From positions 1,248,001 to 1,312,000 of the forward strand of contig CAVXRD010000001.1 in NCBI GenBank assembly GCA_963764165.1: a stretch of DNA of 64,000 nucleotides, given 5' to 3'. Within the stretch, counting starts at the first letter, position 1. Each line of letters starts with the position of its first letter. Under the pieces are notes generated by a model. The model was not told where the DNA came from and ran no database searches. It saw only the letters and a list, made by a program, of their open reading frames with translations. This DNA is from an uncultured Verrucomicrobiae bacterium (GTDB taxonomy: Bacteria > Verrucomicrobiota > Verrucomicrobiia > Limisphaerales > Palsa-1400). Positions 1 to 64,000 of this stretch are shown piece after piece. A program made the position numbers and the translations under genes.

Positions 1-121
1 GCGCCACGGATTCACCAAGCGCCACGTCGAGGCTGATTCCCTTGAGGACGCTCACGGGCGGGCCATCCAAAACCGATTGGTAGGCTTTGGCCACGTCGCG
101 AAGAACTAAAAATGCCGCCAT
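1..121 (-). CDS. ABC transporter ATP-binding protein, LolD/MacB-like (N-terminus only, runs off window)
   Basis: ATG at 121 reads MAAFLVLRDVAKAYQSVLDGPPVSVLKGISLDVALGESVA, the typical start of an ABC ATPase just before Walker A. Confidence 0.7.
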   Translation of the reverse strand, partial: MAAFLVLRDVAKAYQSVLDGPPVSVLKGISLDVALGESVA

Positions 122-206
122 GCGCAAGGTGATTTGAATGGCTTTTCCGCTTGGGCGCAACGCTTTTATTCGCCGCAGCGGAATGTAGGCTGAAGAATCC
201 TCAGCC

Positions 207-240
207 AGTCCCATAAGTCTCATTCGTCCTATTAGTCCCC
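207..240. repeat. Degenerate 9-bp tandem repeat (AGTCCCATA-like x4)
   Basis: agtcccata agtctcatt cgtcctatt agtcccc; the same family occurs as the reverse complement at 24168-24212. Confidence 0.6.
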
Positions 241-303
241 TCTCCATGCGAGAAATGAGCCAAACGGGAACGCTTCCCTGGAGACCAAGCGCCAAAAAAG
301 TAC

Positions 304-348
304 AAAAAAAACCGGGCTTAGTGATCAGAGGGTGACCAAGAAGCCCGG
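304..348 (-). terminator. Intrinsic terminator
   Basis: ccgggctt (312-319) pairs with aagcccgg (341-348) and is followed by T8 on the minus strand. Confidence 0.65.
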
Positions 349-480
349 GGAATTTTCGAATTTAGTACAAACGTAGGATTAGGGGTTTCTCGGTCACTGC
401 TGTACAATTCACTGACCGAAATTCTTGCGGGCTATCAAAGAACATTCTGCATATAGCAAAACCCGCTCTAACTAACTTTT
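304..480 (-). ncRNA. Candidate structured small RNA or leader RNA
   Basis: Three consecutive hairpins (427-466, 390-419, 312-348) ending in a U8 terminator, in an AT-rich region with no long ORF. Confidence 0.35.
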
Positions 481-700
481 GGCCTAATCCGCTTCCAATT
501 GACCACATTAAGTGGCTAAAGTCAAAGACTTTTTTTAAAATATTTTATTCAAATATTTTCACCCCATTTGCCCTGCCGAAGAGCAGAATACACCCATTTT
601 TTGAAATGCGCCAGCGAAAGCCGAAAGTTGTGGGCAAGGGACTCTAACTTGCAGGCACCTTTGCATTCATTCTCTTTTCCCAAGTTCGATTCAATTTTCC

Positions 701-755
701 GCATTTTTTCTCCAAAAATCGTGCCGAAAAACCTCTGGTAGGTTTTCTCTTTTCA
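701..755 (+). promoter_or_regulatory. Conserved ~50-bp element with palindromic core AAAACCT-N5-AGGTTTT (copy 1)
   Basis: Reverse complement matches 23979-24026 at 44 of 48 nt. Confidence 0.65.
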
Positions 756-1158
756 GATGGATATGCCAAAGTGCTGCCATGACGACGATAGGTCGAATGA
801 GGCTCAGCGGCCCAAGCGGTGCGCTTTCGGAACTTCGGAAGCGGCGTGGGATTCTCGCGCCCTGGTGCTTTTTGATTTTTTCGCGGCCTTTTTGCAATCG
901 CGCCGTCCCGCCGTGTCCGCGCCAGCATATTTTCCTGTGTGCCCGACCACGACGGCTTGACTGCCGCGCCCTCGGAGATTTGCAAATCCCCGGTTCGCGC
1001 CCGCCCCGATCACAATCAGGCAAAGATGGATCATTCAAAGCTGTTCAATGCTAATAAAGACATGAATCACAAACTGAGCGGACCGAATGCAACCAACTTT
1101 GCAAGAAACCGGGATGCGCCCGTCCCCAAATTGGGCAGCAACCCCGCCACTTGTGTAA

Positions 1159-1623
<465 letters not shown>

Positions 1624-1838
1624 ATTTTTGAAGTCCTCGCCGGCTTTTGCCCGCGAGGATGATTTGTCTGCGGACGGAAAACGAAACGGCAGGAAATTTT
1701 TATGAGATATTTCAACGAATGCGGCCTTTTGGAGCAGGATGTTGTAGCAGGCCGATTAATGATGGCGGTGTGGCGTGGCCACCCATTTTTTTGGGCCGAA
1801 AGCTCGCCCGCGCAACGGATTTCAGAGGAAAAGCCCCT

Positions 1839-2141
1839 TGTGAATAACTCGTGAATAAGAGTTAATATGTTCTCCTAGCTTGGCTGGCGCGCATCCGTTA
1901 AAACACTCTCGCCAGCCAGAATTGGAAGACGGATTCCAGCAGCGGCAGCAAACTATTGAGACGCACGCAAATTGTATCCAATGCAATTACCTCACAATAA
2001 ATCACTTGCAACACACTTTCATGGCCCACTCGAAACGGAGTTGACGGCGTCCTCCGGCCTGCGGAAGAATGGCGCGAGACCAGCGCTGTTCCCGTTGTGC
2101 GAAAAGCACTTTGGGTTTGCCAAGACTGTGCTGGTGAATAA
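1839..2141. promoter_or_regulatory. DnaA boxes upstream of dnaA (autoregulatory site or part of oriC)
   Basis: TGTGAATAA at 1839-1847 (reverse complement TTATTCACA, fits consensus); one-mismatch boxes at 1850-1858 and 2133-2141. Confidence 0.55.
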
Positions 2142-2183
2142 ATGTTGCAATTGAACAGTTTCCCGCCTTCTGGCGGCATCGAC

Positions 2184-3557
2184 ATGCAATTATCGGCGGA
2201 CACCGTTTGGGCGATCGCGCAACAGCAGTTGCGCGCCTTGTTGAACACAGATATTTATAATCTGTGGTTCCTTCCGATCAAGGCCATCGCGCTCGACGAA
2301 GAGACGCTGACGCTCGAAGTCGCCAACGACTTCTGCGAGGTTTGGCTCAAGGATAACTATCTCGGCCTGATTCACGACACCCTGGCCCACGCTTCGGGCC
2401 AGCATCTCAAGGTGAAGTTTCAGGTGAATCCCGCCGTGGCCGCCGCTGGCAGCCTCGCCGCCCCGGAACCGAAACAGCACAAGGCCAAGGCGCCGGTGGA
2501 ATCGCCGGACAAGAACAATCCGGCCGCCGTTCGTGAAGCGGCTTTTAATCCGAAAAATACATTTGACACATTCGTGGTGGGCGACAACAACAATCATGCC
2601 CATGCCGCCGCGATGGCTGTCTCGCAGGCGCCCGGCAAATCGTATAATCCCCTCTTCCTGTTTGGCGGAGTCGGCCTCGGCAAGACCCATTTGCTTCACG
2701 CCATTGGACAGCACATCGGCGCCGCCAAGAAAACGGCCCGCGTGATGTATCTTTCCTCGGAGAAATTCACCAACGAATACATCGACGCGATTCAAAACAA
2801 TCAGCTCGTCCGCTTTCGACGCAAATACCGCCAGGCGGATGTCTTGCTGATTGACGACATTCAATTTCTGGCCGGCAAGGAACGCATCCAGGAGGAGTTT
2901 TTCCACACGTTCAACGCCTTGCACGAGGCGCGCAAACAAATCGTATTGACGTGCGACCGCCCGGCGGCCGAAATCCAAAATCTGGAGCACCGCCTCGTCT
3001 CCCGCTTCGAGTGGGGCCTCGTCACCGAGATGCAGCCGCCGGACGTCGAGACCCGCATGGCGATTTTGCGGAAGAAGGAAAAGGCGATGGGCGTGGAACT
3101 GCCCGATGACATCATCAATTTCCTTGCCAGCCGCATTCGCACCAATATTCGCCGCCTGGAAGGCGCGCTGATCCGCGTGGCCTCGTTCGCTTCCTTGACC
3201 GGCAAGAAAGTGACGCTGCAAACCGTGGAAGGTTTGCTGCGCGAAGTGCTTCACGAAGAGGGCCGCTTCACTGTCAATATTGATATTATTCAGAAGAAAG
3301 TCGCCGAGCACTTCGACCTTCGCATTTCCGATATGACCAGCAAGCGCCGTCCGGAGAACATCGCTTTTCCGCGGCAGATTGCCATGTTCCTGGCCCGGCA
3401 AATGACGGAAAGCTCTCTCAACGCCATCGGCGAGGCCTTTGGCGGCCGCGATCACGGCACCGTTCTTCACGCCTGCCGATTGGTGAAGGATCGCATGGAA
3501 GTCGATTCGCACGTCCGCCAAGTCGTCAATTACCTCGAAAAACAGCTCTTGCGCTAG
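2184..3557 (+). CDS. dnaA: Chromosomal replication initiator DnaA
   Basis: YNPLFLFGGVGLGKTHL, LLIDDIQF, SRFEWGL, GGRDHGTVLHA; alternative start at 2142. Confidence 0.98.
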   Translation: MQLSADTVWAIAQQQLRALLNTDIYNLWFLPIKAIALDEETLTLEVANDFCEVWLKDNYLGLIHDTLAHASGQHLKVKFQVNPAVAAAGSLAAPEPKQHKAKAPVESPDKNNPAAVREAAFNPKNTFDTFVVGDNNNHAHAAAMAVSQAPGKSYNPLFLFGGVGLGKTHLLHAIGQHIGAAKKTARVMYLSSEKFTNEYIDAIQNNQLVRFRRKYRQADVLLIDDIQFLAGKERIQEEFFHTFNALHEARKQIVLTCDRPAAEIQNLEHRLVSRFEWGLVTEMQPPDVETRMAILRKKEKAMGVELPDDIINFLASRIRTNIRRLEGALIRVASFASLTGKKVTLQTVEGLLREVLHEEGRFTVNIDIIQKKVAEHFDLRISDMTSKRRPENIAFPRQIAMFLARQMTESSLNAIGEAFGGRDHGTVLHACRLVKDRMEVDSHVRQVVNYLEKQLLR

Positions 3558-3566
3558 AAAGCCGGG

Positions 3567-4544
3567 ATGGCCCTGATCGAAGTCCAGGCACTGACCAAGG
3601 CATTCCGCACCTACAAAAAGGAACCGGGTTTTCGTGGGGCCGTCCGCGGCCTTTTCAATCGAAAATACGAGCAAACCCTCGCCGTCGACAATGTCAGCTT
3701 CTCGGTCGAGCAAGGCGAACTCGTCGGTTTTCTCGGCCCCAATGGCGCGGGCAAAACCACCACGCTCAAAATGCTGGCCGGCCTGATCCACCCCACCACC
3801 GGCACCGCGCGAGTCCTGGATTTCGTCCCCTGGGAGCGGCAGGACGGCTACCGCCGACAATTCGCGCTTTTGCTCGGCCAAAAAAACCAGCTTTGGTGGG
3901 ATTTGCCGGCGCGCGAATCGCTCGAGTTGAACGGAAAAATTTACGGCATTCCCGACGCCGATTTCAAACGCACGGTCGACGAATTGACCGATCTCCTGGC
4001 CGTTCGCGACAAGCTGGGAATCATGGTGAGGGAACTTTCGCTGGGCGAGCGGATGAAAATGGAATTGATCGCCGCCCTGCTCCACGAGCCCAAAGTTCTT
4101 TACCTCGACGAGCCAACCATCGGGCTGGACGTCGTTTCTCAAAAAACGGTGCGCGATTTTCTCCGCCACCACAACACGAAGCGCAAAACAACCATCCTCT
4201 TGACAAGCCATTACATGACGGACATCCAGGAGTTGTGCCAGCGCGTCATCATTATTGACAAGGGGAAGATTTCGTTTGATGGCCGGCTGGGGGAAATTGT
4301 GGATCGCTTCGCCGATTTCAAAATTCTCACCATCGCATGGCAGACGGGAGCGACCTTCGCTCCGGTGGAATTTGGACGGTTCGGCGAAATCGTGGAGAAC
4401 AGCCCTCACCGCGTTCAGCTCAAGGTGAAGCGCGACCAGGTCATCGCCGTTTGCAAGGAATTGCTCGATAAAATTCCTGTCAACGATATTGATATCCAGG
4501 AAGTGCCGATTGAGGATGTCATCCGCCAGATTTTTGCCCGATGA
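3567..4544 (+). CDS. ABC-2 type transporter ATP-binding protein
   Basis: GPNGAGKTT, LSLGERMK signature, YLDEPTIGLD, H-loop TSHY. Confidence 0.92.
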   Translation: MALIEVQALTKAFRTYKKEPGFRGAVRGLFNRKYEQTLAVDNVSFSVEQGELVGFLGPNGAGKTTTLKMLAGLIHPTTGTARVLDFVPWERQDGYRRQFALLLGQKNQLWWDLPARESLELNGKIYGIPDADFKRTVDELTDLLAVRDKLGIMVRELSLGERMKMELIAALLHEPKVLYLDEPTIGLDVVSQKTVRDFLRHHNTKRKTTILLTSHYMTDIQELCQRVIIIDKGKISFDGRLGEIVDRFADFKILTIAWQTGATFAPVEFGRFGEIVENSPHRVQLKVKRDQVIAVCKELLDKIPVNDIDIQEVPIEDVIRQIFAR

Positions 4545-5281
4545 CACAGGAACACTTGATCAAGGCGGCGCGCGAATTGGCGGCAAAAACAGGCAAGCTC
4601 AAATTCGCCGCGCCCGTTTCGCATGTCTACAATCCCCTGCTCTACGCCTGGGCCGGCCATGAAATGTACCTGCGCCGATTCGGCCTGGGGCCGAAGGAAG
4701 TCATTTTCCTCGGCATGAATCCGGGTCCGTTCGGCATGGCGCAAACGGGCGTGCCCTTCGGGGAAATCGCCGCCGTGCGGGATTGGATGCAAATCACCGC
4801 CGCCATCCAGCGCCCGTCGCGGGAACATCCCAAACGCCCCGTCCTCGGCTTCGAGTGCGCGCGTTCGGAAATCAGCGGATTTCGATTGTGGGGCTTGTTC
4901 GCGAAACGATTTGGGACGCCGGAGAAATATTTCGAGCGCCATTTTGTTGTCAACTATTGCCCGCTGGCGTTTCTCGCGGAATCCGGCGCCAATTTGACGC
5001 CGGACAAATTGCCCGCCGCCGAGCGTGAAGCATTGGACAAACTTTGCCGTCTTCACTTGCAGCGCGTCCTGGAAATCCTGCAACCCAAATGGATTATCGG
5101 CATCGGCGGATTTGCCAAGGAGCGGGCGGAGCTTGCGGCGGAAGGTTTGGACGTAAAGGTCGGCCAGATTTTGCATCCCAGCCCGGCATCGCCTGCCGCC
5201 AACCGCGGGTGGGAAAAGAAAGCCGCGGAGCAGCTAGAGGCACTGGGTGTGTGGCCCGCGCGCAGGGCAGACGCATCTTAA
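4541..5281 (+). CDS. smug1: Single-strand selective monofunctional uracil-DNA glycosylase (SMUG1 family)
   Basis: GMNPGPFGMAQTGVPFG, NYCPLAF, HPSPASPAANRGW motifs. Confidence 0.93.
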   Translation: MTQEHLIKAARELAAKTGKLKFAAPVSHVYNPLLYAWAGHEMYLRRFGLGPKEVIFLGMNPGPFGMAQTGVPFGEIAAVRDWMQITAAIQRPSREHPKRPVLGFECARSEISGFRLWGLFAKRFGTPEKYFERHFVVNYCPLAFLAESGANLTPDKLPAAEREALDKLCRLHLQRVLEILQPKWIIGIGGFAKERAELAAEGLDVKVGQILHPSPASPAANRGWEKKAAEQLEALGVWPARRADAS

Positions 5282-5328
5282 TTCTTGCAATCCATTGAAA
5301 ATCAACGAGCGCCAGCCAATCGTTGATT

Positions 5329-5575
5329 GGTAGGGACGCCTCGCCGAGGCGTCCGGGGTGAGGCATAATTCACGTACAATGCCAAAGGGATTGTCACGCG
5401 CAACCGGACGCCTCGGCGGAGTCTGTCTCAAAACTCAAAAACGGCTTCAAAAAGCACCACCAAAACACCCTCGCCGAAAATAAAAATGCGCCATATCGCA
5501 AATGAGAGAGTCGTAGTATTGACACACTTTGAGGATTTTGCAGTTTTAAGACAATCTCGGCGAGGCGTCCCTACC
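5329..5575. repeat. GTAG-type REP doublet (REPIN), interrupted copy
   Basis: ggtagggacgcctcgccgaggcgtccgg ... ccggacgcctcggcg[insert]aggcgtccctacc; intact copy at 10387-10493. Confidence 0.8.
5419..5558. mobile_element. 140-bp MITE with IS1182-like ends and a 4-bp GGCG target duplication
   Basis: Ends gagtctgtctcaaaact and agttttaagacaatctc; GGCG at 5415-5418 and 5559-5562; ends resemble the end of the IS remnant at 28500. Confidence 0.8.
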
Positions 5576-5616
5576 TCGGAATTAAGATGCGTCTGCCCCG
5601 GGGCCTCTTGATCCGT

Positions 5617-6372
5617 CTACTTGACTGAATTCACCAGCGGCGAAAGCCCTTGGATCCGCACTTCCAGCTTGTCGCCGGATTTAATCGGCCCCACCCCGCT
5701 CGGCGTGCCGGTCAGGATCACATCGCCCGGCAGCAGCGTCAGGTTGGTGGAGACAAAACTTACGATCTGAAACGGATTGAAAATGAGCTGGCTCGTGGTC
5801 GAGTTCTGGCGCAACTGGCCGTTTTGGAACAATTGGATTGTTAAGTTGCGCGGGTCAAGATTCGTTTCGACGCAGGGCCCGAGCGGAGTGAACGTGTCAA
5901 ATGATTTGGCGCGCGCATATTGAGTCTCGGAGTTCTGAATCGTGCGATCGCTGATGTCCTGCGCGGATGTGTATCCAAAAATATATCGCGAAGCCGCCGT
6001 TGGGGAAACATTGCGCGTCTTGCGGCCAATGACGATGGTGAGTTCTGCCTCAAAGTCGGTGCGATGCTCGGGGAACGGAATCTCGATTTTCGCGCCATCG
6101 GGAATCAGGGAGGTCGGGGACTTCAGCCAAAACAGCGGCTCTTTCGGCAGTGGCTTGTTTTGTTCGCGGGCGTGGTCGGCGTAATTGAGTCCGATGGCGA
6201 TGAGTTTGGAGGGAGCGACCGGCGTCAGTATTTTCAGGCCCTTCGACGGGGTCGGCTTTTTATCGTAAGTGGGAGACCCAAAAATATCACCATGCGCGCG
6301 GAAGATTTCGCCTTCCACCACTTTCGCGTAAAAAATGTCTTCACCCTTCTGAAAACGGCCAATAGCAGGCAT
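5617..6372 (-). CDS. Fumarylacetoacetate hydrolase family protein
   Basis: IGLNYADHARE, DFEAELTIVIG, RAKSFDTFTPLGP, LLPGDVILTGTPSGVG. Confidence 0.93.
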   Translation of the reverse strand: MPAIGRFQKGEDIFYAKVVEGEIFRAHGDIFGSPTYDKKPTPSKGLKILTPVAPSKLIAIGLNYADHAREQNKPLPKEPLFWLKSPTSLIPDGAKIEIPFPEHRTDFEAELTIVIGRKTRNVSPTAASRYIFGYTSAQDISDRTIQNSETQYARAKSFDTFTPLGPCVETNLDPRNLTIQLFQNGQLRQNSTTSQLIFNPFQIVSFVSTNLTLLPGDVILTGTPSGVGPIKSGDKLEVRIQGLSPLVNSVK

Positions 6373-6432
6373 AAAGTGTGTCTATTTTAACAATTCGCGG
6401 ACAGCTTCGCAAGGTGAATTGCCGAGACTTAG

Positions 6433-6461
6433 AAGGTAGCCTCGGCGAGGCGTCCCTGCCT
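6433..6461. repeat. Partial REP copy
   Basis: aaggtagcctcggcgaggcgtccctgcct, same family as 5329 and 10387. Confidence 0.6.
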
Positions 6462-6473
6462 CGAAGCATTTTC

Positions 6474-7715
6474 CTACACCAGCTCTGCCTCAACAATCTC
6501 CCGCGGAGGCGCGGTCAGCGGCATTCCATTCGCATCTTCCGGATATTCAAAAACGCGGCCCTCAAAGTTCCGAATGATGACGCGATCCTTGTTCCGGCTC
6601 AGCACATAATCAGGATTGATCGGCACCTTGCCGCCGCCGCCGGGAGCGTCAATAACATATTGCGGCACCGCGTAGCCGGTCGTGTGGCCGCGCAGATTTT
6701 CCATGATATCCAATCCGGTGCGGACGCTCGCGCGCAAGTGCGCCGAGCCTGAAATCAAATCGCATTGGTAGATGTAATACGGCCGCACCCGGCACATGAG
6801 CAATTTCTGCATCAGCGCCTTCATCACGACCGGCGTATCGTTTACTTGACGCAACAACACCGTCTGGTTGCCCAGCGGAATGCCCGCATCGGCCAGCCGC
6901 CCGAGCCCCGCCCGCACTTCCTCGGTCAATTCGCGCGGATGGTTCGAGTGGATGCTGATGAACAGCGGATGATATTTGCGAAGCATCGCGCACAATTCCG
7001 GCGTGATGCGCTGCGGCAGGAAAATCGGAATTCGCGTGCCAATGCGCAAAAATTCAACGTGCGGAATCGCCCGCAGGCGGCTCAATAAAAATTCCAGTTT
7101 GTCATCACTCAGCAATAGCGGGTCGCCCCCGCTCAACAGCACATCGCGAATTTCCGGGTGCCTGGTCACGTATTCGATCTGCCGCTCAAATTCAGGATGA
7201 AAATCGTAGCCGGTGGCATTGCTCACCATGCGCGAGCGCGTGCAATAACGGCAGTAAGCTGCGCAACGGTCCGTCACCAGGAAAAGCACGCGATCCGGAT
7301 AGCGATGAACCAATCCGGGCACGGGCGAATGCGAATCTTCGCCGCACGGATCGCTCATTTCCCACGGAGCCGTGAAAGTCTCTTCGACCCGCGGCACAAC
7401 CTGCCGCCGAATCGGGCAATTCTCATCCGCAGTGTCAATCAAATTGAAAAAATAAGGCGTGATGGCCAGGGCCAGTTTGTGATTGGCCAGGACGGTGCCT
7501 TCATACTCTTCGGGAGTGAGGGTGGGCAGGAATCGCTGCAATTTCTCAACGGTCGTAATGCGATTCTTAAGCTGCCAGCGCCAGTCATTCCAGTCGCTAT
7601 CTGGAACATCCGGCCAGAATCCGCGGCCGGCGGATTGGAATTGTTTCAAGGAGTGAAAAACAGCGGAATCGGGGTCCTCCGGTTCCGCTTGTCCTGCAAG
7701 TATGTGACTTTGCAT
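6474..7715 (-). CDS. kamA: KamA-family radical SAM protein (lysine 2,3-aminomutase-like)
   Basis: WNDWRWQL, HRYPDR, CAAYCRYC, LSGGDPL, DAPGGGGKVP (PLP lysine). Confidence 0.9.
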   Translation of the reverse strand: MQSHILAGQAEPEDPDSAVFHSLKQFQSAGRGFWPDVPDSDWNDWRWQLKNRITTVEKLQRFLPTLTPEEYEGTVLANHKLALAITPYFFNLIDTADENCPIRRQVVPRVEETFTAPWEMSDPCGEDSHSPVPGLVHRYPDRVLFLVTDRCAAYCRYCTRSRMVSNATGYDFHPEFERQIEYVTRHPEIRDVLLSGGDPLLLSDDKLEFLLSRLRAIPHVEFLRIGTRIPIFLPQRITPELCAMLRKYHPLFISIHSNHPRELTEEVRAGLGRLADAGIPLGNQTVLLRQVNDTPVVMKALMQKLLMCRVRPYYIYQCDLISGSAHLRASVRTGLDIMENLRGHTTGYAVPQYVIDAPGGGGKVPINPDYVLSRNKDRVIIRNFEGRVFEYPEDANGMPLTAPPREIVEAELV

Positions 7716-7732
7716 TTTGTGGCACTATAAGA

Positions 7733-8935
7733 TTGATCGGAAATGTGTCAAGGCAGCCAGTTTGCGGGGTAAACGCCCCACTGACAAGCGTGTCGTTGGT
7801 TGACAGGGCGAATCGAAAAAGGCAGGTTCTGGATGTGAGGCACAGATTTCTCATAACCAAATCCATTCAGACGCCTGACCGCGCAAAGGGTGCGGTTCTT
7901 TTTTCGATACTCGCATTTCTGCTTTGCTCGCTGTCCGCTTTCGCAGACGGAGCACCTACTCCAGCCGATATCTTGCTGGAAGCACACACCAAAGCCTTCC
8001 TCGAGACCACCAACAACCGCGTCTGTTTCCGTGAATTCAGCGATGGATCAAAACCCTCCGAGTTCTGGACAAGCGCGGAGTTGATGGAAATGGAATTGGA
8101 CGCCTACGAACGCACCCACAACCCAAATCAACTTTCCATTTTCACGAATTTATTCAAAGGCTTCATTGCCAGGCGCGGGCGCAACTGGCAGAAAAACGAT
8201 TTCAATGACGACATCATGTGGATGGTGATCGCCTGCTCGCGCGCTTACCTGCTCTCCGGCGACAAGGAGTTCCGCGACGCCGCCAAGTCGAATTTCGACA
8301 TGTGTTACGCGCGTGCCTGGTCGACGAACCTCGGCGGCGGGTTGTGGTGGAAGACTGACAACAAATCAAAGAACGCGTGCGTGGAAGGGCCTGGCGCCAT
8401 CGCCGCCGTGCTGGTGGGGCGCAGCTACAACGATTCGTCCTACCTGGCCAAAGCCTCCAACATCTTCCGATGGGAAATGTCAAAATTGTTCAACGCCGAG
8501 ACAGGTCAAGTATACGATAACATCCGCCGCAACGGCAAAATAGGCGAGCACGCATTCACCTACAACGAAGGCACCTTTATCGGCGCGGCCAATTTGCTGG
8601 GCTACACAAATGAAGCGATGAAGGCGGCGACCTTTACCATGAATCATCTTTGCACAGATGGCATCCTGCCAACCTACGGCGAGACGAACGACGCCGGCGG
8701 GTTCAACGGCATCTTCGTGCGCTGGGGCGTCCGCTTCATGAAAGATCGCCACGCCGAACAAACCCTCGAACCATGGCTTGAAAAAAACGCGATTGCCGCG
8801 TGGAAATCCCGCCGCGCCTCAGACAATCTTTCGTGGAACAACTGGCTGCAGCCCACTCCCGACGGCCCGCGTAATTCATGGGGCTGCAGTGATTCCGTAG
8901 TGTTGCTGCAACTGGTGCCGATCAAGGAACCGTGA
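7733..8935 (+). CDS. Glycoside hydrolase family 76 (alpha-1,6-mannanase-like), secreted; true start probably downstream
   Basis: FNDDIMW catalytic DD, GGGLWW, KNAC, FTYNEGTFIG, FNGIFVR; hydrophobic signal-like segment ending SAFA. Confidence 0.85.
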   Translation: MIGNVSRQPVCGVNAPLTSVSLVDRANRKRQVLDVRHRFLITKSIQTPDRAKGAVLFSILAFLLCSLSAFADGAPTPADILLEAHTKAFLETTNNRVCFREFSDGSKPSEFWTSAELMEMELDAYERTHNPNQLSIFTNLFKGFIARRGRNWQKNDFNDDIMWMVIACSRAYLLSGDKEFRDAAKSNFDMCYARAWSTNLGGGLWWKTDNKSKNACVEGPGAIAAVLVGRSYNDSSYLAKASNIFRWEMSKLFNAETGQVYDNIRRNGKIGEHAFTYNEGTFIGAANLLGYTNEAMKAATFTMNHLCTDGILPTYGETNDAGGFNGIFVRWGVRFMKDRHAEQTLEPWLEKNAIAAWKSRRASDNLSWNNWLQPTPDGPRNSWGCSDSVVLLQLVPIKEP

Positions 8936-8962
8936 CGCCTTATCTTACGAAGCGCAGCGGCA

Positions 8963-9165
8963 GCATCCCGGCAGGGATGCAAGATTGTAGCCGGTGGTTG
9001 AGCGAAGGGACACCACCGGAAAATGTCCCAAAAATCCTCCCGCATCCTGAAAGGATGCCAGCCGCAGCCCGCTGTCATCCCTGCCGGGATGAATCATTAT
9101 TATCGTTTTTTCCGGTGGTGTCGCTTCGCTCAACCACCGGCTACACTCTGTGACGCCTCCGGCAT
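8963..9165. repeat. Second REP/REPIN family (GTAG-started 38-bp inverted repeat plus catccc-gggatg hairpins)
   Basis: 8986-9023 and 9108-9145 are inverted with one mismatch; lies between convergent genes. Confidence 0.75.
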
Positions 9166-9310
9166 CGGCCGCGCAATCTGCTCCGACACCCCAGCAAGTT
9201 CATTGGCTCTTCTCACCAATTGTATTGGTCGGGGCCTCCTGCCGAGCCACGCCTACGCCGATGGCTCAGCAGCCTCGCCCTGCACGCAGTAACGCGCCAT
9301 CGCCGACTGT

Positions 9311-9628
9311 TCATGTCTTGATTCGATTCAATGCGCGACGCGCTCGATCGCACGGACTGCCTGGCTTCAGATCTGTCGTTCCATCGCCCTTCATGCACGG
9401 CCATCGAACAGTGCGGCCAATTGGACCAGCGATCTTGTGAACCAAATCTCCAAGCCCCTGCCCCATTGAAAACTCCCGCCGGATCGCCTCGTAATCGGAT
9501 TCGCTCAGTTGCAGGAATTGTTCGCCGTTGCGGTCAACGAGTTTTCCTCTTGACAGGCAGGCGTCGAGGTAGCCGGGCTTGCGGGCGGCGGCGGCCGACG
9601 GCGCGTGTTTCATGCTAAGATATTTCAT
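9311..9628 (-). CDS. Small phage-type hypothetical protein
   Basis: ATG 9628 overlaps the upstream TGA (ATGA); ends GLGDLVHKIA...C...C..RRALN. Confidence 0.7.
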   Translation of the reverse strand: MKYLSMKHAPSAAAARKPGYLDACLSRGKLVDRNGEQFLQLSESDYEAIRREFSMGQGLGDLVHKIAGPIGRTVRWPCMKGDGTTDLKPGSPCDRARRALNRIKT

Positions 9629-10371
9629 GGCCATTCCGCGGCGCCGGTAAATGGATCGTCGGGGGGCGCGTCGCAAGTCTGGCTCGGATTCCAGCTTGAG
9701 CCAAAGCCCGCGAAAACCCCGTTCGTCGGCGTAAGACTCGCCAGATCAGGCAAGATCGACATATTGCCGGATCCGAATATCCCGTAAGGCGGCAAACTCG
9801 CGCCGGGTTGAATAATTCCGAGCCAATACTGCTGCACCTGGATGGTGTCGTCCATCGTTGGATCAGGAATCGGCAGGTCCACGATCATAGGATATTGGTC
9901 ATCGGATTGCTGGGGGTAAATGCAGCCGCGCGCAAACCAGTTGACGCTTTGGCCGCAATTCGGCTCCGGCGAAATGTTAATGCTCGTGCCATACGCGATC
10001 ACGTAGTAAGCGGTCGGCAGCGGCAGGTAGAATTGCGATTTATAGACCGTCGGCACACTGCACGGCTGGCAGCAAACGCACGCGGTATAGTCCGGATTCC
10101 AGCCAACGCATTGGGTGAAATTTTCCGGATAGCCAATGCCCGAGGTGCAGCCATTGGTCGCCAGATTGTCCGGGGAAGTGTGGCCCGGATCGCTGAAATA
10201 GCCTGTCAAGCGATTACCCCAAGGCACCGTGGTGATGTCGTAGGCATTCGTCCAATTGATGATGTTCGTTGGATCGCCACCCGGGCCAAGTTCGGCCCCG
10301 ACGCAGCGCATCATGTAACCGCAATTGGCGCAGCCGCAGGCGGAAGAGGCCGCTATTGTCATGTCAATCAT
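9625..10371 (-). CDS. Cys/Pro/aromatic-rich hypothetical protein, possible tail-tip or receptor-binding protein
   Basis: 248 aa with CGCANC and CVCCQPC; last part of the tail module. Confidence 0.6.
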   Translation of the reverse strand: MIDMTIAASSACGCANCGYMMRCVGAELGPGGDPTNIINWTNAYDITTVPWGNRLTGYFSDPGHTSPDNLATNGCTSGIGYPENFTQCVGWNPDYTACVCCQPCSVPTVYKSQFYLPLPTAYYVIAYGTSINISPEPNCGQSVNWFARGCIYPQQSDDQYPMIVDLPIPDPTMDDTIQVQQYWLGIIQPGASLPPYGIFGSGNMSILPDLASLTPTNGVFAGFGSSWNPSQTCDAPPDDPFTGAAEWP

Positions 10372-10386
10372 AATACAAAAGCTTTC

Positions 10387-10493
10387 AAGGTAGGGACGCC
10401 TCGCCGAGGCGTCCGGGGTGAGGCATTATTCTTGCGCGGGTCGCGGAAATTATTCACGCGCAACCGGACGCCTCGGCGAGGCGTCCCTACCTT
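10387..10493. repeat. Intact GTAG-type REP doublet inside the phage-like operon
   Basis: aaggtagggacgcctcgccgaggcgtccgg ... ccggacgcctcggcgaggcgtccctacctt. Confidence 0.85.
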
Positions 10494-10501
10494 AAAATCC
10501 T

Positions 10502-12928
10502 CTAGGATGTCTCCGTTGGCGTCGTGCATAGAATATAAAAGCTGTAAGTCTTCATGGTGGGCGTTCCACTCACGTTGACGCATTGGCTGTAGCTGACCTG
10601 CTGAAAATAAGCCTGCGCGTTCGACGGCAAATCCGCCGGGCTGATGCGGACGCACCCGCCCGCTGTGCCGCCGCTTCCCAATTGCAGATGGAGAATCGGC
10701 GCATTGGGAGCGCCCAAACCCGAGATGTTCCCGTAGTTCGGCTGCCCGCTGCCGCGAACATCGACGGTAAGGCCGGGATTGCCATGAGCGTAGGAATTCG
10801 ACGCCAAATCCGAGAGGCTCGCGGGAAAAATCTGCAAATCCGGCGCGCGGGTGCCCGGACTCGGGCCGCGCTGGGCGACGCTGTTGCCAAGTTGCGCGCC
10901 TGCCTGCTGATTCGCGTCATTGGTGATGTTCGAGCCGATGAAATAAATTTGCCGCGGCCCGCGATTCGCGCGCAACCGCTCCACCATGTCCCGCGCGCCG
11001 AGATGGGCGGCCGGCCCGAATCGGAGTGTCGTGCGTCCATTGGTCAAGTCGTAGGAAATTTGCTGGACGCATGCGTTCATCGCCGCCCATTCACTGCGCC
11101 CGCCGGAGATGTTGAGGTTGTTTCCCATTGGGCAGACATCGCTCACCTCGATTTCTTGGACGCTGAACGAGCCTTCGAATTGTGGAATTTTGGCGATGTT
11201 GTAAATGAATCCAGCCAAACCGTAGGGAACCACTTCGCCCTGCACAAATCCCGCCTGATGCTGATAAACGCCGCCAGGAATGCTCACCAGCGTCACGCGC
11301 GCCGTCTTCTCGTGATACGGAACGTGCGCTGTTTGAATCGAGCTCGATCCAACTTTGCTAACCTCGCTAATCACCCACTTCGCGTTAATCACCGCTTGAA
11401 CAACCTGGGCCGCTGTTCCAGACGGCGCATTGCCCGCCAGCATCCAGGGCGCGATCTGCCCGTCTGTCAACAAATACTGAAACGTGGAAAGATCCACCGC
11501 GTTTCCGTCATCGGCCCCGCCGGGATCATCCGCCGTCACGGAAACAGACGAGCCGGAGAACAGCGATGGCGTCGCGGCCAGCGTCTTGAATTCAGGAAAA
11601 ATCTTTTGCCAGAACGGAATGGCTGACGAATTTGAACTGGGATCAGCCGTGTTCACCGCCATCGTTTTGATGCTGCATTGAATCAGATTGCTGCTGTTTC
11701 CCTCCATGTCGATCGTCGCGGTGACGCCCGCGAAATCGCGCCCCGCCGCCTCCAGCGCCTGCATGGTGGCGCTGTTGGCGCTGCCGCCGACAAATGCGGG
11801 CGAACCGCCGAACGCGCTGGCGGCGGTGTAAAGCGCGCCTGTCAATCCTATTCCCTCGTAAGCCGCGCCGCTGACGGTTCCCGCGACATCGTGAACCACC
11901 TCCGTGTAAAGGCTTCCCGAGTTTGATCCTGTGATGCGGAACTTGAGCGCCACCGCGGATGGCGTGAGGTCATCGCGTTTCTTGATTCGGAAATTCTCCG
12001 TTGTGCCGACGAACGGCAAACTCACAGCCGGCAATTGGTCGCGCGTCGCAACATGCAACGTAGGCGGCGTGGTGGAGTAATCGAACCACACCAGCCCGTC
12101 GCCCATTGGCCCAATCCATTTTAGTTGCCGCCGCAGCGCCTCCGCGCAGGTTATATCGTTGACAGCGTCGAGCGGCGCGCGCAGCACCGTCCGCATGTCC
12201 GCCGCCGTCGTCCCCGTTTGCGCGCTTGTCTTGCCGGTGGCGGCGTAGCCTGGAATGTAATCGGGAATGAGAAGATTCGTGCCCGGCGTCACGTATAAAT
12301 CCCAGTTCGTCCCATCAATCGCCGAGGTCAGCGCGTCGGATTGCAATTGCGGCGACCCGTAATCAATCGTCGTCTGCCCGGCAACGTAAGCGATGATTTC
12401 GGCGATTTGCTGCCGGATCGACATCAGGTTGGTCGCGTTGCTGCCGGGCACCGTATCGTTGGGGCCGACGAGCGCATTCACGCTTTGCCCAAGCACGATC
12501 TGGCTCCGCCAATCCGCCACGTTGGCTGTTCCATTCCAAGTGAACCAGAGTTTTTGGAACACCAGGCGCTCAAAGAAAAATTCCCATGGCCCGGCGAATT
12601 TCAAATCGAACTTCTCCAGCGCCGGACTTCCGCTGCGAAAGGTTTCGACGCGCCAGCCAATGAACCATTGCGTCCCGCCAGTCCACGAGGTGTTGCCGCT
12701 CAACGGCAGACCGGCGGCGTTGGTTCCAGCGCCAGAGGATGGCGCGCGCCCGATTCGCAGGATGATTTTTCCACCGTAGGGAATCGGATCATCCGCGTCG
12801 GCTGGGAGCAGCAGTTTGCAAGCGAGGTGGTCGTGGGCCTGATTGCCAATCTCGCGCTCGCACTGGCTGATGTTCCAATCCGCCAGCGATTTTTCGACGC
12901 CGTTATACGTAAGTGTGGTGAAGGTCAT
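10502..12928 (-). CDS. Large putative tail hub/baseplate (Tal-like) protein, 808 aa
   Basis: Start MTFTTLTYNG; late VQQISYDLTNGRTTLRFG beta motif typical of hub proteins; position in tail module. Confidence 0.6.
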   Translation of the reverse strand: MTFTTLTYNGVEKSLADWNISQCEREIGNQAHDHLACKLLLPADADDPIPYGGKIILRIGRAPSSGAGTNAAGLPLSGNTSWTGGTQWFIGWRVETFRSGSPALEKFDLKFAGPWEFFFERLVFQKLWFTWNGTANVADWRSQIVLGQSVNALVGPNDTVPGSNATNLMSIRQQIAEIIAYVAGQTTIDYGSPQLQSDALTSAIDGTNWDLYVTPGTNLLIPDYIPGYAATGKTSAQTGTTAADMRTVLRAPLDAVNDITCAEALRRQLKWIGPMGDGLVWFDYSTTPPTLHVATRDQLPAVSLPFVGTTENFRIKKRDDLTPSAVALKFRITGSNSGSLYTEVVHDVAGTVSGAAYEGIGLTGALYTAASAFGGSPAFVGGSANSATMQALEAAGRDFAGVTATIDMEGNSSNLIQCSIKTMAVNTADPSSNSSAIPFWQKIFPEFKTLAATPSLFSGSSVSVTADDPGGADDGNAVDLSTFQYLLTDGQIAPWMLAGNAPSGTAAQVVQAVINAKWVISEVSKVGSSSIQTAHVPYHEKTARVTLVSIPGGVYQHQAGFVQGEVVPYGLAGFIYNIAKIPQFEGSFSVQEIEVSDVCPMGNNLNISGGRSEWAAMNACVQQISYDLTNGRTTLRFGPAAHLGARDMVERLRANRGPRQIYFIGSNITNDANQQAGAQLGNSVAQRGPSPGTRAPDLQIFPASLSDLASNSYAHGNPGLTVDVRGSGQPNYGNISGLGAPNAPILHLQLGSGGTAGGCVRISPADLPSNAQAYFQQVSYSQCVNVSGTPTMKTYSFYILCTTPTETS

Positions 12929-12996
12929 GTCTGGAATTTTTAAATTTGGGCCTTCCGCCGTCGCTCCGCTATGGCGCGACAAGCAGGAACGGAGCC

Positions 12997-14463
12997 TCAG
13001 GGCGCGGAGATCAAATTTGTGTGAGAGCCCGTGATCCAATACAACGCGCATGCGCCCGCGCCATTATTGGAACTCCAGAAAATTCCAGAGCCGGAAATGG
13101 CTGCGGGCGGCGTGGTTCCATTGGCGGGCATTACGATGTTATTTGACACGCCCAAGGTCCCGCTAACCGTGAGGGTGAAAGCGGGAGAGGCCGTGTCAAT
13201 GCCGACGTGGCCACTGTTGGTGGCGTAGAGGACAGATCCGCCGAAACCGGCATACTTTGTCATGTTCAAAAAACCAACCTGAGCCGGACTAAACTGCACC
13301 GTGGTGTTCGTTTGCGACGACCACGGCAACGTCGTTCCGCCCGCATTCGAGGGATAAAACGACAATTGCCACGTCAGCGGCTCATTATTGTAATAGGCGT
13401 AAACGTCTTCGCTCAGGGCTGGGCCGCTCGTTACATAGTAAAGGCCGCTCTGGTTGTAGTAGCTGTTCAGGAACGAGGTAAAACTGGAATTCGTTTGCGA
13501 TTGCAGAAAATATCCGCCCTCGCGAATTTGCGGCATGCCAATGTCCGGGTCGTAAAACCCGGTGCCATCGGGCAGGACGCTGACGCCGACGGAACCGTTG
13601 TTCATGACCGCTCCCGCGATGGACGAGCCAGCCTCCACGTAACCGACCGCAACGCCCGTCATGTTCTCCAAATAGATCGGATACCCTCCAGTGGGCAATC
13701 CGCCCGAAACAATCGTCAGCCCGTCGATCAGCCCCGCATTGCCCACGCCGCCTGTCAAAGAAACAGGACTTCCGCGCCCCGCAACGTAGCTTTCGGCCTG
13801 CACCGCGGTCATTCGCACATTGTTGAACGTGCCTGTTCCGGTGTGGGTGTAGACGGCGTTTTGCGCCCAATTGTCAATTATGCAGTTATTGAAGAACAGC
13901 CCGCTGGTGGTGCTGCCGGCGCCGCTTTGAAACTCAGGCTGCACGTCAACGGCATTCGTATAGCCGCCCGTGTCACCGTAACTGCCCCAGTCAAACGCGC
14001 CCCCGCCCGAGTTCAGAATTTGCCCGCCACCGGAGCCTTCCCAGCGAATCGCGCAGCGCGACTTATGAATGCCGCCGACGCCGCCGAGCGCCTCCCAGCC
14101 CGAATTCAGAATCGTCCAGCCACCCACGTCCACGTTGGCGAAGTTGTTGATGCGAATGCCGTCGCAATACCAGCGAATCCAGCTCAAGTTATATGCCTGC
14201 CAGCCCTGGCCCGCCTGGTAATCCACGCAGCGGTAGCCGCCGTCGAGAAGCACGTTGTTCCAATTGCAGCTCACCGCGCCGTTGATGCCATCGGCGTTCG
14301 TTGTCAAACAAACGAATGCGCCGGCGCTGGGCGGAGTGGCGTTCGTCCAGAATCCGGCGATGTTCTGAAACGTCAGGTAACTCCCCCTCGCCACAAAGCA
14401 ATTGAGGTGAGGTTTGTCCAAACGATGGCGGAAACCAATGTGTCCGGCTGGCCCAACGCCCAA
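12997..14463 (-). CDS. C-terminal part of a beta-helix tailspike-like protein (frameshifted from the upstream ORF)
   Basis: N/G/T-rich beta-helix-like sequence; C-terminal GHVGIDTASPAFTLTVSG fibre-like motif; no convincing start of its own. Confidence 0.65.
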   Translation of the reverse strand: MGVGPAGHIGFRHRLDKPHLNCFVARGSYLTFQNIAGFWTNATPPSAGAFVCLTTNADGINGAVSCNWNNVLLDGGYRCVDYQAGQGWQAYNLSWIRWYCDGIRINNFANVDVGGWTILNSGWEALGGVGGIHKSRCAIRWEGSGGGQILNSGGGAFDWGSYGDTGGYTNAVDVQPEFQSGAGSTTSGLFFNNCIIDNWAQNAVYTHTGTGTFNNVRMTAVQAESYVAGRGSPVSLTGGVGNAGLIDGLTIVSGGLPTGGYPIYLENMTGVAVGYVEAGSSIAGAVMNNGSVGVSVLPDGTGFYDPDIGMPQIREGGYFLQSQTNSSFTSFLNSYYNQSGLYYVTSGPALSEDVYAYYNNEPLTWQLSFYPSNAGGTTLPWSSQTNTTVQFSPAQVGFLNMTKYAGFGGSVLYATNSGHVGIDTASPAFTLTVSGTLGVSNNIVMPANGTTPPAAISGSGIFWSSNNGAGACALYWITGSHTNLISAP

Positions 14464-15104
14464 GACCCGGCGCCATCACCGAGGATGGTCAGGTTCGCGT
14501 TCGTGATAATAATATTTCCGCTGACTTTGTATTTTCCGCGCGGGAAATAAATGGCGCCACCGTTTCCCGCCGCCGCCATCGCGTTGGAAATGGCGGCGTT
14601 GTTATCGGTGACCCCGTCCCCGACGCCGCCTGTGGAAGTGATGTTCACATAGCTGGCAATCGATACAGGAACCCACGCGGCGCCATTCCATTCCAGCACC
14701 TGGCCCGCGGCCGCGCCTGATTGCGTCAACGCCGAGGTCGGAAGATTGGTCGCGCCAGAAATATTGCCGCTGACGATCGCAAGGTTTGTCGCGATTTGTC
14801 CGCTGGTGGTGGCATTGGTCAAGTAAGTATTCGTGCCAAAACCACCGAAGGGCGCAATTCCCGAACCGCCACCCCCACCCCCTCCGCTGAATCCAGCCCG
14901 GGTCAGCGCGTTGGTCAGCGGCGTGATATTCGTGTCAAAGAAATTGGTTTCGTTGGGCGGAATGGCGTTATTCGTATTGACGACGAATACTTTGTTGGTG
15001 GAAATCTGCGCCGAAGCGGGATAATCCATGGCGGCGAATAATAAAATCGCGAATAGAATGCGGAATGCGGTTTTCATTTTGGTCGGAAGTTTGAGCGGGT
15101 TCAT
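14373..15104 (-). CDS. N-terminal part of a tailspike-like protein with signal peptide and pectate-lyase-3-like motif
   Basis: MKTAFRILFAILLFAAMDYPASAQ; GQVLEWNGAAWVP; GGVGDGVTDNNAAI...IYFPRGKY. Confidence 0.7.
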   Translation of the reverse strand: MNPLKLPTKMKTAFRILFAILLFAAMDYPASAQISTNKVFVVNTNNAIPPNETNFFDTNITPLTNALTRAGFSGGGGGGGSGIAPFGGFGTNTYLTNATTSGQIATNLAIVSGNISGATNLPTSALTQSGAAAGQVLEWNGAAWVPVSIASYVNITSTGGVGDGVTDNNAAISNAMAAAGNGGAIYFPRGKYKVSGNIIITNANLTILGDGAGSWALGQPDTLVSAIVWTNLTSIALWRGGVT

Positions 15105-15108
15105 TTTC

Positions 15109-15735
15109 TTAGTATCCTTGGTCTGAGAGTTGGAGGGTCAGGACGCCGCCGTCGTTTAGAATCGACAGCGTATGATAAAGTCCAGTGGTGGCATCGAGCA
15201 GTTGCGGGACAATCCGCCCCGAAACAGTCGTGTAACGCAATCCGGCCAGGGGCGGAGCGCTGGCGCTGGTGGCGGGGCCGTCCTTCACCGTAAGCGGGCC
15301 ATTCAAAATGGTGATGTTCTTGGCCGGAGAATCAGTCGTCTGGGCCGTGATGCGCAGCCAATAGTTGACGCTGGCCAGCCCGCCGAGGCTAATGGCCGTC
15401 TGGCTATTCGGGAACAAGAATGCAGCGTGATAAAACGGCGTGGTATTGCCGTTCCACTCACTTTGCGTCAGCGACAAATTCATGCTCGCGGCCGCGACAA
15501 AGCAACTCAGCATCGGCGGGTTGGAATCGTTTTCCGCCGCAAAAATTTGCGCGGTCACGGAGGCGACATTCGACAGCGAGGTGAGCAGGGCGCCGTTTTG
15601 GCCCAGGCCGATGTCAATTTCGATGTCGTCGCCGCGATAAAACGAGGGCGGCTGATTGCCGCGATTGAGATCAATAAGATTGCCCGGCGCGGCGACGTCG
15701 CACAGCAGCCGGATGGGAAGAGGTGTCAATGCCAT
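15109..15735 (-). CDS. Putative baseplate upper protein (BppU-N-like)
   Basis: FYRGDDIEIDIGLGQNG...LSNVASVTAQI and ILNGPLTV pattern; position before the spike gene. Confidence 0.5.
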   Translation of the reverse strand: MALTPLPIRLLCDVAAPGNLIDLNRGNQPPSFYRGDDIEIDIGLGQNGALLTSLSNVASVTAQIFAAENDSNPPMLSCFVAAASMNLSLTQSEWNGNTTPFYHAAFLFPNSQTAISLGGLASVNYWLRITAQTTDSPAKNITILNGPLTVKDGPATSASAPPLAGLRYTTVSGRIVPQLLDATTGLYHTLSILNDGGVLTLQLSDQGY

Positions 15736-15769
15736 ATGTCAATAATAGGAATTTTTGGGGTGATGGAAA

Positions 15770-16240
15770 TTACGGGCTGGTCTGCCACGCGCCGTTGCCG
15801 CAGATCGAATAGGTGATGTTGCAGGCAACTTCCTGGTGCGCCACACACGCCACCGATTCCACAACGGCATTCGGCAAATAGCGCGTGATCAATCCAGTGC
15901 CGGATTGGTTGTAAATCGTGATTTCGCCCTGCACCGGAACGCTGTCTGGATGAAACAGAATGAAGGCCAGGCAGGCCTCCGCCGTTTGAAACGACCGCTG
16001 CGCCGTAAAGGCAAAGCGGTTTTCAAGGTTGTAGCGGGGAATGTTCGAGAGATAGGCCGCCCGGAACAGCGGTGCTTTCTGGATGATCCGCTTTTGCTGG
16101 TTGAGGCAGCCTTCCTTGACCTGCCCTCCAGCGCCGCTGGAGAAATTCGTCGAGGGCGCCGAACCGCTAATAAGGCGGATGCTGTCATCGGCCAGGACAA
16201 ACGGCACGGAACCGCCAGAGGGGGTGATGGTGATTTTCAT
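15770..16240 (-). CDS. Hypothetical tail protein (distal-tail position)
   Basis: 156-aa beta-rich ORF coupled to the upstream gene; assignment by position only. Confidence 0.5.
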   Translation of the reverse strand: MKITITPSGGSVPFVLADDSIRLISGSAPSTNFSSGAGGQVKEGCLNQQKRIIQKAPLFRAAYLSNIPRYNLENRFAFTAQRSFQTAEACLAFILFHPDSVPVQGEITIYNQSGTGLITRYLPNAVVESVACVAHQEVACNITYSICGNGAWQTSP

Positions 16241-16521
16241 GTTTGGCTGAAGTCCGCAAAGAATTGCACGGCGTCGCGCATTTCCAATTGGGAGACGTTT
16301 GGATCCGAGTTGAGCCGGAGACGGAGACGGCGCAACGCCTGCGCCTCAATCGCCCGAATCATCGCCGGCGTGCAATCGCACCAGGCGGCAATTTCACCCG
16401 CGCTGTGAGTCGCGCGAGGTTTGGCTGCGGCGGACAAAATCGCCAGGCCCAGGTCGATGCGCCTGCCTTTCCGTCCGTTGCGAATCGGCGGCGAATCCAC
16501 GTTTTTGTGATCGTGCGTCAT
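16237..16521 (-). CDS. Small sigma70 region 4-like helix-turn-helix protein
   Basis: HSAGEIAAWCDCTPAMIRAIEAQALRRLR resembles the TLEEIG...RVRQIEAKALRKLR pattern. Confidence 0.7.
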   Translation of the reverse strand: MTHDHKNVDSPPIRNGRKGRRIDLGLAILSAAAKPRATHSAGEIAAWCDCTPAMIRAIEAQALRRLRLRLNSDPNVSQLEMRDAVQFFADFSQT

Positions 16522-16524
16522 GGT

Positions 16525-17460
16525 TTATGCGAGGGTTAAGGCCGCCCGGGATGGAACGCCGCCGCTGGCGATGTTAAGCGTGCTGACCCACCCCAATTCG
16601 CCCACGCGCAACGGGCGCCCGCCAAAGACGTATCCCGCCGATTTCAACGCCGCGTTGCCAAGGGTAATGGTGATGCTGCTGCTGCCCGAAATCACGAGAT
16701 TGGCTGAATTCGTTGACAGCCGGTAACCGCCCGCGGCTCCCGTTCCCTGCGCATACAGCGCCGCGTCAATTTGCGCCGCCGTCGGCCCGAGCGGTTTGCA
16801 TTTGGCCATCACGCGGCAGCTCGCCAGCTTGAACGCGCGCGTCCGGCCTTGAATGGTCACCGGCTCCAATTTCAGTTCGTGGCTGATCGTCCATTTATCC
16901 TGCGCTTGAAAGCTCGTGAATCCCGCGATGCTTCCCCACGCCGCCGTGAATTCCTGCCGCCCGAGGACAGCCGTGCCGGGAACGGCGGGATTGCTGAACG
17001 ACTGGCCTGTTTGCAGCGTGTAATAGCTATTGGCGGAACTCGCGTTCTGGCCGTTCGCAATGACGCCCCAAATTTCCATGCGGCCCAGCACCGGCCCTTC
17101 GACGCCGAGTTCCAGGTCCGGCATTTTGCCGACCAGCGCGCTCGTCAGCGCGACGACATCGCCGTTGTTGCTGTTCCACGCGCAAGCCACGTCGGAACTG
17201 CCGGGAAAGGACGTGCCGACCGTGGCGGAGACATACGGGAACATGGTCGCCAGCGCAGCCGTATCGTAGAAGAGCGGGCGGCCTTGGGCTTTGACGACCA
17301 TGTCCCGATAAATTTCGTCCACGTCGCCGTAAAGCGAAGTGGCAACAACGTCGGTGACGAGCGCTGTTTCGACGGTGGAATCCTCGGCAAATTGAATATT
17401 CTGGCCATTAAAGGCCGCGTAAGCCGGACCGCCGGCAAGTTGGGATCGGGTGACACTCAT
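16525..17460 (-). CDS. Putative major tail tube protein
   Basis: 311 aa, A/G/S/T-rich, N-terminal LAGGPAYAAFNG; follows the neck genes. Confidence 0.6.
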   Translation of the reverse strand: MSVTRSQLAGGPAYAAFNGQNIQFAEDSTVETALVTDVVATSLYGDVDEIYRDMVVKAQGRPLFYDTAALATMFPYVSATVGTSFPGSSDVACAWNSNNGDVVALTSALVGKMPDLELGVEGPVLGRMEIWGVIANGQNASSANSYYTLQTGQSFSNPAVPGTAVLGRQEFTAAWGSIAGFTSFQAQDKWTISHELKLEPVTIQGRTRAFKLASCRVMAKCKPLGPTAAQIDAALYAQGTGAAGGYRLSTNSANLVISGSSSITITLGNAALKSAGYVFGGRPLRVGELGWVSTLNIASGGVPSRAALTLA

Positions 17461-17493
17461 AAATTGTGTATAGTTGACATGTGTTGGATGGGT

Positions 17494-18213
17494 TTAATTG
17501 ACGACGAACGTATCGATCATGCTTCCCTGCAAAGCGCCGTTGTAAGCCGCCGTGCGGACAGTCGTGCCGCCTGCGACGCTGAACGGCGTCGTGTACAAAG
17601 TCGCATTAGGATTTCCCGCCCCGGGGAAACTCGCGTCCGTGGTGTAAAAAATGGCGGAGCCGCCGCCCGGCTGCTGGTCCGAAAGCGTGACCGTGCCCGC
17701 ATTGGCGCTGGCGCCCGGAATGATCGTCCGCGTGAGCGCGGTTAACGCAAACGTCGCGCGCAGCGTCACTGCCAGGGCAATGAAGGGCGAATCTGCGGGA
17801 GTCGAAACGTATTCATAAAACGTGGGCGCGGCGTAAAATCCTTGCAGCGCCCCGCCGAGGAAAAACAACTGAAACGTCTGGGCCAAATTCACCGCAATTT
17901 GTTCGGCGCTAAGCCCGGTGCCATTTGCGCCCTGGTTCACAGTTGGCTGCTCCTTCACGAGAAATTTCTGCTCCAGCGTGCAAACCGGCCCCGCTGTATC
18001 CGGCAAAGCGGATTTCAACGCGGGCATCAGAACTTCGATCGACGCCCCGCCCTTTCCGTTGCGTCCCGAAAATCCCGACAAGGCGCGGCTGACTTCGGTG
18101 TCCATTCGTTTCTCGCGCACTTTGAAAATGGCGATGCTTTGGAACCATGGCTCGGAGAGCAGCTTGTAATAGACGTCCGGCTGGACGGATTCGATTTGGG
18201 CGGCAAGGCTCAT
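17494..18213 (-). CDS. Putative tail terminator/neck protein with a C-terminal FN3-associated (CHB_HEX_C-like) domain
   Basis: C-terminus VTLSD...IFYTTDASFP...LYTTPFSV...VRTAAY. Confidence 0.6.
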   Translation of the reverse strand: MSLAAQIESVQPDVYYKLLSEPWFQSIAIFKVREKRMDTEVSRALSGFSGRNGKGGASIEVLMPALKSALPDTAGPVCTLEQKFLVKEQPTVNQGANGTGLSAEQIAVNLAQTFQLFFLGGALQGFYAAPTFYEYVSTPADSPFIALAVTLRATFALTALTRTIIPGASANAGTVTLSDQQPGGGSAIFYTTDASFPGAGNPNATLYTTPFSVAGGTTVRTAAYNGALQGSMIDTFVVN

Positions 18214-18237
18214 ATTGAAAATGGGAAAATGGGTCGA

Positions 18238-18684
18238 TTAGGTTTCGCCGAGCTTGTCAAATGAATGCGTTGAAACGCGATGGCCCCGGCGAATGGCCTC
18301 CACCCGGAAACTAGGGCCGGTCACGTTCTGCGGATTGGCGGGAATCTCCACCTTCTCGCGCCCTTCGCGAATTTTCTCCATGCGCTTGACAGATTCGTCG
18401 TATTGGGCGCGCCGGAAATCGCTCTGCAAATCCGTCTTGGGCAGGCTGCAAAACCACTTCCAGCGAACCATTGCAATGGCGTCGGAGCGAATCTGGTCAG
18501 GCACGGTTCCGACTGGCCCAATCTGGTTTCCGCCGACCAGGATGCCCGCCTGAATTTCAGCGGTGATGGTCGCGAGGATGGTCGAAAGGATCGACGAGCT
18601 TCCCTGAATCGTGTTCAGCATCGTGACTTCGTCCGGGAGGATTTCCGCCGTGACGTCAGCGGCGGCAAGTGTGTTCCAAGGCAT
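18238..18684 (-). CDS. Mu gp36-like (DUF1320) head-tail connector
   Basis: Helical 148 aa with VPDQIRSDAIAMVRW and AQYDESVKRMEKIREG; follows the capsid genes. Confidence 0.7.
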   Translation of the reverse strand: MPWNTLAAADVTAEILPDEVTMLNTIQGSSSILSTILATITAEIQAGILVGGNQIGPVGTVPDQIRSDAIAMVRWKWFCSLPKTDLQSDFRRAQYDESVKRMEKIREGREKVEIPANPQNVTGPSFRVEAIRRGHRVSTHSFDKLGET

Positions 18685-18706
18685 AAGCAATTTTGTTGAG
18701 GTAAGG

Positions 18707-18748
18707 AGCGCCGGCGCGGAAGGATGGGATGGTTGCCGCGCCGGCGCT
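18707..18748 (-). terminator. 13-bp GC-rich hairpin after the head genes (partial terminator or mRNA stabiliser)
   Basis: agcgccggcgcgg (18707-18719) and ccgcgccggcgct (18736-18748); weak U tract. Confidence 0.5.
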
Positions 18749-18757
18749 GTTGGTTGG

Positions 18758-19273
18758 CTAAGGCGTGATGCTGGCTTGCAGCGTGAGGTTAATGTTGCTG
18801 ATCGCGCCGTTGGAAACGGACGTGATGCGGAAAGCCGTGGCCGGCTCCCACAGGCTCGTCGCGATGTTCGTCGCGGCGGTGACCTGGTTCGTGCCGTTCA
18901 ACGGGAACGTCCAGATAAACGGCGTAGTGGTGGTGAAGTTTGTGCCGTAACGGCCGTTGATCGCGGCCGGATTTCCGCCCGCGCTGTCGTAGGCGAAATC
19001 CACCTTCACGGTGACGTTGCTCAAGGCAACGTTGTTCGTTGTCGTCACGGTGGCCCACAATCCGATCGGATGCGAACCGCTGTAAGCGAGGAACGTGTTG
19101 GTAGAAGCGGCAGCCTGGAACAACTGGTTGCTGGTGAGCGTCTGGCTGGACACCAGCGTGTAAATGCGCGGCGTCACCTGGGTGGTGACCTGCGCAGCCG
19201 CGCGGCGCATTCCGGCGGCCAGCATGGCGGACGTGGCGAGAAGGACCAAGCCCTTCTGAATGAATCTTTTCAT
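18758..19273 (-). CDS. Signal-peptide-bearing beta-rich protein directly after the major capsid gene
   Basis: MKRFIQKGLVLLATSAMLAAGMRRAAA-Q; Thr/Asn-rich mature part. Confidence 0.75.
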   Translation of the reverse strand: MKRFIQKGLVLLATSAMLAAGMRRAAAQVTTQVTPRIYTLVSSQTLTSNQLFQAAASTNTFLAYSGSHPIGLWATVTTTNNVALSNVTVKVDFAYDSAGGNPAAINGRYGTNFTTTTPFIWTFPLNGTNQVTAATNIATSLWEPATAFRITSVSNGAISNINLTLQASITP

Positions 19274-19296
19274 ATTCGTGTTTCGATTTAAGAGTT

Positions 19297-20364
19297 TTAG
19301 TTGACTGTGATTTGCTGAATTCCAGTGGTGTGCTGCACGTGCAGGAACTCGTAGTTTTCGACCGTGAGGGCGATGAGCTTGACGCCGACATCGGTGACAT
19401 AGACGGCGTAATCGCCCCCGCCGTAAGCGGAGTTGGCGACGTGCCGCACGAGGTTGCTCGAGTCCATCGGGCCGTCGGCTTCGATGCTGGTGAACAGCAT
19501 GACGTTGCTGCCGATGATTTCCTGCTTGGCCGTGCCGGTGGATTGCTGGTAGCGCTCGGCGTTGATGATGCAGCGATCCACACCGATGGCAGTGGCCACC
19601 TGCTCTTCCGTGAATTGCCCCGCTCGCGCCAGCGCGCCGGCGGTGAGCTGTGTCTCGTAGGCGTTCTGGCGCTTGAGCGCGGCCTGATCACCGTAAACGG
19701 CGACCAGCGGATAGAAGCCGGTGGTGTTGGCCAGGTTGATGATGTCCTGCTTCAATTCCAAATCAGGATTGCTGCCTGTATCCCAAATGGTGGAGGAAGT
19801 GATGGCTGCGGCTTGCAGAAGCGAAACCGCTTCCAGCACAGTGGCGCGCATCATCAAGTCCAGCAGCCACTTGGTGTGGACCTGCTGCCATTCCGGCTTA
19901 TCCTTGAGCTGGTCGCGGTCCAGCAGCACGGTCAAACCGCGATTGGGCACCTGCAAATCCACCTTCGTGGCGACGCGCTGGCGCACGCGCATGAAGTCGG
20001 ACAGGATGCTGCGTTTGACACGCGTGTAATCCACGGTCTGCCACGGCTCGTTTTCGTCGTAAACTGTCAAGCGCACGATGCGGCTGTTGCTGGGGCGCGG
20101 CGGGGCCAGCGTGTCGCGCAATTGGCGGAGGCGGTTGCCGACCATGCCGTCGTAGCTGATGGCAAAGGCGGTCAATTCCTCGATGTATTCGGACTGCCGG
20201 AGCAGCGAATCGTTGGCCAGGCAAACCTGCCCGTGATGCGCGCCGACGTTGTTGGAGGAAATCGCGTTGGGGGCAAAATCGTTGCCCAGCGCGACTCCGA
20301 GGGATTCCAACGCCGCCACGCGGGCGGAATTGGAGAGGACGATGGGGTCTTTCATAGTTGTCAT
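19297..20364 (-). CDS. Putative major capsid protein
   Basis: About 355 aa; canonical position after protease and decoration genes; ends GIQQITVN; NRGLTVLLDRD. Confidence 0.7.
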   Translation of the reverse strand: MTTMKDPIVLSNSARVAALESLGVALGNDFAPNAISSNNVGAHHGQVCLANDSLLRQSEYIEELTAFAISYDGMVGNRLRQLRDTLAPPRPSNSRIVRLTVYDENEPWQTVDYTRVKRSILSDFMRVRQRVATKVDLQVPNRGLTVLLDRDQLKDKPEWQQVHTKWLLDLMMRATVLEAVSLLQAAAITSSTIWDTGSNPDLELKQDIINLANTTGFYPLVAVYGDQAALKRQNAYETQLTAGALARAGQFTEEQVATAIGVDRCIINAERYQQSTGTAKQEIIGSNVMLFTSIEADGPMDSSNLVRHVANSAYGGGDYAVYVTDVGVKLIALTVENYEFLHVQHTTGIQQITVN

Positions 20365-20375
20365 GGAGTGATGTG

Positions 20376-20864
20376 TTATTGGGTGATCGAGTAGGGGAAG
20401 CACGGGATGAACGGGATGTCCAATCCGCCAGCCCCAACAGTCTTGGTGGCGCGGCCGATGACCCAGAATGTGCCGTGCCCGGCAGTTGTGAGGTCGCCGA
20501 CGTAACCGTTGGGGGCCGAGTAGACGAGATTGTCAATCGTGACCGATCCCACCGAAACGCCGAGCTGCATGCCGACGGTGGCGCCAAAACGCTCGATGTC
20601 GAAGAAGTCGCCCAATTGGTAAGGGGCGTCCGGCGACACGCCAAGCGGCATGCTGGTCCCGTCCGCGACCGCGGCGTAATATTGGCCGGAACCGCGCTTG
20701 TAAACCAAATACTTGCTCGTGACGGGCAGCGAACTGCCCGGATCGATCTGGAGCGATTCGCGCCCGTGTTCGAACACGCCGCCCAATTCGTTGGCCAGGG
20801 CAACAGGCTCCGGCCCGGCGAAAAATGCGGCGGGGTTCAGGATGAATTTCAGGAATTTTCTCAT
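20376..20864 (-). CDS. Putative head decoration/capsid cement protein (DUF2190-like)
   Basis: PLGVSPD, DNLVYSAPNGYV, WVIGRATK pattern; precedes the capsid gene. Confidence 0.65.
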   Translation of the reverse strand: MRKFLKFILNPAAFFAGPEPVALANELGGVFEHGRESLQIDPGSSLPVTSKYLVYKRGSGQYYAAVADGTSMPLGVSPDAPYQLGDFFDIERFGATVGMQLGVSVGSVTIDNLVYSAPNGYVGDLTTAGHGTFWVIGRATKTVGAGGLDIPFIPCFPYSITQ

Positions 20865-20907
20865 AGGTAACTTTTTTCTGTGGATATTTTTGGTGTTCGT
20901 TTCTGGG

Positions 20908-21165
20908 TTATTTCTTTGCCGCCTGGTTTCGGGCAGCTTCGAATTCACGCTGCCGCTTTATGACGGCGATGGCCTGCTCGCGGCGCAAACCGCGCGCCAT
21001 TTTTTCGCCGATGATGACCTCGTCGGCCTCGGCTTGTTTCTTGACAGCCTCAAACTGCGCGATGCGGGCTTTGAGGATGGCGTTCTCGGCCGCCAGATCG
21101 CCGGCGGCGGGCGGCGGCGTGGCTGCCGCGGTGGATGGTGCTGATGATGGAGTTTCTTTTGGCAT
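20908..21165 (-). CDS. Small coiled-coil hypothetical protein (scaffold-like)
   Basis: 85 aa: LAAENAILKARIAQFE, GLRREQAIAVIKRQ. Confidence 0.6.
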   Translation of the reverse strand: MPKETPSSAPSTAAATPPPAAGDLAAENAILKARIAQFEAVKKQAEADEVIIGEKMARGLRREQAIAVIKRQREFEAARNQAAKK

Positions 21166-21181
21166 AGGTGGATCGGTTGAA

Positions 21182-22381
21182 TTAACGGGCCCGCAATTTT
21201 TCGGCGAGGCCGGGGTTGCTGCTCATTACGGCGTGGTGCGCCTTGACGGGATCGGTCTCGCCGCTTTCCTTCATGTGGCGCTCGACGGAGGCGCAATACT
21301 CTTCGCGCACGTCGCCGCTGGCGCGGTGGTTGGAGAGAATTTTTCCACTTTCGGCGCACGCCGTCGTTTTGAAGCGGGCGGGAGCGTCCAGCAAGCTGGC
21401 TGATTCGCGCTCGAAATCGGCTGCGTTTTCCAGCGCCTGAAGACGTGTGGAGCGTTCGGACACGGCCACTTTGCCGCGAGCAATCGCCAAGTCGACGACT
21501 CCGGCGGCACGCTGCGATTTCACCTGCGCGATTTGCGTTTTCAAGCCGTTCGCCTCGTTTTCAAGCGCGGCGGCAGCGGACTTCAAATTCGCGACTTGCG
21601 ATTTGAGATCCTCGTTTTCGCCGGACAGGGTTGCATTCTCGTTGCCCAGCGCCGCGGCCTCGCCGGCGGCGGAGGCGTGGAGCTTTTGCAGGGCTGCGAG
21701 AACCTCGGGTTCGGCCGGGCTGTCGGGATGGGCGAGAGTCGCGCCATTGGCCAGCAGCCAGCCTGCGATGAGTTTCATTTCGGGTTCTTTTGTTGGGATG
21801 TTTTCTTCGGTTGCACCGGCGGGTCTGGCGTTGGCCAGCGATTCCACGCCGGAAATGTTGGGATGGGCCGTCAGGCCCGCGGACAAAAGCTTGAAGGGCC
21901 GGGCCAGAATGGCGTTGCCGCGCCGCCCCATCGGCTGGACATACCAAAGCGCGCTGGGATATTTGCATCCGTCGCGCTCAACGGCTTCGGCGCCGGCAGG
22001 CGTCAAGACGAAATGCGCCTCCAGCCCGCGCTCGGATTTGCGCACCTTGTCGATGGCGCCGATGATTTCCTTCTTCCCTGCGCGCTCCGTCGAATTGGGC
22101 GAGAAGTCCGCCAGATCAGGATGGCCTTTGTAGACCGGAATGCCGATCACGGCGCGGCGAATGCGGCGGAAGAGAGAATTCTCGCGGGAAAGAAGCTGGT
22201 CGGCCGATTCGTGGTCGAGAACCTGGATGAAGTGCTCGCGCTCGATTCGCCCATCTTTTCGGACGAGGCGCGACTTGGGATGCTCGCCAAAGGGCGCAAT
22301 CAGCGCCCAGCCTTCGTCGTCAAGTGAGTATTCATTTGACAGAATGGTCATGTGTTGGGTCATGGGTAAATTCGGGTTCAT
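21182..22381 (-). CDS. Mu-like prophage I protein (prohead protease plus scaffold)
   Basis: WALIAPFGEHP, PVYKGHPD, KYPSALW, LLSAGLTAHPNI, followed by a coiled-coil scaffold. Confidence 0.85.
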   Translation of the reverse strand: MNPNLPMTQHMTILSNEYSLDDEGWALIAPFGEHPKSRLVRKDGRIEREHFIQVLDHESADQLLSRENSLFRRIRRAVIGIPVYKGHPDLADFSPNSTERAGKKEIIGAIDKVRKSERGLEAHFVLTPAGAEAVERDGCKYPSALWYVQPMGRRGNAILARPFKLLSAGLTAHPNISGVESLANARPAGATEENIPTKEPEMKLIAGWLLANGATLAHPDSPAEPEVLAALQKLHASAAGEAAALGNENATLSGENEDLKSQVANLKSAAAALENEANGLKTQIAQVKSQRAAGVVDLAIARGKVAVSERSTRLQALENAADFERESASLLDAPARFKTTACAESGKILSNHRASGDVREEYCASVERHMKESGETDPVKAHHAVMSSNPGLAEKLRAR

Positions 22382-22389
22382 TGCTTTGG

Positions 22390-23835
22390 TTAGGCGGCTT
22401 GGTTTGGAATCGAGTAACCGAGCGCCGGCTCAGTCGCATGCGAACTGTAGAAGCCCGCTTCGTCCACCTGCGGATCCGGCATGTCCGGATTGGCGGTCTG
22501 CGGCTCGCGCCGGGCGTCTGCGCCGGGCGCGATAGGCGTCGCGCTGGAAGAAGCGGCCGGGAGCGAGTGCGTTTCGCGGGGATGGCCGGTTGTATCGCCC
22601 TCCTCCCGGCCGTGGGGTCGGGGGTTGCGGGGAAATTCGAGGCACGGCTCGCCGGGCGCTGGCGGCGTCCAGCGGAAGCGCTTGTAAGCTTCCTTCAAGC
22701 TGATGCGAAGGCCCATCGGCACCAGCGCCTGGGCGCACTGCAAATCCATCGCCGCCGAATCGTCCTGCGGCGCGACCACCGCCATCCAGGCCCGCGGCTC
22801 TCTGTCAAATAGGTAACGGATTACGGGACGGTCAACGCGGTCGTTCAAAATTTCTGAGGCCCAGGCGGCGTCGCGGGCGAGGAAAATTCCGGATTCCTCT
22901 TTTTGCACGCTCGCGCCAACGACGTTTCGCCCGGATTCGCGGCTGCCAGTGGCAAGATCGACGCCGCGATAACATTTGGCGTAAAGGCGATTGACCAGTT
23001 CCACCAGAGGCGCGAACGGGAGGGTGGCGGCGGCGGGAATGCTCGAAAATTTAATGTTTAGGTCAGGGTTGTGAATGACTTGTCCATCGTTGGCCAATTC
23101 ATTCAACACCTGGCGGGCTTCCTCCCACGCAGGATCGCCCTTTTGCGCGCTCGTGACGGCCTCGACAAAACCAGAGCCGTAGCGGGCGTTGAACAACAGC
23201 CAGTCGCGCAGGGAAAGCGACTTCAAGACAAACGCCATGCTGAGCGAGCGCATCAGCCCCTGCCCGACCGCCGTCAGCCATTCCCCTTGCAGGCAAGGCT
23301 CGCCGTAGACGTCAAATATATGTTTGAGATAGCCAAGATAGCCGCGGCGGCTCTCGAAGAACCAAATGGGCGTGTGGCGGAATTCGGCGGTCACCTCGCG
23401 CGCGGCGGGATTATCCACCCGCAGCAGCATTTCGTGGACGCTATAATAATGCGAGTGCGCGGTGGCGAGCTGGTAGAGCAGTTCGCTCACGCCGCCCGAG
23501 GAATCCTGGTCCAGCGCCCGGGTGGTGCGCAGATGGCGGTAGAAATACTCGAGGGCCTGGGCGTGGCGGTCCCCTTCCGGGCTGCCGTCGGAAACGATCT
23601 GCCAATCAAGCCCGGCGAGGTCGGAGGCGCGCTTGTCGGCATTGGCCGAAAGCTCGCCGTCCCGTTCAATCATGGTTTCCCATATTTTGCCGACAACGCG
23701 CAATTCGCCGATGCGGAAGGCGTTGAGGTTGGAGGAAATCCAGTCCATCGAAATGTTCGGCATCGGCGAGTAGCGGAGCCGGATGGCCCATTCGATGCGG
23801 GCCTGGTCAAATTGAGATGCGCCACTGAGGTTCAT
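22390..23835 (-). CDS. Mu gp29-like (DUF935) portal protein
   Basis: WETMIERDGELS, LAGLDWQI, GQGLMRSL, RDWLLFNARYG. Confidence 0.85.
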   Translation of the reverse strand: MNLSGASQFDQARIEWAIRLRYSPMPNISMDWISSNLNAFRIGELRVVGKIWETMIERDGELSANADKRASDLAGLDWQIVSDGSPEGDRHAQALEYFYRHLRTTRALDQDSSGGVSELLYQLATAHSHYYSVHEMLLRVDNPAAREVTAEFRHTPIWFFESRRGYLGYLKHIFDVYGEPCLQGEWLTAVGQGLMRSLSMAFVLKSLSLRDWLLFNARYGSGFVEAVTSAQKGDPAWEEARQVLNELANDGQVIHNPDLNIKFSSIPAAATLPFAPLVELVNRLYAKCYRGVDLATGSRESGRNVVGASVQKEESGIFLARDAAWASEILNDRVDRPVIRYLFDREPRAWMAVVAPQDDSAAMDLQCAQALVPMGLRISLKEAYKRFRWTPPAPGEPCLEFPRNPRPHGREEGDTTGHPRETHSLPAASSSATPIAPGADARREPQTANPDMPDPQVDEAGFYSSHATEPALGYSIPNQAA

Positions 23836-23945
23836 AGTGTGTTCGGGTAGCGGTTGGATGAGCCCAGCGCGGGGATTCGGGCCGCCTGCAGTTCGTTCTG
23901 CCGGCCGCGCGTTTCGCGTTGAGCTTTATGTTTCATGCTCGTCAT
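23832..23945 (-). CDS. Short 34-37 aa ORF translationally coupled to the portal gene
   Basis: MTSMKHKAQRETRGRQNELQAARIPALGSSNRYPNTL; its TGA overlaps the portal ATG. Confidence 0.4.
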   Translation of the reverse strand: MTSMKHKAQRETRGRQNELQAARIPALGSSNRYPNTL

Positions 23946-23972
23946 TACGCAACGAGTGAAACATGCATTTAT

Positions 23973-24026
23973 TGAAACAGAAAACCTACCAGAGGTTTTT
24001 TAGCACGATTTTTGCAAAAAAAATGC
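23973..24026 (-). promoter_or_regulatory. Conserved ~50-bp element with AAAACCT-N5-AGGTTTT core (copy 2), upstream of the phage-like operon
   Basis: Palindrome at 23981-23999; inverted near-copy of 701-755. Confidence 0.65.
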
Positions 24027-24167
24027 ACTTTTTTGCCCCTAAGTCCCATTTCTTGATGCAAGCGCACTTAAAAAAGGGGACAGAAAATGAAAAAGCGGGG
24101 GGGGTTGGCTTTTTTGCGGCGGTTTTTCGCAAAAAGAATGATTTTCTGCCGATTCTTAAGTGCGGCG

Positions 24168-24212
24168 ATGGGAAGAATGGGAATGATGTGACTAATGGGA
24201 TATATGGGACAA
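24168..24212. repeat. Degenerate 9-bp tandem repeat (ATGGGAnnn x5)
   Basis: atgggaaga atgggaatg atgtgacta atgggatat atgggacaa. Confidence 0.65.
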
Positions 24213-24274
24213 TACCAATTCAGGGACGCGCGAAACGGGCCTCGGCCTCTTTTCCTGAGTTCGGGCGTTCCTGA

Positions 24275-26503
24275 TTAAAACCTCTTCTTCGGCGCGAAGC
24301 GCCGCAAGCGCAGTGCGTTTCCCAGCACTATCAAATCGGAGAAGCCCATCGCCGCGGCGCACAGAATTGGGCTGAGAAATCCCAAGGCAGCCAGCGGGAT
24401 GGCGGCGGCGTTGTAGAAAAAGGCCCAGAATAAATTTTGCCGGATTGTTGACAGCGTGGCGCGGGCCTGCCGCAAGGCTTCCGGCACGGCTTCGATTCCG
24501 GAATTTAATAGCACCATGTCGGCTGCTTCGCCCGCAATGTCGCTGGCGCGGCCAACTGCGATGCCAAGGTCGGCCTGCTCCAGCGCGGGAGCGTCGTTGA
24601 TGCCATCGCCGACGAAAGCGACTTTCTCGCCTTGCGACTGGAGCTTGCGCACGAGTTCCGCTTTGTCGGCGGGTTTTATTTCCGAGTAAACCCGATCTGC
24701 GGCAATGCCGGCTTGCTTCGCGATGGTGGCGGCGGCGCGCAGGTTGTCTCCCGTCACCATGAAAACGCGCAACCCGCTGTTTTCCAACTCGCGCACTGCA
24801 GCGGCGGAGGCTGGCTTCACGGTGTCTTTTAACGCCAGCAGCGCGAGCAATTCTCGATCCCGCGACAAGCCTAGAATAGTCGCTCCTTGCTCGCTCCAGC
24901 TTGCGATGAATTCGGAATTTTCGGGAATTGGAATCCCGCATTGCCGAAGCCACGCCATTGAGCCAAGCCGCGCCAAGCTGGAAGCGGACACCTTCGCCTC
25001 GACGCCTGAGCCAATGACTTCGCGCCAATCAGAAAGCTCAATTGCGTCAAAATCCAATTTAGCGACAGCGCGGCTGAACGGATGTCGCGATCCGCGAGCG
25101 AGCGCGGCGGCCAGCGGCAGTTTGGCGCCTTCCGTGGCGGCCACCGCCGGTTCTCCTTGCGTGAGAGTTCCGGTTTTATCGGCGAGGAGGACGGTTATTT
25201 TGCCCGCTTTCTCCAGCGCAATTCCGTCGCGAATCAAAATGCCGTGCCGGGCGGCGACGTGCGCTGCAACCATCAACGCCGCTGGCGTGGCCAATCCCAT
25301 CGCGCATGGACACGCGACAATGAGCACGGCAACCGCGTTTAGAATCGCGGCGGCAAGCGGTGAGCCGTGGATGTGCGGCTGCCAAAGAAAATGACTCATC
25401 CACTCGCCGAGGGCGCGGGCGCGTTCAGGCGCAAGACCCCACCAAAGTCCCGTCGCAATTGCAACTGAGACGACAATGGGAACGAAAACGCTGCTGACTA
25501 TGTCGGCCAGCCGTTGAATGTCAGCGCGGCTGTTTTGCGCGCGCTCAACAGCGGCTACAATTCGCGCCACCGCCGTTTCCTCGCCGACGGCCGTGACCTC
25601 GGCATAGGCATGGCCGTTGACGTTGAGCGTTCCGGCGTATATTTGACTGCCAACATCCTTTTCAACTGGCACCGATTCACCCGTCAGCATCGCTTCGTCG
25701 ACGCTGCATTGCCCGCGCAGCAAGCGTCCGTCGAGAGGGATCCGGTCGCCGGGGCGCAGGACAATTTGATCGCCGGGGCGCAATTCAGAAACGGGCGCAT
25801 CGGTTTCACTGCCGTCCGCCCGGGCGCGCCGCGCGGTGGCGGGAGCGAGCGCGAACAGCGAGCGCATGGATTTTTCCGCGCGGCCGCTGGCGCTGGCCTC
25901 GAACCAATGGCCGATGCTGATGAGCGTGATGATCGACGCCGCTTCCATGAAGCAGAGACGCCCCCTCGCGCCCGCGAATAGCTCGTAAACGCCAAAACCG
26001 AATGCGGCAGTGGAACCCAGCGCCACCAGCGTATCCATGTTCGAGCGCCCCGCTTTGATCTGCTGCCACGCGCCTTTGTAAAATCTTGCGCCGCCGAAAA
26101 TTTGCAGCGGCAGCGTGAGAACAAATCCAGCCCAATGAAACCAGCGTTTATCGCCGAGATGAAAAATCCATTCGCCAACCATTAACGGGATTGTCACGCA
26201 AAGACCGCCGATAACGTTGACGCGCCATCCATCGAGAGAAGATTTATTTCCCGGCTTCGTTTCGGGCGAAACAGCTTTGGCCTCGAAGCCGGCGGCTTGA
26301 ACTGCGCTTGACAGGGCGGAAATATCGGGAGTCATGTCGGCGCGCCAATGCACCCGCGCCCGGCCGTCCTGCAAGGACACGCTGGCGCTGGCGACGCCAG
26401 CCACACTTTGCAGGGCGTCGGTGGCATTTCGGGCGCAATTGGAGCAGGTCATTCCGGCAATGAGCAACTCGCTGCGAGGCCCGGCTTGAATGGCGGATGC
26501 CAT
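24275..26503 (-). CDS. copA: Copper-translocating P1B-type ATPase
   Basis: HMA GMTCSNC, TGES, CPC, DKTGT, GDGINDAP, TM7 YN and TM8 MxxS motifs. Confidence 0.93.
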   Translation of the reverse strand: MASAIQAGPRSELLIAGMTCSNCARNATDALQSVAGVASASVSLQDGRARVHWRADMTPDISALSSAVQAAGFEAKAVSPETKPGNKSSLDGWRVNVIGGLCVTIPLMVGEWIFHLGDKRWFHWAGFVLTLPLQIFGGARFYKGAWQQIKAGRSNMDTLVALGSTAAFGFGVYELFAGARGRLCFMEAASIITLISIGHWFEASASGRAEKSMRSLFALAPATARRARADGSETDAPVSELRPGDQIVLRPGDRIPLDGRLLRGQCSVDEAMLTGESVPVEKDVGSQIYAGTLNVNGHAYAEVTAVGEETAVARIVAAVERAQNSRADIQRLADIVSSVFVPIVVSVAIATGLWWGLAPERARALGEWMSHFLWQPHIHGSPLAAAILNAVAVLIVACPCAMGLATPAALMVAAHVAARHGILIRDGIALEKAGKITVLLADKTGTLTQGEPAVAATEGAKLPLAAALARGSRHPFSRAVAKLDFDAIELSDWREVIGSGVEAKVSASSLARLGSMAWLRQCGIPIPENSEFIASWSEQGATILGLSRDRELLALLALKDTVKPASAAAVRELENSGLRVFMVTGDNLRAAATIAKQAGIAADRVYSEIKPADKAELVRKLQSQGEKVAFVGDGINDAPALEQADLGIAVGRASDIAGEAADMVLLNSGIEAVPEALRQARATLSTIRQNLFWAFFYNAAAIPLAALGFLSPILCAAAMGFSDLIVLGNALRLRRFAPKKRF

Positions 26504-26527
26504 GGGCACACAATAGGGCGAATTGGC

Positions 26528-27256
26528 GTGAGCAACAAGTATTACAAAACCGGCGACGAGCGCGCCGCGCTGGTCGCAGATCTGTTCGCGGTGATTGCGC
26601 GGCGCTACGATCTCATCAACGACTTGCAAAGCCTTGGCCTGCACCGCCATTGGAAAAAACGCGTCGCGAAACTAGCGGGCCTCAAGCCGGGAGACAAAGC
26701 GCTCGATGTCTGCTGCGGCACGGGAGACATTTCGTTTGCGTTGCGCCGGGAAGGTGCGGCGGTCATCGGCCTGGATTTCAGCGAAGGAATGCTCGAGGTC
26801 GCCCGAGAGCGCGAAAAAAATTGGGCCAATTCGTCCAATGGAACCCATATCGCCTTTCAGCAAGGCGACGCCATGGAGCTTCCGTTTGAACCGGGCAAGT
26901 TCGATGCCGTGACGGTGGGCTATGGATTGCGAAATTTGGAAAGCTGGGAGCGCGGCGTGGAGGAAATGGTGCGCGTGGCGCGCTCGGGAGGACGCATATT
27001 AATATTGGACTTCGGCAAGCCCGACAACGCGCTTTGGCGGGCGATGTTTTACTTTTATTTGCGCACAGTCGTGCCGTTATTGGGAAAATTACTTTGCCGT
27101 GATGCGGCGGCGCTGGCGTATATATACGAATCCCTGCTGGCTTACCCTGCTCAGCGCGGCGTCGCCGAAAAACTGTCGAGGCTGGGTTGCCGCGAAGTGA
27201 AAATCAGGAACGCCATGGGCGGCGCCATGAGCATTCATTCGGGAATTAAAAGTTGA
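26528..27256 (+). CDS. ubiE: Ubiquinone/menaquinone biosynthesis methyltransferase
   Basis: RYDLINDLQSLGLHRHWK, LDVCCGTGD, GYGLRN, YIYES; GTG start at 26528. Confidence 0.9.
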   Translation: MSNKYYKTGDERAALVADLFAVIARRYDLINDLQSLGLHRHWKKRVAKLAGLKPGDKALDVCCGTGDISFALRREGAAVIGLDFSEGMLEVAREREKNWANSSNGTHIAFQQGDAMELPFEPGKFDAVTVGYGLRNLESWERGVEEMVRVARSGGRILILDFGKPDNALWRAMFYFYLRTVVPLLGKLLCRDAAALAYIYESLLAYPAQRGVAEKLSRLGCREVKIRNAMGGAMSIHSGIKS

Positions 27257-27260
27257 TCCG

Positions 27261-27340
27261 GGCAGGGCGAGACTCCGTCGGGCCCTGGTCGGATATTCTG
27301 GCTTGAATTTAGTCAGGGCTCGACCGAGTCTCGCCCTACC
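27261..27340. repeat. Third REP-doublet-like inverted repeat
   Basis: 27261-27287 and 27314-27340 are inverted over 27 bp with 3 mismatches. Confidence 0.7.
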
Positions 27341-27361
27341 AGAATTTGGGACGGCGGCAAA

Positions 27362-27520
27362 TTACTTCCGTTTCTGTTCCTTTATTGGTTCGTCGAAATC
27401 GTATTCAGGCTCGGCGGCGAGTTCCTGGCGCAACCAGACCGCGAGCGCGACTCCAAAACAGATCAAAAGCCCAACGGGCACGCAGAGCTCACCCCAGTAG
27501 TTGAAATTCACATCTTCCAT
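27362..27520 (-). CDS. Small single-pass membrane protein (52 aa)
   Basis: MEDVNFNYWGELCVPVGLLICFGVALAVWL followed by a charged tail. Confidence 0.55.
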   Translation of the reverse strand: MEDVNFNYWGELCVPVGLLICFGVALAVWLRQELAAEPEYDFDEPIKEQKRK

Positions 27521-27844
27521 ACGGGCGCGGAGGATGAACGGGGCAAAAGAAAATTGCAAATAATAACTTGCGCCCCTTGCAAAATGTCTGCATTGTGTAC
27601 CGCACTCAGGAGCGCAGGGTAATTTTCTCTGTGATGCTTCATGCTCCACGAGCACAAGCCCAGCGCCCTATGAAAACTCGGACAATCGATTGAATTGGAA
27701 CAAATCATACGTGTGGTGGAATAAAGCCCCATCGGCACTGGATCGCCAAAAAAACTCCCTGACGGGTTTTCTGTCGGGAGGAACGATTGCCTCAACTCTC
27801 TGCACGACTTGTTCTCATTTTGAAACCCTAAACTCCATTACACC

Positions 27845-28453
27845 TTGATTTCGAACTTTTTCATCTGGATGGCTATCGGCTCAATTGCCGCCATCGTCTA
27901 CGCCTCACTTTTTGAGTGGATCCTGCATCGTTATATCATGCACCGCCCGCTCGGTTCGTTCACCTACCCGTTTGAAAAGCATGCGCTGGTTCACCACCGC
28001 ATCTTTAAATCCGACCACAGCTATCACTTGGTCCACGAAAAGGACAAAATGACCATCCCGATGGCGTGGTGGAATGGGCCTGCCTTGGTCGCTGCCTGTT
28101 CGGTCCCCTTCCTCATCGTTTCTCTGCTGACAGGCCATTGGGGTTTGATCGCTGGCGGAGCGCTGACGTGCGGGGCGTATTATGGCGTTTACGAATACAT
28201 CCATTGGTGCATGCACCTGCCGCGGAAGCGCGTGGTCGAACGTTCGGGAATTTTCTTCCGCCTCAACGGACATCATTTGCTTCACCACCGCTATATGAAT
28301 CGCAATTTCAATGTCGTCCTGCCCCTGGCGGATTTGTGCCTCGGAACATTGATGCTGCGTTCCAAAGTGAGTTTCAAGCAAGCCACCGGACCTTCGGTTC
28401 CCAATGTGCAGCCAAAGACACCGGCGCCGGCGCCCGCTTGCGCCGTCGACTGA
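27845..28453 (+). CDS. Fatty acid hydroxylase/sterol desaturase superfamily membrane protein
   Basis: His boxes HRYIMH, HALVHH, HWCMH, HHLLHH. Confidence 0.85.
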   Translation: MISNFFIWMAIGSIAAIVYASLFEWILHRYIMHRPLGSFTYPFEKHALVHHRIFKSDHSYHLVHEKDKMTIPMAWWNGPALVAACSVPFLIVSLLTGHWGLIAGGALTCGAYYGVYEYIHWCMHLPRKRVVERSGIFFRLNGHHLLHHRYMNRNFNVVLPLADLCLGTLMLRSKVSFKQATGPSVPNVQPKTPAPAPACAVD

Positions 28454-28499
28454 TTTCCGGTTCCTCGCCGGTTAGTTTCCAAGGCAGGGCCGCCTCGCG

Positions 28500-28800
28500 A
28501 AAACTGTCTCAAAACTGCTGTTTTTTTGAGAAATGTATTTGACAGCTACGTGAATTTTTTTCACAATGTGGCTCAACCTATTGCCCTGAGTCCGGACGGC
28601 ATTTCCTCTTTCCTCCCGCTGTGGAGGACTGCGTGTCCGCCAACCATCCCGCCGGCTTCCTGCGCGAATTTGTCGACCAGTTGAATCTGCTGCGGCCTGG
28701 ATTCGTCATTCCCGCTTCCGAAGGCCGCCCTCCTGATGCCCCAGCCTCCTGCTCAAGATTTGGCTCTGCGGTTACTTCCATCGCATTCGCAATTACCCCG
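28500..28800 (+). pseudogene. IS1182-family transposase remnant (5' end, two frameshifts)
   Basis: Joined frames read FLFPPAVEDCVSANHPAGFLREFVDQL...GRPP...LLLKIWLCGYFHRIR; end sequence ctgtctcaaaactgc upstream. Confidence 0.75.
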
Positions 28801-29105
28801 CGCGCCCGGGCGCCTCTTCGCCGAGGCGGGCAACTCCTTGAGAGATCGTCAAAATTTAATTTGCGCCCTTCCAGCCGGGTGCAGGACAAAATTCTTCCGG
28901 AACAGAGCAACAGCGGCATTCCCGTCGCTAAATCAGCCCCGCAGAGGCGAGACCCCTCTGCCACCACAGCGGCAGGAAGAACTTTATCCTGACCCCCTTT
29001 GCAGCCTCGCCTGCCCTTTCCCGTTGACAGGGGGGCGGAATTGGCCAAAGCTCGTGCTTCACTGCGCAATGTCGCGCGGTTTGAAAATTTCACGGAGAAC
29101 TCCAC

Positions 29106-30209
29106 GTGCTTAAAGCAGGAATTGTCGGTTTGCCCAATGTTGGCAAAAGCACCCTTTTTAACGCCCTCACCCGGACGCGAAAGGCGCAGGCTGCCAATTA
29201 TCCGTTCTGCACCATTGACCCAAATGTCGGTATCGTTACCGTCCCAGACGCCCGGCTTGCTCGGTTGGCGACCATCGCGAAGACAGAAGTCATCATCCCG
29301 GCTGCGATCGAGTTTGTCGACATCGCGGGACTGGTGAAAGGGGCATCGCAAGGCGAGGGGCTCGGCAACAAGTTCCTCAGCCATATCCGCGAAGTCGACG
29401 CCATCGTCCAAGTGGTACGGTGCTTTGAGGATCTGGATATCCACCACGTTGCAGGCAACATCGATCCGATTAGGGATATAGATACTATATTTACCGAATT
29501 GCTTCTTTGCGACCTGGACTCCGTGCGGAAACGACTGGAAAAAAGCGCCAAGGAAGTTAAACGGGGCGAAAAGGTCGCAGTGGCCGAAGCCGAAGTGCTC
29601 AAGAAATTCGAGGCGCACCTCAACTCGGGCAAGCTCGGCGTGACGCTTCACCTCACGCCCGAAGAAAAGACAATCGCAAAGTCGTTCTTTCTGCTCACGG
29701 ATAAGCCCACCATTTTCGCCGCTAACGTTAAAGAAAGTGATTTGGCGGGAGCGGACGCCAATCCATATGTAATTAAAGTTCGAGATTACGCCAAAGCTCA
29801 CCACTCGTGTGAAACAGTCGTGATTTCAGCCCAAATCGAAAGCGATTTGGTAGATTTGTCGCCGGAGGAAGCGGCGGCGTTCCTAAAAGAACTCGGCGTG
29901 GACGAGTCGGGCGTGGGAGCTCTGATCCGCAGCACGTACCATATACTGGGGCTTCGGACATACTTTACCGCTGGTGAGAAGGAAGTCCGCGCTTGGACGA
30001 TTCATGCAGGGGATACGGCACCGAAAGCGGCGGGCGTCATCCATAGCGATTTCGAACGCGGTTTCATTAAGGCGGAAACAGTTGCGTACGATGATTTGGT
30101 ACAATGTGGTTCCACCGCTGTTGCGCGGGAGCGTGGACTATATCGAATGGAAGGCAAAGAATACAAAGTGGCGGACGGAGACGTGATGGTGTTTAAATTT
30201 AACGCTTAA
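29106..30209 (+). CDS. ychF: Redox-regulated ATPase YchF
   Basis: GIVGLPNVGKSTLFN, NYPFCTIDPN, GEGLGNKFL, IHSDFERGFI. Confidence 0.97.
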   Translation: MLKAGIVGLPNVGKSTLFNALTRTRKAQAANYPFCTIDPNVGIVTVPDARLARLATIAKTEVIIPAAIEFVDIAGLVKGASQGEGLGNKFLSHIREVDAIVQVVRCFEDLDIHHVAGNIDPIRDIDTIFTELLLCDLDSVRKRLEKSAKEVKRGEKVAVAEAEVLKKFEAHLNSGKLGVTLHLTPEEKTIAKSFFLLTDKPTIFAANVKESDLAGADANPYVIKVRDYAKAHHSCETVVISAQIESDLVDLSPEEAAAFLKELGVDESGVGALIRSTYHILGLRTYFTAGEKEVRAWTIHAGDTAPKAAGVIHSDFERGFIKAETVAYDDLVQCGSTAVARERGLYRMEGKEYKVADGDVMVFKFNA

Positions 30210-30343
30210 TGCGCGGAATAAACGCAGAAATCGCGTGTTTTTGTCACGCGAAATGCGTGAAAAATTCACGCAACCTGGGGAAAATAGGCAAAAACAGCCC
30301 AAATCCGGGACGGCACGGCAGGAACTTCCAATTTGCGGATATA

Positions 30344-30359
30344 TGGCACTGACTATGCT
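30344..30359 (+). promoter_or_regulatory. Putative sigma54 -24/-12 promoter
   Basis: TGGCACtgactATGCT with exact GG-N10-GC spacing, about 80 bp before the prepilin-like gene. Confidence 0.6.
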
Positions 30360-30440
30360 TAAATCTGGAACCAATCGAGTAAACACGGATAAAAACGAGT
30401 CCAGTGCGCGCTCCAATGCCAAACTAACAAACAGATATAT

Positions 30441-31358
30441 ATGAAACAAATACGGAACAGAAAGGTCGGGGCCTTCACTCTAATCGAGTTGTTGGTCGTT
30501 ATCGCGATTATCGCCATTTTGGCGAGCATGCTTTTGCCCGCCTTGGCCCGCGCCAAGCAAAAGGCACAACGCATTTCTTGCATCAACAATTTGAAACAAG
30601 TCGGCACAGCGTACCGCATCTGGTCGAACGATAACGGCGACCGTTATCCGGCTGGCCAATCCGTCGCCTTGGGCGGCTGGAATGACTATGTCACCTCCGG
30701 CACTCCGGCCCTGGCTCCGTATACGTTTTACAACTATACCTTGATGCAGAACGAAATGGGTCAATCGCCCAAAGTCGTCATTTGCCCATCAGACGACCGC
30801 AATGCTGGAACGAACTTCTACCCATCTACCACAACCGTGTTTGCTGCGGTCAATGGATCAAGCCCCGCTCCTCAAGCCACGACCGGCACGTTCAATAACG
30901 CCGGCTGCTCGTATTTCGTAGGCGTCGGCGCCAATGATACGTATCCCCAATCCTTGCTCGGTGGCGACCGCAACCTTGGTTACACTGGCGCGGGAGGCAC
31001 AGCGCAAGACCCCAACTACGGCCTTTCCGGCCCCAATGCCAGCCCCGGCTCTCCCGGCAACGCTCCTACCGGCGCTGATGTGATCATCAATACAAACGGC
31101 ACGATTGTTACCGTCACCTCTGGTGGCGCTACCGAAACTCCGAGCACTGGTTTGATTGGCTGGTCTGCGAAACTTCACTCCGCTGGAAATCTGGCTGGCG
31201 CCGGAAACCTCCTGCTCGGTGACGGCAGCGCTCAACAGGTCACTTCTGGAAGCTTCCGCGTGAACTGGCTCAAGAACGCCGCGGACGCGGGCAACTTCAC
31301 CACTGGCCAAGCCCAATATACCTCGGCTCTCGGAGATATCCGCCTGCTCTTCCCCTAA
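30441..31358 (+). CDS. Prepilin-type N-terminal cleavage/methylation domain protein (PVC type)
   Basis: [50 protein letters not shown]. Confidence 0.9.
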
Positions 31359-31388
31359 GACATTCTTAGGTTGAAGTCTGAATATTTG

Positions 31389-31421
31389 AGAGAGGCACCC
31401 GCAAGGGTGCCTCTCTTTTTT
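31389..31421 (+). terminator. Intrinsic terminator
   Basis: agagaggcaccc-gcaa-gggtgcctctct followed by a T run. Confidence 0.9.
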
Positions 31422-31669
31422 GCTCAAACAAAAGCTCCAACCCTGTCAATTTGAGTTTGAACCGTTCGCCCCGGGAGTTGACCAGGAACCGGCCTGTCAG
31501 GACAGACGACGTTGGCGGCGCCTGATTTTGCGTGACGCCAAAATCGCAGGATGTGATTTGAACCTCACGAACGGATTCGCAGGCCCCGGCCTTACCGAAT
31601 CACTGGTTGAGTTGGCGCGCAATCCATGGCAGACTGAATGGAATACTCCACCAGGGAAGTTGTGCTCAC

Positions 31670-34600
31670 ATGATACTGATTGTTGTTTTGCGCAGATGCG
31701 TTGCGGCTAGCGTCTTTTTTGCAATTTCTGCCTTAATTGGGCTGCTTTCGCCACGCGCGCTTTCCGCCCAAACGCTTCAGCATCGTTACAGCTTTGCCAA
31801 TAATGCGTCCGACACCGTGGGTGCGGCAAATGGGACTTTGATTGGCAATGCTTACATTACCAACGGCTCGCTTGTATTGCCGGGCGGCGGGGACTCGGAT
31901 AATCCAGAAGGCTACGTCTCGCTGCCCAATGGACTCGTCAGCAACTGCGCATCCATCACGGTGGAGTGCTGGTTGACGGACATCGAAGGCTCGGTTTGGG
32001 CTGAAGCGTGGTGTTTTGGGAACAGCGCCGCGGGCCCCGGCCAGCCGCCGACTGGCGGGACGGCCTATATTTCGCTCATTCCTCACAGCGGCGCAAACGA
32101 CTTTCGGGGTGCCTTCAATTTGACCGGCGGAGACGAGGTGGATGTGATTTCTCCCAACAGCCCGATGCCGCTCAATGTAGAGGAATATGCGGTTCTCACT
32201 TACGACCTCGCCAGCGCAACGGCGCGCCTCTATTTGAATGGCGTCCAATTGGCGAGCGCCGCGATTCCAACAAATCTTTCGCCGGCGAATTATGGCAATA
32301 CCTTCAACAATTGGCTTGGCCGTGATGAATTCGGCGGTGACCCGATGTTTGCCGGAAGCATTGACGAATTGCGGATTTGGAGCGGCGCTGTTTCGCCATT
32401 GTATATCGCCGTCAGCGCGATGGCTGGTCCAAACGTCCTTGTAACAAACCTTACGCCGAACAGAGTTTCGATTTCCGTGAACTCGACCAACATGGCGGCG
32501 TCCCAAAACCAACAGGCTGTCGTTAGCGCCAATTTCTTGCAGGCATCCAATGTGCCAGTGACGGCAAGCGCCACGAATTGGACCAGCAGCAACCCTAACA
32601 TTCTGACGGTATCTGGCAACGGCGTGATTACGGCAGTCAGCGTTGGCACTGCGACCATTAGCGCCATGTTGAATGGGATCAAGGGAACCAGCCCGGCCAT
32701 TACAGTAGTCCATACCAATCGCGCCGCCGCCATCACCGTTGCCTATTGGCAATTCAATAATTCGGCCAATCTCGGGCTCGACAGCGGCAGCTTCGGCAAC
32801 ACGTTGACAGCAGCGAGTGGCTCGCCGGTTTATAGCAGCGCGGGTTTGTTTGGCGGCGCGCTTTATCTGGACGGCGCCAGCACCATGACCACGCTGTCGG
32901 GAGCCTTTCCGGCGGCGGTGCCCGTTGGCGCAAACCCCTACACAATCGCGGTCTGGGAGAAGACGGATTCCGGCAATCCCGTCGACGGAGGATTCGTGAG
33001 CTGGGGCAGCGCCAATCAAGGGAACTGCAACGCGCTGCGCCTGAGCGATTCGAGCGACAATCCAGATAGCGTGGATAATTATTGGTGGTCGAACGACTTC
33101 TACGTTGATGGGCTAGCCGACAATCCGGGCGACGGCAATTGGCATTCCATCGTCGCAACTTGGGATGGAACGAATCAAATTCTTTATGTGGATGGCAGCA
33201 ATGTCGGGGCGCGCGCGCCAACGCCTCCGAATGTCCAAGGAACTGCCTTTCTCGTAGGCCAGACAGTTGGGGATAACAACCAATTCAAAGGCTGGATTGA
33301 GGATTTGCTCATCGCCAGCGCGGCGCTCGCGCCTGCGGACATTGCTATTTATCAAACTGGCAGTTGGTTATCTACCTCCCCCGCCATGCCACAACTGCCC
33401 ACTGCCTCACCAAGCAATTCCGTCTTTGCCGGAACAACCGTGACCCTCGGAGCATCTGTCGCCGGAGCCGCTCCGTTTCAATATCAATGGCAGAAGAACG
33501 GCACTAACATCTCCGCTGCAACAGCCGCGGCCTTGGTATTGTCGAATACGGCGGCAAGCGACTCGGGAACCTATGACATGATCGCAGGCAATTACTATGG
33601 CACGAACACCAGCCCGGCCCTCGTATTGACCGTTACTCTATTGACGAACCTAAATCCGCTTTCCGTCAGCGTGGTGGTGACCAATACAACCATGGCAGTT
33701 GGCCAAACTCAACAGGCCGCCGTCACCGAAAACCTTCTACAAGTATCAAACTACCCTGCCACCGCCAGCGCCACCAATTGGACCAGCAGCAAACCTTCCG
33801 TGCTGTCTGTCAGCAGCAATGGATTGATTACAGCGATCGGCGCTGGCAACGCCACGATCAGTGCCACTGTTCACGGAGTCACTGGAACCAGTTCCAGCTT
33901 GATAGTTTCTCCATTGCCACCGCCAATAGCTTATTATCCGTTGGACGGCGATGTGCTCGATTACAGCGGCAACGGCAACAATGGTGTTAACTCCGGCGCC
34001 ACTTTTGTCTCACCGGCGTATATCAGCTCCGAAGCTGCGGCATTCAACGGCAACAGCTACATCCAAATTCCAGAGTCTATTGGAACCACTGGCAACGGCT
34101 TTACGATCTCCATGTGGGTCCAGACCGCTGATACGGCAGGTGGACCGAACTGGTATTCCGGCGAAGGCCTTGTCGATGGCGAAGTAGCCGGCGTCACGAC
34201 CGACTTCGGGACAGCATTGGTGGGTGGCAGTTTTGCATTGGGAATTGGCCAACCGGATACGACGCTGGCTTCCACCAATTTAATCAATGACGGCAACTGG
34301 CATTACCTCGCCGCCACCTGGAATATGACCAATGGAGCTATGAATGTCTATGTGGACGGCGCGTTAGGCGCGTCCGGCATTGGCCCCACCGGCCCACGCG
34401 TTGCGCCTCCAAATCTGCGCATTGGGAGCATCCAGACCGGAGTCGGTGGAGGATTCCTAAACGGAGCCATTGACGATGTGCGGCTTTATAACACGGAATT
34501 CTCCGCCAAGCAGATTGCGGCTTTGCTGGGCTCCTATTCAGCCGCACCGCAGGTTGGCGTTCCGTTTGCCTCGCCTTCCAACACAGTTTACGCCGGAACG

Positions 34601-37600
34601 CCGATCTCGCTGAAGGCAAATGTAGTCGGCACGCCACCCTATCAATACCAATGGCAAAAAAACGGCTCCGATATCCCAGCGGCCACTTCGGCCGCCCTAA
34701 CTTTTTCCAATGCCGTCGTGACGAACTCAGGGAGCTATGATGTCGTCGTCGCCAATGCTTCCGGAACTACCATCAGTCCGACGCTGGCCGTAACAATCAG
34801 CCCTGCGAGCAAGCCCATATTTGCCGGGGAGCCAACTCCCGCAAACAGCACGAACTACGTTGGAGGGCTGTTGACGTTGAGTGCGTCCGTCAACGGGACT
34901 CTGCCGATTCAATTGCAGTGGCAGCAAAACGGCGTTAACATTCCCAACGCGGCCGGGAACACGCTCACGCTTGTCTCTTTGCAAACGAACGCAGCGGGAA
35001 CGTATACCTTGGTAGCCTCCAATCCCATTGGCATCGTGACCAGCGCACCCGCAGAAGTCATCGTGCTTCCACAGCCGAACCCCGCCACGCAGAACATGGT
35101 GACTTATCATAACGATAATGCGCGAAGCGGCGCCGACACCAATGAAGTTCTCTTGACACTGGCTAATGTCAATGTTTCCACCTTCGGCCGCCTGCTTCAA
35201 TATGTGACAGATGGATTGGTGATTGCCCAGCCTCTCTACGTTTCCGGCATGGTCATTCCTGGGCTGGGAGCGCACAACGTCGTTTTCGCCGCAACGGAAA
35301 ATAACACCGTTTACGCATTTGACGCGGATAGCAACAGTGGCTCCAATGGTGGGATAATTTGGAAGACGAATCTTGGGCTCGCCGTGTCCAGTTTTGTTGA
35401 CGAATTCGGAAATCGCGGCACGGGGTCATATTATCCCGACATTGACCCAGTCGTTGGAATCACCGGAACGCCCGTCATTGACCTTGCTTCCGGAACACTT
35501 TATGTCGACGTCCACACTCGCGAAATTGGCATCGCGACAAATTATTTTCATCGCATTCACGCTATTAACATCACCAACGGCACAGAACGCTCTTACAGTC
35601 CAGCCGCCGTCACAAATTCGGTGACCGGCGTCGGCATAGACAGCAGCAACGGCATCGTGCGATTTAATGCCAAACAACACTTGCAGCGCCCCGGATTGAT
35701 GCTGGCCGGTGGCAATCTATACGTCGCCTTCGGAAGCTACGCGGATACCGACCCCTACCATGGCTGGGTGGTGGGGTTCAATGCCAGCAATCTCCAATCA
35801 TCGGCAAACAATGTTTTCTGCACCACGCCCAATGCCTCGACCGCAGTCTTCGGCATCAACGCCGCCGAGGGCGGGCTTTGGATGGGCGGGGACGGGCCTT
35901 GCGCGGATTCCAGCAACAATCTGTATTTTGTAACGGGCAACGGCAGTTTCAGCGCGAGCACGAATGGAGGCGACTACGGAGATAGCTTCGTCAAGCTATC
36001 CACCACTTCCAACAGCATGGCCATCGCAGACTACTTCACTCCCTACAATCAGGCGGCCATGGCCGCAAATGACACGGACCTGGGTTCCGGCGGAGCAATC
36101 CTATTGCCGGATTCTGTCGGCAGCGCCACCCATCCGCACCTTATGATTGGTTGCGGTAAGGATGGCACACTGCGGCTGGTCGATCGCGATAACATGGGGC
36201 ATTTCAATCCGGCAAATGATAACCAAGTTGTGCAGGAGGTTCCCGGGGCCATCGCGGGTTCATGGAGCACGCCTGCTTACTTCAACAACCAAATTTACTT
36301 TCAAGGCAACAGCGATGTGATGAGAGCCTTCTTCATTAGCAATGCAGTCATCACTCCCACGCCTGTATCAAAATCCATGGTTACCTTCGGAGGTTTTGCC
36401 TCTGGCGGCACACCCTGCATTTCAGCCAATGGAACAAACAACGCCATCGTTTGGGCTCTCCAATCCGATGGCTCCGGCACGGGAGGAGCGGCAATCCTGC
36501 ATGCCTTTAATGCCACCAACCTGGCGCAGGAGCTTTATAATAGCGGCCAGAACTTCCCGCGCGACAATCCTGGTTCCGCCATCATCATGACCACGCCAAC
36601 AGTCGTGAATGGAAAGGTGATTGTCGGCACTCAGTATGCGCTGTCGGTTTATGGAAATAGCGTTTTCGTGGCCACTCCGATGATTTCGCCAGCCGGCGGA
36701 CTTTTCACCAATTCCACGCTCGTCACGCTGTCGGATGCGACGCCAAACGCTTCCATTTATTACACGCTTGATGGAACGCCGCCGACCACCAATTCCCGAG
36801 CCTACACCGGCCCCTTCAACTTAACCGTCAGCGCCAACGTGCAAGCCATGGCCGTCATCCCGGGAGCGGTCAATAGCGGAGTGGCCAGCGCCAGTTTCAT
36901 CAACAATGCGGCCACTGGCAATGGAATTGGTTTATTAGGTCAATACTTTGGCAACCATACAAGCGCGAATCCGTTCAGCGGCACACCGGCCTTGGTGGAG
37001 ACGAATTCGACCATCAATTTTAATTGGGGCATGACCGGGCCAAATCCAGCAGTGGGCGCCACGAATTTCACTGTGCGCTGGACCGGTTCGTTGGAACCGC
37101 AGTATTCCGAGCTTTATACGTTCACAACCACGGCGGACGACGGCGTGCGGCTCTATGTCAATGGTCAATTGCTTATCAATGATTGGTTTGACAAGACCAG
37201 CGCAACGACGAACAGTGCCAGCATGGAGATGACCGCACAGCAATATTACAATTTGGAATTGGATTACTACCAAAAGACCAATAACGCCTCTGTTTCGCTT
37301 TCGTGGAGCAGTCCCTCCACTCCAATAGCCATCATACCTGAGACGCAATTATTTCCCTTCAGCAATCCGCCGCCGGCTGTCGTGGTGACATCTCCGGCCA
37401 ACGGCGCGACCAACTTTACCGCCACCGCCAGCGTGACCGTCAGCGCCGAGGCCGATGCGACCTATAATCCCATCACCAATGTAAGTTTCTATGCGAATGG
37501 CAATTTGTTGGGAAGCTCCGCCAACCTTCCTTATACCATCACCGCAACGGGAATGCCTGCCGGGAATTACGTTTTAGCCGCCGTTGCGACGGATGGCAGT

Positions 37601-39178
37601 GGTGCAAGCTCCACTTCCGCGCCGGTCACCATCACGGTGAGCGCGGGCAGCGGACTTCCTTACGGGTTGACCAGCAACGCGAAGGTGAATGCGTTCCTCA
37701 ACATGCCTTCCGCGAACAATGGGTTGGTGCCTGCTTTGCTTTCGGAAACCGGCGTCTTTAGCAACACCGCCGGCCGTGCTCCGGCCGCCGGACTGATTCC
37801 CTACGCGCCGAATGCGCCACAGTGGAAGGACAATGCGACAAGCAGTTGGCTGATGGCCGTGCCGAACAATGGCGGAGTGATCACCCCAGCGGAACAGATT
37901 CAATTTCAAGCTACCAATCCATGGACATTTCCCTCCGGCAGCGTTTTTGTGAAGAATTTTGACCTCCTCGTCAACGAAACCAACTCCACCGTGCGCCGCC
38001 TGGAAACTGAGATACTGGTGCGCGACAACAACGGTTCCGTTTATGGCGTGAACTATAAGTGGCGGCCTGATAACAGTGACGCGGATTTGCTTTCGGCTAG
38101 CCTGTCGGAAAACATTTTGATCACAAATGCGGCGGGCGTGCGAACGCAAAATTGGTATTACGCAAGCTCTTCGGATTGCATGGAGTGCCACAACTCTCCC
38201 GTCGCTGGAAGCTTGACCGGCATTAACGTTTTAGGAATTAGCACGCGCCAGTTAAACGGCAGCATGACCTATCCCGCCACAGGCGTCACCGACAATCAAT
38301 TGCGCACGCTGAACAGACTTGGGCTATTCAACCCCGCGATCAACGAGTCAGCCATTGCGAGCTATACGAATCTTTCGGCGATAACGAATTTGGCCGCATC
38401 CGCTGAGCAGCGAGTGCGCTCCTATCTGGACGCCAATTGCGCCGAGTGCCATCAACCCGGCGGACAAGGCATCACCTGGGATGCGCGTTACAACACGCCG
38501 CTGGCCCAGCAGAACATCACGAATTATCCCGCCGCCTTCCCGCTCGGCATCTCGGATGGGGCGTGCGTCGTGAAGGACAAGGATATATGGCGATCCGTGC
38601 TTGTGTCGCGAATCGACACGACCAATCAAGATATTCAGATGCCGGATTTCCGCAACCTGATCGATACTAACGCCGTCGCGTTGATCACCGAGTGGATTAA
38701 CAGCCTGCCTGGCATTCCGGCGCTGGCGCCTCCCGCCATCACGCCAGACGGCGGAAGTTTCGTATCTTCGGTGGCCGTCGCGCTGACTCCGCCCGATAAC
38801 AACGCCATCATTTATTATACATTGGACGGATCTCTGCCCACGACGAATTCGCTGCGCTACACCGGACCCTTCGAATTGTTTAGCGACACCACCCTGTCCG
38901 CGAGCGCCTTTGAGGCCAATTACAACACCGGCGCGGCAAACAGCGCATTATTCCTTGTCCAGCCGCTTTATTTCGCGGGTTTGAGCTTTCTCAGCAACGG
39001 GGAGGTTCAGCTTGGGGTGATTGGCGCGGCAGGGAGCAATTATGTATTGCAGTCTTCCACGAACCTTATCGACTGGGCCACTGTGGGAACCAATACCGCG
39101 CAGTCCAACTCCTTTTACATGGTAGCCCCCGTGACCACCAACTTCCCTGCGCACTTTTACCGCGTCATCCAACAATGA
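31670..39178 (+). CDS. Giant (~2500 aa) secreted multidomain protein: 3 LamG, Ig/Big, PQQ-like propeller, FN3-associated, PA14 and diheme c domains
   Basis: Signal ending ALSA-Q; IDELRIW and IDDVRLY (LamG); YQWQKNG (Ig); TYHNDNARSG; ADDGVRLYVNG (PA14); CMECH and CAECH; tail QSSTNLIDW...FYRV. Confidence 0.85.
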   Translation: MILIVVLRRCVAASVFFAISALIGLLSPRALSAQTLQHRYSFANNASDTVGAANGTLIGNAYITNGSLVLPGGGDSDNPEGYVSLPNGLVSNCASITVECWLTDIEGSVWAEAWCFGNSAAGPGQPPTGGTAYISLIPHSGANDFRGAFNLTGGDEVDVISPNSPMPLNVEEYAVLTYDLASATARLYLNGVQLASAAIPTNLSPANYGNTFNNWLGRDEFGGDPMFAGSIDELRIWSGAVSPLYIAVSAMAGPNVLVTNLTPNRVSISVNSTNMAASQNQQAVVSANFLQASNVPVTASATNWTSSNPNILTVSGNGVITAVSVGTATISAMLNGIKGTSPAITVVHTNRAAAITVAYWQFNNSANLGLDSGSFGNTLTAASGSPVYSSAGLFGGALYLDGASTMTTLSGAFPAAVPVGANPYTIAVWEKTDSGNPVDGGFVSWGSANQGNCNALRLSDSSDNPDSVDNYWWSNDFYVDGLADNPGDGNWHSIVATWDGTNQILYVDGSNVGARAPTPPNVQGTAFLVGQTVGDNNQFKGWIEDLLIASAALAPADIAIYQTGSWLSTSPAMPQLPTASPSNSVFAGTTVTLGASVAGAAPFQYQWQKNGTNISAATAAALVLSNTAASDSGTYDMIAGNYYGTNTSPALVLTVTLLTNLNPLSVSVVVTNTTMAVGQTQQAAVTENLLQVSNYPATASATNWTSSKPSVLSVSSNGLITAIGAGNATISATVHGVTGTSSSLIVSPLPPPIAYYPLDGDVLDYSGNGNNGVNSGATFVSPAYISSEAAAFNGNSYIQIPESIGTTGNGFTISMWVQTADTAGGPNWYSGEGLVDGEVAGVTTDFGTALVGGSFALGIGQPDTTLASTNLINDGNWHYLAATWNMTNGAMNVYVDGALGASGIGPTGPRVAPPNLRIGSIQTGVGGGFLNGAIDDVRLYNTEFSAKQIAALLGSYSAAPQVGVPFASPSNTVYAGTPISLKANVVGTPPYQYQWQKNGSDIPAATSAALTFSNAVVTNSGSYDVVVANASGTTISPTLAVTISPASKPIFAGEPTPANSTNYVGGLLTLSASVNGTLPIQLQWQQNGVNIPNAAGNTLTLVSLQTNAAGTYTLVASNPIGIVTSAPAEVIVLPQPNPATQNMVTYHNDNARSGADTNEVLLTLANVNVSTFGRLLQYVTDGLVIAQPLYVSGMVIPGLGAHNVVFAATENNTVYAFDADSNSGSNGGIIWKTNLGLAVSSFVDEFGNRGTGSYYPDIDPVVGITGTPVIDLASGTLYVDVHTREIGIATNYFHRIHAINITNGTERSYSPAAVTNSVTGVGIDSSNGIVRFNAKQHLQRPGLMLAGGNLYVAFGSYADTDPYHGWVVGFNASNLQSSANNVFCTTPNASTAVFGINAAEGGLWMGGDGPCADSSNNLYFVTGNGSFSASTNGGDYGDSFVKLSTTSNSMAIADYFTPYNQAAMAANDTDLGSGGAILLPDSVGSATHPHLMIGCGKDGTLRLVDRDNMGHFNPANDNQVVQEVPGAIAGSWSTPAYFNNQIYFQGNSDVMRAFFISNAVITPTPVSKSMVTFGGFASGGTPCISANGTNNAIVWALQSDGSGTGGAAILHAFNATNLAQELYNSGQNFPRDNPGSAIIMTTPTVVNGKVIVGTQYALSVYGNSVFVATPMISPAGGLFTNSTLVTLSDATPNASIYYTLDGTPPTTNSRAYTGPFNLTVSANVQAMAVIPGAVNSGVASASFINNAATGNGIGLLGQYFGNHTSANPFSGTPALVETNSTINFNWGMTGPNPAVGATNFTVRWTGSLEPQYSELYTFTTTADDGVRLYVNGQLLINDWFDKTSATTNSASMEMTAQQYYNLELDYYQKTNNASVSLSWSSPSTPIAIIPETQLFPFSNPPPAVVVTSPANGATNFTATASVTVSAEADATYNPITNVSFYANGNLLGSSANLPYTITATGMPAGNYVLAAVATDGSGASSTSAPVTITVSAGSGLPYGLTSNAKVNAFLNMPSANNGLVPALLSETGVFSNTAGRAPAAGLIPYAPNAPQWKDNATSSWLMAVPNNGGVITPAEQIQFQATNPWTFPSGSVFVKNFDLLVNETNSTVRRLETEILVRDNNGSVYGVNYKWRPDNSDADLLSASLSENILITNAAGVRTQNWYYASSSDCMECHNSPVAGSLTGINVLGISTRQLNGSMTYPATGVTDNQLRTLNRLGLFNPAINESAIASYTNLSAITNLAASAEQRVRSYLDANCAECHQPGGQGITWDARYNTPLAQQNITNYPAAFPLGISDGACVVKDKDIWRSVLVSRIDTTNQDIQMPDFRNLIDTNAVALITEWINSLPGIPALAPPAITPDGGSFVSSVAVALTPPDNNAIIYYTLDGSLPTTNSLRYTGPFELFSDTTLSASAFEANYNTGAANSALFLVQPLYFAGLSFLSNGEVQLGVIGAAGSNYVLQSSTNLIDWATVGTNTAQSNSFYMVAPVTTNFPAHFYRVIQQ

Positions 39179-39711
39179 AGCCCGGCCTTCGATTTTTCAA
39201 GGCCGCGCCCGCAGCCGCCCTGCTCTGGTGCGCGGCGTTTGGCGCAAGCGCCCAGACCAATGCGCCCTCCCGTGAAAACAGCCAGACAGCCGAAATACGC
39301 TCTGAAAAAATCAGGGCGGATTGCATCCAAAGCCGCCGCCTGATCTGCGGCAAGATACTTAAAGTGCTGCCAGAGGGCTTGGTTGTTGAAAGCGGCTACA
39401 CTGACCTTCAGCGTCCGACCTTGGGCTCGTCATGGCTTGTGCCCGGAAGCGTCAGCACCCGCCGGTCACCCGATCTGGTCGAAAGCGCGGTGCCGGGTTC
39501 GCCATGCATTGGAACTGTATTGCTGACCGATCTGCCTCGCCTTAAGAGGGGCTCGCCCCGGCCAAAGCCGTTCGATTATGTTGTGTTGCTGGGTTATCCG
39601 TCCGGGCAGCGCACATATAATTCCGTTGGCAGCGTTCAAAAAACTGTCCGCTCTTTTTCCGCGACGCTGGCCAAGGCTGTCGCCGTTAATTTCCAAACCG
39701 CCACCAACTAA
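39175..39711 (+). CDS. Secreted hypothetical protein
   Basis: Signal ending ASA-Q; ATGA overlap with the upstream gene. Confidence 0.7.
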   Translation: MKPGLRFFKAAPAAALLWCAAFGASAQTNAPSRENSQTAEIRSEKIRADCIQSRRLICGKILKVLPEGLVVESGYTDLQRPTLGSSWLVPGSVSTRRSPDLVESAVPGSPCIGTVLLTDLPRLKRGSPRPKPFDYVVLLGYPSGQRTYNSVGSVQKTVRSFSATLAKAVAVNFQTATN

Positions 39712-41789
39712 AAGTTAATGGCAACAGGGGCGCCGGCCGGTTTTTGCCCCGGAATTGGATCGGAAGAGGCCGATTCCGTTTCGACTACCGTGGCCAGTAT
39801 CTGGCCGAAGCCGTTCGAGTAGGTGAACTGCGATGCTGAAGTCCAGTCCAGCCCAAGCGAATTTGCCAGCGCAGTGGCCACTTGGCGGATCGTCGAGCCG
39901 GAGCCCGTCACCTGCATGATATAATTGCTGCATGAAATGAAACTGCTGGTTTCATTGACATAACAGACATCATCCACAAAGCCCGGCATGTTGACCACGA
40001 TGAGCCGCGGCGTATATCCTTGGTTGGTCAGAACGGTGCTGGCCAGGATCATGTAGTCGTAGGGCATGACAGCGCGGTAGAATTGAAAATTCCCTCCATT
40101 GCTGAAGGAAATCGGCACCTGTTGGTAAGCGGGCGCATAAGCCAGGCTCAGCAAGTTTGGGGTTTGCGACGATTGATTGCTCTGCGTCTCGTCGCTGGCG
40201 TTTGTCAGCGTGATATTGGTAATCGTCTCCCAACTCGTAACCGAAGTGAGATTGGTGGTTCCTTGGATCATGAAGGTTGCCCCCGCCGTGGCGGCCAGAT
40301 TGAGGTTTGGCATTCCCTGGGACAGCGTCATATTGAGAAACGGCGGAATGCCCCACACATTGGTGGCTGGAGTCGAAGTTCCAGCCAGGTTAGTATTGCT
40401 GCCGCTGTTGTGGGAAACTAGCGAGGTTGCGTTTTTCGTCGAACCGCCAAGTGATGATGGACTTGGCGGGCCGCCATGAACATCGGCAGCGCCCGGGGGT
40501 GCGGCCGCAGTTACAAATCCGAAGACGTTTCCCACCGCCGCGCCGTTTGCATTGGAAGCCACCACCGCATAGAAATACTGTGTGCCCGGACTCAATCCAG
40601 TCAAGTTGTTGCTGATATAGTATCCGCCTAGTTCCGATGGCAGCGCTGCCGCGAGGTTCGTGATGCCCAAGCTAACTGTCGTTCCCCAGGCAAAGCTAAC
40701 CGTGGTGGCCGCGTTTTTGGGATAAACCAGGCCGTTGAGAGTCGCGGAGGTGCTCGTCACGTTGCTTGCAAAGAGCGTCCCAACCACGGGCGCGGTCGTC
40801 GTTATGAAACCGAATATGTTTCCCACCACCACCCCATTTGCATTGGAAGCCACCACCGCATAGAAATACTGTGTGCCTGGATTCAATCCGGTCAAGGTGT
40901 TGCTTACATAGTATCCGCCTAGTTCCGATGGCAGTGTGGCCGCGAGGTTCGTGCTCCCCAAGTTAACGGTCGTACCCCAGGCAAAGCTAACCGTGGTGGC
41001 CGCGTTTTTGGGATAAACCAGGCCGTTGAGAGTCGCGGAGGCGCCCGTCACGTTGCTCGCAAACAGCGTCCCGACCACAGGCGCGATCGTCGTTGTGAAA
41101 TTGGATATGTTTCCTACCGCCACCCCATTTGCATTGGAAGCCACCACCGCATAGAAATACTCTGTGCCCTGACTCAATCCGGTCAATCTGTTGCTTACAT
41201 TGTATCCGACGAGTCCCGATGGCAGCGTCGCCGCAAGGTTCGTGTTCCCGAAGCTATCGTTCGTTCCCCAGGCAAAGCTAACCGTGGTCGCCGCGGTCTG
41301 CGGATAAACCAGGCTGTTGAGAGTCGCGGAGGTGGGCATTATGTTGCTTGCAAACAGCGTGGAGGCGACTGGCGGAATCGCTGTCGTGGAACCGGAGACG
41401 GCTCCCCCGACACCATTTGAATTAGAACCCGCGGCTCCATTTGAATTAGATCCGGCGACACCGTTTGCGTACGATCCCGCCACGCCATTGGTGCAGCGAA
41501 CTTCGCTGCAAAACCCACTGACGGCTCCGGATTGCACAACAGCCTGAACCGCAATAAAATACACTTGATTTGTCACCAAACCGGTGAGCGTGGCGTTGGT
41601 TTGGCTGCTTGGATACGTGTTGGTAAAAGCATAAACGCCGCTGCCAGTCCCCCAACATACATTATAGGCCGTCACACCCGGCGTCAGCGACGGGCTCCAC
41701 GACAAAGTGATCTGTCCGAAACACGAACAGCACTGGCCGCTCATCCACAAGAGGGCCGTCAAAATTAATCTGGCGATTAGTGGCCTCAT
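39708..41789 (-). CDS. Secreted fibronectin type III domain protein with three 97-aa repeats
   Basis: ITLSWSPS...YNVCWG; three copies of SATLNGLVYP...GLxPGTQYFYAVVASN. Confidence 0.8.
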   Translation of the reverse strand: MRPLIARLILTALLWMSGQCCSCFGQITLSWSPSLTPGVTAYNVCWGTGSGVYAFTNTYPSSQTNATLTGLVTNQVYFIAVQAVVQSGAVSGFCSEVRCTNGVAGSYANGVAGSNSNGAAGSNSNGVGGAVSGSTTAIPPVASTLFASNIMPTSATLNSLVYPQTAATTVSFAWGTNDSFGNTNLAATLPSGLVGYNVSNRLTGLSQGTEYFYAVVASNANGVAVGNISNFTTTIAPVVGTLFASNVTGASATLNGLVYPKNAATTVSFAWGTTVNLGSTNLAATLPSELGGYYVSNTLTGLNPGTQYFYAVVASNANGVVVGNIFGFITTTAPVVGTLFASNVTSTSATLNGLVYPKNAATTVSFAWGTTVSLGITNLAAALPSELGGYYISNNLTGLSPGTQYFYAVVASNANGAAVGNVFGFVTAAAPPGAADVHGGPPSPSSLGGSTKNATSLVSHNSGSNTNLAGTSTPATNVWGIPPFLNMTLSQGMPNLNLAATAGATFMIQGTTNLTSVTSWETITNITLTNASDETQSNQSSQTPNLLSLAYAPAYQQVPISFSNGGNFQFYRAVMPYDYMILASTVLTNQGYTPRLIVVNMPGFVDDVCYVNETSSFISCSNYIMQVTGSGSTIRQVATALANSLGLDWTSASQFTYSNGFGQILATVVETESASSDPIPGQKPAGAPVAINF
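40510..41380. repeat. Three intragenic 291-bp tandem repeats
   Basis: gcattggaagccaccaccgcatagaaatac at 40549, 40840 and 41131. Confidence 0.9.
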
Positions 41790-41982
41790 TTCAATCAATC
41801 AAACAATAAGCCTAGCAGGCAATCAAAACAAGAGTCAACAAAAATCAACATAAAATTGCCCAACACGGCATAGAAAAACTGCTTTGCAAATGAAGAATTG
41901 CGCAAAGCGCATTTGAGCATCAGCACAAGCCGCCGGCAGCATGGCGAGCCACAGCCGGCTGAACCACCCACTCGCGACCCCA

Positions 41983-43074
41983 CTAAAAGTTAATAATAAT
42001 CGGAGGGCCCGGCGGGCTTTGTCCTGGGATCGGATCGGAAGAAGCCGGCTCGGTTTCGACGACCGTAGCCAGAATCTGGCCGTAACCGTTCGAATAGATG
42101 AACTGGGAGGCGGAAGTCCAGTCCTGATTCAACGAACCTGCCAGCGACATGGCAATCTGGCGAATGGTTGAGCCGGAACCCGTCACCTGCATGTTATAAT
42201 TGCTGCAGGAAATGAAACTGCTCGTTTCATTAACATAACAGACGTCGTCAACAAAGCCCGGCATGTTGACGACAATCAGGCGCGGCGTGTACCCCTGATT
42301 GGTCAGGACGGTGCTGGCCAGAATCATGTAGTCGTAGGGCATGACAGCGCGAAAGTACTGCTGCCGCCTTGAATTGCTGAAGGAAACCGGTATCTCCTGC
42401 AGAGCGGGCGCATAAGCCATGTTCAGCAGTCCCTGGGCTTGCGATGATTGATTGCTCTGGGCTTCCTTGATTGCGTTCGTCAAAACCACATTCGTGACCG
42501 TCTCCCAGCTCGTTTGCGACGAGAGATTAGTCGTGCTCTGAATCGTGAACGCCGCTCCAACGGTTCCGGCAAGATTCAGGCTCGTCTCTCCTCCCTGGGA
42601 CTTTGCCATGATTAGGAACGGCGGAATGCCCCAAACATTGGTGGCCGGCAAGGAGGCTCCGGCAAGGTTGCTGTTGCTGCCGCTGTTGGTTGAACCAGCT
42701 GAGTTAGGCGCGTTAGTGGATGTGGATGAAAATGAGGGGCTCGGAGGGCCGCCAGGCGAGACGGACGGGCTGTTGGTAAAAACTGCTTCGTTGGAGAAGT
42801 CGCTGACAGTCCCGTCCGCCAAAACAGACTGCACCGCAATAAAACACACCTGGTTCTCAGGAAGGTTGGTAACGGACACGGTTGTCTGCGAGCTGGGATA
42901 GGTGTTGGTAAACGCATAAACGCCACTGCTCGCACCCCAGCAAACATTATACGCGCTCACGCCTGGAGTTTCCGATGGGTTCCAGGCAAGGGTTACTTGC
43001 CCGTAGCAAGCTGCGAACGGAGCGGTGGCCCACAAGATCGCGATCACGCCTGATCTAACAACGAGTGGCCTCAT
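41983..43074 (-). CDS. Secreted FN3 protein, tandem paralog of 39708-41789 lacking the repeats
   Basis: Shares the N-terminal FN3 and the C-terminal YDYMILASTVLTNQGYTPRLIVVNMPGFVDDVCYVNETSSFISCSNY. Confidence 0.8.
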   Translation of the reverse strand: MRPLVVRSGVIAILWATAPFAACYGQVTLAWNPSETPGVSAYNVCWGASSGVYAFTNTYPSSQTTVSVTNLPENQVCFIAVQSVLADGTVSDFSNEAVFTNSPSVSPGGPPSPSFSSTSTNAPNSAGSTNSGSNSNLAGASLPATNVWGIPPFLIMAKSQGGETSLNLAGTVGAAFTIQSTTNLSSQTSWETVTNVVLTNAIKEAQSNQSSQAQGLLNMAYAPALQEIPVSFSNSRRQQYFRAVMPYDYMILASTVLTNQGYTPRLIVVNMPGFVDDVCYVNETSSFISCSNYNMQVTGSGSTIRQIAMSLAGSLNQDWTSASQFIYSNGYGQILATVVETEPASSDPIPGQSPPGPPIIINF

Positions 43075-43346
43075 TTGAATCAAACACACAGCAAGCGTAG
43101 CCTGGCATGGCGCTCAGAGTCAACGTTTTTCGGCGCAAAATCGCGCCAGCAAGGTTCGAAACGCCTGCGCCGTCACCGGATGCCCCTTGTGATAAAATGG
43201 AAAGGGAACTGCCACATGAATTGGCCCAATCATGTCAATGAAAGTCTCGCAAATGTCCCATATGTGAGAGACCGTCGGGGGATGCCAATGGCATCCTAAT
43301 TCGCGAAAGCGCCCAATTTGAATCAGAAGCACATAAATTTACGCCG

Positions 43347-44498
43347 ATGAAGGATGCGATTGAAAAGCGACTGGTGGGACTTTTCCTTCTGATGCTGCTC
43401 ATCATTGCCGGGATGGCATGGATTTCCATCGACAACATCAAGCGCTCGAAGGACAAAACGGACTGGGTCAACCATGTTCATGCGGTGATCCTGGACGTCG
43501 ACAACATTTCTTCTTTCCTTCACGCCGGCGATGCCGCCATGAGCCAGTATTTGATAAGCGGAGACGGGAGAGACCAGGCCAATTACCGCACGTCATACAA
43601 GGCCATGTCCGAATGCCTCGAAGATGCCATAGCTTTGACCCGCTCGGATCCGTCCGAAGAAGGCCAGCAGAATGGCATTCTAAACCTGAAAAAATTGATC
43701 CAGAAGCACATCGATTTTACAAGAGAGCTTGTCCAAGCCCGCCAGAAGAGCGGAGTCGAGGGCGCCCGGCAAATCATGCTGACCCATCCAGACGGCGAAT
43801 CCACCAGTGATTTTGACCGGCAAAGCGCCTCAATCAATAACCTTGAAAAATCACTGCTGAAAACACGGGACACAGACGCCGTGCGCCAGGAGCAAAATAC
43901 GAAACACATCATAACGGCTGGTGTCTTCGTCAATGTGGCGCTGCTCGCCATCGCAAGCGTTTTGCTCCGCGATGATCTCCGGTCGCGCCGTCTCGCCGCC
44001 TCAGCCTTGGCAGAGGCGAACGCGCACCTTGAAGCGAAGGTTCAGGAGCGCACCGCCGAATTGGTTGAATCCAACCAGACACTTAAGAAGGAGAACCTGG
44101 AGCGCCGCTGGTCCAGCCAGGCCCTGGAACACCAGCTCCGCTACAATCAGTTAATTGTCAATTCCATCAGCGAAATGGTGTTCGTCATCAGCAAGGCCCT
44201 GAACATAAGCCGCGTCAATCCGGCAGTGACGCATCTGACGCAATGGGAGCCGCAGGATCTCATTTCCCAGTCTTTGGAGCGAGTGCTGAAACTGCCGCCT
44301 GGCGGGCCCGCCAATCCGCTCACGACCGCCTTGGACGGCGGCCGCGAACTGCAGGGGAGGCCCGCTTCCGTCCTTACGAAGTCCGGCGCCAGCATTCAAG
44401 TGCATTTCAATCTGATTCCCTTGCGTGATGACAATAAAGTGGTGGGAGGCGTGGTCACGGTCAGAACTGGCAGCGGCGCCGCGGCAAATGCGCCATGA
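43347..44498 (+). CDS. CHASE3 plus PAS membrane sensor without a kinase domain
   Basis: TM, WVNH...YLISGD (CHASE3), TM, LEAKVQERTAEL, PAS ending VVGGVVTVR. Confidence 0.8.
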   Translation: MKDAIEKRLVGLFLLMLLIIAGMAWISIDNIKRSKDKTDWVNHVHAVILDVDNISSFLHAGDAAMSQYLISGDGRDQANYRTSYKAMSECLEDAIALTRSDPSEEGQQNGILNLKKLIQKHIDFTRELVQARQKSGVEGARQIMLTHPDGESTSDFDRQSASINNLEKSLLKTRDTDAVRQEQNTKHIITAGVFVNVALLAIASVLLRDDLRSRRLAASALAEANAHLEAKVQERTAELVESNQTLKKENLERRWSSQALEHQLRYNQLIVNSISEMVFVISKALNISRVNPAVTHLTQWEPQDLISQSLERVLKLPPGGPANPLTTALDGGRELQGRPASVLTKSGASIQVHFNLIPLRDDNKVVGGVVTVRTGSGAAANAP

Positions 44499-44896
44499 CC
44501 GGCCCTAGCTCCCACAGCTCAATACCCATGAAAAAGCACATTCTCTCGGTCGATGACGAAAAAGACATCCGCGAATTACTGCAAGAAAGCTTGACGATGA
44601 TGGGCTACCGAGTGAGCACGGCTGCCACTGCCGAGAGCGCCAAGAAAATTGCCCAGGCGGACCGGCCGGACCTGATCATCCTGGATTTTCAGATCGCGGA
44701 AAGCGATGGCTCGATTCTGATTGACGAATTTCGGAAGCTATATCCCGAAGTGCCCCTCATGCTCTTGACCGGCGCGGTGTTCGGAACGGAGGCTGTCCGG
44801 GAGACTATTTTGACGAGAGTAGCCAGCTATTTGGACAAAACGAGATCCCTTTCTGATATTTTCAACGAAGTCCAACGCCTCATTGGCAGCCCGTGA
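44495..44896 (+). CDS. Single-domain response regulator
   Basis: ILSVDDE, PDLIILD, LLTG, YLDK. Confidence 0.88.
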   Translation: MTGPSSHSSIPMKKHILSVDDEKDIRELLQESLTMMGYRVSTAATAESAKKIAQADRPDLIILDFQIAESDGSILIDEFRKLYPEVPLMLLTGAVFGTEAVRETILTRVASYLDKTRSLSDIFNEVQRLIGSP

Positions 44897-45181
44897 TGAA
44901 CGGAGTGCGGTTTGGAAAGCGGTGTGGGTTGCTCGCGGCTTAAAGAGACGACACCAAAAAGACAGCCGCGCATATAAACATGTTGCTGGCCCTTCCGAGG
45001 CTGGCAAGGCCAGAGCCTCAAAATCCGCTATGACGCCGATGCCTTCTTCATATCGCTAATTCTATTGTCGCGCCGCGATGTTCTGGTAGGATTGAGGTTT
45101 CTATAATAATTAAATTAGAGCCCAAAGTTTTTCACTGCTTGTGCCAGCATTCAACATCTCGGATATGATTGAGGGATTTGC

Positions 45182-48106
45182 ATGAAGGCCGCCAGCCATC
45201 TGATATTTTTTTTAATCTTGCTCGCTGGCGCATCCCTGTCGAATGCCAGCCCGCTGGAGGACGATTACCAGGTAACGATTTACACCGTTGAGGACGGCCT
45301 CCCCGAGAACTCAATCCTGGGGCTCCAGCAGACGGCGGACGGCTACCTGTGGCTGGCATCATACGGGGGCCTGGTGCGCTTTGATGGAGTCCATTTCACG
45401 TCATTTGATCCCGGAAATACGCCAGAGTTAAGCGGAACCGGCGGCGTTTACATGCTCGGCTTGGATCGCGAGGGATATTTGTGGATCGTCACTGACGATT
45501 GGCGCGTGACGCGATTGAAAGACGGTCAGTTTGAACGTTGCTCCGGTCACTTTGGCCTGCCTGACATGCCGCTCAGCTTCGCCGGTGAAGGGCCCGAGGG
45601 GCGCATTGCATTTACCCATGTGCCATTCCAAACAAATATGATTATGTGGGAAAATGGACGATTCAACTCCATGCGCTTTCCACCAACCTTTTCCCTCTCC
45701 AACGCCGGCACTGTGCTGGTCGATCCCCAAGGCGATTTATGGACTATGGAAAATGGCGCGGCGCACCTTCTTGAGTGGCGTGAGCTCAAAAAGGAAGTTC
45801 CCGCGGCAGCCGGAACCAATATCATCACCGCGCACCCCTCCCGGGATGGCGGCTTATGGGCCGCCACGGCCTCAACCCTGCTGCATTGGAAAGACGGAAA
45901 ATGGACCGCTAGAGTCCCCTTGCGCGTCGTGCTCAACGACGCGACTACGATGCTGGAGGACCGTGCGGGAAATGTATGGATCGCCACTTGGACCCAAGGC
46001 CTGTGGCGCATGGATTCCTCCGGGGAACTCCATCTTTATCGCGGAACAGGAGGCAAACCGTTCCCGGCTATTCGCGCTTTGCTGGAAGATAGCGAAGGGA
46101 ACGTCTGGGCTGGGACAGACGGAATCGGCTTGCTGCGCATAAAAAAACGCTTCTTCGAGGTCATTGATTCGTCGCGCGGTCTTTCTGGCGAGACAATCCG
46201 CTCAGTCGCATGCGACACCCAAGACCGCGTTTGGGCCATCAGCCAAACCGGCCTGGATTGCATCGACGCAAAAAAAAGCAATCGCGTCACGCACGTGGCT
46301 GATTTTGTGCTGGGCTGGACCGTCTATTGCGACTCAGCAGACCATGTGTGGGTTGGAACCTTCCCGGGCAAATTGCGGCGATGGCAAAACGGTGGATTTC
46401 AGGATTTTCAGGGGCAAAAGGCGCTGCCGGCCATAACGTGTTTGTCCGAAGATGACCAAAAAGCGCTATGGGTGGGAACAGCCGACGGAATTTGGAGATT
46501 AACCAACGACGTCCTCAGGCGGGTGAATGTTCCCGTGGAGGCTTCGAGAGATGTCAAAGCCATCCTGGGATCGGAGCGCGCCGTTCTGGTTGGAACAAGC
46601 CGCACCGGCCTATGGCGGCTGCAGGATGGAGAATGGACTCACTTCCCCACCAACGGTTTCAACGACGCACGGGCGTTGCTGTCAGAATCCAACCATCTTT
46701 TCATTGGAACACATCGCCAGGGCCTTTGGGGTCTTGAGGGAGGCCGGCTGGCTCGATGCAGCCCAGATTCGGGATTGCCCCGCCAAATCAGTTGCCTGAT
46801 CGAGGATAATATGGGATGGCTCTGGTGCGGCTCAGCCCAGGGAATTTTCCGAATTCCTGTCAATCAAATTGGCTGGACCAATCCCACCGTTGTTCACTGG
46901 GGCAGGCCGGAGGGTCTCCTGTCCTCGGAATGCACCCCGGGACGCCAGCCCACCGCCTGCAAAACAAGCGATGGGCGCATCTGGTTCGCCACCAGCGGCG
47001 GCGTTAGCGTCATTGATCCCGCCGCCTTGACGACGAATACCATTCCTCCGCCAGTCCATATTGATACCGCTTTTGTCTATGGTTCGCATGGCTCTTTTTC
47101 CAACCTGACTGACCTCGCGGTGCCGCCAGGCGAAAATCGGCTGGAGATTCACTACACTGCCTCCAGCTTCACCGCGCCGGAAAGCGTGCGGTTCCGATTT
47201 AGGCTGGAGGGAGTGGATCAGGATTGGACAGAAGCCGGAAGCCGACGCGTGGCTTACTTTCAGGGTCTCGGCCCTGGCCATTATCATTTTCACGTCATTG
47301 CGTGCAACAACGACGGCTTGTGGAACAGCCAGGGAGCTGTTTTCGATTTCACGGTCCTGCCCTGGCTTTGGCAGCGAACCGGTTTTCAAGCGACGGTGGC
47401 GCTCATTGCCTTTGGGGGCGTCTGCCTGGCTTACCGGATGCGAATGGCCCGAGTGGCGGCAGTGAACGATCTGCGGTTGCGGATCGCCCGGGACCTCCAC
47501 GATGAAATCGGCGCAAATCTTGGCAGCATTGGCCTCAATATCCAACTCCTCATGGCTGAGGCGGCCGTCAATGATCAAGGCCACCGCGATCTGGCCAGCA
47601 TCGCCCAGCTCACCCGGCAAACCGCCCAGGCCGCCCGCGACATCGTCTGGATCACCAACCCAGACTTTGACAACGTCAGCGGCATGATCGCCCGCATGCG
47701 TGAACTGGCGGCCCTCATGCTGGCTGGCAAAAAATGGAATTTAGAAGCGCCCGAGAGCAGGCTGTCGGAGCCGCTCCGCGTCGAACTCCGGCGAAATGTT
47801 TTTTACGCCTTTAAGGAATGCCTCCACAACATCGTGAAACATTCCGACGCCACCTCAGTGGCCATTTCCGTGAAAACAGATGGAACCGTCCTGGAATTGA
47901 ACGTCCAGGACAACGGCCGCGGATTTGAGACTTCCGCGCCTCCCACTGGCAGCGGACTCCGCAATTTGGGCCGGCGCGCGGAGGAGTTGGGAGGCGCCAT
48001 TGCCGTCGTGAGCAAGGTCGGGCAAGGAACCAGCGTCCATTTGCGCGTTCCCATCGCGCGCCCGTGGAGCTTCTGGAAGAAATGGTCAGCTCACGAAAAA
48101 TCGTGA
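45182..48106 (+). CDS. Sensor histidine kinase with beta-propeller repeats, Y_Y_Y and HisKA_3 domains
   Basis: GLVRFDG, DGRIWFAT, GHYHFHVIACNNDG, RIARDLHDEIG, NIVKHS, DNGRGF. Confidence 0.92.
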   Translation: MKAASHLIFFLILLAGASLSNASPLEDDYQVTIYTVEDGLPENSILGLQQTADGYLWLASYGGLVRFDGVHFTSFDPGNTPELSGTGGVYMLGLDREGYLWIVTDDWRVTRLKDGQFERCSGHFGLPDMPLSFAGEGPEGRIAFTHVPFQTNMIMWENGRFNSMRFPPTFSLSNAGTVLVDPQGDLWTMENGAAHLLEWRELKKEVPAAAGTNIITAHPSRDGGLWAATASTLLHWKDGKWTARVPLRVVLNDATTMLEDRAGNVWIATWTQGLWRMDSSGELHLYRGTGGKPFPAIRALLEDSEGNVWAGTDGIGLLRIKKRFFEVIDSSRGLSGETIRSVACDTQDRVWAISQTGLDCIDAKKSNRVTHVADFVLGWTVYCDSADHVWVGTFPGKLRRWQNGGFQDFQGQKALPAITCLSEDDQKALWVGTADGIWRLTNDVLRRVNVPVEASRDVKAILGSERAVLVGTSRTGLWRLQDGEWTHFPTNGFNDARALLSESNHLFIGTHRQGLWGLEGGRLARCSPDSGLPRQISCLIEDNMGWLWCGSAQGIFRIPVNQIGWTNPTVVHWGRPEGLLSSECTPGRQPTACKTSDGRIWFATSGGVSVIDPAALTTNTIPPPVHIDTAFVYGSHGSFSNLTDLAVPPGENRLEIHYTASSFTAPESVRFRFRLEGVDQDWTEAGSRRVAYFQGLGPGHYHFHVIACNNDGLWNSQGAVFDFTVLPWLWQRTGFQATVALIAFGGVCLAYRMRMARVAAVNDLRLRIARDLHDEIGANLGSIGLNIQLLMAEAAVNDQGHRDLASIAQLTRQTAQAARDIVWITNPDFDNVSGMIARMRELAALMLAGKKWNLEAPESRLSEPLRVELRRNVFYAFKECLHNIVKHSDATSVAISVKTDGTVLELNVQDNGRGFETSAPPTGSGLRNLGRRAEELGGAIAVVSKVGQGTSVHLRVPIARPWSFWKKWSAHEKS

Positions 48107-48126
48107 GTAGGCAGGTCTCGTGAAAA

Positions 48127-48825
48127 ATGACTAAGATCACGCCGATGACCGAATCTCCTGACGCCTTGAGCGTGTGGATTGTTGAAGACAACGCAGCCTA
48201 CCGCCAAAGCCTGCTTCGCGTGTTATGCCGCATCGTCGACGCGCCCAATTTGCGCGCCTTTGCCGACGCGGAAGACATGCTGGCGGCTCTGGCGGCTGGC
48301 AATTTTCCCAGCGCGCTGCTGTTGGATCTCGGCCTGCCGGGCATGAGCGGCGCGGCGGCCTTGATGCGGGTGAAAGCCTTTGCTCCCCAGATACGCGTTA
48401 TCGTGCTCACATCCTTCGACGACCACCAATCCATCGCCGACGCCATTTGCGCGGGAGCCTCCGGTTATCTGCTTAAGACCGCGGAATTGACCAACATCAC
48501 CGACGCCATTCGGGAGGCCCTGGCTGGCGGCGCCCCGATGACGCCGCAAGTCGCCAGCATCGTTCTCGCGATGTTCGCGCAGCAAGGCCACGCCCGAACG
48601 GCACAACCCGAATATGGACTGAGCTCTCGCGAGCGCGAAACGCTGGATGGCATGGTGCGCGGATTAACCACCAAAGAAATCGCGGCGCAAATGGGCATCA
48701 GCTACCACACGGTGGACACGTATGTGCGGGCCGTCTATTCGAAGCTGGACGTTCAATCGCGAGGCGGCGCCATCGCCAAAGCCGTTCGCGAGAATCTTTC
48801 CCGCCCAATGAGGAGCCCAAACTAG
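48127..48825 (+). CDS. NarL/LuxR-family response regulator
   Basis: IVEDN, LLDLGLPG, GASGYLLK, LSSRE...EIA...ISYHTV. Confidence 0.92.
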   Translation: MTKITPMTESPDALSVWIVEDNAAYRQSLLRVLCRIVDAPNLRAFADAEDMLAALAAGNFPSALLLDLGLPGMSGAAALMRVKAFAPQIRVIVLTSFDDHQSIADAICAGASGYLLKTAELTNITDAIREALAGGAPMTPQVASIVLAMFAQQGHARTAQPEYGLSSRERETLDGMVRGLTTKEIAAQMGISYHTVDTYVRAVYSKLDVQSRGGAIAKAVRENLSRPMRSPN

Positions 48826-48872
48826 CCGCAGGTTCTGGCTCTCCCGAAAAACGCGCGGCAATCGCAGAAACC

Positions 48873-49382
48873 TTAACGAGAGCTTTTCGCACGCCAGCCT
48901 ATCCAACAGCCATTGGTGCCGACGAAATTGGTTTCGGCGCTGTATGCCGGAGGCGACCAATTCTTGTCTAAGTGAATTTCTGTGGTGACGCCAGGTTTGA
49001 CCCCAACCGGCACCGAAACCCATTCACCCAAATCTTCAGCCATGAGCGCCGTGATGTGGTAGGAGCCGGAAGCCAGGGGAACCTTTGCTGGTGTGGAATC
49101 ATATTTTCCAAGATTATTGTCGCCGATGTGCGCAATCAGCTTTCCGGCATCGTTGTAGATATAATACCCGGTGCGGCGCATGTTTTCGAACCCGTCCCAT
49201 GCTTGCGTTTCCATTTCTTTTGCGGTGAATACCTGCACTGCGCCCTTGCCTGAAGGATTCTGCGCAAGAAATGGATTGGGCCCGACGGCATCGGCAATTG
49301 GCACGGGATGAAGCGCACATCCTGACAGTAATAAAACCGCGCCCACGACCTGTGCGAATTGTTTGACAAGCATCATTTTCAC
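48873..49382 (-). CDS. Lipoprotein of unknown function
   Basis: Lipobox LLLSGC. Confidence 0.7.
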   Translation of the reverse strand: MKMMLVKQFAQVVGAVLLLSGCALHPVPIADAVGPNPFLAQNPSGKGAVQVFTAKEMETQAWDGFENMRRTGYYIYNDAGKLIAHIGDNNLGKYDSTPAKVPLASGSYHITALMAEDLGEWVSVPVGVKPGVTTEIHLDKNWSPPAYSAETNFVGTNGCWIGWRAKSSR

Positions 49383-49399
49383 TGCGAGTCACTTTCTTT

Positions 49400-50722
49400 T
49401 TATGGCTGTGTGCCCGTCCTCCCGAGTTGGTAATTCAATGCGGAATTTCGGATTTGGTATTGGTATCTCGCACGGGCTTGCTGAATTTTTGCCTGGGTCT
49501 GGGCGAGTTCAGCCTGGCTCAGTTCGACAATAGAACTGGAGCCGACTTGATACCTCTCATGGGCGAGGTCATAGGCTTTGTTCGCGCTGGCAAGAAGTTT
49601 GGTGGTTAAATCGACGCGCTTGACGGCATAATTCTCGTTCAGGATGGCAGCGCGCACGTCGCGAATGGCGTCGTTCTCGGCATTGCGCACCGTTTCATCC
49701 GCGAGTTGGGCTTCGAGTTGGGCTTTATCCTTTCGCGCTGTGTAAAGAAATCCCTCGAACAACGGGATGTGAATATTCAGGCCCGCCGCTTCGTAATTGT
49801 CTCCAATGGCCGAATAGTGAACAGGCAGATTCCCAGCGGCGGCATAGGCGTTGATGGTGGGATAATTAATGTCACGCTCCGCTTTGAAAAACTTTCGAGA
49901 GGCGTCGCGATCCAAGCGAACTTGCGCAAGATCGGGCCGGTGCGAGAGGGCCTCCTCAATCAGTGCCCAGTCGTTGGTGATGGCAGCGGTATGAAAATTC
50001 ATCTCGGCGAGGCCGAAATTGGTGGTGTTTCGGTCGCCGAGCAAATTCGCCAGGGAATTAAACGACGATTGCAAGTCTGTTTCGGCACTGGCAAGCAACA
50101 ATTTGCCACCCTCCAAATCCACTTCAGCAAAGGTGGCGTCGAGATCCGATTTAAGGCTGTTTTTCACCATCTCCGATATCTGGTCGAAGATCACCTGCCG
50201 CGTGGAAACAGTCTGGCGGGCGACTTCCAGGACGGACTGCGCTTCGAGCGCTCCGAAATAGGCAGAATCCACCGCGAACAGGATTTGTTCGCGCGTGGCC
50301 AGCGCACCCTGCTCGCGGGCGCGCGAATGAAGTTTGGAACTCGAAACCAGATTGGCCGTGCGTCCAAAATCGGTGATAAGCTGGCTGATATTCACGCCAT
50401 CGGCCTCACGCGGATAAATCGAAGAGGTCTGCAGAGTTCCGGCTGAAAGTGTATTGTTCTGGTCGTTGGGTGTTCCCACCGCCGTCAGTTCGCCATTCAC
50501 CATGGGATAAAACATGGCGCGCGCCTCGCGCACACTCTGCTTGGTGATCGACGCCTGCAAGTCAGCGATCCTGATTTTGGGGTAATTCTTGATCGCAATG
50601 TCGTGGGCCTCCTCCAGTGAAAGAGCCCGAGGTGCTGTGTTTGTGGTTTGCGCTGAAACAGACCACACCAGCATCACAGTGCAGCACAGGGCCAGCATTC
50701 GCGAAGATGAGATCAATTTCAT
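49400..50722 (-). CDS. TolC-family outer membrane efflux protein
   Basis: LSLEEA, IPLFEG, RYQVGSSSIVEL. Confidence 0.9.
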   Translation of the reverse strand: MKLISSSRMLALCCTVMLVWSVSAQTTNTAPRALSLEEAHDIAIKNYPKIRIADLQASITKQSVREARAMFYPMVNGELTAVGTPNDQNNTLSAGTLQTSSIYPREADGVNISQLITDFGRTANLVSSSKLHSRAREQGALATREQILFAVDSAYFGALEAQSVLEVARQTVSTRQVIFDQISEMVKNSLKSDLDATFAEVDLEGGKLLLASAETDLQSSFNSLANLLGDRNTTNFGLAEMNFHTAAITNDWALIEEALSHRPDLAQVRLDRDASRKFFKAERDINYPTINAYAAAGNLPVHYSAIGDNYEAAGLNIHIPLFEGFLYTARKDKAQLEAQLADETVRNAENDAIRDVRAAILNENYAVKRVDLTTKLLASANKAYDLAHERYQVGSSSIVELSQAELAQTQAKIQQARARYQYQIRNSALNYQLGRTGTQP

Positions 50723-53700
50723 GTTGGGAGGGGCGAGGGTTGAATTCCAGACGGCACATGCGCCTTATCTTTGCGATTTCTATAAACCAACAGGTAAGCA
50801 ACGGGGACGATGAACATAGTGATCACCACGGAAACCGAAAGCCCGCCGATGATGGCTCGCGCCAACGGCGCGTAAGCCTCGGAGCCGGTGCCCAATTTGG
50901 CCGCCATCGGAATCAAACCAATCAAGGTGGCAAGCGATGTCATGAGAACAGGGCGCAAACGAACGCAACAAGCCGTGATGACCGCGTCCAGCAATTCTTT
51001 TCCATCTTCGCGCAGACGATGGGTAAATTCCAAAATGAGGATGCTGTTGGAAACGACAATGCCCACCATCATCACGATTCCCATGAGTGACATGACGTTG
51101 AGTGTTGTTCCCGTCAACAACAACAAAACCAGGACACCGGTCAGGCCGGCCGGCACCGCCAACAATATCAGCAGCGGATCGATGAGCGATTTGAATTGAG
51201 CAACGAGAATCAAATAGACGAGCAAGACCGAGAGAATCAGCCCAAGGCCAAAGCTCTTGAAGGAAGACGTCATGCCTTGAACCATTCCGCGAACATTCAC
51301 CCGCATGCCATGTGGAACCTGGATTTCGTCGAGGATGTGGTTGACGGACTTCATCACCGCGCCCAAATCCTCGCCTTTGGTCGCGACGTAAATATCAATA
51401 ATACGTTTAAGCTGGTAGTGATCGACTTCCGTGGCGGAAAGCGAACGGGTAATTTTGCTGACTGCATCGAGACGGGTCGGCAACGGGTGGCTGGCCGACC
51501 GAAGCGGGATCGATTGCAATTCGTCGAGATTTTTGATGTGGCCCTCCGGATATTGCACCGAAAGGAAGTAGTCGTTGCCGCTCTTGGGATCGATCCAGAA
51601 GCTGGGGGCGACCATTTGATCCGAGTTCAACGCCGTGATGACGCTGCTAACAACCTCCTTCGTGGTCAATCCGAGTTCGCCCGCGCGGCGGCGATCAATG
51701 TCCAAGTGAAGCGCGGGATAATCGACATCCTGCGGAACGAGGACATCGCTGACGCCATCGAGCGTCCGGATTCTGTTTGCGATGTCGGTGGCGGTTTTGT
51801 GGGCCGCTTCCAAGTCGGATGAGCTGACCTGGATGTCGATTGGCGCAGGCAATCCGAGATTCAAAATGGCGTTGAGTAATCCGCCCGGCTGCACATATAC
51901 GGTCAGTTCCGGCAGCTCCTTGCGCAATCGCCGCCGCACGCGCTCCATGTATTCGTAGCTGCCAATTTTGTGCCCTTCTTTCAAACTGGTTTGAATGAAG
52001 GCGGTGTGTTCGCCGGAGTTGCTCGAATACATTACCGAAAAACCGGGATCGAGGCCAGTGTTGTCGACCACCAATTCGAGATCATCGGGCGACACTTCCT
52101 CGTGGATGATTTTTTCCACCTCCTGCACCAACGCGTCGGTCTTTTCCAAACGCGTGCCGGTAGCTGCCTTGAGGTTCACTACAAACTGGCCGGGATCGGT
52201 TCGTGGAAAATAAGACACCCCCACAAAATGAAACAGAAGCAGGCTGGCTCCGAAGATGGCGGTCAGGGAGAGGATTGTCCGCCACGGACGATTCAGTGCA
52301 TAGATCAGCAGAATTTGATATTGATCAACGAACTGTTTGAACTTCGTGTTAAAACCATCGACCAAGCGCCGTCCCAACGACGGGCGTTTTCCGTGGAGAT
52401 CTGCGCCATGGGCTCCCTTGATAAAGTTCGCGCAGAAGAGAGGCACAACCGTCAGCGCCACGAAATAGGAAGCCGCCAAAGCCAGCACCACGGAGAGCGC
52501 CAGCGACGTGAAGAGAAATTTGCTCACGCCGTAAAGGAACGTGACCGGGAAGAAAACTACCGCCGTGGTGAGTGTGGCCGCGAGCACCGGAAGCGCCACT
52601 TCCGAGCCGCCTTTCTCCGCCGCCACTCTTGGTGACTCACCCAATTCCAGATGCCGGAAAATATTTTCGAGAACCACGACCGAGTTGTCGATGAGCCGCG
52701 AGAACACCAGTGCCAATCCGCCCAGCGTCATCGAATTGATCGTCTCGTTTTCATGTCCCAACGCAAAGAATGTAGCCAGCGCGGACAACGGAATGGAAAG
52801 AAAGACAGCCAGGGTCGCTTTGGAATTGCCGAGGAAAATCAGGATCATCAATCCCGTGAGAACGAGACCCACTGCTCCCTCGTGAATAAGATTCTCTATG
52901 GCATTCTTCACGAACACCGATTGGTCGAAGACAACTTTGGGAATGAGTTGCTCCGGCACATCAACGAGGTCCGACACCATCTTCTTGACGCCGCTGACGA
53001 CCGCGATCGTGTTGGCGTCACCGCCCTGCTTCAGCACCGGCAGATAAACGGACTTTTGCCCGGCAACACGGACAATGTTGTATTGCTGGCCTGAAGCGTC
53101 CTTTGCGACGCCGATGTCGCCGACCAGCACTGGCGAGTTGCCCACGGTCTTTAGTGGCAGGCTATTGATTTCGTCCATGCCGGTAAGTTGGCTGTTGGCG
53201 TAGAGGTTGAAATCGAACGGTCCGATTTTTACATCGCCAGCGGGAAGAATGAGATTGGAATCATTGACCGCCCGCACGACATCCATCACGCTCAGGCTGT
53301 GCGCTTCCAGCTTTAGAGGATCGACGTAGACCATTATTTGCCGATGGACGCCGCCGAACGATTCGGGCACTGACGCGCCGGGAACATTCGCAACCTGATT
53401 GCGCACGGCGAAGTCAGCAGCGTCGCGGAGTTGTTTTTCGCTCAAGCCATCACCCTTCAATGTAATCAGACAAACCGGAAGACTGGATGCGTCGAACTTG
53501 AGCACAACCGGGGGCCATGTTCCCGGCGGTAGTTTGCGCAAATCCGCCGCCGCGAGATTTCCAATAGTGCTGACAGCTGTGTCTGGATCAGAGCCGGGCT
53601 GGAAGTAAATTTTGATCAGGCTCACGCCTGGAAGCGAGCGCGACTCCATGTGATCGATGCCGCTGGCGAGAGTAAAGAATCGTTCGTAATGCGTGGTGAT

Positions 53701-53880
53701 GTCGTTCTCGATTTGCTCAGGTGGCATGCCTTGGTAAAACGTCGCAACCACCACGACCGGAATATTGATCGACGGAAACAGATCGACGGGCATTCGCACG
53801 AGGGTGGAAATGCCCAGCACGCAGACGACCACGCAAATAACGCAGACGAGATACGGGTAACGAATGGCAAATTTCGGCAT
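50719..53880 (-). CDS. RND efflux permease (AcrB/AcrD/AcrF family)
   Basis: MPVDLFP, IDNSVVVLENI, RLRPVLMT; 1053 aa. Confidence 0.93.
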   Translation of the reverse strand: MPKFAIRYPYLVCVICVVVCVLGISTLVRMPVDLFPSINIPVVVVATFYQGMPPEQIENDITTHYERFFTLASGIDHMESRSLPGVSLIKIYFQPGSDPDTAVSTIGNLAAADLRKLPPGTWPPVVLKFDASSLPVCLITLKGDGLSEKQLRDAADFAVRNQVANVPGASVPESFGGVHRQIMVYVDPLKLEAHSLSVMDVVRAVNDSNLILPAGDVKIGPFDFNLYANSQLTGMDEINSLPLKTVGNSPVLVGDIGVAKDASGQQYNIVRVAGQKSVYLPVLKQGGDANTIAVVSGVKKMVSDLVDVPEQLIPKVVFDQSVFVKNAIENLIHEGAVGLVLTGLMILIFLGNSKATLAVFLSIPLSALATFFALGHENETINSMTLGGLALVFSRLIDNSVVVLENIFRHLELGESPRVAAEKGGSEVALPVLAATLTTAVVFFPVTFLYGVSKFLFTSLALSVVLALAASYFVALTVVPLFCANFIKGAHGADLHGKRPSLGRRLVDGFNTKFKQFVDQYQILLIYALNRPWRTILSLTAIFGASLLLFHFVGVSYFPRTDPGQFVVNLKAATGTRLEKTDALVQEVEKIIHEEVSPDDLELVVDNTGLDPGFSVMYSSNSGEHTAFIQTSLKEGHKIGSYEYMERVRRRLRKELPELTVYVQPGGLLNAILNLGLPAPIDIQVSSSDLEAAHKTATDIANRIRTLDGVSDVLVPQDVDYPALHLDIDRRRAGELGLTTKEVVSSVITALNSDQMVAPSFWIDPKSGNDYFLSVQYPEGHIKNLDELQSIPLRSASHPLPTRLDAVSKITRSLSATEVDHYQLKRIIDIYVATKGEDLGAVMKSVNHILDEIQVPHGMRVNVRGMVQGMTSSFKSFGLGLILSVLLVYLILVAQFKSLIDPLLILLAVPAGLTGVLVLLLLTGTTLNVMSLMGIVMMVGIVVSNSILILEFTHRLREDGKELLDAVITACCVRLRPVLMTSLATLIGLIPMAAKLGTGSEAYAPLARAIIGGLSVSVVITMFIVPVAYLLVYRNRKDKAHVPSGIQPSPLPT

Positions 53881-53898
53881 GGGATTGTTGGAGGGATT

Positions 53899-54588
53899 TT
53901 ACGGTTGCAGCGCAGCCCGCAATTTTTGGACGGTGAAATCATTGGAACGGCAGAGTTGAACGAGTGCGCGTTCCTTTTCCGCTGCTTGATTGGCGGCCCT
54001 GGGAATGTCTGCGGCAATCTCGTCCGGAATGCAAAGAACTCCATGCTGGTCGCCCATGAGCAAGTCGCCGGACTTTACAGTAAGACCGCCGACGCTTACG
54101 TCGCCGCCGACTTCCACGATGTGAGCGTAGGCATGCGAAACCGCCACGCTTCGCGCAAAAAAATGAAACGGAATGCCTTCCACTTCGGGGAGATCGCGCA
54201 CCGCACCCGTCGTCACCGCGCCAATGCAGCCAAGTGCTTTTAAGATGTTCGAATGGACTTCTCCCAGGAATGCACCCGTTCCAGGCGCGCTGTCCACATC
54301 CTCAATGACGACCACGCGCGGCGCTGGGATCGTCAATACGAAATCCCACCAATCGGTGCGGTCCATGTATATCTGCCCGGTTGGCGGTGGCGCAGAAGAT
54401 CGGACACGAAGTGTCACCGCATAGCCAACCATTGTCCGCAACGATGGGAAAAAGCAGCGAACACTGGAATCGACATAGCCCTCATTGCGCAGGCGAACGT
54501 GAAAACTGTCGATGGCGTTCGCCGCGGAACAGGTGTCGAGCGCCTGCAACGCTGCCAATTGCTCAAGAGTCAAATTGGCTGCGCTCAC
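53899..54588 (-). CDS. RraA/HMG aldolase family protein
   Basis: VGYAVT, AFLGEV, GAVRDL, GDLLMGDQHGV. Confidence 0.88.
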   Translation of the reverse strand: MSAANLTLEQLAALQALDTCSAANAIDSFHVRLRNEGYVDSSVRCFFPSLRTMVGYAVTLRVRSSAPPPTGQIYMDRTDWWDFVLTIPAPRVVVIEDVDSAPGTGAFLGEVHSNILKALGCIGAVTTGAVRDLPEVEGIPFHFFARSVAVSHAYAHIVEVGGDVSVGGLTVKSGDLLMGDQHGVLCIPDEIAADIPRAANQAAEKERALVQLCRSNDFTVQKLRAALQP

Positions 54589-55835
54589 AAATCCTCCTTG
54601 CCAATCAATTTAATTTCCACTTTCTGGCCCACTTTGATTTGCGAACGATTGCCGATGACAACCATATCGTTTTCCTTCAAACCGGAAAGCACCTCGAAAC
54701 GGTCTGGCGTAGCGAGGCCGATTGTCAGACGACGCTCCTCAATTTCTTGCCTGTCGTTGACAACCAGTGCGGTGGGGGATTTCAGGTTGGAGAGTGCCTG
54801 CCCCGGCACCGTCAGCGTATTGGCGTGGCGTTCCAACTCCAGGCGAACGCTGGCATAAACGCCTGGCGTCAAAGACAAGTCCTCGTTTGGCACATCGATT
54901 TCCGAATCCATGGTGCGCGTGGCCATGTCGACGTTGTGGGTGAAACGGCTGATCTTGCTGTGCAAGATCCGCCCGGTAGCAGCGATCTGAATTTCAACCG
55001 GAACTCCCGACTTAATGTATTGCACGTAGGAAACCGAGACGGGAAAGTCGAGGCGCAGCCGCGCGTTCTCGGAAAGCCGCACCAGAGGCATGCCCGAGCC
55101 GCTTGGGTTGACTCCGCCTTGCACCAGCGCTCCCACATCTGCATAACGCTTGGTTATCACTCCCGGAAACGGAGCAATAATTTTGCAATCATTTTGGATG
55201 GCCATGAGCCGATCCAATTCCGCCTGGGAAACTTTCACATCTTCCTTCGCGGCGGCGAGGTTCGCGTCGGCAGCGGCATTCTTGGCCCGCGCCGTGTCCA
55301 AATCCTGCTGGGAAATCAGGTGGGCCTTGCTCTCGTTTATTTTTTCGAGGCGCGTCCAGCTGAGATGCGCGTCCTCGTATGACGCGGCGGCTTGGTCAGC
55401 TTTCTTTTCATCGCGAACTTTGGCCGCCTCCGCGCGTTCAATTTCCTGGGGCAGCTCGGGAATTTCCAATGTCGCCAGCAAATCGCCCTGTTTCACCTGG
55501 TCGCCGATGTCGACATTGATGCTTTTCACAAATCCAGCGACTTCCGCATGAAGATCGATGACCTGGTAGGGGCGGAATTCGGCGTCAAAACTTTCGCTGC
55601 GGCTCAAGTCTTCGCGATCCACCTTAATGACGGGCACGGTCAGAATCGCGTCATTTTGACCCGGGGGGATTGTTTTGCCGTGCGAAGCTGAGTGGGCGAC
55701 AAGAATAAATCCACCCAAGCCAATCAGCGCGCAGACGACGATTTTCCACACCACCGCCCCACGGGGGCGAGAGGTTTGCGCACTGCTATTGAAAGGAGAC
55801 TCGGGCGTTGAGGGAAGGGTAGAATCACTTTCCAT
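54585..55835 (-). CDS. RND periplasmic adaptor (membrane fusion protein)
   Basis: VDIGDQVKQGDLLA, IIAPFPGVIT, LTPGVYA. Confidence 0.9.
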   Translation of the reverse strand: MESDSTLPSTPESPFNSSAQTSRPRGAVVWKIVVCALIGLGGFILVAHSASHGKTIPPGQNDAILTVPVIKVDREDLSRSESFDAEFRPYQVIDLHAEVAGFVKSINVDIGDQVKQGDLLATLEIPELPQEIERAEAAKVRDEKKADQAAASYEDAHLSWTRLEKINESKAHLISQQDLDTARAKNAAADANLAAAKEDVKVSQAELDRLMAIQNDCKIIAPFPGVITKRYADVGALVQGGVNPSGSGMPLVRLSENARLRLDFPVSVSYVQYIKSGVPVEIQIAATGRILHSKISRFTHNVDMATRTMDSEIDVPNEDLSLTPGVYASVRLELERHANTLTVPGQALSNLKSPTALVVNDRQEIEERRLTIGLATPDRFEVLSGLKENDMVVIGNRSQIKVGQKVEIKLIGKEDL

Positions 55836-57267
55836 TTTTGTGTGAGTTTGAATTTTGGGGGTTGCCGGCCAGAGGAACTTCAACCTTAAATCGGCTGCCT
55901 TGGCCTTCGTTGCTTTCGACCTTTATGGTCCCGCCGTAGGCGCTGCAAATGGATTTCGCGATGGAAAGCCCCAATCCGGCCCCTCCCAGTTCGCGGGACC
56001 GCGCTTCATCAACTCGGAAAAAACGTTCGAACAACCGCGGTTGAGCTTCCTTCGGAATGCCAATACCAGTGTCTCCCACTTCCATGACAGCCCGACTGTC
56101 AAGCGCCGCAACTGAAATGCTCACCTTGCCGCCGGTGGGCGTGTATTTGATCGCGTTATCAAGGAGATTGACAACAACCTGCTTGAAACGAGCCCGGTCT
56201 CCTTCAACCACAACCGCCGATGGTGTTGCCGCTTGAATCTCAATGCCTTTATCGACCGCCAGCGGTTCCAGTTGCCCGGCGGTGCTCGAGGCCAATTCAG
56301 CCAAATCGAATGGGGCCCACTTTTTTTCTCCATCACCAGAATCGAGGCGCGAAATGGCGAACAAGCCCTCAACAATCCGCCGAAGCCGTTCCGCCTCTTC
56401 AAGAATGCTGGACAATGTTTGCAACGATTCTTGTGACAGGGACCTATCTTGAACCATCGCCTCCAACTCTCCTGTGATGAGCGTGAGAGGAGTGCGCAGT
56501 TCGTGCGAAGCATCCTCAATAAATCGTTGGTTGTGCCGCACGGCATCCTCCAACCGCGCAATCATATTGTTCAGTGAGACCGAAAGGCGCTCAAGTTCAT
56601 CACCGGTCTTGGCGATAGGAAGGCGGTCGCTCAGATTCTGGAGGCTGATTCGCTCGGCGCTTTTTGAAATTTGATCAACGGGAGCCAGCGCATTTTGGAC
56701 TAAAACATACCCGCCGACGATCGAAACTACGACCATGACTGCCAACCCGGAGACCAGGAGAATGACAAAATGATGCAGGATAAGTTGGGCCGACTGGAGC
56801 GGAACGCCAACTTCCACGAGGAAATGTTTGCCTGATGCTGATTGGCACGGAACCGCTGCGACCACGATACCTCTGCCGTCTGCCAAATATTCGGGCTTCC
56901 AAGTCACCTGCGTGACAGGCTGGGGGAAGGCGGGAATCTCTGCGGCTTTGAAACTCATATCGCGAGGGTCACGCGATACGTAAAGCACGCTTGCGTCGCC
57001 GCGAGTGATGCGCACAAAGCGGTTATTCACCTCGGGCGTCACCCATGAATTGATCTCTTCCACCACATGCGCCTCGCCCGTTTTATCAACGTTGGCCAGC
57101 AGCGTTTCCGCCATCTGTTGCGCCCGCTGAACCTGCGTCAGCCCAAGATTCCGCACGAGGTAGGCCTGAAGCCCGGCGTAGATCAAAGCACCGAGCAAAA
57201 CGTAGGAGGCGAACAACAGCCCCGCATACCAAACCACCAATCGAAACCGTATCGAGTGGAGTGTCAT
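55825..57267 (-). CDS. HAMP sensor histidine kinase, CusS/CzcS-like
   Basis: DASHELRTPL, NLLDNAIKY, DTGIGI, GAGLGLSI. Confidence 0.9.
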   Translation of the reverse strand: MTLHSIRFRLVVWYAGLLFASYVLLGALIYAGLQAYLVRNLGLTQVQRAQQMAETLLANVDKTGEAHVVEEINSWVTPEVNNRFVRITRGDASVLYVSRDPRDMSFKAAEIPAFPQPVTQVTWKPEYLADGRGIVVAAVPCQSASGKHFLVEVGVPLQSAQLILHHFVILLVSGLAVMVVVSIVGGYVLVQNALAPVDQISKSAERISLQNLSDRLPIAKTGDELERLSVSLNNMIARLEDAVRHNQRFIEDASHELRTPLTLITGELEAMVQDRSLSQESLQTLSSILEEAERLRRIVEGLFAISRLDSGDGEKKWAPFDLAELASSTAGQLEPLAVDKGIEIQAATPSAVVVEGDRARFKQVVVNLLDNAIKYTPTGGKVSISVAALDSRAVMEVGDTGIGIPKEAQPRLFERFFRVDEARSRELGGAGLGLSIAKSICSAYGGTIKVESNEGQGSRFKVEVPLAGNPQNSNSHKNGK

Positions 57268-57944
57268 GATGGTGTCCCCACTTCCACCGAATATCCAAAA
57301 CCACGAATTGTATGAATCAGCCGCTTCGAATAGCCGGTGTCCATTTTGGCCCGCAGGTTGGCAATGTGGACGTCCACAATTTTCGTGAGCCCCTCAAAGC
57401 TTGCATCCCAGACGTGATCGATGATTACTCTTCGCGACATAACCCGTCCAGGGTTCGTCACCAGGAATTCCAGCAAAATATATTCTTTGACAGTGAGGTC
57501 GATTTTCTTGCCGGCCCTCTTGACCTTCCGATTCAATCGGTCAATTTCCAGATCGTCGACTTTTAGGATGTTTGAGCGTTCCGCGCCTCCACGGCGAAGC
57601 AGGGCTTTGATTCGAACCAGGAGTTCCGCAAAGGCAAACGGTTTGGTAAGGTAATCGTCAGCGCCTGATTCGAAGTTAAGAACTTTTTCCGCCGTGCTGT
57701 CCTTGGCCGTCAACACGAGCACAGGGACTTTGGAACCGCCCTTTCGGATGAGTTTCAGCAATTCCGTTCCACCCAATTTCGGCAACATCAAATCGAGCAC
57801 GATGAGATCGTATTCGCTTACGGAAATCATTCCCCAGGCGGAGTCCCCATCGTGGCAAATATCGACGGCATAGAGTTCGTCGCGCAGTCCTCGCGCAACA
57901 AATTCAGCCAGCTTTTTTTCGTCTTCGACAAGCAAAAGGCGCAT
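57264..57944 (-). CDS. OmpR-family response regulator, CusR/CzcR-like
   Basis: MRLLLVEDE, GADDYLTKPFAFAELL, IHTIRGFGY. Confidence 0.92.
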   Translation of the reverse strand: MRLLLVEDEKKLAEFVARGLRDELYAVDICHDGDSAWGMISVSEYDLIVLDLMLPKLGGTELLKLIRKGGSKVPVLVLTAKDSTAEKVLNFESGADDYLTKPFAFAELLVRIKALLRRGGAERSNILKVDDLEIDRLNRKVKRAGKKIDLTVKEYILLEFLVTNPGRVMSRRVIIDHVWDASFEGLTKIVDVHIANLRAKMDTGYSKRLIHTIRGFGYSVEVGTPS

Positions 57945-58325
57945 ATAATGCCAAATTACGCCATGAGTAGACGGGCGATAAATAAAGTTTTGGCCAAGAG
58001 AACATTAAGTTTTCTTTACCATTCTCAGGCGTTGCTCGACTGTCCTGGAAAATGAAAAGAGGGATCGATGACCCTCCTGCCCTGGCCTAATGTGACCGTC
58101 GCCGCGATGCGCCGACAAAGGGTCAAGCTCAACCGGGCTCTCGCGCCGGAAAGAAATGCTGCACGGTGCTTCCGTAGTGTTGCACCCTGCCACAATTCCG
58201 ATACAAGATTGAAACACTCGCCGCGCCGCGCCGAACTCGCGGAAGAATCCATTCAGCCCCCGGAGATCAAAGAGTTTGTGGGTTCGGTTTCTATAAATAT
58301 TCCCCGCCGCTGGCGCTGCCGGAGC

Positions 58326-58364
58326 AAAAAAAATCCCATCGAGCGTGGATGCGCTCGATGGGAT
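58326..58364 (-). terminator. Intrinsic terminator after rplI
   Basis: atcccatcgagcg and cgctcgatgggat stem followed by T8 on the minus strand. Confidence 0.85.
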
Positions 58365-58378
58365 GAACTCTTTGAAAA

Positions 58379-59023
58379 TTATTCGCCTTTCTTGGCTTTC
58401 TTTTTCTCGGACTTGGCTGGCTTTTCGGACTCAGGAACAGCGGCGGTTTCTTCTTTGACGCGTTCAGCGCGCTTGTGGCCGCGGGATTCGGTCTTGGCGG
58501 ATTCGCGGTCGCCACGGTCGCGGTCCCGGCCTTCGCCGGTCGCAGGAGCCTCCGGCGCGGCCACCGGAGTGGTGCTTTCGATGCGGAGCTTCAATTTCGC
58601 GGGCACATCGGCGTGCAATCGGAGTTCGATTTCGTGCTCGCCCAGAGTCTTGATCGGATGCTCCAAATGGATTTTGCGCTTGTCGAGGGCGATGTCGAAC
58701 TGCGTCTTCAACTGGTCGGCGATCATTCCCGCCGTGACGGCGCCGAACATCTTGCCGTCGTCGCCGGTCTTGACCGCCAAGACAGCGATCAGCTTGGAGA
58801 TGCTCTTGGAAAGTTCGCTCATCGTGTTGAACTCATGCGCTTCGCGTTCGGCGCGGCGCTTCTTGAGAGCTTCGACGCGGCGCTTGTTGCCGTCGGAAAC
58901 GGGGATGGCCAATTGCTGCGGGATAAGATAATTGCGGGCATAGCCAGCGGAAACCTTCACGAGATCCGACTCGCCGCCAAGGCCCACGATGTTTTGAATC
59001 AAAATAACTTCTGTTTTTGGCAT
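58379..59023 (-). CDS. rplI: 50S ribosomal protein L9 with C-terminal extension
   Basis: VKVSAGYARNYLIP, KMFGAVT, PIKTLGEH. Confidence 0.95.
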   Translation of the reverse strand: MPKTEVILIQNIVGLGGESDLVKVSAGYARNYLIPQQLAIPVSDGNKRRVEALKKRRAEREAHEFNTMSELSKSISKLIAVLAVKTGDDGKMFGAVTAGMIADQLKTQFDIALDKRKIHLEHPIKTLGEHEIELRLHADVPAKLKLRIESTTPVAAPEAPATGEGRDRDRGDRESAKTESRGHKRAERVKEETAAVPESEKPAKSEKKKAKKGE

Positions 59024-59037
59024 AAATTTTTTCTTTC

Positions 59038-59502
59038 TTAAAATGGAACGTCGTCTTCTTCCGGCGGCGGACCGTCTCCGCTGTCGGGAGGTTCAGGCGC
59101 TTTGGGAGCCGCCGGGCTCGGGGCGCGGCGCGGCGCCGCTGATTCACCCGAGCCGCCACCACCTTCGCCGGGACTGCCGAGGAATTGGACGGTTTCAGCC
59201 ACCACTCCCAATTTGCTTCGCTTTTGGCCGGTTTGCTTGTCGTCCCATTGATCGAGACGAAGGCGGCCTTCTATTAAAATGGGACGGCCCTTGCGCATGT
59301 ATTGGGCGACGTTTTCAGCCGTGCGGCCGAAAATATCCACATCCACAAAGGTGACCTCTTCCTTTTTCTCGCCGGATTCGCTTGTCCAGACGCGGTTCAC
59401 CGCCAGGCCAATTTTCGCAATGGCCGTGCCCTTCGGCGTATAGCGCAACTCGGGGTCGCGCGTCAAATTGCCGACGAGAATGACTTTGTTGAAACTTGCC
59501 AT
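59038..59502 (-). CDS. ssb: Single-stranded DNA-binding protein
   Basis: NKVILVGNLTRDPELRY; C-terminal DDVPF. Confidence 0.97.
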   Translation of the reverse strand: MASFNKVILVGNLTRDPELRYTPKGTAIAKIGLAVNRVWTSESGEKKEEVTFVDVDIFGRTAENVAQYMRKGRPILIEGRLRLDQWDDKQTGQKRSKLGVVAETVQFLGSPGEGGGGSGESAAPRRAPSPAAPKAPEPPDSGDGPPPEEDDVPF

Positions 59503-59529
59503 GGCGCAGCCGGTTGAACTCCAGATTCG

Positions 59530-59838
59530 TTACGCTGCGACAGCTTTGGGAGCGGGCGCAAGCGTGAACAGAATGCGGAAAATATCTTCGTTATTGGTGA
59601 AGCGCGTGCGCAAGGTCGAAAGCACAGTGGGCCCTCCTTCAAACACGAAATTGACGTAATAACCCGAGCTGTGCTTGCGGTCGGCCACGCGCGAAAACGG
59701 CTTCTTTTCCATTTTCTGCACGGTCTCGACTTTGCCGCCGGCAGTCGAGATTTCGGCGGAGATTTTGTCGATCAATTCCTTGATCGTCTCTTCCTTGCCC
59801 GCGCTATTCAAAATAAACAAACCTTCGTAACGTTTCAC
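59530..59838 (-). CDS. rpsF: 30S ribosomal protein S6
   Basis: MKRYEGLFIL, GYYVNFVF; position before ssb. Confidence 0.92.
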   Translation of the reverse strand: MKRYEGLFILNSAGKEETIKELIDKISAEISTAGGKVETVQKMEKKPFSRVADRKHSSGYYVNFVFEGGPTVLSTLRTRFTNNEDIFRILFTLAPAPKAVAA

Positions 59839-60443
59839 TATTTTCCTTTTTCTGCGGGAGCCGTCGCGGCTCCGTTAAATTTATTCATCGCCATGCTGAT
59901 TCCATCGCTCAACCAGCATTCCACTTGCCGGACGGCGCGATCCAAAACTTCTTCCATCAATTTCCATTCCGCAGCGTCGAACCGCCCCAGAACGTGGCCC
60001 GAAATTTCCCGCTGCTCGGGCGTCTTTCGGCCAATTCCAATCCGCAACCGCGGATACCCTCGCGTTCCCAATTGCTGCTCGACGGAATCCAATCCATGAT
60101 GCCCGCCGCTGCTGCCATCGGGCCTTATTCGCAATTGCCCGGTCGGCAAATCCGCGTCGTCCACTGCAATCAGCACCCTAAGCGGCGGCACTTGATAAAA
60201 CCGCGCCACGGCTCCGACTGCGTCGCCGCTGGCGTTCATGAACGTCTGCGGCTGCCCTAAAATCAATTTCCGGCCGTCGCGTTCCACTTTGGCCAGCCGG
60301 GCTTGAAATTTCTTTTCCAAAACCCAGGCGGCTCCCCATCGCGCCGCCAATCGTTCCACCAGCACAAACCCAATATTGTGGCGGGTGGCGGCGTAATCGG
60401 GACCAGGATTGCCCAGTCCCGCGATGAAATATTGGTTCTCCAA
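59838..60443 (-). CDS. pth: Peptidyl-tRNA hydrolase
   Basis: GLGNPG, TRHNIGF, QTFMNASG, GGHHGL, RLRIGIG. Confidence 0.96.
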   Translation of the reverse strand: MENQYFIAGLGNPGPDYAATRHNIGFVLVERLAARWGAAWVLEKKFQARLAKVERDGRKLILGQPQTFMNASGDAVGAVARFYQVPPLRVLIAVDDADLPTGQLRIRPDGSSGGHHGLDSVEQQLGTRGYPRLRIGIGRKTPEQREISGHVLGRFDAAEWKLMEEVLDRAVRQVECWLSDGISMAMNKFNGAATAPAEKGK

Positions 60444-60446
60444 CGA

Positions 60447-61238
60447 TTACTTCTTCTTGGGGGCGGCAGCAGCCGGAGCGGCGGCAGCACCCTTTGCAGG
60501 GGCAGCGGCGCCTTTGGCGGGAGCGGCAGCGCCCTTGGCAGCCGGCGCCGCCTTGTCGCCAGCCTTGGCCGGAGCGGCGCCTTCCGCGCCTTCTTCCTTC
60601 TTCTCCTTGGTCATCTCGACTTCGCCAGCAGGCGTGCCGGCCTTTTCCAAAGAGGCGGCTTCCGCAGCTTCGCTGACCGGCGCGGCGCAGGAAAGAACAG
60701 AAATATGCTTGTCGCCCATGATCTCAACTCCCGGAGGAGCCACCATGTCGCCAATGTGAATGGCCTGGCCGATTTCCAACTTCGTGACATCGGCATGCAA
60801 CACTTCCGGCAAATCCTTCGGCAACGCGCGCACTTTCAGCTTGAACAAAACGTGTTCCAGCGTGCCGCCCCCAGTCTTGACGCCTGCCGCCTCACCCACG
60901 GGTTCAACCGGGACGCTTACGGTGACTTTTTCGTCCTCGGCCACTTCATGCAAATCGATGTGCAGAAGTTTGCGGGACAAAACGTGGTGCTGGACTTCCT
61001 GCACCAGCGCGAGGCGTTTCGGCTTGGTGTCGCCCTCAACATTGAGGTCGAGCAGCACGATTTCCGACGCCGCGCCATGGATGACGTCTTTGATCGCCTT
61101 GAGGTCGATCTCCAAATTCTGGGGTTTGGTGTGCCGGCCGTAAATGACGGCTGGGACCCGGGCGGCGGCGCGCAATTTCTTTGCGCCACAGCGCCGATTC
61201 AATGTCCGCGGAAACGCGGTTAAAGCGACAGATTTCAT
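60447..61238 (-). CDS. rplY: 50S ribosomal protein L25/Ctc with Ala/Lys-rich tail
   Basis: VPAVIYG, HIDL, GVKTGGG, ALPKDLPE. Confidence 0.95.
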   Translation of the reverse strand: MKSVALTAFPRTLNRRCGAKKLRAAARVPAVIYGRHTKPQNLEIDLKAIKDVIHGAASEIVLLDLNVEGDTKPKRLALVQEVQHHVLSRKLLHIDLHEVAEDEKVTVSVPVEPVGEAAGVKTGGGTLEHVLFKLKVRALPKDLPEVLHADVTKLEIGQAIHIGDMVAPPGVEIMGDKHISVLSCAAPVSEAAEAASLEKAGTPAGEVEMTKEKKEEGAEGAAPAKAGDKAAPAAKGAAAPAKGAAAPAKGAAAAPAAAAPKKK

Positions 61239-61297
61239 CTTTTATACCTTTTTACTTATGGCGTTATATGCCAAATCTCACCGAGACGCCAGCTTTA

Positions 61298-62242
61298 CTA
61301 ACTGGTGCGCCCGCCTTTGAACTCAAAGAGCGAGGTCACCGACGAATTGCAATTAATTCGCTTAATTGCCTCCCCCAACAACGGGGCCACCGACAATGTC
61401 GTGATTTTCACCCCTTCTATAAAGGGGCGTAGGACAGTATCAGTAGTTATAATTTCGTCAATATCTGATTTTCGCAGTCTCTGGATGCCAAGGTCGTTGA
61501 GCAAAGCATGGGAGACGACCGCAATGATTTTTTGGGCGCCTCTTTCCTTCAAAAGCGCGGCTGCATTGACCAACGTTCCGGCCGTCTCCGTCAGGTCATC
61601 GACCATCAAAACATTCTTGCCTTTGATCTCGCCGATGACCGCCATCGCTTCGGTCTCGGTGGCGCTCTTGCGGCGTTTGGCCACGATGGCCAATTCGGCC
61701 TCAAGCACCTGCGAATAGGCGTGCGCCATTTTCAATCCACCCACATCCGGGCTGACAACAGCCAGATCGCCCAGCTTCAATTTCTTGAGATATTCATACA
61801 TCACCGGCGCGGCGTATAAGTGATCGACGGGGATGTCAAAAAAGCCCTGGATTTGCTGGGCGTGCAAATCCATTGTCAAAATGCGATTCGCTCCCGCAGC
61901 CACGATGAGATTGGCCACCAGCTTAGCCGTAATTGGCACGCGCGGCTGGTCTTTTCGGTCCTGCCGGGCATAACCGTAAAATGGAAGCACCGCGGTAAGC
62001 CGCATCGCGCTGGCCCGCCGCACTGCATCCATCATGATGAACAGTTCCATCAGATTGTGATTGGTGGGCGGCGAGGTGGACTGAACTATATAGACGTCCT
62101 CCCCGCGAACGTTCTCCTCGATTTTGACAAACGTCTCGCCGTCGGGAAAGGACGAGACCGTGCATTTGCCAAGTTCCATGCCGATGGACTCGGCGATGCT
62201 CTTGGCCAGCGCGGGATTGGAAGTGCCGGAAAAAATCTTCAC
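61298..62242 (-). CDS. prs: Ribose-phosphate pyrophosphokinase
   Basis: FPDGET, YGYARQDRK, DLHAQQIQGFF, VSPDVGG, DDLTETAGT. Confidence 0.97.
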   Translation of the reverse strand: MKIFSGTSNPALAKSIAESIGMELGKCTVSSFPDGETFVKIEENVRGEDVYIVQSTSPPTNHNLMELFIMMDAVRRASAMRLTAVLPFYGYARQDRKDQPRVPITAKLVANLIVAAGANRILTMDLHAQQIQGFFDIPVDHLYAAPVMYEYLKKLKLGDLAVVSPDVGGLKMAHAYSQVLEAELAIVAKRRKSATETEAMAVIGEIKGKNVLMVDDLTETAGTLVNAAALLKERGAQKIIAVVSHALLNDLGIQRLRKSDIDEIITTDTVLRPFIEGVKITTLSVAPLLGEAIKRINCNSSVTSLFEFKGGRTS

Positions 62243-62428
62243 AAAATGTCAATCAATGAGACGAAAAAGCCACCCGAAGGCGGCTCTGCGTGTGGCAGAA
62301 CTGTAACAACGGCGCGTCGGGGCGCAAGAACTATTAAATAGCAAGTTTCGCCAGCCATATAACAAAAAACGCCCGAAAGCACAAAGTGCTTTCATTGCGG
62401 CTCACGCTCTGATACTGGATTGGCAAAG

Positions 62429-63385
62429 ATGCGTAGATTCATCCTTTCGTTCATTTGCGGCTTCGTCGTGGCCACATCGGCTGCGATGGCGGGAACCTTT
62501 CCATTGACAGACGGCTCCAAGATCAGCGGCAGCCCCGATTCGATCCAGGATAAAGGCGTTGTGTTCCAACTGGACGGCGGCGATCTCTCCCCCCGGATAA
62601 GCTGGGATCGTTTCACCGGCGATGCATTGAAGGAACTAATGGCCGAGGCCAAAACCGAAGCGCAACGCGAAATGCTCCGCCCCATGATCGAAAGCCTGCC
62701 GGAGGAAGTTGCCAAGCGCAAAGAAATCTCCGTCAAACCCGTCGAGACGCCGCCCCGCCCGAAACAAGCCACCGGCATCTTTGGGCTGTTCGGAAGCCCG
62801 GTCGGGTGGTTTATAATGATCGTTCTTTACGGGGCGAATTTGTTCGCCGCCTACGAAGTTTGCATTTATCGCCGCCAGCCCCTTGGGTTGGTCATGGGAC
62901 TCGCCGCCATTCCGTTTCTTGGCGTGGTCAGCCCCATTGTTTTCGGTGCGATGAAGACGCAGCGTCCTCCTCCCGAGCCGGTGGTGGTGGCTCCCACGGC
63001 GGAGGAAGCCGCCGCCCAGGCTGAGGCGCAGGCCGCCGCCATCGAGGAAGCCAAAGTGGCCGAAGCCGCCGCGCAAGCTGCCGCCGCGCCCAGCAAACCC
63101 GTCCTGCCGGAGCCCATTGTTTACAAGCGCGGCGAAACTTCCTTCAATCGCCGTTTCTTCGAGGGGAAGTTCGCGGGTTTCTTCCGCGTCGTGCCAAGCG
63201 AGTCGGAAAAAGATTTAGTGCTGGCGATTGCCACGGCACGTGGTAATTTCGTCGGACGCCGAATTTCAAAGATCACGCAAACCGAGCTTTATTTGCAGGT
63301 CACTGTCAACAATGCGAGCTCGGAGGAAATGATTCCGTTTACGGAAATTTCCGAGGTCCAGGTTCGGCACAAAGACCTTAAGTAA
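62429..63385 (+). CDS. Hypothetical membrane protein with signal peptide and two TM helices
   Basis: Signal ending AMA; TM segments followed by a Pro/Ala linker. Confidence 0.7.
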   Translation: MRRFILSFICGFVVATSAAMAGTFPLTDGSKISGSPDSIQDKGVVFQLDGGDLSPRISWDRFTGDALKELMAEAKTEAQREMLRPMIESLPEEVAKRKEISVKPVETPPRPKQATGIFGLFGSPVGWFIMIVLYGANLFAAYEVCIYRRQPLGLVMGLAAIPFLGVVSPIVFGAMKTQRPPPEPVVVAPTAEEAAAQAEAQAAAIEEAKVAEAAAQAAAAPSKPVLPEPIVYKRGETSFNRRFFEGKFAGFFRVVPSESEKDLVLAIATARGNFVGRRISKITQTELYLQVTVNNASSEEMIPFTEISEVQVRHKDLK

Positions 63386-63479
63386 ACATCGTGATGTCCA
63401 GGCTTAAACAGGAGTCCATCCTGTGCGCCATCGCCGCCTGCCGGCGTTGCGCGCGCGTTGTCTCCACCACCGGTAACCA

Positions 63480-64000
63480 ATGAAAATTCGCACTGTCCTT
63501 TTATTCGGCGCACCTGGTTCCGGCAAGGGAACGCAGGGCAAAATCCTTGGCAGCATTCCAAACTTTTACCACTTTTCGTGCGGGGAAGTTTTCCGCAACC
63601 TGACGCCGGATTCGGCGCTGGGCCGGATTTTTATCGATTACTCCAGCCGCGGCCAATTGGTCCCGGCCGAGCCTACCGTCCGGCTCTGGCACAACAATAT
63701 TGAATCCGCAGAGCAAGCCGGGCGCTTCAATCGCAAGACCGACACGCTCGTGCTGGATGGGATTCCGCGCAACATCGAGCAGGCGAAAATGCTGCACAGC
63801 CTCGTGAATGTGCATCACATTTTCTACCTGCGCTGCATGGACATGAAAAAGCTGGTGGCCCGCCTGCAGCGGCGCGCCTTGCGCGAAAATCGTCTTGACG
63901 ACGCCAACATCCAGGTGATCCGCGAGCGGCTCGAGACTTACGAGCGCGAAACGCATCCGGTGCTGGAGTATTACGGGCCGAAATTGGTGCGCACGATCGA
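63480..64000 (+). CDS. adk: Adenylate kinase family protein (runs off window)
   Basis: MKIRTVLLFGAPGSGKGTQG, GQLVP, LDGIPR, RLDD. Confidence 0.88.
   Translation, partial: MKIRTVLLFGAPGSGKGTQGKILGSIPNFYHFSCGEVFRNLTPDSALGRIFIDYSSRGQLVPAEPTVRLWHNNIESAEQAGRFNRKTDTLVLDGIPRNIEQAKMLHSLVNVHHIFYLRCMDMKKLVARLQRRALRENRLDDANIQVIRERLETYERETHPVLEYYGPKLVRTI

Follow-up and report, generated by a model that had tools for sequence, protein, structure and literature searches.

In phage Mu, the genes for gp25, gp26, gp27 and TerL precede those for the portal, protease, capsid and gp36; the RcGTA cluster contains both TerL and a short tape-measure gene; and PBSX-like elements form DNA-filled but non-transducing killer particles. 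Recent work describes few lineages of gene transfer agents (GTAs), most of them alphaproteobacterial, and calls their distinction from prophage remnants difficult (10.1101/2024.11.15.623857). RcGTA has 17 genes in its head-tail cluster out of at least 24, which are spread over five loci; it is mostly inherited vertically and has a common promoter (PMC10883770). A Faecalibacterium GTA, outside the Alphaproteobacteria, uses two operons, I and II, and has a short tail or none; TerS, TerL, portal, and capsid lie together in operon I, and the particles have been shown (10.1101/2024.11.15.623857). Mu late promoters are described as having a -10 box and a dyad near -43 with no -35 element (PMC2582627), and border-undelimited proviruses as having lost integration genes and att signatures, mostly along with viral core genes (PMC13626063).

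The system analyzed here, known from genes alone, comprises three loci (modules A, B, and C) of one genome, G000; module A lies in the window, the whole 64,000-nt stretch of DNA under study, and the others on contig C2. Like RcGTA and other alphaproteobacterial GTAs, it combines a structural cluster with further loci, mostly vertical descent, a common promoter, and no self-replication. Unlike them, it belongs to another phylum, has a T5-like tube and a Mu-type portal, protease, gp36, and terminase, and encodes the terminase outside the head operon; by family matches, it does not show the homology and gene order of the RcGTA head-tail cluster, the portal, protease, and adaptor matching Mu families and TerL being unlinked. 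It differs from the Faecalibacterium GTA in its Mu-like ancestry and in the separation of TerL from the portal. With Mu it shares the order gp25-like, gp26-like, gp27-like, TerL and, across the split, portal, protease, capsid, gp36, as well as Gam, a repressor, and the late promoter architecture; yet MuA, gpF, gpG, and a sheath are absent, MuB is a fragment, Mor/C was not found, and the genome is split, single copy, and vertically inherited. An intact Mu-like prophage, with MuA, MuB, gpF, and a terminase next to the portal, is not what we see. In contrast to border-undelimited proviruses, core virion and packaging genes are kept under selection, and the presence of capsid, portal, and terminase, a non-contractile tube, and the lack of a sheath gene set the system apart from tailocins, which are tails without heads, and from contractile injection systems.

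The head-tail operon

Seventeen co-oriented minus-strand ORFs at 9311-23835 make up a 14.5-kb operon, module A. Two of them are halves of the spike gene, which leaves 16 genes, in keeping with the roughly 16 co-oriented, exclusively structural ORFs of the earlier note. The features of the operon, and last a second copy of its promoter elsewhere in the window, are as follows, with strand in parentheses.

23975..24001 (-): promoter core (late type) ahead of the operon, with an A/T tract, an 11-bp dyad centered at about -42, and then a TG-n-(-10) box
22390..23835 (-): portal of the Mu gp29 type, 481 aa (Portal_Mu PF06074, E 3e-37)
21182..22381 (-): Mu gpI-like protease with a C-terminal coiled-coil scaffold (Mu-like_Pro PF10123, E 1e-12)
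20908..21165 (-): small coiled-coil protein, kept in carriers and phages, with a presumed scaffold-like role
20376..20864 (-): putative head decoration protein (position, conservation), with a hydrophobic N terminus and an ALAN motif
19297..20355 (-): major capsid protein, HK97 fold, 352 aa (structure model and relatives)
18758..19273 (-): protein with a signal-peptide-like N terminus by sequence; homologues at the equivalent position in related phages
18238..18690 (-): Mu gp36-like head-tail adaptor (Phage_Mu_Gp36 PF07030, E 1e-5)
17494..18213 (-): putative neck/terminator protein with a C-terminal Fn3-associated domain (position, weak matches)
16525..17460 (-): non-contractile tail tube protein, T5-like two-domain fold (structure model)
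16237..16521 (-): small sigma-region-4-like HTH protein, 94 aa (PF04545, below cut-off)
15770..16240 (-): conserved tail-region protein o156 (conservation, position)
15109..15735 (-): conserved tail-tip/fiber N-terminal protein o208 (position, weak matches)
12997..15104 (-): tail spike, beta-helical, divided between ORFs 14373-15104 and 12997-14463 (pectate-lyase-like start, PHROG tail-spike matches)
10502..12928 (-): putative baseplate hub/central tip protein, 808 aa (ESM look-alikes)
10385..10495 (no strand): inserted REP-like palindrome pair separating the hub gene from o248; the genome has about 380 copies
9625..10371 (-): Cys-rich tip protein o248
9311..9634 (-): last gene, o121 (position, weak matches)
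726..752 (+): second promoter copy, about 500 bp before glnB

The names of the decoration and neck proteins and of o156, o208, o248, and o121 derive from position or weak matches only, and that of the hub only from ESM look-alikes (viral hypotheticals and Sipho_Gp37). Neither the decoration protein nor the capsid matches a Pfam family, NCBIfam named no gene of the cluster, profile searches of PDB sequences with the tube, hub, and neck gave nothing useful, and an Rfam search of positions 1-30000 had no match. As modeled (pLDDT 88), the capsid is of the HK97 fold, its best structural match being 3bjq (E 6.5e-14, TM 0.59); the model of the tube (pLDDT 76) resembles tube proteins of the two-domain T5 type (7qg9_G, E 8.5e-10), which predicts a tail of the non-contractile type. 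The protease carries seven L[ASGE]N motifs, against 0.45 expected, as putative maturation cleavage sites. Portal orthologues at 65-76% identity occur in 10 of 40 relatives. The small HTH protein, restricted to genus g1, is a candidate activator.

As in the earlier note, all genes but one appear intact: the spike is broken by a frameshift near 14409, a 1-bp deletion relative to its paralogue in a full Mu-like prophage of the same genome (on contig C4). The deletion could be genuine or could stem from misassembly. The spike varies between carriers and is often swapped, and o208 is fused to it in the C4 prophage. Distal tail genes have been exchanged with prophages (o248 is 82% and the hub 67% identical to the C4 copies). 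The lack of terminase, gpF-like, tape-measure, transposase, repressor, and lysis genes likewise stands, no such family scoring above curated cut-offs in the 17 ORFs, and gpG, a sheath gene, and a toxin gene are also missing from the operon. Its neighbors are GH76 and a CopA-type P-ATPase, with dnaA 5.8 kb away, as described; this setting is not conserved in relatives, and nor is the position near dnaA. GC3 fails to separate cluster, host, and prophage.

Companion loci

A genome-wide search for orphan terminase and lysis genes, which the earlier note had thought might lie elsewhere, located a lysis–TerS–TerL module at C2:560–564 kb, and a repressor, correctly said to be missing from the cluster, has a likely counterpart in a further locus at C2:2.144 Mb.

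C2:560197-564279: module B, with two lipoproteins, a lipase, and holin-like, gp26-like, TerS, and TerL proteins
C2:2144482-2146142: module C, with a repressor-like HTH protein, a 78-aa protein, a MuB remnant without Walker A, and Gam

TerL orthologues (64-77% identity) are present in 11 of the 12 genomes that carry the head operon, in G017 as a contig-end fragment only; none was found in G011. In G014, TerL is found 2.3 kb upstream of the portal, proof that it pairs with module A; each of the other 10 has it at a locus of its own. In 11 of the 12 carriers it is host genes that lie 5' of the portal, and the split between portal and TerL recurs in as many. Conservation extends to the nuclease acids of TerL and the cleavage motifs of the protease. 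The head, portal, and terminase genes are phage-derived and intact, with no linked genes for autonomous replication or integration; no transposase was called in the stretches read around the three modules, where the phrog_310 transposase search was only moderately sensitive. The TerS-like protein evolves fast: by comparison with TerL, it is only 12-30% identical to that of G000, and it is missing from module B of G019. Module B has no endolysin, and in G001 no lipase either. Gam occurs in only 5 of 12 carriers. No piece is retained more widely than the repressor, which has a match in 25 of the 27 family genomes, among them genera that lack the type-1 head. In 11 of 11 lineage copies, TerL has swapped Walker motifs (GKD/LLTE); these were considered as a mark of domestication and rejected: a phage-like locus with gpF, L382, has the same motifs.

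A shared late-type promoter

Modules A and B begin with the same promoter core, that of B at C2:560073. Within a genome, the upstream regions of A and B match at 25-30 of 30 nt in seven of nine genomes (22 in G004 and 17 in the contiguous G014), against at most 22 of 30 in 600 random upstream regions. The element has 64 copies in G000, 62 beyond A and B, which makes it weaker proof of specific co-regulation. Several carriers have amplified a genome-specific variant across the chromosome at non-orthologous sites, with about 27 copies in G001, 18 in G006, and 81 in G008, as counted with patterns that missed known promoter sites of G004, G011, G019, and G022. A leading-strand bias is absent (32 of 64), and a G006 element of about 500 bp has no target-site duplication or sharp ends evident by eye. 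A conserved host regulon behind the dispersed copies was rejected: across 40 sites in relatives (20 of about 27 in G001, 13 of 18 in G006, 7 of 81 in G008), two flanking genes match the 126 of G000, about chance. ORFs starting at the ATG after the promoter are not conserved and were set aside; that ATG marks the likely +1, expected at a conserved purine 26 nt past the core. A TGCCGTAAnT box is part of a different prophage, located around C4:463-484 kb.

Distribution, selection, and descent

Among 27 family genomes, 12 have the capsid gene, each in a single copy: 12 of 13 from genera g1, g3, g5, and g8 and 0 of 14 from six other genera; G002 has no operon. Capsid identity is 83-92% in 10 of the 11 other carriers and 68% in G014. 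Over 14 pairs, omega is mostly 0.04-0.3 (capsid 0.04-0.09, or 0.25 with G014; portal 0.12-0.20; TerL 0.08-0.29), values that are rough because dS, mostly 0.8-2 against 0.6-1.3 for rpoB, is near saturation; hub omega is mostly 0.16-0.3 and up to 0.48. Head and rpoB trees of 10 genomes have six of seven splits in common, the head data rejecting the rpoB topology (AU p 0.0004) owing to the placement of G008; G014, a long-branch outlier, was left out of this test. Vertical inheritance and purifying selection, which the earlier note proposed to look for, are thus found, with G014 and the place of G008 deviating. Flanking host genes are shared within clades and variable across carriers. Among IMG/VR capsids, the nearest found reach only 59-64% identity. 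The earlier note would have read a patchy cluster that matches complete prophages and is under relaxed selection as an ordinary decaying prophage; none of the three holds, and clade-wide single copies, distant phage capsids, low omega, and a host-tracking tree instead support its host-maintained, Mu-derived particle.

A probable domesticated particle

Because of this conservation, selection, descent, split, and promoter, we regard the system not as a decaying prophage but, with considerable confidence, as a domesticated, co-regulated Mu-like particle system. A non-DNA particle is a weakened option since the terminase is intact, under selection, and behind the same promoter. We posit that the ancestor of four Verrucomicrobiota genera took in a Mu-like siphophage, whose transposase was then lost while the rest was retained as a host system, now in up to three pieces. 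Some activator would bind the dyad at about -42, switching on A and B together; the protease would mature HK97 proheads at L-x-N sites; TerS and TerL would fill the heads with host DNA, because there is no phage genome and there are no Mu ends to package; the heads would be joined to short non-contractile tails bearing a variable spike; and the cell would be lysed through module B. Host-DNA filling, a tail, and lysis would make the particle GTA-like, and we lean modestly toward one that packages and transfers host DNA. Intact genes in three places with one shared promoter suggest that the bacteria now use the phage shell themselves, probably as a carrier of their own DNA.

DNA-uptake sequences may spread through an advantage in their own transfer. 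A Mu-derived GTA of independent origin could have an amplified promoter/terminase-recognition site (15-80 per chromosome), its variant matched to the TerS-like protein, as dispersed packaging starts spread in that way, with the family showing domestication in stages: contiguous (G014, and a second capsid type in G018 and G042), half split (G044), and fully split (G000 and others). This combined proposal we hold to be quite doubtful. If particle DNA ends or induced transcripts started at the 64 sites, a phage motor would be shown to have been retargeted to the host chromosome. As it stands, the system is a well-supported GTA candidate in a phylum abundant in soil and peat, with a Mu-like ancestor, its main loci located, and intermediate stages in relatives. 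No description of it was found in the literature searched, which excluded most subscription papers; supplements of predicted GTAs or proviruses could list such loci.

Missing parts and other roles

What the carriers lack invites a different use for the domesticated particle. gpF and gpG are absent from every carrier operon, and the tape-measure-like gene, which follows o121 in the C4 prophage, G006, and G014, is found in cis only in these last two among carriers; none follows o121 in the window, and the only homologue found in G000 is that of the C4 prophage. Delivery of DNA without such a gene is doubtful. Loss of these likely delivery parts, frequent spike swapping, the wide retention of the repressor, and dozens of activator-type sites that could soak up a phage activator would fit a DNA-filled but non-transducing killer or decoy, or an anti-phage system in which the proteins and the multiplied promoters hinder or titrate related Mu-like phages; but selection acts on terminase, portal, and maturation motifs, none of which a pure immunity or decoy role needs, and a killer is disfavored by the lack of sheath and toxin genes. 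Such a job is unlikely.

The modules could also be a grounded helper kept by parasites, supplying virions to transposable cassettes or to resident Mu-like prophages, such as that of G000, which would give the missing parts. The cassettes (a phrog_310 transposase as first gene, an AAA ATPase, and a tape-measure-like gene) carry exactly what the operon lacks and occur in 11 of 27 family genomes, seven of them carriers. They were not found in G000, G006, G014, G019, or G044, however, and are multi-copy, 28-71% identical between genomes, and present in non-carriers too, so that we rejected them as a fixed fourth module; nor does selection on a satellite alone keep an immobile helper intact. We judge this arrangement improbable. 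An ordinary decaying prophage, or repeated insertion of a circulating phage, would account for the frameshifted spike, apparent frameshifts in genes of G004, G006, G011, G019, and G044, variable flanks, and the absence from G002, but is very hard to reconcile with a single copy throughout the clade, breakpoints that recur, dS like that of the host, low omega, agreement between trees, and a promoter duplicated at the break.

Related phages and environmental loci

In related phages, gpF and gpG lie just upstream of the neck gene, the position at which the G000 operon lacks them, and three of five related IMG/VR records have a Mu-type transposase. Among metagenome loci (33 of 61, those longer than 5 kb, were analyzed; some represent one genotype), those with capsids at least 80% identical have the promoter in 14 of 14, TerL upstream in 0 of 14, and gpF in 0 of 14, and those at 59-69% have TerL upstream in 7 of 10, the motif in 0 of 10, and gpF in 12 of 14. 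No RNA run was listed as containing the sequence. A soil DNA run, with no cover at 12619-14686, contains a relative roughly 90% identical over 26 of 30 bins.

A split virion and packaging system

The head-tail operon of the window and its partners elsewhere in G000, the genome that holds it (7.0 Mb, 5 contigs, 97% complete), form an immobile, inherited and selected Mu-derived virion and packaging system that is split between loci and shares a promoter:

Window 9311-23835, minus strand: module A, the head-neck-tube-spike-hub operon; 17 ORFs (16 genes) flanked by a GH76 gene and a CopA-type ATPase gene
Window 23975..24001, minus strand: core of the module A promoter, with a matching core ahead of module B
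C2:560197-564279: module B; two lipoproteins, class-3 lipase, holin-like, gp26-like, TerS-like and TerL genes, with host genes on both sides
C2:2144482-2146142: module C; repressor-like HTH protein, conserved 78-aa protein, MuB-like fragment lacking Walker A, Mu Gam

Module A agrees with the earlier note, which counted about 16 co-oriented structural ORFs between GH76 and copA, all apparently intact but one; the broken gene is the spike, cut in two by a 1-bp deletion, as judged against a paralogue. The operon lacks terminase, gpF, tape-measure, transposase and lysis genes, as that note had claimed, and gpG as well. Portal, protease and adaptor match Mu families, the capsid is predicted to adopt the HK97 fold (AlphaFold model, 117-sequence alignment), and the modeled tube protein resembles T5-type non-contractile tube proteins. 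Both the protease and the capsid show an enrichment of conserved L-x-N motifs, putative cleavage sites. Signal-peptide-like N-termini, which are unusual for tailed phages, occur on virion-region proteins (window 18758-19273 and 14373-15104) and likewise in related phages (L017, L020-L022). REP-like repeat families are abundant (window 10385-10495 and 8930-9310), one with ~380 copies genome-wide.

Orphan terminase and lysis-type genes, which the earlier note had proposed to seek elsewhere in the genome, turned up in module B. A Terminase_6N search of G000 gave two matches, this module and a complete-looking Mu-like prophage (C4:316-352 kb) that has a transposase of its own and whose head is of another kind. 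Module B holds the cognate terminase, because in the relative G014 the terminase module precedes the orthologous portal at a distance of 2.3 kb. Its holin-like and TerS-like labels reflect gene position, and gp26-like and gp27-like follow the Mu gene numbering. TerL retains its nuclease acids and has Walker motifs that read GKD/LLTE, a swap also present in a phage-like locus; this reciprocal change in the TerL lineage (L025:9769-11280; GKD + LLTE in place of GKS + LLDE) possibly swaps Mg ligands. Directly after TerL lies a toxin-antitoxin pair, presumably ParDE-like (C2:564285-564892), which was not seen at that position in relatives.

Distribution, descent and selection

The capsid gene is present, at one locus each, in 12 of the 27 family genomes whose completeness is at least 80%; by genus these are g1 (4/5), g3 (3/3), g5 (1/1) and g8 (4/4), with 0/14 in six other genera. 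TerL orthologues and strong repressor matches were each found in 11/12 carriers (G011 lacks a detectable TerL), and Gam in 5/12. Host genes precede the portal in 11/12 carriers and follow TerL in eight genomes, two others ending at a contig edge; members of a clade have neighboring genes in common (three g1 genomes; G008/G017/G022; G006/G019). Outside the family, tube homologues occur in 10 of 289 genomes of the order, at only 29-45% identity. Four genomes of genus g72 (family f63; L320, L323, L324, L325) have tube homologues with identities near 35%, which may mark another conserved element.

The earlier note's proposed tests of vertical inheritance and dN/dS below 1 came out in favor of both, with G014 and the place of G008 deviating. 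In trees of 10 genomes (omitting G003, which lacks rpoB, and the long-branched G014), head genes and rpoB share 6 of 7 splits; the head tree is not rejected by rpoB data (AU p 0.11), whereas head data reject the rpoB tree (p 0.0004), a conflict that concerns G008. NG86 estimates over 14 genome pairs, in which several dS values were saturated, put omega at 0.04-0.09 in the capsid gene (0.25 with G014), at 0.12-0.20 in the portal gene and at 0.08-0.29 in TerL; the lipase, the gp26-like gene and part of the distal tail genes scored higher, up to 0.77. Exchange between prophages and the operon has affected distal tail genes. The dS of system genes is of the same order as that of rpoB.

The 33 of 61 metagenome loci longer than 5 kb, some repeating one genotype, fall into the same two classes as the genomes. 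Where capsid identity is at least 80%, the promoter is present (14/14), with neither TerL before the portal (0/14) nor gpF (0/14); at 59-69%, loci mostly have TerL in that place (7/10) and gpF (12/14). IMG/VR relatives reach only 59-64% capsid and 33% TerL identity, and 3/5 encode a Mu-type transposase.

The shared promoter

In each genome a near-identical sequence, differing between genomes, lies upstream of both portal and terminase module. Its layout (A/T tract, 11-bp dyad at about -42, TG-extended -10 box) agrees with that of Mu late promoters, in which, according to PMC2582627, C binds a dyad at -43.5. In the contiguous G014 no such sequence precedes the portal, which fits a duplication of the promoter at the split. 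Related prophages have, as judged by eye, a single similar layout ahead of their lysis genes. A search for a Mor/C activator found none.

Unexpectedly, G000 has 64 copies, set off from lower matches by a clear drop in score; no copy was flagged as lying within a called gene, and 63 face a co-oriented gene (60% by chance). Other carriers have their own variants (G008, 81; G003, 45; G001, about 27; G006, 18; G017, 16; G044, only 3), and with a loose pattern five non-carriers gave background only. Sites are non-orthologous between genomes and of mixed orientation in G006 and G008; in G006, a ~500-bp repeat has such a copy at its head in 12 of 13 cases. Some copies are followed by solo TerL or gp27-like genes. 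For the spread of the copies, the plain option would be capture by REP-type repeats, abundant here; the bold one would be packaging-site drive, comparable to uptake-sequence drive. Three additional solo TerL copies occur in G006, and in G000 at least seven solo gp27-like (small-terminase-like) genes, several about 95% identical and two following the late promoter:

C1:1236191, C2:1191869, C2:1834166, C2:2572939, C4:77602, C5:50381, C3:755782: solo gp27-like genes

Possible function

By anatomy, the system looks like one that would work as a gene transfer agent (GTA), although it is not a member of the RcGTA family. We posit that the head and terminase modules would be induced jointly, heads would mature and be filled with host DNA, and the cell would lyse, the particle then delivering that DNA. 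Judged from the genes, this course of events is somewhat probable; counted against it are the lack of gpF, gpG and an endolysin and the presence of a tape-measure-like gene in cis in only two carriers. A killer, decoy or defense particle is an appreciably weaker candidate, a helper for transposable cassettes is unlikely, and a decaying prophage is highly improbable. The passages of PMC13626063 and 10.1101/2024.11.15.623857 that were searched do not mention Verrucomicrobia.

Other phage-like elements of the family

Genus g10 carries a second element, contiguous and transposase-less, at an identical host site in two genomes (G018:C1:1964000-1985400, L082 and L083; G042:C20:28000-52600, L177 and L178), with capsids 92% identical. 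Its Mu portal and capsid differ from those of the system, its tail, hub and TerL family are the same, and its promoter has 8-10 copies; it is likely a parallel domestication. A mobile cassette found in 11 of the 27 genomes looks like a transposable phage satellite; it combines a phrog_310 transposase, an AAA/TniB ATPase and a tape-measure-like gene, and the G001 copy adds a protease-capsid fusion:

L234 (G008:C100), L235, L236 (G001:C79), L237, L238, L240: cassette loci

The complete-looking prophage of G000 (C4:316000-352000; L024, L189, L247) has an HK97-type head, a lipase in place of the endolysin and a tape-measure-like gene placed last. A third phage region (C4:463000-485500; L188) has a tail module of its own as well as TGCCGTAAnT boxes, and its fiber has a spike domain in common with the window spike.

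Follow-up and report, generated by a model that had tools for sequence, protein, structure and literature searches.

The heads of tailed phages are taken to be completed in the cytoplasm, and the locus described here raises the question of what a protein with a Sec-type leader does in a head operon. In a 64,000-nucleotide stretch of DNA (hereafter, the window) from a Verrucomicrobiota genome, the gene directly following that of the major capsid protein (18758–19273, on the minus strand, as are the other module genes given below) encodes a 171-aa protein, SP171, which we regard as an exported, predicted single-jelly-roll protein and a candidate accessory of the capsid surface. A preliminary description had proposed that the protein is exported, possibly glycosylated at N-x-T sequons and either joined to the particle at or after release or used to anchor it to the envelope. 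Export was well supported by our analysis, and the glycosylation and anchoring parts were not. The description had also left out the enrichment of Thr-Asn, the leaders of the tail fibres and the terminase-less, apparently vertically inherited nature of the module.

The module and its leader-bearing head gene

The first gene of the module encodes a Mu-type portal (22390–23835; PF06074, phrog_113) and is followed by genes for a Mu I-like prohead protease/scaffold (21182–22381; PF10123, phrog_328), a conserved 85-aa head-region protein recognised by synteny (20908–21165) and a 162-aa protein without a family match that, from its position only, is likely to be a cytoplasmic head decoration protein (20376–20864). 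The next gene (19297–20355) was assigned to a lambda gpE-like major capsid protein, which is 83–92% identical in 10 related genomes. This protein has no match in Pfam or PHROGs or among 50,697 GenBank phage records, and the assignment is based on Atlas features (0.98), on PF03864, found on 12% of one cluster, and on the position between the Mu portal/protease and Mu gp36 genes. L-[ASGE]-N words, which are possible cut sites of the prohead protease, recur near the N-termini of the capsid and decoration proteins and in the protease/scaffold (19297–22381), and also in phage contigs.

The SP171 gene starts 24 bases past the stop codon of the capsid gene, and the gene for a Mu gp36-like head-tail adaptor comes next (18238–18690; PF07030). 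The hairpin that had been reported beyond SP171, a gene placed within the head block, is real: it is GC-rich, has a 13-bp stem and lies at 18707–18748 (minus strand; −28.8 kcal/mol, z −4.65). A similar hairpin is located directly 3' of the capsid gene in G013, a relative without SP171. The window hairpin lacks a coding-strand U-tract and did not register as an intrinsic terminator; it is likely to be an mRNA stabiliser or attenuator that closes a highly expressed head segment. No Rfam match was obtained within 9000–24400.

The tail region contains genes for a likely tail terminator of 239 aa, identified by position and carrying a C-terminal Fn3-like domain (17494–18213; PF13290/PF13287), and for a likely 311-aa tail tube protein, identified by position and synteny and without a family match (16525–17460), followed by three small genes (94, 156 and 208 aa; 15109–16521) recognised as open reading frames and by synteny. 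Next is the N-terminal part of a tail fibre or tailspike (14373–15104); it contains 11 Thr-Asn pairs and starts with a Sec-type leader, and its continuation lies in another frame (12997–14394), a split relative to a 1363-aa homolog on contig C4 of the source genome. The C4 homolog is continuous, and a further paralog is present on C4 at about 479800–483100. A large conserved protein resembling a tail tip or hub (10502–12928; position and synteny, no family match) and two Cys-rich genes (248 and about 107–121 aa; 9311–10371) end the module, and host genes then begin. Neither an endolysin gene nor one resembling a tape-measure gene was recognised in the module. The expected tape-measure slot (12928–13050) is also empty in the tail of a prophage on C4; it is filled by a low-complexity ORF of 200–250 aa in genera g6 and g9 (L021:16948–17709) and by one of 460 aa in two phage contigs (L076:19276–20658).

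As had been stated in the preliminary description, SP171 starts with a basic stretch (K2, R3 and K7) followed by a hydrophobic core (residues 8–21) and an AAA (25–27)/Q28 site. We assigned residues 1–27 (19193–19273, minus strand) to a putative Sec/SPI-type signal peptide on the basis of this sequence and the leader architecture of homologs. Our heuristic leader caller placed the earliest possible cut at 21; however, the homolog alignment favours cleavage at 27/28, with Q28 invariant in 14 of 14 sequences and the leaders diverged. (Leader calls and genome-wide gene calls were made by our own heuristics throughout.) By sequence and heuristic class, the mature part has no lipobox, no Cys and no second hydrophobic segment; the RR at residues 23–24 is not conserved across homologs, and there is no Tat consensus. 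Tat and lipoprotein leaders were thus ruled out by sequence and alignment, and a wrongly placed start codon was also rejected because 43 homologs begin alike.

A word search found 13 relatives among 124 candidates, in which the leaders vary in sequence and length and the mature part and Gln28 are kept. A full HMMER scan yielded 31 matches of 33–245 aa, 27 of which were retrieved. The resulting alignment, A3, has 44 rows, one for the mature query and 43 for full-length members, with 5 near-identical proteins and 4 fragments left out. In all 43 full-length members (one of them without its start), the mature part is preceded by a hydrophobic core, with 9-residue hydropathy peaks of 1.9–3.6, and by a small-x-small site, and Pro8 and Arg9 of the mature chain are nearly invariant. 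At the 29 metagenome loci, several of which duplicate each other or the genome loci, a leader is present in all 26 homologs having a 5' end; the capsid gene lies upstream at 23 loci, the other 6 starting too near a contig end, gp36 lies downstream at 26, and the homolog adjoins one or the other gene at every locus. One metagenome locus (L160:122–1196) shows the order SP171 homolog, decoration-like gene, gp36. The leader character is kept while the sequence diverges, from the source genome to phage contigs, and we conclude that SP171 is very probably exported to the periplasm.

The capsid protein gave a match in 12 of the 31 family genomes and none in the other 19. The named relatives are Verrucomicrobiota MAGs, one of which is labelled Limisphaerales, and one record bears the label of another phylum. 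Of the 10 relatives in which the region is assembled, 9 have the SP171 gene between those for the capsid protein and gp36, and it is single-copy in the genomes searched; the profile search found no SP171 in the genome of G013. With a dN/dS of 0.27–0.68 (an approximate value, with synonymous sites near saturation), it is the least constrained head gene, and its product is closer to that of G023 (67%) than to those of its own genus (38–47%). Seven IMG/VR loci carry the capsid gene at 62–64% identity. In all five IMG/VR phage contigs examined, the post-capsid slot holds a leader-bearing, Thr/Asn-rich protein that ends in TP (two found by tblastn match, three assigned by position and alignment); profile A2 gave no match in viral contigs. 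Among the more distant loci of the order that were listed, a leader-bearing gene also follows the capsid gene in G109 and G068; comparison of the G109 protein with SP171 gave E 0.024 and a probability of 2%. In the listed Mu-like loci of G074 and G235, gp36 directly follows the capsid gene.

SP171 is not the only structural gene with a leader. The first fibre genes bear leaders in 7 of 7 relatives, as does that of the window (14373–15104), and so do fibre genes in phage contigs. In Cellulophaga phage phi10:1 (KC821618), gp091–gp094 are annotated as structural proteins detected by MS/MS, and all four have Sec-type leaders, whereas the capsid and adaptor proteins of this phage have none. A cultured phage thus provides a precedent for exported virion proteins, in its tail region. 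These proteins resemble SP171 as leader-bearing structural proteins, but they belong to the tail region of a Bacteroidota phage and are depleted in Thr-Asn (0.34-fold over five leader-bearing proteins of this phage). Our searches, at title and abstract level, found no publication on exported head proteins of tailed phages. In the second prophage of the source genome, on C4 (L038:997–3411, 7436–11527), the likely capsid protein opens with a hydrophobic leader-like segment, the product of the post-capsid gene has a Thr/Asn-rich domain and, internally, a segment resembling a leader, and the fibre is leader-bearing. No homology between the C4 post-capsid protein and SP171 was detected, and it was discarded as a homolog.

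Predicted fold and surface chemistry of mature SP171

An initial structural model built from 14 rows was weak (pLDDT 58) and was replaced by a model of the mature protein from the 44-row alignment (pLDDT 87.5, pTM 0.82), a beta-sandwich with a short N-terminal arm. Mature SP171 (144 aa) is thus predicted to be a single jelly roll of ~140 aa. The structural matches of the model include the IBDV VP2 spike domain (Z 10.1, rmsd 3.4, 119 aligned), PNGase F (Z 10.0), XepA (Z 8.7, rmsd 4.0, 109 aligned), 4-1BB ligand (Z 8.7), baseplate or tail jelly rolls (9f4b, Z 7.8; 9occ, Z 7.3) and a capsid chain of phage 7-7-1 (9hz8_G, Z 7.6, rmsd 4.6, 116 of 135). PNGase F, TNF ligands and carbohydrate-binding modules score at least as high as decoration proteins, 9hz8_G staying below Z 8, and Foldseek searches of PDB and BFVD returned only generic jelly rolls. 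SP171 has no Pfam, PHROG or PDB sequence match and no sequence link to any named cement family. The jelly roll is a common fold and no proof of function, and Z values of 7–7.6 for this predicted structure are within the common-fold range.

The 135-aa capsid chain in PDB 9HZ8, gp002 of phage 7-7-1, is described as a decoration protein (PMC12796354). Together with cyanophage Pam1 7eel_H and BPP-1 Bbp16 (PF21190), it is like SP171 in size (~135–145 aa), in its capsid-adjacent gene and in its jelly roll, with likeness scores of Z 7.6 for the 7-7-1 protein, Z 7.0 with the weaker model and an Atlas score of 0.88 to a cluster with 11% Bbp16. SP171 differs from all three in its conserved Sec-type leader and Thr-Asn-rich surface, and no sequence homology to them is detectable. 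Decoration proteins of this type are cytoplasmic. The PBSX protein XepA (PDB 6i56), a member of a lysis cassette, is a prophage-encoded jelly roll described as exported, but it has 276 aa, and the SP171 gene lies in a head operon and specifies a presumably cleavable leader.

The four sequons on which the proposed glycosylation was based (NVT86, NFT112, NGT126 and NLT162) are present in SP171. However, their number does not exceed chance (2.5 expected from shuffles, P = 0.22), each is kept in just 8–19 of the 44 family rows, the family-wide ratios are 1.12-fold for N-x-T and 0.9-fold for N-x-S, and Asp or Glu occupies position −2 in none of the four. N-x-T is slightly raised in exported host proteins (1.18-fold versus 1.07-fold), which would favour N-glycosylation by PglB/STT3; yet STT3/PglB was found in none of the 31 family genomes searched, 18 of which are at least 90% complete, with four control genomes positive. 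We therefore rejected N-x-T glycosylation on the grounds of chance-level count, weak conservation and the lack of a match for the enzyme. The companion proposal, that SP171 tethers the particle to the envelope, is not supported by the mature part described above, which has no anchor segment, and we consider N-glycosylation or tethering very improbable.

A different bias was found. Thr-Asn occurs 300 times in the SP171 family versus 110.5 expected (2.7-fold), and Ser-Asn 150 times versus 61. In 659 host proteins with heuristically called leaders, Thr-Asn is similarly frequent (3719 versus 1715, 2.17-fold), whereas 910 charged cytoplasmic host proteins show no excess (418 versus 444, 0.94-fold), and five leader-bearing proteins of phi10:1 contain 7 versus 21. 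The count in SP171 alone is not significant (5 versus 2.6, P = 0.09), and three Thr-Asn sites are kept in 34–41 of the 44 family rows. The leaderless portal, protease, decoration, capsid, gp36 and terminator proteins contain no Thr-Asn, ~4 being expected in all. In leader-bearing host proteins, Lys and Arg are ~five-fold depleted two residues past the Asn of Thr-Asn. In the simplest reading of these sequence biases, Thr-Asn is a candidate motif for a lineage-specific periplasmic modification; our literature searches, again of titles and abstracts, found no publication on such a motif.

A terminase-less module and its second locus

The module (23835–9311) is flanked by a copper ATPase gene and genes for host enzymes, and no terminase, integrase or transposase gene is present at it. 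ORF listings show that 10 of 11 relatives have host-type genes, not a terminase gene, ahead of the portal. The remaining one, G024, has lysis-like genes, TerS and TerL before the portal and host genes further up; an intact prophage was rejected for this genome, in which an HTH gene, itself preceded by host genes, is followed by the unsplit late operon alone. In the source genome, a second module lies amid host genes on contig C2 (about 560200–564280; L039:12080–16280) and consists of genes for a lipoprotein, a small exported protein, a class 3 lipase, a holin-like protein, a 90-aa protein, a TerS-like protein and TerL, the last with both terminase domains. The lipase is leaderless and occupies the slot expected for an endolysin, and lipase-like genes are similarly placed in relatives and phage contigs. 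Of the 10 split genomes, 9 encode a TerL homolog at a separate locus (62–77% identity; 88% for a fragment), G013 gave no TerL match, and the TerL sequences of genus g1 are monophyletic (0.97).

Capsid identity across four genera (83–92%) is similar to that of DnaA (81–90%), and the dN/dS values of the two are also similar (0.055–0.087 and 0.04–0.09, approximate because synonymous sites are near saturation); other module genes have values of about 0.07–0.3. The portal, protease and capsid genes and the separate TerL gene are all under purifying selection. The module tree recovered g1 (93), g6 (100) and the g10 pair (100) and set G024 and four phage contigs apart (100). The tree of DnaA, a single host marker, recovered g1 (93) and g6 (96), and G024 is discordant in the module tree; the module tree thus largely follows the host genera. 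The flanking genes vary between genera and within g1, and the capsid gene is broken in G026 and G030.

A copy of a dispersed intergenic element lies about 160 bases before the portal gene (23950–24030, minus strand). All 11 genomes have the element before the portal, as do 10 of the 11 metagenome loci with that region, and it also precedes the terminase module in the source genome and 7 of 8 relatives; it is absent from the phage-locus stretches compared. The source genome carries 45 core copies, so that a promoter specific to the module was rejected, and strict matches are all intergenic (15 of 15, versus 0 in a 3-Mb simulation). From its sequence and placement, the element is a candidate promoter or regulator site. 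It is ~110–130 bp long, with an ATG about 47 bases past the core; another window copy lies at about 700–790 (plus strand). The variants of the element seem to be specific to each genome, which would suit concerted evolution.

Verrucomicrobiota Mu-like phages (IMG/VR L071–L077) share with the window module the head gene order and the leader-bearing post-capsid gene, but in them a terminase-like gene adjoins the module, additional genes follow gp36 (Mu F in L071) and the stretches compared lack the intergenic element. In the order, remnants with head genes only and orphan terminase pairs occur commonly. The orphan TerS-TerL pairs of genus g4 (L050, L051, L055, L066 and L067) form a clade of their own and come from genomes without a match to this capsid protein, and family f86 has portal-to-capsid remnants. 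In the small g55 genomes, seven of which match, the three loci read (L097:12285–14262, L098:2289–4370 and L109:7553–9573) contain only a hydrophobic gene, a decoration-like gene and the capsid gene amid host genes, possibly representing domestication of the capsid alone as a nanocompartment.

Possible role of SP171 and nature of the particle

The reading that we favour, with a probability of roughly 0.55 for the mechanism as a whole, is that SP171 is an exported, cleaved protein that docks on the capsid surface at lysis, on a particle similar to a gene transfer agent (GTA). The Sec-type leader would direct SP171 to the periplasm, where it would be cut between Ala27 and Gln28. Cleavage may free the conserved N-terminal arm, Q-x-T-T-x-V-x-P-R, as a capsid-binding arm, an idea that we draw from the head-spike base of the Rhodobacter capsulatus GTA (RcGTA), Rcc01079, a jelly roll described as gripping the capsid by its N-terminus (PMC7296036). 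Modification at Thr-Asn by some host envelope system would be the reason for the periplasmic detour, and SP171 would dock outside the finished head only once lysis mixes the compartments. The particle itself would be the product of a domesticated Mu-like late operon that now occupies two loci, portal to tail in the window (23835–9311) and lipoprotein, lipase, holin-like protein, TerS and TerL on C2.

A virion-surface role of SP171 is plausible in view of the fixed synteny and the predicted jelly roll, and the capsid surface would be its likely place. Its fixed post-capsid position, its co-occurrence with leader-bearing fibres and its Thr-Asn bias, similar to that of exported host proteins, argue for this placement, whereas the probable decoration gene already present before the capsid gene and the slots without SP171 in G013, G074 and G235 argue against it. 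Because G013 has lost it, SP171 would be an accessory part. Such loss and the fast evolution of the gene would also suit an envelope protein that is exported with the late products and never enters the particle. Such a protein might block a receptor, serve as a decoy, work as a lectin or take part in lysis in the manner of XepA, which among phage-derived structures matches the fold best; jelly rolls that bind carbohydrates reach similar scores. We consider this unlikely, as the SP171 gene occupies the capsid–gp36 slot at 29 of 29 metagenome loci, is single-copy and lies inside the hairpin-bounded head segment, and the lysis-like genes form a cassette of their own before TerS. That SP171 is part of the neck or tail, or serves exported fibres as a periplasmic adaptor or chaperone, appears improbable: the fibres are the other leader-bearing proteins, jelly rolls are known in baseplate and tail parts, and a head-tail adaptor gene comes next, but SP171 is grouped by gene order and the hairpin with the capsid gene, at a distance of five genes from the fibres, and G013 has a leader-bearing fibre without SP171.

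For the particle, we see an even chance that the module works as a GTA. A multi-locus layout and purifying selection are described as traits of GTAs (PMC5026251). The alternatives, namely part of a cryptic prophage, a DNA-free particle acting as a decoy or like a bacteriocin, or an element dependent on a helper such as the C4 prophage, together fall somewhat short of even odds. The variable flanks, the patchy presence (19 of 31 genomes unmatched), the broken capsid genes, the missing TerL match in G013 and the unsplit G024 weigh against a GTA, and the lack of a recognised tape measure or endolysin, the many other Mu-like remnants in the order and the C4 prophage tail-tip genes, which are 60–83% identical to those of the window module, are in keeping with the alternatives. 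On the other hand, purifying selection on the portal, protease, capsid and separate TerL genes, the monophyly of g1 TerL and the same intergenic element before both modules point to DNA packaging having been kept.

If the module does encode a GTA, RcGTA offers a close comparison: it likewise has phage-derived genes at multiple loci under purifying selection, forms a group apart from phages and, as outlined in PMC7296036, bears a jelly-roll head appendage that attaches through its N-terminus. The window system differs in the unrelated origin of its Mu-like portal/protease and gpE-like capsid and in having its terminase in the second locus; the SP171 gene, unlike that of Rcc01079, lies inside the head operon and encodes a probably exported protein. 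A more far-reaching version, in which a split Mu-derived GTA of Limisphaerales has its whole outer surface, SP171 and fibres, exported, modified in the periplasm at a lineage-specific Thr-Asn motif by a host system not described so far, and attached at lysis to particles built in the cytoplasm, is doubtful; if true, it would mean two-compartment virion assembly and a particle dressed in host-type surface chemistry.

A jelly-roll capsid accessory protein and a split GTA-like element are known kinds, and what is new here is the exported variant and the Thr-Asn signature. No GTA of Verrucomicrobiota was found in the literature, searched at title and abstract level, and the locus is a candidate for one in this phylum, which is abundant in soil and peat. 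In this lineage, exported proteins may carry a modification motif not described before, as the Thr-Asn bias suggests. If our reading is true, a conserved exported protein of the head operon, together with exported fibres, would add a periplasmic maturation step and a lysis-time docking step to the assembly of such particles and would account for leader-bearing phage genes of a class that is at present set aside as morons.
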